Shown: positions 1 through 64,000 of the stretch, one piece after another
Layout of the letters: each line of letters begins with the position of its first letter
Numbering within the stretch: the stretch's first letter is position 1
Origin: Owenia fusiformis
Taxonomy: Eukaryota
Assembly (NCBI GenBank): GCA_903813345.2
Contig: CAIIXF020000001.1
Location: 8,184,001-8,248,000 of the forward strand
Direction of reading: 5' to 3'
Length of the DNA stretch: 64,000 nt
Notes under the pieces: generated by a model
Told to the model about the DNA's origin: nothing
Databases searched by the model: none
What the model saw: only the letters and a program-made list of their open reading frames with translations
Translations under genes and position numbers: made by a program

Positions 1-1740
1 TAGGAACACCCTGGATAAAATTGAATTTAACTATACTTTAAATGACATTGGCCTTAAATGTTATATCATTCAATGCGACATAAAATTAATTGATAATACA
101 GGTATCTACATGGCACTTTGTATTAATGAAAATAGTATTCATTCAACAATCATGTCCTAAAATCTGTATGCTGAGGGAACATGGGTCAACAATCCGACAT
201 GATGTACCAAATGGAATTTCTTTTACTATTTCTCAAAAAATATACCCGACCCATATGCTTTCTTTGGCTAATTTTTTCAACAGATTAGGTGTTTAATTTT
301 TTGTCTCAAGCTAATGCAAAATATCACTACCTGCCATTTGTTACAGACACCGACTGTTAACACCTTACACAAAAAAGTTGCACCATAACAATATATGTCA
401 CCACTTCTAGTGGTAACATAAAAATCCAAAATGACATTAAAATTTATGAAGAAAAATTAGAAACAAAACAAATAATGAATATTTTAATACTATATATTTT
501 TATGCAGTTTAACCCGTAAATAGACATGTAATGATCGGGTACTTAAAAACATGGTGAATTCCATCACCACACGAAAAACTGTTTTCCCCTTTAAAAAATA
601 TTGAAACTCAGATGCATCAAGACATAAAGGGAATAACTTTGGAAACACCTTACTATAAACGATTGCACTGATGTGAGACAGGAAGAACGCAATATGTATG
701 TATTTACATTGATCAATGAATTTAATACAATGAAATCAATGGATTTAATACAATGAATGACTGCATCAATGATGTATTTACAATTCAACAACAACAGGCA
801 TTTCATATAAGTTTGTTTCCAAAGAATCCATTTTCAATATTACCAATTTTGTTTGAAAAAATATTAACATCAATCATTTTTTTATATTCGGAAGTCAAAA
901 AACAATTAATTTCACAAAACAATCACTTTTAGACAACTTTTAAACCGTTAAATCAGTGTCATACTGCATATTTATAGCATGCTCCATGTACTAAAATTAC
1001 AACTAACGTAAATGTAGATAATATAGAATAAAATGCAATAGTACACATTAAAATAATTCACAATTTAAAACAATTTGTATAAAATATGCAGGTACAGCCA
1101 TAACATACACACATAATTTTTGATATTGAAATTCTATGTACATACTACATAATGAGATCTTAGCATAAGAAAACTATGCAAGTTCATGACTTTTTTTGAT
1201 GACTATTTTCCTTCAATAGTATGCCTTTATAGTCAACAAAACTAAAGCAACTTGTCCTAGACATACAGCAAATCAGCTGTTTATGCTTTAAAAACGAATA
1301 CACTAAAATCATTGGGGTTCTATCAATTCTATGTACTCGAGGAAAATCAACAACTGAATATGACTAAAAATCGAGTGTATGAGGGCAAAGAAGTGCATGT
1401 GTATGCTGTTAAAATTATCAACTCATACTCTGAGATATGCAATTAGTCGATTGTTCCAAGCGTAAAAGTCTGTGCTACCAGCACAGCTAGTACACAATTC
1501 ACTGATATTCCATGACTAACTATGGAACCATTCATGGTAAGAGACTAAGAGATGCCATGGTCCATTGACTGTGCTCACTTGTACAAATGAGACTGTTGCA
1601 TAGTTTATAATTAAGTCTATTTACAAGGATTACTCAGACTCAATAAATAAGCTTTTTTTGCCATCCAAGCTTTGAGATGGTCCATTAATTGTGCTCTGTT
1701 GTGATTTTGAGCTTAGTCTGATTGCATTGTTGATTTATTA

Positions 1741-4700
1741 TCAAACACATCCACAAAGAATCTCAGATCGACGTTCTTCAAATGTGTTCTGGAGGATTGA
1801 GAGATCTTGGTCTGCATCTAATACCTGAAATCACATGTAATTTCATAATAATTCATATTTTGCATTCAATCAAAGATATAAGGACGGTCAATAGATGGTG
1901 AAAAATTCAGTGGGCTTAATTGTTTACTTAAACATGTAAAAATCTCATAAGAAAATATCCAATTCATAAATAAAACATGTTATTAAATAATTTACAAGAA
2001 AATCAGATAGCGATTTGATTTATCTAACTGTTTTAAAGACAGCAGTGCTTACACATAAACCAATGGGACGGGTGTGAAGAGCCATCCACAACTAGAGAAA
2101 ATTAGTGAACTGCCATCTATTCAAGTCTTAGTTCCCATTGATTCATTTTAATGGAACAATATTTGATATACAGTAGTGAATGAGTACATACCAATACAGG
2201 GCAGGGGGGCTTGAACTCTCCTGATCCTACCAACCAATCTTCATGAAGTTCATGGAGACTCTCAAGATATTCCTGCAAAAAATTGTCTATGTTAATCTAA
2301 AGATTTTAACTTTACAATGAAACAAGCAACACCAAGGTGTACAAAATTTCATACAAGGCATTACATGACAAAATGTCACCACAGTTGCTCACAATATTAT
2401 GAGTTCAATCTTAGTCAGATTTGAATTTCTGAGAACTTTTAGATGATTTTGAAAAAATAATGTCGTCAATTTGAAGTTTAGAGCAGCAAGTTGAAAAAAT
2501 ACTCTTGTTGACCCTGAGAAGGTTATTGAAGGTGAAATCTCAAATCTTAAGTCAGATATGAACTTTTGAGAACTTGTAGATGATTCTGAAAAAATTGGTC
2601 AATTTGAAGCAAGTTGAACAACCTTTTTGACTTTGGAAAGGTCAAATCTTAAATATAAAGTCAGACTTGAACTTCTAAAAACTTGTAGATGATTTTGAAA
2701 AAAATTGAAGTCAGTCTAAACATATTTGTTAAGTTATTGGAATTGTAAGAATTTGTTGCAGACGCCAATCGCCAACCATCATAAAAGAAAATGGAGACAA
2801 TAACAATATGTCACCACTTTTTGGTGGTGACATAAAATGTTAAGTGGCAGACAAGTTGGTAGCAATATTGAATTCCAGAATCCTAAACTATACTTGACCC
2901 ACCCTAGTGGACAATACATTTTTGTACTTTCATATGTAGTAGTTCTAGCTTGCATCAATTAATATTTCTATTCTATATACTATTTATTAGTGCTTACCAA
3001 TGGCACATTGCACTCCTCAGATCTGTTTCTTAACTTGATTCTCTCCATACAGGTTTCAGGACTTGCTTGGAGGTATACTAGAATAAAATAAATAAAATAC
3101 ACTTCATATATGGAAGCAAAATAAGAAACATCTATTATCTTTATGATAAATTTTTATGTATTTTTTAATACTGCTCAAAATTTATTAGCCAACTTGCCCT
3201 AGTAGGCTGGATGATCAAAGTTATTATAAACAGTACATTGCCCTGGCTCATTTATAGAACTATAGTATACAATGGTATTCAAAAGAAACTGGGTGCAAAA
3301 GTAACATACCTATGAGATCTAAATCTAAGTTTTGTGTAGATTTACACCAGTCAAACCACTCTGACAACACTGCATAATCTACAGGGGGCATGTTTCCACT
3401 CTTGTACAGGTTCTCAACAAAACAGTACTTGGAACTGTAGATAGAACGCTCAATAAGCTTTACTGGCTTCGTCTAAAAGAAAAGAACTCTTATAAATGAA
3501 TTTATAGAGAAAGTCAGTAATTGCTGTTTTATGTATTTTTGTGAATGTGAAATGGAATAAAGTAGTCCTTTCACTACAAAAGGATTCTGCTGGGATCCCC
3601 TTAAAGTGTTATATTTAAGGAATAAATAATGATAGGCCATTCAATATGGTGAAATTCAGCACAAGACAAGTTGGACAAAATGTCGTACAAAGCACGAACT
3701 GAACGTATTGAACTATACCGACGTTCTGTCCAACGAGTGAAGAATTTCCAAATATTGAATGGCCTGTCATTATTTATTCTGATTGGTAGAGAAACCCAAT
3801 TAGAGCACGGTCATGTTTGAATATTGAATATATATTCAAATAGCTTTAACAGAATATTAAAGTTGCAAAATAAAACCTTAGTTAAAATACCAGCCACAAG
3901 AATGCTTATCCTGCACTGCTTAATTCTTGAATACTAATACTTTTAGAACTCACATGTTTTTTACAGTGTACTTGTAGCATGGTAAGCTGTACATATGACT
4001 GGAATGTAAGGCTCCACCTATGGGCATCCTTGTACATTAATTCCTGCAATGAGAACAAACAATGTTCTACAGCACGCAATAAACTCAAAGTAATTTTAGT
4101 TTTCATTTGTAAACAATGCTTTTGTCTAATCTTAGCTGGTATAAAATGCTATAATACAATTATTGTAAAGCATGTCTATATGATTGGAACACCTTATATT
4201 GTGTGGGCCATCATTGTTTCTTGTAGACAGACATCCCTTACAGAAAGGATTCACTAACACTACACTTAAACCATGGGCTTTCAAGAGAAGGGTATGCAAG
4301 TCTGTTATAAACACTAGAACTTCAAATGAGCAGTGCCATGCTTCACTTTTTTGATAATATTTCAAAGAGTTTTAGATGAATGTCTACGTTTTAGTATTAT
4401 TTTGAATATGATTATAATGAATTCCATTTTATATTAAATTATCAACTGTTTGCAGATGATCATGTTTTTATTTTTGAGTTATTTCTTAAATCATACATGA
4501 AAAGTATAAAATAAGATTTTTCTTAGAATTTGTACAGGAAGTATTTTTTCTCCGATTTTGAAAACCTAAGACAAGACTTATGAAATATGGGAAGTTGCAT
4601 ACCCTTCTGTTGAGTTCTTTTGTTCGCTAAGTGACATATCTTTCAATATAAACATTGCATATCTGAACTTACTAGAGTATTGTGGCCTCTCACACTTTTC

Positions 4701-6523
4701 CACATATGTATGGGCTCAAGGATTACCTACAAAAACAATATGATGGAATATGTTCAATGGTGGGCAATTTTCACAAATCTTCCCAGTTGTCCAATACAAT
4801 TTTAAACTCCAGATTACTGGAAGAGTATTTATTGATAAAACACTGTATTATTGTACCAATTTAATTTGTATTTATACTTTTTCAAAAAATTAGATAAAAA
4901 CTATCAGTGCTTACCTCAACATTTTTAGAATCCTGAAAATGATTAAGGAATGTACTCTTTCCACTTCCAATGTTACCTTCGACAGATACCTATAAAATAA
5001 AATAAGTCCATTTATTGTCAAATCTCCCTCCCTGTTGTGCTTAAAGTCCCTGTGTAATGTTTGAAAATATGTTTTTATCATTCAATTACTATTTGTCATG
5101 ACTTTAAAAAAAAATGTAGAGATTTTATGAAAAAAAATTGTCAGCTTTTCATTTCTCAAGTATTCAAATTTCCAACCATTTTCCAAAAACAAAATTCCAC
5201 CATACATTTCAAAAAAGATTATCTTTTTAACACCTATGCAAAGATTGGACAATGGACATACTATTTCAATAATAAAATGCCATATCTAATGTGCCACTTA
5301 CTGTTTTAGCATATCAAAAATATTTCGCAACCTGAGACAGTGATGTCATTGATGAATCACTCAGGTGGCAAAAAAAATTCGATCTTTTCTGAATATGCTA
5401 AACTTCGAGAATAAACCAATGTTGATTGTCTAACCAGCTTAAAATGTAGAATATATTATGTTTTAGATATTATTGTACCATTGGTTTCTATGAGAACTAA
5501 AATTTTGAAATGCATTTTTCTCTGAACCATTTTCATCGATTGATGAGTTCATTTCTCGCTTATTTATGAACCGATTTTCTTAATTTTTTAAATATGCATA
5601 TTACATACTTCTAAGAAGTGACATATTTTATACTCTTAATTTATTGGCACACGCATTTACACGAAGTCCTTTACAAGAAGTAACGTCATTTCTAAGAAGT
5701 TGAATTTCAAGGCGGAGTTCAAACCACTCCTTGAATTGACTTAAAACTGAAAACATCCTGTTCTATTCATGAAGGGGCTTTTTTCTCTCGAAATCCCATG
5801 TTGAGTCGACACACACACACAAAATGATTCGATTTTAGGCTAAGATCAATTTACATGTACTTACTGTAAACTTCTTGTTTCCATTATCTGGCAGTACACA
5901 TGTATCAAAGTTGTTGAATGTGAATGCTAGAAAATAAAATAACAAAACATTTTAATTTGAATGTAGGCTATGCATTGCAATATTTAGACTTGGAAAAGGA
6001 CATTATGCCAGACTGTCTTCAAATGATGGAAAATCTCCTATGTGTATGGGCAACGGATAATGGGAAGTTCTCCATACTGACCTATAGATAACATGGGGGG
6101 CTTCTGTTCCACGGTTATGGGAAGCCCTCCATATATTACTTATATTATACCTCCTAGATGGAGGACTTCCCACTATCCGTGTTCTGTTCACTATGTTATG
6201 TGTCCCTGAAACTCCCATTTGTGCAAGGAATCTTGCTGCATCTTTAGATTGATTCTAGTAAAAATCCAAGACATGATATTGTCCATACATTTTCATCATC
6301 TTAGATCACAGGATCAAGTATTATCAAAATAAAATCGAATATGAATGTACTCGCTAAGAGAAGTCGAGGAGAAGCCTGCCAGTCCTAATATGAAATTCAA
6401 ATCTGATGCATTTCGATTTTGAATTTTCTGTCTTTTGTTTTTCTATTTTCATTTCAAACTCAAAAATCAAGAAAAATACTCACTATTCCTGTTGCCAGTC
6501 CTGAAATTACTGTTCCCCAACAT
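1741..6523 (-). CDS. TK2: Deoxynucleoside kinase, TK2 / Drosophila dNK-like; 9 coding exons, 242 aa
   Basis: Exons (-): 6523-6484 (tentative first), 5926-5865, 4989-4915, 4726-4673, 4043-3954, 3472-3310, 3077-2998, 2272-2192, 1824-1741. All introns are GT-AG with consistent phases; 729 nt. Protein has P-loop VEGNIGSGKST, EP..MW, LMY.DAHRWSLTFQSYVQLTML, ERSIYS, DLIVYLQASPETCMERIKLRNRSEE (lid) and YLESLHELHEDWL. Exon 1 is the least certain. Confidence 0.92.
2354..2838 (+). mobile_element. Non-autonomous Helentron/HINE-like element (short copy of the family at 20565-22240)
   Basis: Same 5' end (ACAAGGCATT.ACATGACAAAATGTCACC), about 3 degenerate core monomers and the 3' hairpin ATGTCACCAC-loop-GTGGTGACAT followed by A-run. 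A 3' remnant also lies at about 340-424. Confidence 0.65.
3620..3780. repeat. Long imperfect palindrome (hairpin element) in a TK2 intron
   Basis: GAATAAATAATGATAGGCCATTCAATAT... pairs with ...ATATTGAATGGCCTGTCATTATTTATTC; inner arms GTTGGACAAAATGTCG / CGACGTTCTGTCCAAC. Confidence 0.65.
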
Positions 6524-6645
6524 TGTTTGCTCTTTACTGACTACTTTTCCGGAGATTAAATTGGGTAAAAATAGAATTTCTGGAAAAAAATTCAGGAAGG
6601 CGGTCAATATCAGTTAGAAGTTTTCGTCAACAATAAAATTCGTAT

Positions 6646-6710
6646 ATTGGCGCTAATCCTGTTTCGCGGCAATATTGACCAATCACGTTAAAGATGACGC
6701 CGCGGGAAAA
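6646..6710 (-). promoter_or_regulatory. Putative TK2/dNK promoter with E2F-like sites and CCAAT boxes
   Basis: TTTCGCGGC at 6662-6670, CGCGGGAAAA (= TTTTCCCGCG) at 6701-6710, ATTGG/TTGGCGC at 6646-6653, CCAAT at 6679-6683. Local CpG enrichment about 120-190 nt upstream of the predicted ATG. Confidence 0.55.
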
Positions 6711-7370
6711 CTGATGTATGCTGGGAGTATTTTCTAACAAGAATTTAAAGCTGAAATAAAAACCGATATAGCGAAGAGATGATGTACTTTTGTTTTTAGC
6801 TTTTTATGTGTGTTTTTATGTCACCACCATCACCACCACCACCCTTGGGTGGTACCAGAAAAAAGTGGGCCCAAAATGGGCCTTTTTGAAGAAAATGGGC
6901 CTCAAAATTTCACAAAAAGGGGCCCTTTTTGGTTTTAGTGGCTCAAAATTCCCCCCCCCCCTTGTTGGTTCCCAGATCCGCCCATGCATCATGATGTAGC
7001 ATACAGATAATAGATGTGGTTACGAATAAAAAGGGGTGTGTAAGGGGTAATTATGAGACCAAATATGAAGATATGGCTTAGCCGCTCCCCTTAGCTCCTC
7101 CTCTTAGTATTATCCCTATTCAAACTTCATTTGGTAGGATAATCAAAATACCAAATTTTGCCATGATTGACAGATACTACAGATACAATGAGCCCTTGTG
7201 CTACACACATTTGGATTTTGTGTAAGGGCATTTTTGCCCCAGGTTCCCCTTCCCCTACTGGTCCATCAATTGACTTTCAAAAAGGGGTTATTCTTCAAGG
7301 CCTATTTAACACTTAAAATTACTTTCCACATCCCATTCAGGTTTTATCTATTTATTCATCTGTTTTTGTG

Positions 7371-7880
7371 GGCTTTGTATAAAAAACCTCCTACCTCATA
7401 CCCACCTACCCACGTAAGTGGGACATGATACAGTCTTTGAAAGGGTTCAATTTTAAAGATATTAGTTTATTAAATCTTAGTTTATGATGAATTTAGATGA
7501 TGCATTTGTAATGACCCTTGATAGCAAGTTGCTACTACATCCCAGCTGGGTTCGATTCCCACTCGGAGCATCGAATTTAGCACACTTTCTTTCAATTTTT
7601 TTATCTGGCTTGTTGGACCTATGGTCGTGGTCGTTGTTATTCATTCCCCGTGGGCGCCCTCGGGTCATTACACATTAAAATGCATCCTTATGCCTTTATT
7701 TATGGATCTGTCACCTGTCTAGTCATAAAATAAAGCCGGAATTGTAGAAATCTTAATAATTTGAGCTATTTTGAGATTAAATAATCTTTAAAATTGAACC
7801 CTTCAATGAATGTATCATGTTTCACGTAGGTGGGTAGGTGGGTAGGTGGGTATGAGGAAGGAGGTTTTTTATACAAAGCC
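7371..7880. mobile_element. Mutator-like (MULE) MITE
   Basis: About 100-bp TIRs starting GGCTTTGTATAAAAAACCTCCT; exact 9-bp TSD GTTTTTGTG at 7362-7370 and 7881-7889. Confidence 0.8.
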
Positions 7881-8238
7881 GTTTTTGTGATCCAAATGTT
7901 TTACTAATTATGATAAAGAAAAGTTAAGGCAATATTGGCAATTTTTATCAAAAAACAACTTTATTTACTATACTTTATCATGCATTTTCACACAATAATA
8001 AAAATGGCACATACATGCTTTAATATCTCAGGAGTATAGCCAGCATCTAAAAATAGGCTAGGCAAAAGGTGAGGGAAACTCTCTTACCTCTTAAGTATTG
8101 CATTTAGGTTAGCTATACCCATTTTGATCTCCCTGTTCATCTATACCCCCGATCTATACTCAACTGATCTCTCAGGCTTTCGGTAGGTGATTTAGGTTCA
8201 AACCTAGAGCCTACAGTACTTCAATATTTGAACATTGT

Positions 8239-8776
8239 CACTGGTGATCCACTCGATTACGCTGGTTACCAAAACGGTTCGTTTTGGTAACAAAATGTCG
8301 GAACATCCGGAAGGTACGATTTTTCTCGTTTCCTTATTTTACACGTTGTAGGCAGAATTCCCACGACATTTTTTAAAACAAACGTGTATCAGTACCATAT
8401 GTTTAAGAAATTGTACATATTTGCGAACAAATAGTTCAGAAGACAACAGAATCGTCGATTTACTTCCTCACTTAAGTTACATAAACGGTTTGGGTTAAAA
8501 GTGCAGATCTTAACTGTTTTTCGAAAAAACCGTTTATGTAACTTAAGTGAGGAAGTAAATCGACGATTCTGTTGTCCTCTGAGCTATTTTTTCGCAAACA
8601 TGTACATTTTCTAAAACATATGATACTGATGCACGTTGTGAGAAAAAACGTCGTGGGGATTCTGCCTACAACGCGTGAAATAAGGAAAAAAGAAAAATCG
8701 TGCCTTCGACATTCCGACATTTTGTTACCAAAACGGTTCGTTTTGGTAACCAGCGTAATCGAGTGGATCACCAGTG
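8239..8776. mobile_element. Foldback MITE with CAC...GTG ends and 5-bp TSD (Transib-type ends)
   Basis: About 250-bp inverted arms (CACTGGTGATCCACTCGATTACGCTGG...) around a ~36-bp loop; TSD ATTGT at 8234-8238 and 8777-8781. Confidence 0.8.
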
Positions 8777-9313
8777 ATTGTGTAGATAAGAAAAAACCAT
8801 GGGATTTTAACATGAGTAATAGACCTGGTATAAAGGCCAGGGAACTAAAGCATTCATTTTATTGTCGATTGTAGTCAAAAATGTACAATAATAATACATT
8901 TGCATCAAAAAAAACTTATTTTGAATTTAGATATTAATCTCTCTGTTATTCTGTTCTGCATCACCCCCCCCCCCCCATCAAAAAGTCAGATGTAGAGTAT
9001 TGAGAAGGCAATATGGTAACATAAGCAGAACCAAAGTCATATTTCGACTTATAATTCAAAAATGATCTCTTTTCGAAAAATTCAGCAATTTATATTTTTC
9101 ATCCATCAGAGTCAAGATTTTTCATCAAAAATTTTCTCTTACAAAAAAAATTTTGCATTTTTTGTTGGTCATCCTTGCAAGTGCAGTAGGTTGGAATAAA
9201 TGTTTGTGCCATTGTCCAGCTAAATATATTCTTGCAATGCTAGATACACAGTTATGGTAGGTGAAGCCTCTGCAGAATTGCATATGGTTCCTGTAGATTT
9301 TGAGTTTTGCCTA

Positions 9314-12300
9314 CTAACTTGTGGAACGAGGACGCTGTTGTTTTCTCTCATTCTGGGTTGTAGCCATAGTTCCATATGTTCCTGAAAATATATCAATTCC
9401 ATTTAAATATATCATTGAATTATACAAACTACATTATATTTGTCTTACAAGCATGTAAATGAAATTATATATGCATGGGTTTCAAGAGCAAATTGTTTTC
9501 CACGTGAATTAATTGACATGATATATCATTGAAAAATTGAGGGTGTCATTTTGTTTTGTTTATTCAGTCAGTAGACTATTCTTGAAAACAATGCCCTCTT
9601 TTCTAAAACCAAAGAAGCAAAAACATATTGGCTAGATTCATGATGTTATACGTTGCAAGTAGCATTGATCCATGATGTCATTGGTTGCAGGTAGCATTGA
9701 TTCACGATGTCACAGGTTGCAAGTAGCATTAATCCATGATGTCAGGTTGCAGGTAGCATTGATCCATGATGTCATAGGTTGCAGGCAGCATTAATCCATG
9801 ATGTCACAGGTTGCAGGTAGCATTGATCCATGATGTCATAGGTTGCAGGCAGCATTAATCCATGATGTCATAGGTTGCAGATAGCATTGATCCATGATGT
9901 CATAGGTTGCAGGTAGCATTGATCCATGATGTCACAGGTTGCAAGTAGCATTAATCCATGATGTCAGGTTGCAGGTAGCATTGATCCATGATGTCATAGG
10001 TTGCAGATAGCATTGATCCATGATGTCATAGGTTGCAGGTAGCATTGATCCATGATGTCACAGGTTGCAAGTAGCATTAATCCATGATGTCAGGTTGCAG
10101 GTAGCATTGATCCATGATGTCATAGGTTGCAGGCAGCATTAATCCATGATGTCACAGGTTCCAGGTAGCATTGATCCATGATGTCATAGGTTGCAGGCAG
10201 CATTAATCCATGATGTCATAGGTTGTAGATAGCATTGATCCATGATGTCACAGGTTGCAAGTAGCATTAATCCATGATGTCAGGTTGCAGGTAGCATTGA
10301 TCCATGATGTCATAGGTTGCAAGTAGCATTAATCCATGATGTCAGGTTGCAGGTAGCATTGATCCATGATGTCAGGTTGCAGGTAGCATTGATCCATGAT
10401 GTCATAGGTTGCAGATAGCATTGATCCATGATGTCATAGGTTGCAGGTAGCATTGATCCATGATGTCACAGGCTGCAAGTAGCATTGTCTCGGAAGCAAG
10501 AATAGGATTAACTTATAGCTAACTCTGGAAGACCTTTTTGAATTTTGTTTGTAAACATGACATCATGGATGTCATCTTGCTTCACAACAACTATAAACTG
10601 TGACATAATGGATCTGGCCAATATATTTCTTTAGTGTAGTAAGAGATGGTAGGGTTTATAATCTACAGGGTGTCAAATAAATATGTCCATTGAAACTTCT
10701 TGTGAAGTTGATCCATGAAGCCATATTTGAATGTGATAAAGGAAAATTCAGATATCATGCAGACAAAAAGGTTATGCAACCTTGTGTGGATGTTAAAGCT
10801 AAGATGGAAGAACATATTTATTTGACACCCTGTAGTTTATTGTAAAGGTATATTATCTTCTAGAGATATCAAGGTGAAGTACTAGTTGGAGCAACTGAAT
10901 CCTACTGAATTAAGATTGCATATTCACATTAAAAAGTAAAAAATACTTGCTCAATATCATTTTTGCATTGAAAGATTCATCTACAAAATCATATAATCTC
11001 TATACATTTCCCCATGGGCTAATTGAAAGCCCATGGTTTCCTATAATTTAATTTCAATTCTTTATACAAGAGCTTATTCCCAATGATTTCGTTGCTCTTA
11101 GCTTATATGATCTTATTTTTAAATCAAGTATAGCAAATTGCATCAAATGAACAATAACTACAGTGATCAAAGAAATTTTTTGAATATCAATGAGATAAAA
11201 CAAATGCTTACCAACAACATTACTAGCATAACTTGTCTGACTTTGACCTGACCCCCTTCGTCGTATTTCAAAATTTCTGGGTGCTGACCTCTGTGAGCCA
11301 ATTGTTTGAGACAAAATCGACGCAAAAAACACAAAACTAAGTAGCATCTGAAAAGTAAAAATAGATATTGAGACAAGGCTTGTTTGTTATGTTTTTTCAT
11401 ACTATTGGCTGTATCTATAGATATCCCTGCGTTCATCACATTTAATTGAGCAAAAATACAATATTCTATATTATCTGTATAAAATTTCCTAGTTTTTAGT
11501 AAATACCAAAATAAGTTCTCTAATTGTTACAACAAACAGTAAAAATGATAAAATAGCTACACATAGGCTCTATGCATCAATGCATGCTATATGTACATAA
11601 AAGTACATGATATATGCCCCGCTTTCTTTATATGAACCATGAATCATTGCCCTGTCTTATGTCATAACCCTGTCTTTTGAGATTTTTACCTGTAGAGAGA
11701 CGAAAATATAGTTGTACCATTCTTTAGGGGTTATATTGCACGAACCTGAAATAAAACAAAAATACCTATATCTGCAATTCCTTATACCAAAATTAGAAGA
11801 AATATATTATCATTAAAGACTAATGGTTTTGGGCCAATATAAAGAAGGCATCTTTATTACAGATCTATTTTTATCGCCCTTTTCAATGTTAAAGACAATG
11901 TTGCAGCCTCAGTAAATCCTTTTTTGAGATGTTGATCACTGATGGAAGAATGTCAAACGATTAGTGACATGTGACAATGACCAATCTTAAAGTATACAAA
12001 CTTGTAAAGGATTTACATGAACATGCATCTAAATAATACCACCTTTGTAGCGACTCTTTTCAAGGGTCTCCTCTTTAAAATACACTAATTAACAGACTGC
12101 AATTTTACCAATTTATACCATTGTCAGACTTTGATACAACACCCTCCTAAATATATTAAAGCTCACTTAGAAGCAGCAAAATATGTGCAAATTGTGCAAA
12201 CGCCTCTTAACTCATTGCTGACCAACCACGATATATCTCATCTATGATGTCATAATCATATCTAACCAATCCAGAGATATCCCGGGTGCTGTACAATAAT

Positions 12301-15300
12301 TGTCACACAATTTGTACCAATAATCTTCCGAAATATTGTACGGGTCACAAGGGGAATACCGTTGGGTGCAATTGAAATATATTGTCAGCAGCTTCACAAT
12401 GGCATAAAACTCAGTACAGAGGGTGTTGATACAGTCCATTAATTTAAATGCTATATGAAAACATGCCATTTTAATAAATTTTTCATCAAAATGGCCAGTC
12501 ACAAGTAGAAAACCTAAAAAATACTTTTGACAAGCAATGAGTTAATATTTCTGTTTCAGTGTATTTGATGATCAGATCTATTTGTGTGTAAAAAGAAAAC
12601 ATACCACACAAAGTTGCAGTAGAGACTGACAGGTAGAACATCTTCAGGTAGAGTTCTATAACTAATACAGGATCAACATACAGATCCTCACTGATGAACT
12701 TCCAACTGCTTTTCTAAAATATATGTGATGTCATAATATAATACAATGTCGTTATTTAAAATGAAACTTATATCATTAAATGGCAATTTTTACAAAGTTA
12801 AAATTTTAATATGTTATTTTATTTGTCATGCACATAACAGTACATTTATAACAATGGTCTCAAGGAGCATGTAAGTGGCAGTGTACATACAAAATAGCTC
12901 AACTGTAGCCTAGTTAGTTGCAGAATACGATAAAACATGTACAATCCAAATGGAACTAGACTGGCTTAACTTGTAAGGATTGGCAGGTGTTTACATTTCA
13001 AGGCTTTTTATCATGGATTTCTTTTGTAGATTTAAAAATGAGACCAAGAATTGTCTTCATATTAGAGAGGTGTTCGGATATACAGGTTTTACTGTACATA
13101 CAAAATAGCTCATGTGTAGTTCATAAGTTGCAGTATACATTCCCAATAGCTCACCTGTAGCCTATAAGTTGCAGTATATATGCCAGCAAATAATAACAAG
13201 GCAGCAAGGTAAGACTGCGCAAGCAGCCAATTGTTTACCTCATTCGAGAATATCTGTTCGGTTAACTTTCCTTGAAAGAAAAAATCTTGAATCAGAGGTA
13301 TATGAAATCAGATGTAACCTACTGAACTATAACTATATATAGTATAACCCCTCTTCTCATTCGTCCTTCTCAATTAGCTTAGCAGATCTGAGGTGTCAAA
13401 TTCAATCCAGAAGCTTTGAACTCTTTCATGTTATCTAAGGTAATTAAATATTGTTTAAATGTAAACATGTTTAGAACTTTGACATTGACAATTAATAGCA
13501 TACAGTGCTCTCATGCAACTTATTTGGACATTAAAAACTATGAGCTCTATGTTCTATATTTGCAGACTTTGAGGCAGTTGAAACTCCGGATCAGGAGTGG
13601 AAATTAGCCGGAACATTATTGCTAGTTAAATAAAAACAGAATTATGTGATGAGTGTAACAATATCACAAGCACTTGGTCTGCAGAAAGATCTATGTCAGT
13701 TTTGGTTTCTATTTATAGTTGAAAAGTGTTCCACTAACAGAGTAAGAGGCCTAGAGGTGTTATTCCACTTAACAGATTTCACTGTAAATCGAGAGACCAC
13801 TACTGTCATCTTTCTTTATTGATCAAGTCTGTATGATTACAATGTAGATTACAAGTTTTGTAGAAATGATGTTGCTCTAACCTGAAGTAGCTATGAGTAT
13901 AACTAGATTAATGCACTGGAGAGTAATCATCACAATCACACTCTGAAAATAAACAACTGTATTGTGAATTACAGCATCAATATTTTTCTGATTTTTGAAA
14001 ATTTGTGAAAAATGAAGTATATTTCACCATGGGCTTTCAACTAGAATGATATACATGCTTTTTTAATTTCCTGTACGTCCCAGATTGGTAATGCATGCCC
14101 TAGTAGATACTGAGGCCTATTAAAAATGCACTAACAGTACAACTTAAGTCTTAGTGGAATACCTTTAATACCTCTAAATGGTGTTCCACTCGGGAGGTGT
14201 TCCACTTATAGAGGTTCATTTAAGAGTCAGTTGGTCTTGGGACTATGAAAAGTGTTCAACTAGCGGATGTTTAACTTATAGAGGTAATTAGACACGGGAT
14301 GGAATGCTCTGTGAGCAAAACATCATTGAATGGTATCTTTTACAAAACATCAAAAGAGAATAATTGAGATACTTACAGCATAGAAACTGTGAGATATCGC
14401 TGCATCTTCCTCCTTTGTTGGCCACAGGTCTATCACTGTCAACACTGTTAAGTTCAATGCCTGCATGGGAAACAAACAGAAAAACATGTCGTTTAAAGAG
14501 AGTTGTTGTGGTAGGAAAGCACAATTAAGACCCTCTGTTTTTGCATATTGAGCCGTACCACATATTCACATATCTGCTTACTTATGAAGAAGCGCCAAAT
14601 GTGCTGCTTTATGTGCTAATTTTGCGATTGTGCTGACTGGTCAAAACTTGAATAAACCGGAGAAATCCATATGTAATCTGATTGGTCGTTAAATTTGTTT
14701 ATCAGTATGATATGGTAACGTGACCAAAGAAACTCTGTGAATGGCAGTTATGGAAATTCTAAAAGAAATTAACAAATGGCTTTGAAATTAATTGGCTGCC
14801 TGGCTCAAGGCATGTACCCAGGTGCCGAAGCGCATGTTCTCGTGTCACTTGACAAGGTTTTCCCCCACTTGCCCCGATTGAACATAGTTGTGTTCAATTC
14901 TGACAGTTGGTTGTTCTGTTGATTTCCTCAATATATCTGCAATACTATACCCATACGTTGGTCTCTAGATCCGATATCTAAGGTATGTAGGCAATTTTAA
15001 TGGGAAATCATTGATTGTCCGGGAGAGAAACCTATTATATGGCCATGGCATACTGTATCTTTAGCATGAGTTGAAAGTAAAGCCTGTTAAAGTGAAACAC
15101 CTTTAGCACATTTAAATTATCTTCTATTTGGAAGGTGTTCCACTTACAAATGTACATATAATATAAAGTTGATAGAACACACAGATTTTTGAAAAATGTT
15201 CCACTTATGTGTAAAGCTTCCAATACCTCAGTTTTTAGCTATTTTACAAATTGTATTTTGATAATTTCACTAGTGATTTTCAAGTCGCCCCAAATTGTAA

Positions 15301-18300
15301 CAATCAATTTTAAACTGTAAACTATGAAAGTTGTCACATAGTACAAGTTGGTGTAATGATTCAGTTCATGTACCTGAAGAATGACTGTTATGATGAAGAG
15401 GTTGTCCAAAAGTTTGACAGGAACGGTCCATGTGCAACAGGACCTGCATCTTCTACATAGTTGAGATCTCCCCTCACTAGTAGACTGTCGTCGATTGGCA
15501 ACTTGGACCTGCACATCATATTATGCATTTGTTTTATACTTTGACATGAATAACACATGTAAGCAACTTATACACTGCATGTATCTGTTTATAATTATAA
15601 ACAATGTATTGAGATATTGTCTATTATATGATGAACAATAAATTAAAGGATTTAAGCCCAGTGCTCAATGAACTGTCAGTGATTTTAAGCATGAGGGTCT
15701 TGTATGAGACTTTGAATGACACGGTCTCCGATACTACCCATCGTAAATCGTTCCGGACTTGTTTTTCATAACCATTTGGACTCATTTCGGTAGGAGAATG
15801 AGATGAGACATTCACCAGAATGGCTCAAAAATGTAATATAATTCAATCGTTTAGAAAAATACATACGCTAACTTCTACTTAAAACCTTCTTTTTCATACC
15901 CACATATCTAATTTGGCGATCGTGCCATCATAGTTCATATTTATCGGCATTAAATAACAGAAATGCCAGAAATATGCTCTAAATCTGCATTATTGTCATT
16001 TAACTATGTTTAAACAAAAAAGTCATTTATAACGTGGAACAATATTCTCTACATTAAAGATCGTGTTAATATTTTAACTATCTGTACCTTCAAATTTCCA
16101 TAAATGACCGTAATGTAAAAAGTGGAGTTAACGACGGCGAATGGTCCTTATTCTGACACGGACTTGTCTTATAATCACTAGGTGAACGACTGCGAATTGT
16201 GCACAACGTGATAAAAAATAACGATTAGGAATTGTCTTGTAATGGTATTTATACGTTCCATTGTTTGATGAATTGTCTATGCTTCTGGAATAATTGGATT
16301 TAGTATGATTATGTTTTAGAGGAGTTTTTGTACGAAATATTCACAGATTTTGTAATTTCAGTTCCCAGAAACAAGTGCCACGAATGTACTTTTAAAAGTG
16401 CAGATAAAAATATATTCTTTGAACACTTCAAGAGGGACCATCCCTCCGATTTATTCAGGCTTGACGTCCCTTTTCGCGATAAAGGCACATGGCGTTACAA
16501 AACACTGGATTATGGATTCCGGATGTGTGATAAATTAGGCTCAAGGCTGTCATTTGATGATGGCACCTCGATATAGGAGGAAGAATACGTTGAACCCAGT
16601 CCTCTTCAGAAGCGCATGCGATTCAAGGCCATGTGTCAAATAAAAAAGATGATGGAATCCATGTATATGCGGGCATAGATCGTATTTCGGCGATCGATGG
16701 TGTTTCTATATATTCTTTTCAAAATACATTTGGGGCTAATATTATTATTGTAAGTTTACAGCAAATCCTGTCTTAGGCGACACATCTCTCGTATTAAAAA
16801 GAGTCAAAACCCAGGCCATTTAAAAGAGGCGACGCTGAGCTTTTTGAACGTATTTAGTGCATTGGAAGTTAAGGGGAAAGTCTAAAGAAGAATCCGAGGC
16901 AAAAACCTGCATGCAGTGAGGCAAATTATGAAATTATAACAAATAATAATGAATCAAATTGTTAATAATCTAGGGGCAAACCAGTAGATTTTTAACAGTA
17001 AATAACGATTAAAACTAATTATTTCTTCTCAACTTTCACTAAACTTCTTGCTTAGCATTAATATAAGCATGGAAGTCAGTTTGAAGCCAATAAGATGGTT
17101 TTAAAGTCTTATTCGAGGCAAACTTATGCTCACATTTTTTCATAGACAAATTGAAAATAGCGACGAGTGAAGTCTTTAAAAAAGCGAAGAGGCAAAACAC
17201 AAGAACAAGTAAAAAAATCAACTTTTCTCTCTACATACATTCTTGCCCCTTGAAAGTATCAAGTAACGAACATGTATCTGTAATGATTCCCTAATTCAAC
17301 CTTGACAAGTATCTCTTAATACGTTTAATTAATGATGATCATTTAGATAGTATCACTCAGACAACTTCTTCCACTATTTTGTTGGAAATCTATAAAGTTT
17401 ATTGAGCTGTTCCACACTTAAAAATGGTTCATTGTGTTCTACAAGTCAGAAACGTTCCAATAACACAAGTCAGAAACGTTCCAATAACAAGTCAACATCA
17501 TTAACTGGAATATTTAGGTCACGTCCAAATGGTTAAATCTAAAAAATATTCTTTCGACAATTGCTACTCATTTAAACCATTTTAAATCATGATTTTCCTT
17601 CACAATATGGCTACTTTCATTATAAATCGGTGTATTCATTGGATACAAGGCAGGCTGGTGATTATCAGGCAAAATAGGTGAAAACACTTGCAGAATCGCT
17701 CACATCCCGAAATAACAAGACTATAGCAAACGGTTCGTACAAAAAGGCGTTTGCGTGTGCCTGAAGATAGGGTATATAGTATGGTAAGTTATCTAATTGT
17801 GTTATAATTTATATAAAGTCAAGTGAAAGCAAGTTCATGACCAGATTTACAAACCTACCTCTACTTTTTTCCATAAATCAAGTCCAAATGGTTATGAAAA
17901 ACAAGTCCGGAACGATTTACGTTGGGTAGTATCGGAGACCGTGAATGAGGGTAGTAGCACAAATTCAAAGGCTAGCATACAAGACACAACTGCATTTAAT
18001 CACCCGCAATTCTATTCATATGTAGCAAACGATTTTGTACGTCATCATTTAAAGAATGAAATTCAACCAGTAATTGCCTTCTTGGCTGTTCATTATGATT
18101 GCAGGATGTGTTCTGATTGGCTGGAAGGTGACAAACACTATTTGATAAATATTTAATACCTATATAATACCTCTTCTTGATAGGGCTTGAGATGTTGTCT
18201 GTTAATATAATGGCAAACAATATATTGAAGCAGACACTATTTGTATAAAGTAAATATGACAATACCTCAGCTAGATAGGTCTTGAGAAGGTCAGTGCTGT

Positions 18301-21300
18301 CCTCGAGATTGCGAATAAGATACTGTACTTGTTGAGGAGATAATTTGTAACCCATATCTTCATTGTTTACACTGAAATAATAAACAAAGGCATTATATTA
18401 ATAAACATTTTATTAATCATAGTAATTATTTAATTATTTCTCTTCATCATATTAGTAATGAGTAAACATTGTAACAAAATTTACTAACAAGTGACTATTC
18501 TTAGGTACATGTAGCTGCTTGAGATTTAGACATTAAGAATCTAAATATGAGAGGTTCAAGGTCAAATATTAGTTTCATAATTAAAGTTTAGATTTATAGG
18601 TCAAAAGTATGAAAGGCCATATGTCGAGGTATGGGTTTTGTAAATTAAGATTCTGATGCATTTTGAGTGATTTAAACATTTTGCTATACATCATCAAAGC
18701 GTTGAAATATATATAATTTGCAAACGTTTGACATCCTCTTTTTCTCTTGAAAAAAATTTAAGCAATCATTTTATAAAATATACCAACATATTTTAAGGTA
18801 GGCCTACCATATGTTTTTTACATGTATATAAACATGTATACAAACCATGCGTAGCTTATATTTGGTCCAGTATAATATGCCATCTTCTAAAACTCTATTC
18901 CCAGAGCCATCTAATCTACATTGCCTTTAAAAATGAATTTATTACTTTTCAAATAAATTCAAGAAGAATATAACATGCAAACTATAGAAAGTTATACCTT
19001 CAGTTTATTGAAGAACAGTTTTCTATTGTTTGTCCGATGATAAAGTTTGTCTCCAAAAGTCAAAACATAGATAAGAATGATAATAGCAAATATATAATGA
19101 CACAGTTATCAAATGACCTACTGTGAAGGACCTACTATGTTAATATGCATTTGAGGGATTTATAATTTTGTTCCATATAGATTTAAAATCAGAGACATTA
19201 TTTCAGAGGTTAAAAATCAGTTTTCCAATAAACACATAGTGCCAAAAATTGGTTTCATTGTGGGCCATAATTTATAGAACAAGTTGATATAGAATTAAAA
19301 GGGTAAAACTCTATCTCAAGCTTGTGAGAGCTACATTGTATTCCGAGGGATAGTAGAGACTGTAGATCCCAAAATGAGTAAAACATGTTAAAATGAAAGG
19401 TTTTAAAAAGCATCTTTATAGCTCAAACCTATAATGTATTGTCTTTAATAAAGCAACCTCTTTTGTGACCAAAAAGTAATAAATACCGCTACACTGTTTT
19501 GTTTGGATAAAATCTAAAGGATTACAAGGGCCACACCTTTAAAATTTATTGCCAAGGCTATGAACTAAAGTTAACATTTGGAAGACCAGACCCCATTATC
19601 TGAAACCAATACACAGTTGATATTAACAGTTGCCCAATACATAGTAAGAGAAGTTTCTGATGACATTACAACAAGATGAGGTAGTAATTAATACCTTTTC
19701 CACCTGCTTGGTTTGGCAATACCAAATATGCATGCACTGTTCACTATAGTATTCACGGAAAATAGGTACCTTTAGAATGTTGCCCTTTGTTTGACTAATT
19801 AACTTGTTACATGAAGAAACAATATAGAAGAACCCTATCCATGTTGAGCAGTGGGAAAGTCCACGCTTCTATGGCTTCTATCACAGGACATACATGTAGT
19901 CAACACTATCTATCCCTCACCAGGTATAGAACATTCTTCTATGTATAATAGGATAGATGGTGCTGAGTAAAGTGCTGATTGTGGTCATGGATTTACTGAA
20001 ATGGTCTGGAAACTCTTGTCTGGCCATATTGTACCATATTTTGTCAGACCGAGATATCGTAAAGTACAAAATGTATGTCGATGGATATGCACAAATAGTA
20101 TCATTTGAAAGCTTATCATGACTATTGTAATGTGCATAAGGTACATTACATGGAATGCATGTATATTTCCCACAATATGGTGTGTACAGTTGGGGACAAA
20201 AATAAATGACAGGTCGATTTTCGATCACCATTTCCTAATTATGGTCGTCTGAAAGCCCATAATTTCCAATATTGTCTAGATACATATCCCTTAAAATTTG
20301 TATATTTCACATTTTGTATAATCTCATCCACTGATGTATGGCCTCTTGAAAATTCTCTTATTTTTAACATGGGAAATTCTCACTTCAGCAAATCCACCTG
20401 TCATTTATTTATGTCCCGAACTGTATTGAGTATTGAACTACAAAAAGTGAATTTCATCAAAATTTTCAAAATACTGTAGTAGTCAAGTCTAATAATATTT
20501 TCCGTTTTGTGTACTTTCTCAGTTAATTATACAAAGGATATGCGTTACCTTAACATCTTTTTAGACAAGGCATTAACATGACAAAATGTCACCACCTAGT
20601 TGCTCACAATATTATGAGTTCAAACTTAAGTCAGATTTGAATTTCTGAGAACTTGTAAAGTCAAATTTGAACTTCTGAAAAGATGTAGATGATTTTGAAA
20701 AAAAATTTGGTCAATTTGAAGCAAGTTGAAAACAGACCTTTTTGACCTTTTTTGACCTTGAGAAGGTCATTAAAGGTCAAATGTCAAATCTAAAGTCAGA
20801 TTTGAATTTCTGAGAACATGTAGATGATTTTGAAAAAAAAAAATTAGTCAATTTGAAGCAAGTTGAAAAAAGACCTTTTTGACCTTGAGAAGGTCATTGA
20901 AGGTCAAATGTCAAATCTAAAGTCAAATCTAAAGTCATATTTGAATTTCTGAGAACACGTAGATGATTTTGAAAAAATTTTTAGTCAATTTGAAGCAAGA
21001 TGAAAAAATACCTTTTTGACCTTTTTGGACATTGAGAAGGTCATTGGAGGTCAAATGTCAAATCTAAAGTCAGATTTGAATTTCTGAGAACATGTAGATG
21101 ATTTTGAAAAAATTTTTAGTCAATTTGAAGCAAGTTGAAAAAAGACGTTTTTGACCTTTTTTGACTTTGAGAAGGTCATTGAAGGTCAAATGTCAAATCT
21201 TAAGTCAAATCTAAAGTCAGATTTGAATTTCTGAGAACACGTAGATGATTTTGAAAAATTTTTTTAGTCAATTTGAAGCAAGTTGAAAACAGACCTTTTT

Positions 21301-22510
21301 GACCTTTTTTGACCTTGAGAAGGTCATTGAAGGTCAAATGTCAAATCTAAAGTCAGATTTGAATTTCTGAGAACATGTAGATGATTTTGAAAAAAAAATT
21401 AGTCAATTTGAAGCAAGTTGAAAAAAGACCTTATTGACCTTTTTTGACCTTGAGAAGGTCATTGAAGGTCAAATGTCAAATCTAAAGTCATATTTGAATT
21501 TCTGAGAACATGTAGATGATTTTGAAAAAAAAATTTAGTCAATTTGAAGCAAGTTGAAAAAAGACCTTTTTGACCTTTTTTGACTTTGAGAAGGTCATTG
21601 AAGGTCAAATGTCAAATCTTAAGTCAAATCTAAAGTCAGATTTGAATTTCTGAGAACACGTAGATGATTTTGAAAAAAATTTTAAGTCAATTTGAAGCAA
21701 GTTGAAAACAGACCTTTTTGACCTTTTTTGACCTTGAGAAGGTCATAGAAGGTCAAATGTCAAATCTTAAGTCAGATTTGAATTTCTGAGAACACGTAGA
21801 TGATTTTGAAAAAAAAAATTAGTCAATTTGAAGCAAGTTGAAAACAGACCTTTTTGACCTTTTTGAACTTGAGAAGGTCATTGAAGGTCAAATGTCAAAT
21901 CTTAAGTCAGATTTGAAGGTCAAATGTCAAATCTAAAGTCAGATTTGAATTTCTGAGAACATGTAGATGATTTTGAAAAAAAATTTAGTCAATGTGAAAA
22001 AAAACCTTTTTGACCTTGAGAAGGTCATTGAAGGTCAAATGTCAAATCTAAAGTCAGATTTGAACTTCTGAGAACATGTAGATGATTTAGAAAAAAATTG
22101 AAGTCAGTCTAAACAGTATTTGTTAAGTTATAGGAAGTTGTAAGAAATTGTTACAGACGCCAACCGCCGGACGCCAACCGCCGTCGCAAAAAAACGGAGA
22201 CCATAACAATATGTCACCACTTTTGGTGGTGACATAAAAATGACAGGTGTCTGTAAATAATTGACATGTTAATTTTTAATTTTGGTAAGATGGCCACTTT
22301 GACATTTGACTCTTCAGAAATTCAGTCTACTAAGTAGATCTACTCTTGTCTACAAAAACATGTACACTCTTTGACATACAGATATTTTCATAAGTAATTT
22401 ACTGAACACACTCACCTATAAAATATTGAATTGCCCGTCCGAATACCACCAAGAAGATCACTTTCTTCCTCTGTGTAGTCCCACGCCAATTCATTTCCTC
22501 CATCTGCCAT
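9314..22510 (-). CDS. Pore-loop (KcsA / Ion_trans_2-like) ion channel-like membrane protein with non-canonical filter; 10 exons, 321 aa
   Basis: Exons (-): 22510-22416, 18371-18266, 15508-15374, 14460-14377, 13942-13882, 13270-13155, 12713-12605, 11745-11690, 11347-11212, 9381-9314. All GT-AG, phases consistent, 966 nt ATG to TAG. Four hydrophobic segments; between the last two lies FYLSVSTATLCGSCNITPKEW, which aligns with KcsA WWSVETATTVGYGDLYP. Confidence 0.82.
9637..10487. repeat. 32-bp (30-32) minisatellite, about 27 copies, in the last intron of the channel gene
   Basis: Head-to-tail unit GGTTGCAGGTAGCATTGATCCATGATGTCATA with no unique spacers. Confidence 0.95.
10666..10832. mobile_element. 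Tc1/mariner-like MITE
   Basis: TIR CAGGGTGTCAAATAAAT / ATTTATTTGACACCCTG flanked by TA on both sides. Confidence 0.7.
15720..17943 (+). mobile_element. 2.2-kb DNA transposon relic with CAC...GTG TIRs and 5-bp TSD (Transib/RAG-like ends); decayed C2H2-finger ORF inside
   Basis: About 63-bp near-perfect TIRs (CACGGTCTCCGATACTACCCA.CGTAAATCGTTCCGGACTTGTTTTTCATAACCATTTGGACT); TSD AATGA at 15715-15719 and 17944-17948. Internal frame 16328-16576 encodes CHEC-x12-HFKRDH and is cut by a stop. Lies in intron 2 of the channel gene. Confidence 0.8.
20187..20423 (+). mobile_element. Tc1/mariner-like MITE, 237 bp (copy 1)
   Basis: TIR CAGTTGGGGACAAAAATAAATGACAGGT with TA flanks; near-identical copy at 47674-47910. 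Confidence 0.8.
20565..22240 (+). mobile_element. Helentron/HINE-like element carrying an array of ~135-bp satellite monomers (about 11 copies)
   Basis: Monomer contains TAGATGATTTTGAAAAAA...GACCTTGAGAAGGTCATTGAAGGTCAAATGTCAAATCTAAAGTCAGATTTGAATTTCTGAGAAC. Element ends in GACGCCAACCGCC repeats, hairpin ATGTCACCAC/GTGGTGACAT and an A-run. Confidence 0.75.
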
Positions 22511-22525
22511 TTTTCAAAAATAAAT

Positions 22526-22561
22526 ATCACGTGATTTGTACAGCATGGTAAGTCACATGAT
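22526..22561 (-). promoter_or_regulatory. Paired CLEAR / M-box-like E-boxes immediately upstream of the channel ATG
   Basis: ATCACGTGAT at 22526-22535 and GTCACATGAT at 22552-22561. Confidence 0.45.
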
Positions 22562-23404
22562 CATAACAGCACCGCACGAAATACTATTGGAACTTTCATG
22601 CCAAAGAGACTTTAGATGTGTCGATTACCGGGACTGATAATATATTTGATTTTAACTACTATTCTAGTATAATGTTATTAAAACTTATTCAGAGACATAT
22701 ATTTTGTTTAGGATGATCATCCTAGATTTGTATAGTTTTCAATTGATCAAAAGTTGAATAAATTAAATCTTGCCATAGCTAGGATCTAAAAGTTGAACCA
22801 AAGGACCAGGTAGAAAGGCAAGGATTGCAAGTGATTCTTGACAGTCATATTTTTCACCATGAGTACTCTCTGTCTATAAATCCATGTTTTCCTTCAAGTG
22901 AAGTCCCTGTGATAACAAAAATATTAATCCAACTCTCTCGAAAATCATGGATTAGGACCCTTGTCACTTTTAAAAAATGTTAGGCTTATATTTTATAAAA
23001 AGAGGATCTTGTTTTTTTCAATTTAAATATATAGTCAAACATTTATTCTACTCTGTATTAGCAACTTCTTAAAGGGGATGTGTATTGAAATGTGATAAAG
23101 TTAAAAATCACATATCCCAGGTTATTTTCACATAGGGAAACCCCATGCTATCCATTGTTTTCAGCATAATTTTGGTCATCGAATATTGATATATATCTTC
23201 AAAACTAGACTTTCAGTACCATTCTACTTTTGAAGAAGTTTTAGACCCCTCATGGAATAATCTTTCTATGCAGTAAAAATCAGGAAATGAAGATCCTCCT
23301 TTTTGTAAAAAAAAATGTTGACATGGGGTCCCTATTCATAATTTTTCGAATCATTTGATTGATATTTTTGAGAACATATTTTGTTAATGTAAAAAGCGAA
23401 ATAA

Positions 23405-23847
23405 GGCCGTAAGTAGTGGATTCTTTGTTTTGCGTCCCCTTGCTTGCACGATTTTGAGTAAATCAGAGAAAACAAACACATCCAAATAGCAATCACAAGG
23501 GTCTGAAAGTACCATAGCATTTCATTCAATCAGAATCAGACGAAATGGCAGATAATTTGATGTGTGTTAAAACTGACAGTGTCATTGATTACTTTGGCAT
23601 TACATTGTGTATTTTCTTATTTTTACCCTTGAATAATAGCTATGTTTAAATGTATTGTATAAATGTATAGATATGTGTTTGTAATTACTGCAAATTGGTA
23701 TGTCATTCCTTTTTATGACCATAAAATGTATACATTTCTCAGCTAACAAGTTTGTGTTTTTTCTTGAGTTTGTGTTTGTTTTCCTTGTACCCTTGCATGA
23801 TTTGGATTTTGCCAGGACGCAAAACAAAGAATCTACTTCTTATGGCC
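23405..23847 (+). mobile_element. PIF/Harbinger-like MITE (copy 1)
   Basis: TIR GGCC(A/G)TAAG.AGT.GATTCTTTGTTTTGCGTCC with TAA TSD on both sides; homologous copy at 49173-49612. Confidence 0.8.
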
Positions 23848-26800
23848 TAACCATATAATTTGCATAAATTATAATTTATCTGAAAGGGCATTTAACATGC
23901 TTTCATTTGGTATACAAAGATTATTTAAAACGGATAAGAAATGGAAAATAAAACATGTTATTGGTGATTTGAATACTGTTAATAGCAGGTATTTTAATCA
24001 GTGTTCGTTTCCATGGCAATGGGACCATTGTCAGAACTTCTCATTATGTGGAATATGTAGTAGAGATGCTTAGCTTTCTAAAGATACCAAGGGATCCAGT
24101 AGGGTCTGGGGTTTACTTGCATTATCAGCATTTTCCATCTCAACCCCCCATAATTTACATAAGGCTGGTTCATATTTTGTAAAATACCATAAAATAGGTC
24201 TTCTTTTGCTGTAATTTTTGTAAAATACCATAAAATAGGTCTTCTTTTGCTGTATTTTTTCCAGTTATGTACTAATTAAAAGCACGTAGGCTATATAGCC
24301 TTGACTGATTTAGATATGTTTAATATATCAAAATAAAGCCTGTCTGTCCTACATTTGTATTCTATGAAGATATTTAACTTTACTATCTTCATATAATTCA
24401 AAGGGTGTATTTATAACCTGTATTTTAATAACTTGTTCAAAGTATTAGGAAAAATCGCCATTATGACATCAAAAAAGATATGCAAAGCTAATTTGCATAA
24501 ATTATACTTTATCTGATAGGGCATTCAATATGCTTTCATTTGGTACCAAGATAATTTAGAATAGATAAGAAATGGAAGAGTTATATAACAAAACATGTTA
24601 TTGGTGATGCGATTACTGTTAATTGCAGGTATTTTATTCATCGCATGCCTGGCTACGCCCATAAAATACAGATTTGCGCTTTTCAAGTAAGTCATTACTT
24701 AGAGTGTGTCTGGTGATTAGGATCAATTGTCAATTGACACCAAGCATCATCTATGCAGTCAACTGACACCATGCAAATCCCAAAAACAATAGATGACATC
24801 AATGACCAAGTCTGATATCTGAAGTTCAGTCAAGATTGTCTTCAGTTACAGAATGAATTTATAAATGGATAGAAAATAACTCTAATGTTATCTCAACAGC
24901 AAACAAAACACTAGATTTTAGATTGAAATCAATCTTCATTTATTTCCAAACATCAATAATCCCAAATCTAAATATTATTCCAGTATGTCCTGCAAACTAT
25001 GACATTTACTTTACTTTTAACAATACACTGGTGTCTAAATCTGAGCAGACCCTTCTTTCATGAAACAACCTTAAGGTGGTGAGCACTTAACAGGATTGAA
25101 TGATCTTGAAAAGAAAAGCTCATTTAGTAAATGGCCAGTACCTATATCCATTTTATTTCAAGATTTTAACTGACATAATTCATTTTTACAAAAATTGCAT
25201 ACATAATGTGTGTTTTCTTATTCAGATGTGTTGAGCTATTTTTAATAGGTATGTCATAGTCATATGTACTGAATGCATATGACGATCAACAGTAATAAGT
25301 ATTCTTTAGAGGTGGCAAATGGTCGACAAAACATCAGCAGTGAAAATGTGTTTTTCCTTAACTTTTTACAGTGCAGTACCACCTTAATAAATTTAGTTTT
25401 TATACTATTCTACTAGCGCATTACTCTGTTATCCTTAGTCCCAGCCCATTTTAAAACACTCAAAAATTGAACAAAGTCAAGAATGCGTAGAGTTCACTTG
25501 GAATGTGAGGTTATACATGCAAGAAGGAACACCAAAGGTTTCCAGATTAATAATAGTAATAGTATAGTACTACTATAGTACACTAACGCATATAAATAAT
25601 AAATATTTGGCAAATCAAGACTGTGTAAGATATAAAAATATGAAATGTTTCTATACATTTGTCTAGGACTAATAACCCAGTGTATTCCTACTACTAACTC
25701 ATACTAACAGAATATCTCTCCAAATAATAATAAATGGAGTTAATACACCCTTAACTAAATCCCGGGTACTTTCTAGATCCCATCTTACAAATGGTTTGCT
25801 TTGGGTATCATCAGCTCTACAAGGGATTTCCAATGCTAATACACATAGTCCCTCACGTATGATGCCACAAGCAAAGCATACATACATGTATGTTAGGGTC
25901 AAGATACTACCTGTGTACACTGCATACCACAAAATTTGACTTAAACTTAATATAAGGGAAAATAGCAATTGGATTGTACATTTTGAGGACAATCATCCTC
26001 GTAAATAGTTTTTAGTTCTTTATGACTTAATATTTCTATGTTGGCAATTCAAACAGATGGTGAATTTCCAATACCAGTTGATTTTGTGTAGAAAGACCTT
26101 ACATATGGGCCAGGACACCTTTAGGGTCTGCACATTCATTCTTACTCCCTACTATCATTATCAATGACATCATAAATACAATATCTAATAAATATTCCAA
26201 ATTCCATGCAAGTACTTGCAGAAATATATGTAATTTTTATGAGCTGTTGAAGTTAGATTCATGACACTGCTATGGATATTGCTAGTGTTGTTTATCCCCA
26301 TGGAGACGTCTTGACAATTATGCAGATGTTTAATTACTTCGATAACTGTTTCAAAATTTTTATTTTTTTCGTGTTACTTCTCTACATACCTTTCACTTAA
26401 AGGACAACTGAAATAGCTTTTCTCAACTTGCAGCTACAGAAATGCGGTTTTCTCCATTGTAAGCCCAACGTAGGGTTCTTGCGATAGCCATTATAAAATA
26501 AATGTTAGATAACTGCTAACGGTCATAGATAACGAAATAAAACTAACTGATCAATCAAATTGGCCCCCACGTGATTAGTGACGTCATATACAAAATATAG
26601 CTATGGTTTATTGGTTCCTTAGTAATCACAACGTCACGGCAACCATATGATTATTGTGTAAACAAATAACAAAACATTTTGCCATTATGACGTCATGATT
26701 TAATGGACCAAAACCGGCCACGTGGGGGCCAGTGGGAGATCACGTGGGGGCCAATAACGTCACAACCAATTCGAATATTGCTTATTAAGCAGCTATAACG

Positions 26801-27840
26801 ATCGTTAGAGTGAAATAATTTTCACACTTCTGATGAGAAAACATGTTCAAATGCATTTATCAAAAAATATATTGATTCCTTAAGGTTAAAAATACCATTT
26901 CATATCTGCTTTAAGACATTTTTATTTGAGAATATTCTGGGGTGAAAAAACACTAGCAATTTACAAATTACATAAATAGTTCATCTGATATTTAAGACAT
27001 ACTGTAGCTAAACTACAAGCCTAATGAGGTTACACAAATGATTAAATAATTAATAACAAATAAATAATATAGCAATTAAACAAATTGCTATACACTGCCT
27101 ATTAACCTACATTCTGGTGAACACAATATTTCACAATATCATTTAAGCTTTCAGTTCAGAATTCAAAAAGAATGAACTTTTTTTCTTTTATGACTATGCT
27201 GATGCAACAAATTATGTACTTATTATTTGTGAAAATTTTTGTGAAAAGTTTTTTTGAAAGCCCATGCAAAGTAAACGAACTATGCATTCTGAAATCAAAG
27301 CTTAACATATGCTCCAACTCCAAGATTAGATGTATATTATACAATTACAATGTCAATAATCTTATAATTTACAGACAATTTCTCACATTATTCAGTCCGC
27401 TATATTGTCAGATACATCATATCTTTGCATGACAGTAATATGCCCTCGTTAAAAGTACAATCCACAAGGGCATATTTGCAAAAATAGAGACTTGGCCTTT
27501 AAGCATTACTTTGCTGCACACAGTTTTCTGATTCTGGTTACATTAAGTATCACCCTGAATATATAATAATAATAATAAATATAATAATATAATTTACACT
27601 ATTTTAATATCAGCATCTCTAGCATCTAATCTTTACATACAAGTTAAACAGGATTCAACGCTATATGGTATGGGTACTTTGATGATTTCCAACCAAACAT
27701 CTCACTTCAAAATCACAAAAAAGAAGGGGACCATTACTACACTTATCTTCTATTAAATCTACTTAAAATGCACAATTACCCGAAGTTAGTTATATTTATT
27801 TTAATACATTTTCTCCATTTTAAACGTCATGTAAATGTAT

Positions 27841-28438
27841 TAGGGTCGTTCGAAAAGTTTTGCACGAAAGCTTCTCAAGAGAAGAGATTTTATCATTTTT
27901 GCATGAAATTTATATCAAATTTCAGGACAATAAGCAATGCCCTTCCTGAGATACATTGACTTTAAAATGATATTTTGAGCCATATTCTCCAATATTTTAT
28001 GAATTCATGAGAACTTTGATAATGTCATAAAATCAGTGATTTTTTCAAGATGTTTGAAGAGTATGTTTACGGTCATTCTTAGGCATGATCAAAGAAAACA
28101 AGATGCGAAATATTGATATAAGATTCACTTTTGCCATGAGAACAAAGCTAGATATTGTTTAAAACTAAGTTGACAGTTTATGTAAGCAAATTTAGCATGA
28201 TTAGTAATATTGTTCTTTATATATTACTATTTTTCTGTTTACAAAATGATATGAACCATTGTGTCATCGCCTTGGTTACTATGGCAACCATAGAATATTA
28301 AGTAGTAGATGTATATACATGAAACCTTGAGAGTGTAAGGAGATAATATCGACGCACATACCTACCAACTATGAATAGGATTGGTTCATTATTTTCATAA
28401 TTAGATATATTTGTGCAAAACTTTTTGAACAACCCTTG
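27841..28438. mobile_element. Probable MITE (Tc1/mariner-like ends)
   Basis: Imperfect TIR AGGGTCGTTCGAAAAGTTTTGCAC / GTGCAAAACTTTTTGAACAACCCT. Confidence 0.5.
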
Positions 28439-30074
28439 TATTAACTGCCAGAAATTTTTTCTTTCAGTGAACCTGCTTGACTAGAAGTTATAGTATCTTG
28501 TTTTAATTTTAGCTGATGCAAGTTTCAAATTCTACTCCCTCCTATATGATGTATGAAGAATAAGTTTGTGACCAGCTGAAACTGTCCTGGATACGTGTGT
28601 AAATATATTAATCACTATCATCTAAATTCATTTACAAACTAAATTGCGTAATTGTGCTATCATTTATGTGTGCCACACTTGGAAACATAACATATCCTAT
28701 ACAACTAGATATACTGCAGTGAGTGCATGCAAGTGAGTATATACTTTTAAGTACACACTGGTGAGTATATACTTGATTCAAGAACTAATCTACAACTTTA
28801 TCCCAATCAGACACTGTAGAACAACATAAATTTGAAAAATATAATTTGTGAAGTCTAACAAAAATATTATCGTTGATGGATTCCATACGCCAATCCACAC
28901 GTCGAAATGCCTATCAGTGATTCTCAAATTGAGAGCTGTACTAAACTAGGATCTTACTTTTACTTCCCTTCATCACATTAAAACAATGCAAAACTGACTG
29001 AAACCATTCATTCCAAATGAAGATGCAAAAAGAAACATACACCACTATATCACACATATTGAATATATTTTGTACATAGTGCGGGTAATTATTTGGTTTC
29101 TATTTTGATTTTCAATTTTTCAATTTTTGCGTTTGGATATTAAAAGCGATAATATGGTGCATCATCAATGCCACAGATAAGTCTTGATTTTGAATCAATT
29201 TGTTTCATTTAAATTACTTTTAATTCATACTAGTGATATTTAGTGCTCAAGTATTTCAATAATCCAACTTTATAATATCCTATATAACTAAGTGTGATGG
29301 ATTTATACTTGCACACGCACTTGTGATAAATATGTATTAGGAATGTTTGTTTCTTCCTTTTGATGAGTCCAAACAAGGAAGTACACATATTGCAAAATAT
29401 TTAGCCATTTCTATGTGAGTCAAATACATACAAATTCAAACTACAAATGGTATTCATGTAAATGCAAGCTGGTGAAAATGTCCATGCCTGGCCAAACTCT
29501 ATTTTTTAGATTTTTAATACAAATCCTAATTCAAATTGTATTACCATTATAAATGCATAATATTCCCACTGGCTATATACATCCAACAAATGGAGTGATA
29601 ATGAATTATAAATGGTAAACTGTTAAACTATATAAATAAACAGGCAGTTATTTCAGTAGATAGCTTTGAGGATTGAGTTTTAAATGCATTTTACATTGAA
29701 TTAAGACTGTATTTTATGTTTTATCTGATTATCAATTCTATGTATTGTATTATTAATTGAACATCTACGGCAGCAAAAATCAACTTGGCAACATATCAAA
29801 CTAAGATTATACAACTGCATCTATAGTCTTGCAATTAACTTTTGAAAATATTGGCACCTGACATTCATACTTTCTGTGATAATATATCAGCAGTTGATCT
29901 TTACAAAAATAACTCTTTCCGTTTCTATCATTGTCTTTCACATAAACCCTTTCTGGTTACATTATATGTTACTGTAGCCCGATTCTATCCATAATACTGC
30001 AACACGATTCCTGCTTCAACTTATATATTTCATATGTATACTTGATACCTGACTATTCAACTCCATGTACATAT

Positions 30075-31370
30075 CTAATATATCACACATCTACTCAATA
30101 CTTCACATTTAAACCCTGAGGCTAATGTACCTACTTCATGTATCATACATCTACTCAATACTTCACATTTCAACCCTGAGGCTAATGTACATACTTCATG
30201 TATCATACATCTACTCAATACTTCACATTTCAACCCTGAGGCTAATGTACATACTTCATGTATCATACATCCACTCAATACTTGACCTTTCAACCCTGAG
30301 GCTAATGTACTTACTTCATGTATCATACATCCACTCAATCCTTGACCTTTCAACACTGAGGCTAATGTACTTACTTCATATATCATACATCCACTCAATC
30401 CTTGACCTTTCAACACTGAGGCTAATGTACTTACTCAATGTATCATACATCTACTCAATATTTGATCTTTCAAATCTGAGGTTAATGTACTTACTCAATG
30501 TATCAAACATCTACTCAATACTTGACCTTTCAACCCTGAGGCTAATGTACATTCTTCATGTATCATAAATCCACTCAATCCTCGACCTTTCAACTCTGAG
30601 GCTTAGGTACTTACTCAATGTATCATACATCCACTCAATCCTTGACCTTTCAACCCTGAGGCTAATGTACATTCTTCATGTATCATAAATCCACTCAATC
30701 CTCGACCTTTCAACTCTGAGGCTTAGGTACTTACTCAATGTATCATACATCTACTCAATATTTGATCTTTCAAATGTGAGGTTAATGTACTTACTCAATG
30801 TATCATACATCTACTCAATACTTGACCTTTCAACCCTGAGTTAATGTACATACTTCATGTATCATACATCTACTCGATACTTGACCATTCAACCCTGAGG
30901 CTAATGTACATACTCAATGTATCAATACATCTACTCAATACTTCCCATTTCAACCCTGAGGCTAATGTACAAACTGTATATATCATACATCCACTCAATA
31001 CTTGACCTTTCAACTCTGAGGCTACTGTACATACTCAATGTATCATACATCTACTCAATACTTGACTGTATTAAAAACCCTGAGTCTGATGTACATATTT
31101 CATGTATCATCTACATTCCATCTACTCAAATCTTGACTTCCAGCCCTAAGGCTATTGTATATACATCATGCAGCATACATCTACTCAATACTTGACTTCC
31201 AGCCTTGGGTCAATTGTACATACTTTGTGTATTATAAATCTACTCAATACTTGACTTTTCAACCCTGAGGCTAATTTACATGACTCGTGAATCATGCAGC
31301 TACTCAATACCTGACTTCACAGCCCCGAGGCTAATGTATGCATTTCATGTAACAAACATCTTCTCAATAC
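30075..31370. repeat. 60-bp minisatellite, about 21 copies, decaying to the right
   Basis: Unit GCTAATGTACTTACTTCATGTATCATACATCTACTCAATACTTGACCTTTCAACCCTGAG, visible as line-to-line identity; it generates the periodic ORFs at 30075-31195. Confidence 0.95.
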
Positions 31371-34300
31371 TCTAGTTTTAAGACCTACTTTATATATCTA
31401 AGTAGCTTGTGAATCATAGCTATAAGATGATACATAAATCATATATCTAGTAAATCTCAGGCATTTGTTATACAGGTGGGATGCTATGTAAGAATTTTTT
31501 CAGTTCCACTATCAGTTCATAATCATCATAATTCCATTTAGCCTCATTAAAGACCATCTTAAAAATCAAATAAATAGAGATTCAAGTTCATGTACTGAGT
31601 TTGTTAATAGGCATAATATTATACCATTATGCTACTTCTAAACTGGCATAAATGACAGGCCACTACTTATGTGCCATGTTTACCTCAACAGACTAAATCT
31701 AATTAGAAATTCCTAATGCCACTGTGCACTAGCCTCATGTTATATTTGAGCCTAGTGACTACTCAATGCAAGCCTTTAAAAAATCACAAAGTGGTTATTT
31801 CTTACTAATATTCCTCCAAATGGCGGTGAAACAATGATTAAACTACATCACCCATTACACTGGGGTCAATTATATACAATAGAATATTATTTTTCCATTC
31901 ATGCACAACTTCAAATATCATTCTGTGAAGTAATCACTGAGAAAACATTCAAGCTGTTCATGTACAAAGACCTGAGTACAAAGAAGCAAAATAGTTAGTT
32001 TTCCAAGATCATGATTTTCTCACGACTTAAATAATTCAATTGGATTGTTTTGAAATATTTCTACAATATTCATTAAAGGCCAAAAGGAAACAGTCTACTT
32101 CAATTTTCAAGCCTTTTCACAATTATTTCACTGATTAAAGGCACCTTCTTGAGCAATAGTCTACATTACAGGACTGTTAACTGTCTTGTTACAGAACAGT
32201 TAGCAGTCTTTCTTACAGGACTTTCCACAGTCCATGGTACACACCTTTCCGCAGTCTATGTCCAAGACTGTCCATTACTTCACATACATTATTCATGGAC
32301 TATAAATAATTCATGCATTACAATTAGTTCGTGCATTTGTTTCATTGAAATCATTAGAAGACTGTACAACTAAATAGTGACATAGTACTCATTGGTTTTT
32401 GTTCTTTTGAGAACCCTGTTTCCCCTATTTCTGAATATATTCTACATTATTCCCAAAACATGTCACATTTAACATGGGCAACATTCAATCAGAGATCATT
32501 TCTCTGACTTACACAAAAACCACACAAAAACTATAAAACAAACTACAAATGAGACAAGTTAAAATTTCACGTTAAAAAATGCTGAGATTTTCATGTTTTT
32601 TAAACATTGTTTCATTCAGGAGTTTCCACAATTTGGAAAGCACTCGTAAATTATTAGCATACAAAATCAGGCAATATTAAATAAAAAAAACATGAATATC
32701 CTAGAATCTCTTAGTAATTAACATATTATATAATATAGAAATTGCAACGACAGTTGTAACACTAATAATAAAACTGTGAACTATAAATACAAGCATATTA
32801 TTATACAGTGAGTAGAAAATGGACATTTCTCTTCTAAAGAAATTCTATTCAGACATGGTGACTAGCATTTAATAATTAATCATTTTGACACAGGATGACT
32901 TAAGCAAATCCTTCTAAGCCTATACTGTTCATACATTATATTATCAGGCCATGGTATAAAAGCTTTGAGTTAATCATTTCTTAATTCATTGTTTATTAAG
33001 AATAAGTGTGTAAGAGTGACAACCCTGAGCTTTTTCACTATAGCCATTGGAACTAGGGTACATATGTAAATATCTGTTCTTGTGTATGCCAACTTGCACA
33101 ACACTTGGGATGGGGCATACAAGTAACATCCATATACACAGAGCACATCAACAGAGGCCCTTTCAAATAACAAAAATAGGAAGTTGCAGATATCCCCCGT
33201 CCCACACTAAAATGGCCACTGGCAATATTAAATATAAATAACATTCAACTATTTGTACATTGCATGCAATACAAGACTATCTACACACTATAACACCATA
33301 CTTAGAATCTTTAAGAGAGACATGTTAAAGCACTACATTATAGATCATGATTTGAAATGTTCAATTCAATCTGTCCTTCATCTAGCATGTTTCCAGTTAA
33401 CAGACCCAATGATTCCTTCAGCTACATACTGTACATATCTGTACAACAAAATACAGCACTTCTAATCAGAAAATTCTTAATTTAACTGTTTCTCTCTTAC
33501 AGCTAAGCTAAAGGCAGATCTGCCATGTATGTAGCTACAGGTCCATTATACTCAAACACTTGGAAACATCATATCTGGTACACCACTAACCCTGCATTAA
33601 GCTGAAATTCTATCTTTAATCAACATTGATCACCGGTTAAATTCATATATACAGATATTTCATCTATGATAATATTTGATAAATAATCCATTCAGCTAAT
33701 AATGCAAATAATTTATAAATATGATACATAGCATTATTCTTTAACATTACCTTACAACAACTTATATGGTTATGAGTAAAAATTGCACTAATTAAGTAGT
33801 TGAGAATATTGAAATCGAAGAATGTGAGGGTGCTGATTTAATCAAGCCATTGGTTAACACATGCAATTTAAATATCAACTACATTTTAAATACACCCTTG
33901 GTCAATTAGACCCATTCACCCATACAAAAGGCATATTATTGCTTAAAACACTAGAGTAGTGCATACTTCGCAATACCTTGATGGTTATGGTTTTGGCAAA
34001 TTCGATGGAAGAGGTTTTCTACATGACCTTGCTATGCTAGAAATGTATACTTTAAGACAATTTTCTGTTTTCCTGAGAAAATCTGTGAAATGCCATTGTA
34101 ACCATGAGCACACCTTACAAAGGTTCATAGCATTATCTTCTATGTAAATGAACCATTCTACCGATTCATATATATTGAAGATAGGCTCTGTTAAAATTCC
34201 AATTAGGCTGCACAGCGGGTTTGTTGTGCGACAGCATTACATATAACAGAATCCAATTCATTTGGCAAACTAGAATATACAATAGAATACAAAGTTTGTC

Positions 34301-34966
34301 CTTCCAACAGAACTAAAAAATGACATGGAAGTTAACTCAGTAACAATTCTGCACTACAACACAATGAAGATGTGGGAACTGTCCTGCAGACACATGACGG
34401 ACAAGCAGCGCCATCTATCAACAGTGCACTTCCCCCTTCTATAAAATCTCCATTATGAATTACACTACACTAATCCAATATAATATTCACACTCCATAAT
34501 CAAAAATATATATAATCATAATATAATAATAATAAATATCAACAGCAACATTTCTACATATATCTTACTATTTTTTTGGTTAGAATATATAAAATAAATA
34601 ATTGTTTTGTTTCAATCTCCAACAGAGTTCTTCCTGATCCTACATGGCACCAATCAATATTTCGAGAATAATCTCCATCCAGCTGCTCCTCTACTCCTAC
34701 ATTACATTATTATACAATCACACTCCCCTCGCAGAGATTTCTTTATGTTACCCACATTAAAACAACTATTAAATAACTATCATTAGCTTACATGAATATA
34801 GTTGCTTATGTATAGGTAAGATAACGAGATATCTCCAACTTTCTAAGGGGATTATTTTGATCCATTCCTTTCCATTAAACTATGTCTCTTTCTATGTGCC
34901 AACTATTTCCAATCTAATTGTAGCTATAGGAGTCTCTGCAACTTTGTCAATGAATCAATGAATACA

Positions 34967-43070
<8,104 letters not shown>

Positions 43071-43469
43071 CTGAAAGTACAAAAGATTTGATTAGCAATT
43101 TTGATTGTTACTTATTATCAAACACATTAAAGGCCCTGTGCAAAATATAGATTAATTTTGATTTGAATATTACTTTTTATGATTTGAAAAACTATTTGAG
43201 ACTTTCCGTAGAAAAATGTGACTTCTGGAAATGAGTAGGCTACAATCTAAGTGGATGGGGATATTGCATGGGTGTACCCAGGTGTATTGGCTGGAACCCC
43301 TTTAAACCTTTTTGATCTCTTCATGGTGCTGACGAGAGACTTGTGGAAAGACCTCAAGCCAGATCCAGTTCCCATTTAAGTATTAGTAGTAGGAGCAATG
43401 AAATAATGAGAAGACCGGACATGAAACCAAAAATCGTACATCCAAAAATGTATGATCAAGGGAAGGGAA

Positions 43470-44358
43470 GGGAACCTCTGGACTCAGCTTCCTCCGCAAG
43501 GCCTTGATATTTTGTTGCTTTTAACTCGTGTGAGACTTCCAGTCTATCCTCTCAAGGGACTATCAGTCCGATAATGAGAATAGTCTTGGTCGAGCTTGAA
43601 GTCATAACCATGTCTGGGCATTAGGGGTGGGACGGTTACCCGAAATTGTTCCATTCCGTGGTATTTGGATTCTGTATCGGAACTCGGAACACGAGGAAGC
43701 ACTTTCGGAACGGGACAAAACACCTCAAGCTCATTTTTTTCCACCAATTAGATCGTAAATAAGCTGATTTTGTCAAAATCAAAAATAAATTTGAAAACTT
43801 ACGAGAGATTCTCCTCCAAATTTGAAGAGTCAGTATGAGCTAGAACTACAACTTTAGCAAACGAAAACAATCAATATTTATTCTCATTGTGCAGTGTATA
43901 TGAATAATATTTCAATCATCGCGATCTTTTATCTTTGTTTCAAATATTTAATTCGTTTCATTTCAAGTTTGACTTCGTAGGCTCTCTATAATGGCAGCAC
44001 CGACCGAAACTTTTACGATAGAAAATGCTCCAAAAAACCTCAAGAGCTCAGTTTGGAAGCACTTTGGTCTCCCAAGACTGGATCGAAGGGGTAAGGCAGA
44101 TGTTCCGTTCCGAAAATGTTCCGTTCCGAAGGTCTAAATACCGTTCCGTCCCGAAGTTTTTCTGTTCCGTCCCACCCCTACTGGACATAAGGTGGTTACT
44201 GCCACATTCTGAGGAAAGACAAGTTTCTGGTGAAGGTCTACTTGGAGTTGCCAGTCTGTTGCGCTCGCTAAGATACTAGGCCTGGGCTGTGATTTGCTGG
44301 AGGAGTTTGCAGCTTTGGGTTTTCCTTCCTTGATGAAGCCAATGTTCTGGTGTTGCTG
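43470..44358 (-). pseudogene. Degenerate 3' fragment of an RLE-type (HERO-like) non-LTR retrotransposon, interrupted by a hAT element
   Basis: Removing 43622-44180 and one TSD copy restores QNIGFIKEGK...SILASATDWQLQVDLHQKLVFPQNVAVTTLCPDMVMTSSSTKTILIIGLIVP*EDRLEVSHELKATKYQGLAEEAESRG, matching the PD..E.T.PWE...K..KY restriction-like endonuclease of R2/HERO-group elements. Confidence 0.8.
43622..44180 (+). mobile_element. Internally deleted hAT element retaining the start of a BED-finger transposase
   Basis: 14-bp perfect TIR TAGGGGTGGGACGG; 8-bp TSD CTGGGCAT / CTGGACAT (7/8 match); GTTCCG subterminal repeats; ATG at 43991 gives MAAPTETFTIENAPKNLKSSVWKHFG (BED-finger S.VW.HF motif). Confidence 0.85.
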
Positions 44359-47300
44359 GGAGAAAATGTCATTTGATCTTGTCCCAGAAGCAATATTTTG
44401 TTATTTTTATCGCCCAGAATTCCTTTAAGTGATTGGAGATAAAGCTAACAACAGTACGTACCATTTAGGAATGACATGTTATATGTATTAATAAACTGAC
44501 TCCAGGATCAAGATTTATGTCCGACGTCAGCTCTGGGAAGTTGGATTGAAATTTCTTATAGAGAAAAATTGAGCCCATTTCGACTAAACACTGTGCTGAG
44601 TAGTGTTTATAATACCCTACTTTATTTAAATCAATACAGTCTGTTGTCGCAGCAAATCAATGTTCTATTAGACTACAAAAATTTTGAATTTAGATTGCAG
44701 CCATTTTAAGGTCACGCGAGGTCTCGTGAATTTCTAAGTAAACATTTGCTACAAAATAACTTTTAGCAGATTTGTTTTTTGGTAAAAACATCGATGTTTT
44801 GTTTCAGGCATCGATGCATCGCCATAATTACTTTTGGCGATGAATGTTGCGATGTAATGATTAATCGCAACAACACTAATGCCCATGTGTACGTTAAGAA
44901 CAACACGCATTGCACGAATGCGCAATAAGTTAAAATGGCATTTCTTATCCCAGCGCTAGTGCCTGAACGACAGTGAGATTCCATTGTTAATAAAGACAGT
45001 GTTATTTCTGTTGCCGATAGCAAACTGTTGTGGCTAAGCCCGGAAGTAAAATTGTGTTCAATCTACGATTTCGTTTGAGGCGAAAATGAGCTAAAACAAC
45101 TTGCCCCGTGTGTCTATAACAAAACACCATCATTTTAGCGTCTATATAATCAATGCTTACAGTACTTGAAATATCCTTACTTGAAATTATTCACTGATCT
45201 ATTTTGAAGAGCTTTTGAAGAGCGATTTTAGCATTTGAGGCAATCTGCGCCAGTTCCTCTTGGTTCAGAATTAAGTTCATGAGCATTAGAATGAATAATT
45301 TGATTGGCTTAAATTCCAAGCCTCCATGCGCACTTGTAAATTATTTCAAACTATTAGGTATGCACGAAGTATTGAAGCAAAAACGAAACTGCTGCAGATT
45401 GCCCTACTTATTCAATGGCGGAAAATTCTTTATTCAAAATGTTTTCCCGTATTGGGGAAAAGAAACACAACCCCAGGATAGATATAGGATGACATTACAC
45501 AAACAAGAAAATAAGTAGGAATGATTGCTAAAAGCCGTGCATGAAACTTTACAGAAACTAAAGTAAGTGACACTGTTTTAAATGTGTTCTATTCCCCGGG
45601 TAATTTGGTCCACGACAACGACAGCTGATTTTAACTTTCGACAGATTTAATTCAGCCGACTGTCGTTCTGTCGTTCAGGTACTAGCTTAGTTCAACGTCG
45701 TTAAACTCAATAACGGCGTTATTTATTATTAAGAATTTTCTTGGGGCCATTATTGAGTTTAACCTCTTTACTATTCTTTCCATTGATGCAAGTTTTGGAT
45801 CCACCGAAACCATTTTTCCGCGATAACATGCAACTGATACTTGACAACAATATAAAAACACATAACATCAAGCGATTCAACACAATATTATTGTATTAAA
45901 TGGTCATTTATACAAGTAAAATGAGGTTAAACTTACCAATCTCTAAAATTACATTTCCGCATGTCCGGCATTGTGTCTGTTCGTCCCGGGTTAAAATTTA
46001 AACTATTGAAACGAAATTGTTGTCAAATAGATTGATAATTATCACGCGATAACTCGGGATAAAATAACCATTTTTGAGGATAGCAGGTATCTTTGATTGA
46101 TTTATATAGCGCTTGCATACACACAAAATCGTTATTAATTGCAAACCTACTGTTTGTTGATGCAGTGTCGCAATGACGGTTAATTCCTGATACGATTTGC
46201 AATTTCGATGTTACCGGAGCTGACCGATATTTTCGTAAAATTCCAAACCTGTCTCCAATATTTTCGTAATTATGCATCAATATGGTCTAAGGGGGGTACG
46301 GGATGGTGTGTATGTATTTATAAGGTATGTATGCATGCTTGAATCACATTCTTTATGTAATATTACCATGTTTTCGGAGTTTAATTAGTTCCGCATGTCG
46401 AAACCTGCTGAACGATTAAATGATCGCATCAAGGGCAAAATCATCATGGAAGTTAGACCTAGCCGGGGCCATAAGACATGTCAGATAAGAAACGAGGCCC
46501 AGGCTAGGTCTAATGTTGTTGGACTAGTACTAGCTCTACCCAGCGCGCCGGAGTGTGTTGCTCAATGTAGAAACACTTCAATTGGAAAAGCACCAATTAT
46601 GAACTTACTAAAACTGAATGCATGGCCATTAGAAATACAATCTGCAATACTACGAAAGATTGCAGCCTACCTGTATAGCCCTAATATTCTTTAATTTCTT
46701 ACATTTCATTTGAAGCAGTCAAGGCCATATGCTAAAATTAGAATCTCGCGCCATTCTTAAAAACTGCGCAATAAAATGTCAATTCGTGCAACATATTTCA
46801 TGTCCATAACGAGCCTTTCATACATATCATTCTTTCCTAATGAATCTTCTAACAAGATTCTGACTTAATCAATAAAATATAACAAGACAAGCACTCGTTG
46901 TTTTGGTGAGGAAGCATCTGATCAAAGCCAAACAGTGATCGTTGTCCGTCAGAATTTCCATAACAAATGACAAAAACATGCCAACTAAAAGTACTATTAC
47001 ACAACAAATATTTAATAAGCGAACCTGATCTTTTGACAACAAGTACTCAGATATATTACCTCTCTATTAAAATGGTTGTTGACGCTTGCCTTCATCAGGT
47101 CTAAGTGAAATTTGTCATGCTGCTCGCTCTCAAAGTGCACGGAGAGAGCCATTCGAGATCATCTTGCAATATGCAAATAAGCTGTTCTGCTGTACCCCCT
47201 ATATGTCAACAAAAGGTAAACAAACATATTATACCAGATCTAAGTTGATAAAACATGAAGATAAATTGATTCAAATTAATTGACAATATTTTTCATTAAT

Positions 47301-47531
47301 TTTAAACTCTTTGATTAACATTATATCTGTAAAATACCATGTGAAAATTAAAGAAACAGTATGGGAACTTCGGTGAGTTTTCAAGGTCAACTCACCCAAT
47401 CACTCTTACCACACCGCCATCTTGCGAGGAAAATGAAAGTTAATAAAATATACAAAGTTCCAGCAAAGTTCTATGCACAATAAAAGAGTGATTTACTAGA
47501 TAGCTTCTTGTCTTCTCATACGATCAAAGAA

Positions 47532-50500
47532 ATGTGTGAAGCATCAGATCCAGGGCATATTGCCATAATAGATGGATCTGTCTTAGAAGGGGTAAGTAGT
47601 CTCAGTATGTAGCCATAGTGACTGTGATGTGAGAAATTCTCCACATGGTGTGGTTTATCTAAGACTATCTCTACAGTTGGGGACAAAAATAAATGACAGG
47701 TCGATTTTCGATCACCATTTCCTAATTATGGTGGTCTGAAAGCCCATAATTTCCAATATTGTCTAGATACATATCCCTTAAAATTTGTATATTTTACATT
47801 TTGTATAATCTCATCCACTGATTCATGGCCTCTTGTAAATTCTCTTATTTTTAACATGGGAAATCCTCACTTCAGCAAATCCACCTGTCATTTATTTATG
47901 TCCCCAACTATACGTTCTAAACGAAGAGGGGGACAAGATAAGGTGTGGGTGCTACTTAGGTGCTATCTATTGCAAGACTTAGACACATGCTATCTATTCC
48001 AAGACGTATGCCTGGCACAACCGTCACCAAGTTATTGGTAACAACTAACAATGTTCTTGAATGAGATTAGAATTATAGTTTGTGGAAATGAATTATGAGT
48101 TAAAGTAGTAGTACATGTAGTAGTAGTCTAGATTTACATATTAAGAAAGATAAACGATGACATTTTTCATTACAGATGTCAATTAATATAACTTAACATT
48201 ACCACGGTCATGTCAGGCCTTGCAATATAGTATAGCATTGTTACGGTCATATCAGGCTTTAACATTACCACAGTCATGACAGGCCATGCAATGTACAATA
48301 TAGCATTGTTACGGTTATATCAGGCTATCATGATAACACTACCACAGTCATGGCAGGATCCTTGAGAAACTTAAAAACACTTAATAACATGGTGACGGTT
48401 GTGCCAGGCATTAGTCTTGCAACAGATAGGGTCTCGACTTAGACTTATGCCTGGCACCATGTTATCAGTGATCAGTGTTTTTATTAAGTTGTGCAAGGAT
48501 CCTGTCATGACCCTGGTATTGTTATCGTGAGATTATTTTTTAAATGTTGGTTCAAATTGCATTCTATTCATCACTGTTAACTATATATCTGCTTTAAAGA
48601 TTCTCGCAATCTTTATCCAATCAGCGTTTGCGAGTGTGTCGGTTCACGTATAAAAGGCGAATCCAACTCAAATCCATGCAGGGGTGTATGAGGTACTCGA
48701 ATAGGAAAGAGCTCGTGAAATCTGAATTTATATACACATGGTCAATGTTTACACATGTTTGAAGTTATTGAAGAAAATGTGATATGGGTGTGGTTCCGAA
48801 TTTGAAGTCATTGCTGGAAAATATGATTTTAATAAGTGAAATTATATCTATAAATACAGCACTAAAAATAACAGTACACATGAAGTACATGTATGATTGT
48901 GTTCAGAAATGTTTGAAACCCTTACGGAAAATTCTGTCTGCATTTTGTCACCATTGCTCTTTCTTCCCGCATTCTAGTACTGTTTGAATGAATATATTAA
49001 TTAATGTATTTCTAACTAAAATATATCACATTTTTTTTATAAACCACAAACATTTAGATCATAAAAAAAATATTCAATACTTGAGTGAGCACGATATGCA
49101 AGGGTTACTAAGTTGACACAGTAAATGACCACTGATATTGTGTTAGTCCATGCAAACAGCGTATTCTGCTAAGGCAATAAGAAGTAGATTCTTTGCTTTG
49201 CGTCCCCTTGCTTGCACGATTTTGAGTACATGTAAATCAGAAAAAACAAACACATCAAAATAGCAATCATAAGGGTCTGAAAGTACCATTACATTTCGTT
49301 CAATCAGAATCAGACGAAATGGCGGATAATTTGATGTGCGTCAAAATTGACAGTGTTATAATTATTTTGGCATACATTGTGTATTTTCTTATTTTTTACC
49401 CTTGAAGTTTAAATATATTGTATAAAATGTATAGGTATGTGTTTGTAATCACTGCAAATTGGTATGTCATCCCTTTTTATGCCCATAAAATGTATACATT
49501 TCTCAGCAAACAAGTTTGTGTTTTTTTCTTGAGTTTGTGTTTGTTTTCCTTGTACCCTTGCATGATTTGGATTTTGCCAGGACGCAAAACAAAGAATCTA
49601 CTTCTTATGGCCTAATACACATTTGCTAACACCCCCACTTTCAAAGTGAAGTGACTAATTGGTTTATGTTTACGTTTTAATGTGTTTTGGGTTCCTTGTT
49701 ACAGCAAGGGGGGCCAGTAAAGTAGACTATGTTTGCATGGCAAGTTTTGATCGAATATGTGAGACACTTTAAATAGGCTTATTATCTCAACGAACGAAGT
49801 TCGGTAGGGATATAGTGAAGCCGTCCGTCCATCCGTCCGTCTGTCCGTCTGGAAGATAACTCAAATATTAGTTGACAGATTTTCTTCATATTTGGTGGAA
49901 AGATGTATATTGATAAATACTAGTTTAAGTTTTTTTTTCAAGATGGCCATCGCTTTAAAAATGACGGGACTTTTTCACAAAAATCATAAATTTTTCATTC
50001 TAAACCAAAGTAATTAATATTATTGTTTGAAATTTTGGTAGTATATTCGCAACATCTATCTATTTCACATATATTCTGTGTTTTTCATCCTGACCCCCAG
50101 GGGTCGTGTATGGGGGGTCAGGAAAACAGAAATTTTTGCTAATTTTTAGATCTTTCTGAAGTATACGGTGTAGCTTTATTATACTCAAATGAAAGGCAAT
50201 TGAGAGTAGATTGCAAATATTGTATCTTTTTTCTGATTCAAGCCTCGTGAAATTCAAAATGGCTGTCTAATGTACAATTTCGCAATAATTTTTCGATCCC
50301 TCCAAAGTATGGATATATAATACTCAAATTGAACGAATTTTGGAGTAGATCACAATTATGGTATTATTTTTCAGATTTGAACCTCAGAAAATTCAAAATG
50401 GCTGCTTTGCAGGAATTCGCAATTCTAAAATCTAAATTTTTCAATTTTAACCAAAGTAATGAGTATAATTGATTGGAATTCGGTAATTGATATTTTGTTC

Positions 50501-53500
50501 GTTGGAATTTGCTACTCTGTGGAGTTGCCGTTATCTAGTTAGCCTTTTGCGGATTATTGATGTAGATGTAGATGAAAGCCTGGTATAACCGTGACAATGC
50601 CATATTTGCAAGGCCTGTCACACAGGTGTTCCCTGGGTAATAAGAGTGTCGGATGCGCGCGGGCTTCCCTCTAAATTAGTCCAACAACATTAGACCTAGC
50701 CTGGGCCTCGTTTCTTATCTGACATGGCTTATGGCCCCGGCAAGAAAATTCCAAATAGTAAAGAACACCATTATTGAGTTTTACGACGTTGAACTACCTC
50801 TAAGTAAATCAAAAGATCATATCAGGCTTTAACATAACCATGGTAGGCCATGCAATATGATATTGGGAGACTATGGGGCGAACCTCTTTTCCCTACTCAC
50901 GCTACTATATCTTTGTTTCCAGGACCCTATAGGCAGTGGCAGCAGCCCCCCACACACTCCAATTAAAATGCAGATGCTTTATTTTTCTTCTAATAACTGT
51001 GTATAAACCATGTTTACAAATTATCAAAAACCATCAAATATGTTTCCATACATGTGCTTTACATTTACCATACCAACTAAAATGGCCCAATATCAAATAT
51101 ACCAAATTATCAAAAAATAAGGGCCAAAGCCACCATTGGTAGGTTGTAGGTATATCCCCCCATTTCGAAGCTAAATCATCAAAAAACTCCCTAAATTACT
51201 AAATCCATAATTCATACGGATAATGGGAAGTTCTACTAAAAGCTGATTATATACATTAGATTATGAAAGTGAAACTTCCCATCATAATCTTCATGGCACA
51301 TGTGTATATTGATGGTCCATTTGCAAAAATGAGGTGTTCCAAATCCGATTTATGAATTTTGCATCACTCACTATGATGAGGGAGCCTTAATTAACAGAAA
51401 CTTAACTGCAATTCTTAATCAAGTGGCTGATAATGCCTTCAGCAAAGCCACTACAAGTGTATAATGTTTATGTACTTTATGTATTTGTAAAATAAATTCT
51501 ATGAATAAAAAAAACTAAAAAAAACTTAATAGAATTAAAAATTCTTAACCAATTATTTTACCATGGATGGAATAATTTCAAATTGAGAGAAAAATTTAGG
51601 AATTTGTAAGTACAAAATTTTATTTTAAATCAATATTCTAATTTTTTCTGATATAAGATTTTTGGTTATGTTTATGAAAATAATTGCTTCTTACTTTGGT
51701 GCCAGTGTAGACAGTATATTTTATATGACATGATATTTGCAGGGTGGCCAGATACTACGTAATGCAGCAGCCCTTAGTTGTCTCTTGGTAAAACGTATTA
51801 CAGTAAACAATGTCCGTTCATCTAGAAGTAATCCAGGATTAAGGTAAAGAACAACTATCAGGACAAAGTGTGTACTGAAGGCCCGTAGCCAGGAGGGTTT
51901 AAGTTCAAGTTTTTCACCATTCAGAGCACTTTTCAAGTAATTTGGCCATTTTTTGGCCAAAGTTGTCAAAAGTGAACCCCCCTAGAATTCTTCAAAAATT
52001 GAACCTCCCTTGGCAAATCCTAGCTACGGGTCTGTACTGTATAGGTCATATCATGTTAGTGAATATTAAAAGGGAATTTATTAGATTAGATACAAGACTA
52101 TCTCTAACTTTGACCCTTAAATACCCCAATACTTTTTATTATATAATCATGCCTTTCTGTGCAGTTTGCACCATCAATAGACTGTGATAAAAACTTCAGT
52201 ACATGTATAACAGAATTACTGGATGAAATAAGCATGAAATTAACCATAGATTTTTACATTAGCCAGTGTACCTTGTTTTTAATTATTTATTTTAGACCAC
52301 AGCATCTGATGGGCCTCAAGTTGGTAGCAGAGTTGTGTGGGGGAGATCTTCAAGGGGGAGCTGTTGGATCTCGTACTGTCACTCTAACTCCAGGCAAGAG
52401 GATCAGAGCTGGTTCATATTGTGCAGATACAGGAACTGCTGGGTAACTAAGTAAAGGTTGTCATGAAATGTTGTTTGTGTGATTAGGTTTGGTAAAAACA
52501 GAATAATGCCAATTTAACTATTGAATTACTGCAAAATGGTAAACTTTTATTAAAACATTCTGACACAAGTTTAGATCTGGATCTGTTCAATTTTGCCATA
52601 AATGAGAGTTGATCTTTGTGTCACCAGTTAGATTATTTATTGTTTAAGCCCTGGACTCAGTGGATTGTATGCTGAATCATTCCATTGAAGGTGTTGTTTC
52701 CAAATCTTTGCATGACCGCTCAGTGGAAAAGCAAAGTTAAGGAAACACTTAGTGGAATGAAGCAGCCACAATGTGTCTTGGGCTAAAATTCTTTTTACAC
52801 ATTGCAAAATATTTTCTACAAAATCACCTTAAAGATACAAAAACACTAAAAGAACATATTTTCAATGAAATTTTTGCAAGGGTCAAGTTGGCAAAGCATC
52901 AGTTTCAATCTCCTAGCCTTGACAACCATACAACATATACGTTTTTGGTTATATAACGGAATGTAGTTACGTCAAATAGCGTGTTCTGATTGGCTTGAAT
53001 TTCACACACCTTGCCTAGCAATGTGTGAATTTTGTTTGAACACTGACATGGGAAAATCTTAATGATTGCTCCCTCATCTATTACTTTGACTGCATAGTTA
53101 CTGTAACTACCCTAACCTGGGAAAAGAGTATGTACTGCATGAAAATGCATTTTCTCTGGGGCCAGTTGTGCAAGAGTTTGAGGCAGATTTGAAAAATTGA
53201 ACTCAAGTTTTCTTGATGATGGCAACTCAATGGATACAGTTACTTTTTCGAAATATAATTACAGAAAATAAACATATATCTTCAAGAACATGGATAATTT
53301 CATCCACGCTAAATAAAGAATGCAATACTTACATTCTGTGAGCCTTAGAATGTTATTTCATCAATTGAAATTAAGTTTTTGTTTACCCATTCCCCTAATG
53401 AAATTAGTTTCCACAACTTCTTCCACAACTGTTGACATTTGGACACTACCCCTTCAAAATCTATCTATAATCCTCTATATTCTGTCTATAATCCCCTATT

Positions 53501-56500
53501 ATAATAATCTATCTAAACTGTTTACTTGTTCTATTTCCAGGAGCATCTGCCTACTTCTTCAAGCAGCTCTTCCCTGCCTTTTGTTTGGAGATGGCCCCTC
53601 TACACTGACACTCAAGGGTGGCACCAATGCACAGATGGCCCCTCAAATAGACTACTTTACCATGGTATTTATTACTTAATTAAAGGATCAGTCACCCCAA
53701 TTCTCCTTCTAACCCTTGGGACGGCCCTATCTTGACATTTTAGATCGGTTATCATTGCCCTAACCACTTTGTACACTAGTATAGTCAACATCCAAAATGG
53801 CTGCCCTAATCATGAGCTATATTTTTTGTTCAACTTCGCTTTTACAGTGCTTCTGCAGGCCTAAGCCACACTAATTTCATCGCTAAACTGTACCCTCTGT
53901 AATGATGTTCATATTGAAGCACATATAGTGACTTAGGCCTGCGGAACCAATGAACTGTTAAAATATTTAGGCCACCTCAATACATCAAGTACATGTAAGT
54001 GAAAAACACACATAGCATGGTATAAAAAAGCAGGTCATATTTGATTACATCCAATCAATATACAATTATATTATATTAATTATTATATATTATATTCTTT
54101 ACAATTAGAGTGCCTCCAATCTATAAGGCATGAGTAATTCTTGATGTTAGAATATTGAATGTGAATATATTCTTAAACCTCAGAAAAATGATAATTAAGA
54201 AAAAAATACACAAGTTTGGCAAAGTTTGGAATTGCCTGAAAATATATTCTTGGGTTGATTTAATTTCAAAATAATTTACTAGTAACACATTTACACATTT
54301 GGATTTATACCTTATTTATAGTGACACTTATCTTGACAGATTCTTTGTTAATAAAATATATTATGAGGTTATATAATGGTTATTTCTGTATATCGTGTTT
54401 ATACTCGAGTGAGTATATGATATATTCACAAGTGAGCGTAGCGAACGAGTGAATATATTATATTCTCACGAGAGTATAAAATGCACGATATACAGAATGA
54501 GCCATTGTATAATCTTATTATGCCACTCTAAGTTCAATTACAGTTGATTCAAACACAATCATTACAATTAAAAACCATCCCATAGCCAACTCAATAGTGC
54601 TGATGTTGATCTCGAACCATTTATGACGTGGCTCATTAGTTCCCAGAATGCACTTCTACAGTGGTATACGCTGGAGTGTATACGGAGGAGTTGTATACGA
54701 TGACGATATACCACTCTCCACTGTATATCGTTGTTATAGACCCATGTTATACAACTGTAATTGGACTTAGAGTGGTATAAACTGTATTATCATACACTTA
54801 GTGTACTAAATGTATATTAAAATTAAAAAATAAATTTGATGTTGGCAAAATGAATAACCGGAGGATATCGCCACAATATACTCCAGAAAACAATATGCAG
54901 AGGTTATTGTGATGACATACTCCGCTTATTGATTTTTCCGCCAAATTGAACTATTTGACATGGACTTATTTTTCAATAATACTAAACATTTAGTGAACTA
55001 CAAGTAAGTGTAGGATAATAAGAACATCCTATGATTTTTTCAGAATATCATTTTAATCTACTCGATATTGATATGTGCACTCGTTCGCTTCGCTCTCTCG
55101 GGCAGATATCAATATCACCTCGTAGATAAAAATGATATTCCTCAAAATCATAGAATATCCTTTACAAGCCATCTATCTGTTGATCTGTCCCAATAATAAC
55201 TCAAAATACGAGTAGAATGATTTTGTTCATTTAGGTACAAAAACTAAAATAAATGTCTGTTATTTTAGAGTAAGATAATGGGTATTACTGTATGAATGAA
55301 ATAGATGAAAACAGTTTTATTTAACATGCATCATGAGTTTGCTGACCTGATTCAATACCATTGAGGGAGGGGATGGGAGAAAGGGCAAAAACCCAGAAAG
55401 AATCAATTATTAATCAATTAATCAAATATTTGTCCATATTATGTTTTTATCAAAGGTTATTCAAGTATGTTCAGCCTTTGAAAATCCAAAATAGTCATTA
55501 AAATGTGGGAATTTGCAATCTAATTTTGAGACCTGCAAAGTATGCCTTTATTATATAGTGCAAATCAAAGTATTTCAGATTAGGCCACAAATATTGTGTT
55601 ACCTTTCTAATTCAGATTTCTGCCTTGGAAAATTTTTAAATGATGATTTACATTTCTGGTATTTCCAGCATGAAATATTCAAAATGATCTATTGAAAACT
55701 GCCCATAATGATTTGGAATATTTTGTTCTTTGAGGAATAGCTGCTCCATACAAATATCCTCTGGCCATACTGGGTAAATTACATGGAAGCCATTTTGCTC
55801 TTTAAAGCGGGATATTCATGATTCATTTGAATATTTCTTAGATTTAAAATTAACAAAGCTCACAGTGAGGAAAATGGTGTTTGTCTGTCATAGTTGTACT
55901 AACCAATGTATTAGAACAACATGATATCTATCTGTTTAACAATATTATGATATTTAACGAATTATTGTTGTAGGTATTTGGGCCAATTGCAGAGAGATTC
56001 GGAGTAAAATTTGACTGTGATATTGTTAAAAGGTGAGCCCAGAAAATAATATTCCAAATTTTCAAATGCTGAATCTAAAAGAAACATTTATTCAGACAAA
56101 CATACTGGATTTATCTGCCTCATTCTTTTAAATAAGCATACACAGAGAAAATAGTATTCATAATCATTTTTCTGGAATGAGTTCATTGTTCAATCACTGT
56201 TTTTATAAGGTTATTCAATGCGGCATCCATATTCACATTCTTCTCTTTAATGGTTACGTTCCTTTCAAAATACAATGTTTGATTTAAAACTTTTTGGTTT
56301 TAGAAATGTCTTAGTTCAAATCACCATTAAGTTCATAACAAGTATTTGATGTTGCATTTCAGGGGATATTATCCAAAGGGAGGTGGTGAAGTTAGAATAA
56401 CAATCCATCCCATAAAACAACTCAATGCAGTAGACATGACAGACTTAGGCAAGGTGGACAGCATATCTGGGAGAGCTTTCGTTGCAGGTGCACTGCCAAA

Positions 56501-59500
56501 AAAGGTACTTACTAAAATAAGTAAAAAATAAAGGTAATAACATTTTTATCATTCTCATCAGTGTTCTGGTATGTAAAGGATATAAATATTTGGGATATGC
56601 ATCATAAGTTAAAAAGTACATGTATGAGTTCTAAAATATGAAAAATCAAATTGAGCATATTATTATAACTTTTGTTTTATTGGTGTTTTTAACCAAGTAT
56701 TAAACTATTTCTGAAAGTGTCTGTTATGATAGGAATAGATGTTTAGAACATGTGTGTTATGTGTGTACAGTAAATCCTGTTAATTTGAATATCCCTGAAA
56801 AGGGAACACATTGCAAGTGGAACACTTTTTCAAAGTCCTGTTTTTAAAACCAATTGACTTAATTTCAATTGTAAGTGGAACCATGGGCATTCAATCTATT
56901 GAAAGCCCATGGTGGAACAGTCAATTTTTCAAAAAATCATCGGATTAACCTCCTACAGTTATTTCTGTACTGGAAACAACAACACAACTGTTTCTTCATG
57001 TCTAAGAAATCAGGAATACAAAACAATTTATCAATTTGAAATAATTAGTTTTCAGTGGTATGAGATTCATACTATCAATAATACACCAAGACATTATAAT
57101 TACTTTAAAATCAATCAAATTTGACTTGACACTCACACTCACAATATAAGCTTTGTAAATGCAACATTCTTTGGCAGAACCACTTACACAGGTTTTACTG
57201 TGATATATGTTTTACTGAGATATGTATAGCATTCATGCTTTGTTAACCACCTTAATACAACACAATATGAAAAATGTTTCTTGTATTGGTTGATGTTTAT
57301 GCTTATGCTTATTAAATGCAGGTCGCTGACATTATGGCAAATTCAGCAAGAGATCATCTAAAGAAACGTTTTACTAATGTGTCGGTGGATATTGAATCAG
57401 TAAAGGAAGCAGAGAACAGAGCTGTGGGAACTGGAGCTGGGATTATGTGAGTAATGGTGAAAACATAGACCTTTACATCATCATGTTTTTTTCATACATT
57501 ATGTGATTTAATGGTGGTTAAAACATAGACTTTAATACATCATTGTGTTTTTTCCATAGATCATGTGATTTTTATGGTGAAAACATAGACTTCTTTAATA
57601 TATTGTGGGTAATCTAGTTGAAAGCCCATGGTAATAGTGGCTTCTCATTAGACTTCCAACTATTCTGTACCTAAGATATTTCATTATTTTCCAGTGTGAG
57701 TGCCAAATCAACCAATGGTTGCATACATGCTGGTTCTGCTTTAGGAAAGAAAGGTAAGGTGTGATGTCTAGACTTAGGATTGAAAGTGTTATATACTGTA
57801 CGCCCGGTATTATTCGCGTGCGATTAACTTTCGCGCTTTTCGCGATGGTGTTAAAATCGCGAAAAATTATCGTCGCGAAATTGCCAATTAAATCCCCGGG
57901 AATTTGTTTTTACCCGGGGCTCTGATGCATTTCGTCAACTTCTGATCCCTCCATTCCTACATCTGTAAGAAGAACTACAAAATGCATTTCGTTTTGTGTA
58001 AATCGTTTCGTCTAGTGTTATTAATACTAGACGAATTGGATGATTTCCACCAACATGTCTATTTTACGTTGGCTAGTCAGGCCAACTACTACCAATGGGC
58101 CTAGGCTTAATAATGACATCGACGATATTATAGAAACTGAAGTTCAAATTGCTAAAAATAACATGAAGTCCAAGCGTGGAACATATAAAGTGTACAACGA
58201 CGCAGAAAGGGCAAACATAGCCCGGCACGCACTTCTGAACTTGTGAAATTCGCGAAATTTAATAGCCGCGAAACCGTGTTTTCGCAAAATTCGCGAAATT
58301 AAAGCTCGCGAATAATACCGGGCGTACAGTAAACTTCTTTTATCACATCTTTATTTTGATAAACCAGAAGTTAACTTTCAAGTCGAGAAAACAGTGATAA
58401 TGCTCATTTTAAGACATGTTGAGATACAACTTATTGGCAATAGGCAGACATCAGAGAACTTAATTCTGGATCAGTTACAGATTTCAATGGCTATTTTATC
58501 ATTTAAAATATATTTTTTAATTTGCCTGATGTTCCAACTAAAATAATTTGAAATTTCATAAATGAGAATATTTTGAGATATCTGTTTCAAAAAACCATAT
58601 ATTATATGTATACCCAAATAGGTATTCCATCTGAGGATGTAGCCAAAACTGCCTGTGATATGCTAACTAAGAGTCTCATGTATGGGGGAACAGTAGATGA
58701 ATATCTCCAGGATCAGGTTAGTGTAATAACTATATCCAATGAAATATACATTAATGGTTGCCAAAATGTATCATGCAAAATGCCAGGCACATTCGGCTAA
58801 GTTTCTGTATTGCTTGATCAACATACTTTCGTTCAATTCAAGTTCAATAGAAAATACCCTCAAATTGGAGTAAATAATATTCACAGTTTTTAAAGAAATT
58901 ATATGTATTTTTTCAAGTTGATTATCCTGATGGCATTAGCAAAAGGGAAGTCCCGGATAAGTTGTGGTCCAATATCTCTTCATACAAAGACTGCAATTCA
59001 TATAGCACAAATGCTTACTCAAGTAAGTTAAGTTGTTTTCACATTACCCATGTCGACTCACCGTTCCCCACCATGTGGCTGCTTTTGGGCATTAATTTTT
59101 GTATTTGGTGTGATGGAGGATATCTTGCTGTAAAACCATTTGTTTTGCCCACCACGTGTTCATGCCGTGACCTGCCGTTTGGCCCAAAGTATTCACTCTT
59201 TGGTGAACGGTGAGCCGAAACAGTGTGACAGCTCCATTAAACCAAACCATTTTGTTAACTACTACCAGATATTAATATTGTGTAAATAACAGATTATTTC
59301 GATAAAAATTCCCATTGGATCACATGGAAAATATTTTACAATTCTAAAAAATAAATAGACCTAAGTATTGGATGAACTGGTACTCTCTGAAATATCTTAG
59401 ATTTTTGAATGATTGTACTTTTGATACCCAGATTTAAAATTGACCAGAAGATATATAGAGCAATTCTTTTTTACCAAAAACACATTATAGATATAGATAT

Positions 59501-59644
59501 GAATAGACACACTATGCTTATTTAAGTTTGAAAAGTTCACAACAAGACCTATCTTTCTAGGTGAAGTTTCAAGTAATTGATGACCAAGATGATGTCAACT
59601 TCATAGAATGTGAGGGTATGGGACTTGTGAACAGTTTTCTGTGA
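47532..59644 (+). CDS. RTCA: RNA 3'-terminal phosphate cyclase; 11 exons, 366 aa
   Basis: Exons: 47532-47591, 51743-51843, 52296-52442, 53541-53664, 55974-56032, 56363-56504, 57322-57446, 57695-57753, 58622-58716, 58918-59022, 59561-59644; 1101 nt. Motifs [48 protein letters not shown] and the adenylated His in SLHTKT (so RTCA rather than RCL1). Confidence 0.96.
47674..47910 (+). mobile_element. Tc1/mariner-like MITE, 237 bp (copy 2) in RTCA intron 1
   Basis: Near-identical to 20187-20423; TA flanks. Confidence 0.8.
49173..49612 (+). mobile_element. PIF/Harbinger-like MITE (copy 2)
   Basis: Homologous to 23405-23847; TAA TSD on both sides. Confidence 0.8.
49780..50540 (-). mobile_element. 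Helentron/DINE-like non-autonomous element
   Basis: Terminal hairpin ...CGAAC-GAA-GTTCG... next to a (CCGT)n microsatellite at 49821-49850; internal degenerate repeats (TATAATACTCAAAT...GAGTAGAT...AAATTCAAAATGGCTG). Boundaries approximate. Confidence 0.55.
54358..54520. repeat. Long palindromic element with AGCGTAGCGAACGAG loop; related hairpin at about 55022-55141
   Basis: Arms TTCTGTATATCGTG..TATACTC.AGTGAG.ATAT / ATATTCTCACGAGAGTATA..CACGATATACAGAA. The second copy has the loop CTCGTTCGCTTCGCTC in the opposite orientation. Confidence 0.65.
57796..58329 (+). mobile_element. Non-autonomous pogo-like element retaining the N-terminal DNA-binding (BrkDBD-like) segment
   Basis: TIR CTGTACGCCCGGTATTATTCGCG with TA TSD; TCGCGAAA subterminal repeats; internal ORF ...[20 protein letters not shown]. 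Confidence 0.75.
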
Positions 59645-59987
59645 CAAACAACATAACATAGGAAAATAAGGTGTGATGAGGTATAATTGGCCATTACATT
59701 GCGAATCCTAGAGGAGTATAGAGAGAGACAGAAATAGAACTCAACTGTAGCTGATAGGATTAGACAATTTTTACAATGGATGTAAAGTTGAAAACGAGGT
59801 ACATATGGAATGAATTTTTGTGAATCCAAAATAAATGCTGTTTTACACAAATATGAAAAATGTGTGTTCACTTAAAGGTGTGTGTGTCTGCTATGGGCAG
59901 AAGGAGCCAGATTTTACTTGGTTTAGCTGAAATTGAAGGTTTATTGATGTCGTTGAAAGTTTGTCCACCATCTTAGGTATCTTTCCC

Positions 59988-60127
59988 TAATTCAACTGAC
60001 AGCTGATGGATTAACCCACTATTTTATGGCCAACTCATTTAAATATGAAAAATACCTGCCACTATTCCATTCATATCAAATGAGTTTGGCATAAAAAGTA
60101 GGTTAAACCGCCAGCTGGCAGTTGAAT
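59988..60127. repeat. Palindromic element just downstream of the RTCA stop codon
   Basis: ATTCAACTGACAGCTG..GG.TTAACC.ACT.TTTTATG.C.AACTCATTT.A.ATATGAA pairs with TTCATATCAAATGAGTTTGGCATAAAAAGTAGGTTAAACCGCCAGCTGGCAGTTGAAT. Confidence 0.6.
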
Positions 60128-60662
60128 GCTACCTTAGATAACGAACTCTATTTAGTATCATGATCCTGCTTTGGACCAGATAATAAACCAATGGGACAAA
60201 AGTTGAATTGCAATACTTCTTGCATGAGGACCCTGTTCCCATGGAGAATATTTTCCAGTAGTTTACAAAAGTTAACAGAACTCATAATTAGTAACAACAA
60301 TAACATATGTATATTTCATGATTATAACCTGTGTCTGGCCATATAAATAATTTGAAATTAAAATTTCATTTAAATAATTTTATAACATGTATCAAAAAAT
60401 AGATTTTCAAAGAATATCATGTTTTTCTTATGTCTAATTTCTACATGTTTCTATAACTAAGTGAATATTAATGCCTGGGATCACATTCGCTCCATGGCGG
60501 GCGTACGGTGGTCATTGGTTCCCAAAATCTAAAGAAATATGCATCATGAAATATGGGAAGAAGCAGTAACATGTCAATTTTTATAACGATTTTGTGAAGC
60601 TACAGATGTACATGTACACCAGCTGTATGGCAGCTATAGAGCAAATGTGACCAAGGCTTTAA

Positions 60663-61071
60663 CCCTTAAACGGTTAGGGGAGGCAGATCTGGGATATTAT
60701 TTTTGATAACTTTTTTCCGAGTTTGTCTCTTGATCTGAAACTTTCTGACTTTTCTTGAAATTGAATTAGGCATGTTTTCGCGAAAATGTATGACTCTAAC
60801 CCCCCTAAGAGGAAAGTTAAAGCTGACATACCCAAATTGTCAGTAGTTTTGACTTGAAATGATAAACCCCTATGTTCTTAGAATATGAATTTCTTTATCA
60901 TTAATGGCTAAATATAGTTATAACTAAGCTCAAAATAATGGCAATGGAATGAGCTTTCCAATGATACCTTATACATTCTCCTATGATTGGTCGTCTCCTA
61001 GATCACAGGGAAGGGGCAGATCTGCCCCCCTAACCGTTGGTGTAATTCTCTATAGCCTAACTGTTTAAGGG
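60663..61071. mobile_element. piggyBac-like MITE
   Basis: TTAA|CCCTTAAACGGTTAGG ... CCTAACTGTTTAAGGG|TTGA; internal subterminal inverted repeat GGCAGATCTG. Confidence 0.6.
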
Positions 61072-62339
61072 TTGAGCTTGGTATGTTCTGATCAAAAATA
61101 CACATTACACTCTTAACATTAGGCTATACACATTAGACGATAAACATCAGGCTATAATAACAAGTATTGAATCTTGAAATAAACAACAGTCAATGTTTGT
61201 ATTACAAGAAATAATTTATACCATGTGAAGTCATGCATAGAATGTGGAGATGTCTCAGTTAATTTTTTTGTCAGTCTAGCTACAAGCCTTTGTGAGACTC
61301 CCCTTCAACAACAACTGTGTTGTTCTGGTTAAATAGGTAAGGGGGGGGGGTCCACAGTTTATTGGACAATTTCTTGTACAAGTGTTACAATTTCTAAGAG
61401 GACGTGTGCTTCGTATACAAGATTGTGTACTTTCTCGTTGGAAAATGTGAAATTTACAACTAAAACGCACCTTTCATTAGAGAGCTACACAATAGATGGT
61501 AACTGTGTAAATGAACGTTCATTGTCATTATAAACTTAACTTACAACTAAAAGTGGAGAGTCTACTTTTGATATACGTCTACCCGACGTAGTATAAGATG
61601 AACTTAACAAAATACTAAGAACTACACAAAACAAAACATAGCTTGTTAGTCGTTGAAATAAAAAGAACAAAACAAATCAATTAGGCAAAACTGTTACAAT
61701 AAAAGTGTAACAAAAATGAGAAAACATTGCCTGTGTGTGTACATATAGAGCATAAAAATTATAATAAAATGCTCAATTTCAGTCAGAAATAACTCTTATT
61801 TCAGACTCATACATGATTAATTAAATCAGAATAGATCTAACTGGAGCTCAGTTAATTCTTATTAAACTTCTTGATTATGAAATATGTTGTTACAACCCAT
61901 GCAAAATTATAACGATTTAAGTGAGTTTACACTCACAACTGGTTGAATATTTTCCTCGATTGTGACATTACGTGAACATACGTTGTCGTATACGAGTGGT
62001 CCCTAGAATAACAACTTGGATGAACTTCACTGGAAATGATATGATCACATCTGGTAATCCTTTGTTTCAGCAACCATACATAAATTTTATAGTTGTACGC
62101 GTAGAGTACTACGTGTAGATCATCACTATGATCAGAAATCTCTCAGAAAGCTCAGGTTTTAATACCGTGATCTTGTTTCGTTGATGTAACAAAAATGACT
62201 TCAGAAAATGTGCTGAAATTTTCTAACGGTTCATCTACTTTGATATGCAGCGGCCCTCGCGTGCCCTATGCACCTGAACACGTCTAAAACTGATCTACGC
62301 ATTGCGTCAAGCGTAATTTTTTCTTCCGAATGGAATTTT

Positions 62340-63248
62340 TCATCCACTAGATTTTAGTGGCAGTAATGGATCGAATCTCCTGACGAGTGTGTATCTCAGT
62401 TGGCAACCACAGTTAGGGCAATCCGGATAGGCCTTACTATCCTTCTTTGGAATGTGCCAACAATGAACACATCGGACTCGATACTTCTTGTATCTGCAAC
62501 AAAAGAACTGACATTATTAAAACGTTCATGCTACTACGGGATGCGTTTGCGCCTGGTAACTGCATAATTCTTTTTAAAAGTACGAAAAATGTTGACAGTA
62601 AAAATCAAAACTAAAAACACACCGTATCCCACATGCGTTGCATAATGGCGTCCCATCTTCAGCATCACGCCATAGAGGTGTCTTTCTGGCACTACAAGAT
62701 GCACATTGCTTACCTACAAAAGATCATTGTTATTCAAAGCTTCAGAGTCCACATCTGACCATAAACTATGGAATGAGTAAGGTCATGCCAGATTGTCCGT
62801 CTCTCCACCGAATTATCTATGACTGGTTTCGTTATTTCATTTTTTAGGACGAATCCTCAATTAAACAAGTAAATGCCCGCTCTACTACTGGACAATTGCT
62901 TTATTATATCAAAAAAATAATTCCGGAATCCTGGTTATTCTTTTTAATCATAATTCAAATAAGGATCTTAATCATGAACAGAGTAAGACGATGGACATAT
63001 ACACGAATACCTCCATGGTAAGACAAATGATGAACCTGAATGGAAAGCTAATAATCACCAGTGGTGCTGGAGTAGTAGAAACACAACCGGTTTTCTCTTT
63101 TGCTCGAATTGGCGTACTCTTCTGGGTCAGAAGGTCCCCATTCCGTCGTCCCGGACGTGGACTGGCTGCAGCGTTGGGGCTGGTGGCTGTATCTACGGTG
63201 TCGTCTCCATTTACTTTGAATTTTCCTACAACTAAATTGAAACTTATC
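62340..63248 (-). CDS. ZGLP1: GATA-type zinc finger protein 1 (ZGLP1/GLP-1-like), last three coding exons; 5' part unresolved or outside the window
   Basis: Exons (-): ~63248-63059 (acceptor uncertain), 62713-62623, 62493-62340. Translation GKQCASCSARKTPLWRDAEDGTPLCNACGIRYKKYRVRCVHCWHIPKKDSKAYPDCPNCG... The TPLWRDAEDGTPLCNACGIRYKKY..RC..CW..P.K string is characteristic of ZGLP1. Absent from the ORF track. Confidence 0.85.
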
Positions 63249-64000
63249 CTGTAGAAAATTTAACAGTTATTTAGAAAACGTATTTTCATAATTTTTGTTT
63301 ACGAACGGCCAGGTGAGGTGATTCAGATGGTATACTTGAAATGGCTATCCTTGAGATATTCAATTCAATAGTCACCATTGGAAAGCTTCTTATAAGCCTT
63401 AATGACGGTATATCATTTTTTGTCAAAGTATTGAGTCAGAGCGACCAGGAAGGTCGCGTAATTATGGCATTTTTCTATGTCGCGGAAGAAAAATGATACT
63501 TTGATAGAAAACATTCGATATGTCATTGATATTCAGGATATAACATTCGCATTACAATTTCAAGGACAAGATTAATAGAAGTTTTTTGCTGAATGATAAC
63601 GTTTGCAACAATGTGGCAAAACGTTTTTATCATACTACAAAGGTCGCATCTCGCATGGGGTCTGGTAAAAAAAAGTATCCATAAAAACTGCCAAGATTAA
63701 TGTACAAGGTGGGCCGAAAACAACACATGAATTAAAAGTGAAACAAAATATACTCCTAAGGCAATAATGTGATTTATGTAATATAAAGAGAATTCAGCTC
63801 TCAATATTTTGGTATGGAACATTGTTACACTGACCATGGGCTTTCAACTAGCATGGAAAAGCCCATGCACTGACTTATTAGGGAGATATTAACAACACCT
63901 ATTTGTGAGGTAGGGGTATATAATAATGGGGTCCATGATTTGCCGCAAAAAATCGTGAATAAATTGATTTATGCATTGTCTGTTGTCAAGTATACTGAAT

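Follow-up and report, generated by a model that had tools for sequence, protein, structure and literature searches.

The potassium channel families of animals (Kv-type, KCa, Kir and K2P) are usually taken as fully listed. The window analysed here, a 64,000 nt stretch of the Owenia fusiformis genome, contains a gene for a channel-like protein which combines a pore loop of potassium channel type with a filter that lacks the potassium signature, and raises the questions of whether this protein belongs to any of these families, where it originated, and what such a pore may do.

Structure of the gene and its protein product

The gene has 10 exons and encodes 321 aa (Table 1). This model had been proposed in the first-pass annotation from the DNA alone, and was borne out by mapping of the public protein P0001, in which the first ten exons are identical; all internal exon borders are AG/GT, and reading the last exon through to its end gives a frame of 966 nt (321 aa plus TAG). 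The P-loop exon is 100% identical to P0001. The pore helix, filter and inner helix are encoded by exons 7, 8 and 9, which are flanked by ag...gt and keep the reading frame when joined; the junction of exons 7 and 8 falls within the codon of G236. The splice joins are thus supported by an independent public model, and also by orthologues with uninterrupted ORFs on contigs of 1.2–1.7 kb that are presumably transcripts; P0009, of 323 aa, is located on one of 1461 bp.

Table 1. Positions of the channel-like gene, its exons and other features in the window
Feature	Position	Strand	Description
Channel-like gene	22510-9314	-	10 exons, 321 aa
Exon 1	22416..22510	-	Start codon; N-terminus M-A...L-x-W-D, conserved among orthologues
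Exon 2	18266..18371	-	Bulk of the N-terminal helix, cytoplasmic and conserved (model residues 44-76)
Exon 3	15374..15508	-	Cys/Arg-rich linker and first half of TM1; Q112 near-invariant
Exon 4	14377..14460	-	Last part of TM1, then a short loop and the beginning of TM2
Exon 5	13882..13942	-	TM2 core, Q149 and N152
Exon 6	13155..13270	-	TM2-TM3 linker helix and outer helix TM3
Outer helix TM3	about 13232-13158	-	Residues 174-198; family hallmark Q-S-Y...L-L-F-A-G-x-Y-T
Exon 7	12605..12713	-	Turret, pore helix, filter L234 and C235, first base of G236
Pore helix (exon 7)	about 12668-12612	-	Residues 215-233
Exon 8	11690..11745	-	Remainder of G236, S237, C238, N-I-T-P, first part of inner helix
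Exon 9	11212..11347	-	Remainder of inner helix (Q-M-L-L-S-F...) and basic cytoplasmic tail
Exon 10	9314..9381	-	C-terminal tail with Y-G-T-M motif; stop TAG at 9316-9314
Tandem repeat, intron 1	20656..22097		135 bp x 10.4; very high depth in sequencing runs
Tandem repeat, intron 9	9635..10487		32 bp x 27; outside the coding gene
Deoxynucleoside kinase gene	1741..6579	-	9 exons, 6579-6484 ... 1824-1741; joined in P0001

Hydropathy gave four hydrophobic segments (residues 100–125, 136–163, 176–194 and 247–271), and together with predicted models this confirmed the proposed layout of four transmembrane helices with one pore loop (4TM+1P); the P-loop is single both by profile match and by the number of pore helices in the models. 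The pore helix and loop read S-V-S-T-A-T-L-C-G-S-C. In a HMMER alignment the protein agrees with KcsA at the end of the pore helix (S-V-x-T-A-T) and in the spacing from there to the Pro; the shared pore-helix end and Pro had been noted at first reading. The replacement of the K+ filter T-x-G-Y-G likewise holds, as the protein reads T-L-C-G-S-C (filter positions L234-C235-G236-S237-C238) and the signature T-x-G-[YF]-G is absent.

An animal clade sharing descent with canonical-filter channels

The Owenia protein belongs to a large unnamed family, of which 462 representatives were detected at E ≤ 1e-3 and 105 still at E ≤ 1e-30, and its orthologues in molluscs and a sponge are 319–332 aa in length (E 1e-59 to 4e-28). 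Sorting of 159 family proteins gave 71 of TLCG type, 72 of G-x-G type with the canonical T-x-G-[YF]-G-D filter, 7 others and 9 fragments. All 33 organism-named TLCG members are from animals (sponges, cnidarians, an acoel, lophotrochozoans, chelicerates and amphioxus), all five organism-named members with a canonical filter are from protists (choanoflagellates or others), and no canonical-filter paralogue was found in any organism-named animal among the matches. Vertebrate, insect and nematode members were absent from the organism-named matches, which would account for the family having been overlooked so far. In a FastTree tree of 133 core sequences, 54 of the 59 LCG sequences formed a single clade (support 1.0) together with P0090, which has lost the filter glycine itself while the remaining protein is kept. 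The Owenia protein is located inside this animal TLCG clade (support 1.0), and the node joining the clade to its sister group had a support of 0.20.

Within the 71 TLCG-type members, Leu and Cys were each present in 70 and Gly in all 71, followed by S or A and then by A, S or D. The LCG part of the LCGSC filter described in the first-pass annotation is therefore a trait of the TLCG members, whereas C238 occurs in one member only, that of Owenia, so that the suggestion of a redox- or metal-sensitive pair of cysteines loses half its basis. An N-x-T sequon at N239 was also considered and dropped, with Thr at that position in just 10 of the 71 members. The longer motif S-x-S-T-[AG]-T-L-C-G, present in the Owenia protein, is kept across TLCG family members to a degree far beyond what chance would leave, and L-C-G hardly varies between sponges and amphioxus, which shows that selection acts on the new motif. 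All other traits of the clade are present in the Owenia protein as well: four TMs, a conserved Q in each of TM1, TM2 and TM3, L-L-F-A-G-x-Y-T, and the inner-helix motif P-x-x-W-Y...Q-M-L-x-S-F. A C-terminal Y-G-[ST]-hydrophobic motif is conserved and hints at adaptor-mediated sorting, possibly to an endomembrane. Twenty-seven relatives are tandem 2x(4TM-1P) proteins, a hint that would fit the assembly of four pore modules.

Direct comparison with known potassium channels gave little. The Owenia protein (P0001) had no match to Pfam Ion_trans_2 (PF07885) at E ≤ 10 and did not reach the gathering score of 22.5 bits, PF07885 matched just 3/54 TLCG members at E ≤ 1, the best of them with 0.058, Pfam searches with single exons yielded nothing meaningful, and the TLCG-only profile had no significant match among solved structures (best E 0.8). 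A direct search of the PDB was weak (best E 0.2), with 24 of the 26 matches at E ≤ 10 being K+ channels that align at the pore helix and filter. The connection is made by the canonical relatives: TLCG and canonical profiles align with probability 100 in hhalign (E 2.2e-55, 216 columns, spanning the N-terminal helix and all four TMs), 51/56 canonical relatives match PF07885 at E ≤ 1e-3, and the canonical-group profile detected 256 K+-channel sequences among solved structures at E ≤ 0.01 (best 4h33 at 1.2e-9). Profile comparison by way of these intermediate relatives shows the Owenia protein to be homologous to bona fide members of the K+-channel pore module, and TLCG and canonical-filter channels to share common descent, in agreement with its initial description as a pore-loop protein of K+-channel type. 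The prokaryotic affinity suggested at the same time was not upheld, as the nearest relatives are eukaryotic (choanoflagellates, Mantamonas and Ceratiomyxa) and the bacterial proteins are look-alikes of predicted structures only.

The canonical relatives (Microstomoeca, Choanoeca, Didymoeca, Mantamonas and Ceratiomyxa) resemble the Owenia protein in length class and N-terminal helix, and share with the TLCG members the W-Q of TM1, M-x-x-x-Q of TM2, Q-S-Y-L-S-T-x-L-L-F-A-G-x-Y-T of the outer helix, F-S-x-x-T of the pore helix, and P-x-x-W-Y and Q-M-L-L-S of the inner helix. The clade-specific switches are located at the filter, with T-[TS]-[TV]-G-[YF]-G-D in the canonical relatives versus T-L-C-G-[SA]-[AS]-[ND] in the animal clade, and in the inner helix, with V/T/V/F/G versus F/F/S/L/x. 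No published characterisation of these canonical 4TM/1P protist relatives was found in the literature searched. The N-terminal helix encoded largely by exon 2 can be aligned with the canonical relatives too.

Predicted fold and comparison with characterised channels

AF2 models were obtained from a mixed alignment (pLDDT 78.2) and from a TLCG-only alignment without canonical relatives (pLDDT 77.7). Both have helices at residues 174–198, 215–233 and 245–271, the second of which is the re-entrant pore helix that the first-pass annotation had treated as decisive. The core is confident, with 10-residue pLDDT block means of 76–97 over residues 91–270, while block means in the tail of about 50 residues after the inner helix are 49–68. 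The models show a predicted K+-channel pore module, consisting of outer helix, re-entrant pore helix, filter loop and inner helix, which follows two extra helices and a cytoplasmic N-terminal helix; the prediction is partly dependent on known channels, since AlphaFold was trained on K+ channels. In one structure comparison all 50 matches listed were tetrameric cation channels (AKT1 with Z 12.8 and 4.9 Å over 158), and in another NaK 2q69_B matched the model with Z 9.1 and an rmsd of 1.5 Å over 82 residues. In an unbiased VIA search, P-loop channels represented 26 of the 50 matches listed and two de novo helical bundles (Z 10.5 and 10.0) ranked above the channels, with all Z values in the range which that tool calls common for helical proteins. 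Foldseek gave no match in the PDB at E ≤ 1e-3 (best 0.026).

The pore-module elements predicted for the Owenia protein (outer helix, re-entrant pore helix, loop, inner helix) are those of 2TM channels of the KcsA, NaK and KvLm type (PF07885), from which it differs by two extra N-terminal TMs, by a filter without Thr, aromatic residue and second Gly, and by having no Pfam-level match. Incomplete K+ signatures are known from the pore-loop channels NaK, CNG and HCN, which keep the K+-channel fold but have a filter that is truncated or altered. The best structural matches to the Owenia models included HCN1, SthK and the prokaryotic CNG channel 5v4s; however, the NaK, CNG and HCN channels are 2TM or 6TM proteins carrying ligand or voltage domains, in none of them is the glycine preceded by Leu-Cys, and the likeness is one of fold, with sequences related at superfamily level at most. 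The 4TM+1P layout itself is shared with prokaryotic S1-S2-S3-P-S4 K+-channel subunits and with Pfam DUF1345. Such subunits are listed as untested, in three bacterial species, by Loukin et al. (2005, PMC2234077). Bacterial Ion_trans_2 and DUF1345 models of 172–243 aa were among the matches of an ESM Atlas structure search, in which the Atlas's own models resembled bacterial Ion_trans_2 proteins with TM 0.53–0.79 depending on the match, and DUF1345 was matched by 3/56 canonical relatives at E ≤ 1e-3, but there was no sequence-level link between the animal clade and prokaryotic 4TM/DUF1345 proteins (3/54 at E ≤ 1, best 0.026).

K2P channels have four TMs and belong to the K+-channel superfamily, as does the Owenia protein, and TRAAK was among the Foldseek matches, but they have two P-loops per chain instead of one, and the tandem relatives within the Owenia family are 8TM/2P, an arrangement unlike that of K2P. 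Kir channels combine the IRK transmembrane region with a cytoplasmic Ig-like domain, in contrast to the short, low-pLDDT tail of the Owenia protein; IRK (PF01007) had no match to P0001 and matched 2/54 clade members at E ≤ 1 (best 0.1). Voltage-gated 6TM channels (Ion_trans, PF00520) are marked by an S1-S4 voltage sensor whose S4 is basic; Ion_trans gave no match, just two helices precede the Owenia pore module, and superposition of its 4TM domain over part of 6TM channels has an rmsd of 4–5 Å, which is no showing of a voltage sensor. Tests of P-loop count, Pfam content and helix count thus agree with the original placement of the layout outside Kv, Kir and K2P, and no characterised family claims this layout. 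Full-text searches of the open literature gave no description of the family or its LOC identifiers, no 'TLCG' filter and no function for DUF1345.

Possible functions of the rewritten filter

We consider it probable, with some reserve, that the product of the Owenia gene is a subunit belonging to an unnamed and animal-wide branch within an old eukaryotic family of 4TM/one-P-loop K+-channel relatives, with a pore that is non-selective or weakly selective for K+. Four subunits would be arranged around a central pore, as in KcsA or NaK. In the change from the ancestral to the animal filter, the innermost ion site loses its Thr hydroxyl, and neither the aromatic residue nor the second glycine is kept; what is left is the first glycine with the backbone carbonyls around L234-C235-G236, so that the outer half of a K+ filter could not form. 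A short filter with an open outer vestibule would be expected, as in NaK, CNG or single-glycine P-loops, resulting in a cation pore with weak or no K+ selectivity, and the co-varying inner-helix changes V→F259, T→F262 and V→S264 may re-tune the cavity. A more far-reaching version is less probable, and is offered tentatively: a protist 4TM K+ channel may have been converted once, at the origin of animals, into a new channel class with a Leu-Cys-Gly ring filter, which would have persisted for over half a billion years in the lineages of sponges, cnidarians, acoels, lophotrochozoans, chelicerates and amphioxus. This class would have a mode of permeation or gating that known pore-loop channels lack (thiol/redox or metal gating, for instance, or an unusual selectivity), arising from four filter-adjacent cysteines and a short carbonyl filter, and may work on an endomembrane.

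Alternatively, although this seems rather unlikely, the channel fold may no longer conduct, with the K+-channel scaffold kept and the pore sealed by L234 and the new inner-helix Phe residues, and the protein may serve as a scaffold, sensor, regulatory membrane protein or silent partner of another subunit. The replacement of the filter Thr by Leu and the changes V→F259 and T→F262, which are fixed in the clade, could equally mean a hydrophobic seal; the first alone of the five signature positions survives, and P0090 keeps the rest of its protein without the filter glycine. However, L-C-G, S-x-S-T-A-T and Q-M-L-x-S-F are near-invariant across animal phyla, as expected of a pore region that works, and a silent subunit would lack a partner within the family, since none of the matches from named animals is a canonical-filter paralogue.

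The public Owenia model P0001 is longer than the product described here (581 aa), as it has the same first ten exons and then splices into a deoxynucleoside kinase gene, which is probably a separate gene. That the true product is this 581-aa fusion, a membrane-anchored kinase with the channel-like domain spliced from 9319 to the kinase exons, appears improbable: P0001 makes use of a good donor (GTTAGT, 9318) and an ag acceptor (6579) and its frame is open throughout, but dNK is absent from all 39 other family proteins listed with Pfam domains, 9/10 orthologues have a length of 319–332 aa and stop shortly past the Y-G-[ST] motif, the C-terminus of P0090 is 3 residues past its own Y-G-T-M, and without splicing a TAG TAG stop directly follows the channel-like frame. 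The first kinase exon also contains an ATG of its own, located 36 residues ahead of the kinase P-loop, from which a stand-alone kinase of about 240 aa would result. A gene-merge error in the public Owenia annotation is probable.

The TrkH/KtrB/HKT class consists of single-glycine P-loops moving K+ or Na+, in which, as here, the first filter glycine alone is conserved. A transporter-like protein of this kind, allowing slow K+ or Na+ movement, perhaps with a partner, and no open channel, is very improbable, as no search gave a sequence or fold match to TrkH/KtrB, there is one P-loop per chain and not four, and the nearest relatives are regular channels with G-[YF]-G. Finally, four sequencing runs yielded contigs that cover the introns like genomic DNA and contain no exon-exon joints, but a gene-prediction artefact or pseudogene is effectively refuted by cross-phylum conservation, with orthologues carrying the same motifs in many phyla, next to an open frame over 10 exons with canonical borders and the confident AF2 core.

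If the Owenia gene does belong to an animal-wide branch with a non- or weakly K+-selective pore, it would represent a further branch of the superfamily in animals, with its own architecture (4TM, one P-loop), a clear protist ancestor in which G-[YF]-G-D persists, and a filter that was rewritten a single time, on the animal stem. Such a branch would provide a natural experiment on the loss of K+ selectivity and its replacement, with the canonical form of choanoflagellates and the TLCG form of Nematostella, Owenia or Branchiostoma as matched pairs, and for no fewer than 33 organism-named animal proteins with "uncharacterized protein" entries the superfamily and fold that are likely would now be assigned.

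Gene structure and the adjoining kinase gene

The first-pass annotation had described a 10-exon, 321-aa gene with its pore region spread over three exons (exons 7 to 9 in the table), and these observations were correct in all details that could be checked. The three exons have canonical ag/gt borders and join in frame on the minus strand, with the pore helix, the L-C-G-S-C filter and the inner helix lying in a single reading frame, and read-through past 9319 gives 966 nt, encoding 321 aa plus the stop codon. Hydropathy analysis identified four hydrophobic segments (residues 100–125, 136–163, 176–194 and 247–271). The P-loop exon, used as query in a word-based search, returned one public protein, the Owenia fusiformis model P0001 (581 aa, titled 'unnamed protein product [Owenia fusiformis]'), which is 100% identical across this exon and maps onto the window as 19 exons with AG/GT at all internal borders.

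Instead of ending in exon 10, P0001 uses a GTTAGT donor at 9318 to continue into nine further exons encoding a deoxynucleoside kinase (PF01712 at residues 374–570), a domain absent from all other members whose Pfam domains were listed. Of the ten orthologues found with residues 1–320, nine are 319–332 aa long and end a few residues past a conserved Y-G-[ST], and P0090, the neighbour of Owenia in the tree, terminates three residues after its Y-G-T-M. A separate ATG is present in the first kinase exon, 36 residues ahead of the kinase P-loop. Since the orthologues stand alone and the kinase exon has its own start, P0001 is probably a merge of two genes. Contigs from sequencing runs covering the locus resemble genomic DNA of related individuals and are without exon joints, and the structure of the mature mRNA is indirectly supported by the uninterrupted ORFs of unnamed orthologues on contigs of 1.2–1.7 kb (such as P0009, 323 aa on 1461 bp, and P0017, 293 aa on 1333 bp), which we infer to be transcripts because the Owenia gene has ten exons.

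Features of the window identified around the channel-like gene
Feature	Position	Strand	Remarks
Exon 1	22510-22416	-	P0001 mapping
Exon 2	18371-18266	-	P0001 mapping
Exon 3	15508-15374	-	P0001 mapping
Exon 4	14460-14377	-	P0001 mapping
Exon 5	13942-13882	-	P0001 mapping
Exon 6	13270-13155	-	P0001 mapping
Exon 7	12713-12605	-	P0001 mapping
Exon 8	11745-11690	-	P0001 mapping
Exon 9	11347-11212	-	P0001 mapping
Exon 10	9381-9319	-	P0001; read-through to TAG at 9316-9314 in the first-pass annotation
Deoxynucleoside kinase gene	1741-6579	-	PF01712, E 6e-58; directly downstream of the channel-like gene
Tandem repeat, 32 bp x 27	9635-10487		Intron 9
Tandem repeat, 135 bp x 10.4	20656-22097		Intron 1
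Paired ORFs	20210-20479, 47697-48041	+	Nearly identical first ~40 residues
521-aa open frame	37110-38675	-	Rich in Q, H, P and S
129-aa frame	40332-40721	-	Upstream of the 521-aa frame
Short-period tandem repeat	30075-30568		Both strands open; minus strand repeats V-S-T-L-A-S-x-L-K-G-Q

The 135-bp repeat is a high-copy repeat family of the O. fusiformis genome, as its summed contig depth in sequencing runs reaches tens to hundreds of thousands. The paired ORFs are a dispersed repeat with one copy within intron 1, the 521-aa and 129-aa frames (neither with a Pfam match) probably represent large exons from a different gene of low complexity, and the short-period repeat appears to be a minisatellite rather than a gene.

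Family members, filter motif and taxonomic distribution

No Pfam match was found with either the single exons or P0001 residues 1–320. A search with the latter gave ten relatives (E 1e-59 to 4e-28), comprising eight molluscs, the sponge Halichondria and one unnamed protein, with all named ones 'uncharacterized'. The sequence S-x-S-T-A-T-L-C-G is invariant in their alignment, as are P242, W245-Y246 and Q-M-L-x-S-F. Across 1.84 billion representatives, an exhaustive profile search yielded 462 matches at E≤1e-3 (266 at E≤1e-10, 105 at E≤1e-30), and the best 150 of the 462 were profile-aligned with the earlier relatives. Within these 159 proteins, 71 have L-C-G at the filter, 72 have G-[YFLM]-G-D, 7 have other sequences and 9 are fragments. 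The 72 canonical members read T-M-T-[TS]-[TV]-G-[YF]-G-D-I-x-P, which is the textbook K+ signature, and the logo of the 71 L-C-G (TLCG-type) members is S-[VI]-S-T-[AG]-T-L-C-G-[SA]-[AS]-[ND]-[IV]-x-P. The LCGSC filter with two cysteines that had been proposed is therefore conserved in its L-C-G part, with the second cysteine, C238, found in Owenia only (1/71). Even the filter glycine has gone in P0090 (unnamed contig, 1703 bp; 30% identity with Owenia), which reads S-S-L-S-S-P-S and retains the helices and the C-terminal motif; it is a further-degenerated paralogue or orthologue.

Some members have unusual architectures. Whole 4TM-1P units are tandemly duplicated in one chain (8TM/2P) in 27 family members, examples being P0077, P0083, P0110, P0131, P0132, P0149 and P0157, an arrangement which differs from that of K2P channels and is also unlike fungal TOK. 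P0079 of the horseshoe crab Tachypleus tridentatus, with the sequence T-A-T-Q-C-G, has a gene model that fuses it to Sec62 (PF03839, E 3e-29), possibly another merge. P0054 of Choanoeca flexa combines a canonical filter with a C-terminal SH2 domain (PF00017, E 3e-6), which would make it a choanoflagellate K+-channel relative wired to phosphotyrosine signalling.

All organism-named proteins among the family search results were tallied. The 33 named TLCG-type proteins are all from animals: 21 molluscs, the annelids Owenia and Ridgeia, a nemertean, Lingula, a bryozoan, Branchiostoma (3), the sponges Halichondria, Oscarella, Dysidea and Corticium, the cnidarians Nematostella and Clytia, the acoel Convolutriloba, and the chelicerates Dermacentor, Tachypleus/Limulus and Pycnogonum. 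None of the five named canonical proteins is from an animal (choanoflagellates Microstomoeca, Choanoeca and Didymoeca; Mantamonas; Ceratiomyxa). Vertebrates, insects, nematodes and echinoderms were not represented among the named matches, which is no proof of absence as most matches are nameless. A FastTree phylogeny of the 133 sequences with <20% core gaps (26/159 dropped) placed 54 of the 59 LCG sequences and P0090 in one clade with support 1.0. The other five fall among long tandem proteins, four with M-T-L-C-G-A-G-x-D in one pore and P0118 with V-L-C-G-Y-G-D. With the tree rooted on the tandem group, a 49-member canonical clade comes out as sister to the animal clade, at a node support of only 0.20. 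The simplest reading of motif and tree would be that the filter was replaced once, on the animal stem, and has been strongly conserved since.

Homology to K+ channels and predicted structure

Profiles were made of 54 TLCG proteins (54/55 of length 240–460, excluding P0134, which is outside the clade) and 56 canonical proteins (56/72, length 200–460). In hhalign the two profiles aligned over 216 columns with probability 100 and E 2.2e-55, a match that takes in the N-terminal cytoplasmic helix, the P-loop and all four TMs. Pfam Ion_trans_2 was matched by 51/56 canonical members at E≤1e-3, and the canonical profile matched 256 distinct K+-channel sequences of solved structure at E≤0.01, led by the KvLm pore (4h33, 1.2e-9) and followed by KcsA, Kir, AKT1, KCNQ and others. 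On its own the TLCG group stays below significance for PF07885 (3/54 at E≤1, best 0.058) and against solved structures (best E 0.8). The alignment of the first ten relatives likewise reached a best E of 0.2, yet 24 of its 26 listed matches are K+ channels aligned at the pore helix and filter. The Owenia protein itself scores below Pfam membership and lacks the signature filter. We consider homology to K+ channels to be solid, via intermediate relatives only. As the first-pass annotation had noted, the layout of four TMs and one P-loop matches no standard animal type, being neither Kv, Kir nor K2P.

An AlphaFold2 model of Owenia residues 1–320, with 107 of the 158 other proteins as input (core coverage >90%, length <460), had a mean pLDDT of 78.2 and pTM of 0.67, with block means of 76–97 for residues 91–270. 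It contains helices at 44–76, 83–92, 98–124, 132–168, 174–198, 215–233 and 245–271, of which 215–233 is the re-entrant pore helix whose absence would have spoken against a channel. A control model from 70 TLCG-only sequences, guarding against leakage from canonical relatives, has the same elements, including the pore helix (pLDDT 77.7). Foldseek found nothing in the PDB at E≤1e-3 (best 0.026); of the rows listed, all except three are K+/CNG-type channels (KcsA target-normalised TM 0.67). VIA-align matched the first model to hERG (Z 11.1, 5.0 Å over 160) and to NaK 2q69_B (Z 9.1, 1.5 Å over 82 residues, model 171–274), and the control model to AKT1 (Z 12.8, 4.9 Å over 158), hERG (Z 12.4, 4.0 Å over 130) and Eag1 (Z 12.0, 3.6 Å over 130), with tetrameric cation channels in 50/50 rows of the control re-alignment. 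In an unbiased search of 48,161 chains, two de novo helical bundles came out on top (Z 10.5 and 10.0) and P-loop channels took 26/50 rows, all Z being within the range common for helical proteins. The specific signal in that unbiased search is the low-rmsd matches of the pore module, to NaK-NavSulP (1.6 Å over 79), KATP (2.1 Å over 95), GIRK2 (2.2 Å over 92) and GsuK (2.4 Å over 94). ESM Atlas single-sequence models of P0001 and its relative P0002 resemble bacterial Ion_trans_2/DUF1345 models of 132–243 aa (TM 0.53–0.79 by row), which may serve as leads only.

The putative pore and its significance

The comparisons demonstrate descent from G-[YF]-G-D channels and a near-invariant new motif, on a predicted K+-channel pore module; the Owenia protein is related to K+-channel pore-loop proteins by descent and is predicted to work like them. 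Four subunits would form the pore, for which the tandem relatives, as expected if four pore modules are required, are the sole and indirect support. Relative to canonical relatives and KcsA, the filter Thr is replaced by L234 and Val/Thr by C235, the first Gly is kept as G236, Tyr/Phe becomes S237, the second Gly becomes A/S (C in Owenia) and Asp becomes N/D. In K+ filters the innermost and outermost ion sites depend on the Thr hydroxyl and on the second Gly. With both lost, at most a short carbonyl stack around L234–G236 would remain, and the outer vestibule would be open, similar to NaK, CNG channels or P-loops with a single glycine. We expect, with some reserve, a cation pore with little K+ selectivity. 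The clade-specific changes in the inner helix (V to F259, T to F262, V to S264, F to L266, and loss of G269) indicate that cavity and filter evolved together, and could equally mark a hydrophobic seal, as in the main rival explanation of a non-conducting scaffold, which we regard as rather unlikely. Given canonical filter geometry, the side chain of C235 in the proposed cation pore would face away from the pore, to the back of the filter, so its invariance may reflect packing as much as chemistry.

A second conserved motif, N-Y-G-[ST]-[IMLV], is located a few residues from the C-terminus in Owenia (9381-9314), scallops, Nematostella, a bryozoan and others, and 21/55 members have some Y-x-x-hydrophobic motif in the tail. 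The conserved motif resembles tyrosine-based sorting signals, which hints at regulated trafficking.

A 4TM/1P layout is mentioned for a few prokaryotic sequences, uncharacterised in that account (PMC2234077). A full-text literature search found no paper on the eukaryotic family described here, its gene identifiers or the L-C-G filter. We place the Owenia gene in a so far unnamed branch of the K+-channel superfamily that extends across animals and whose filter has been rewritten.
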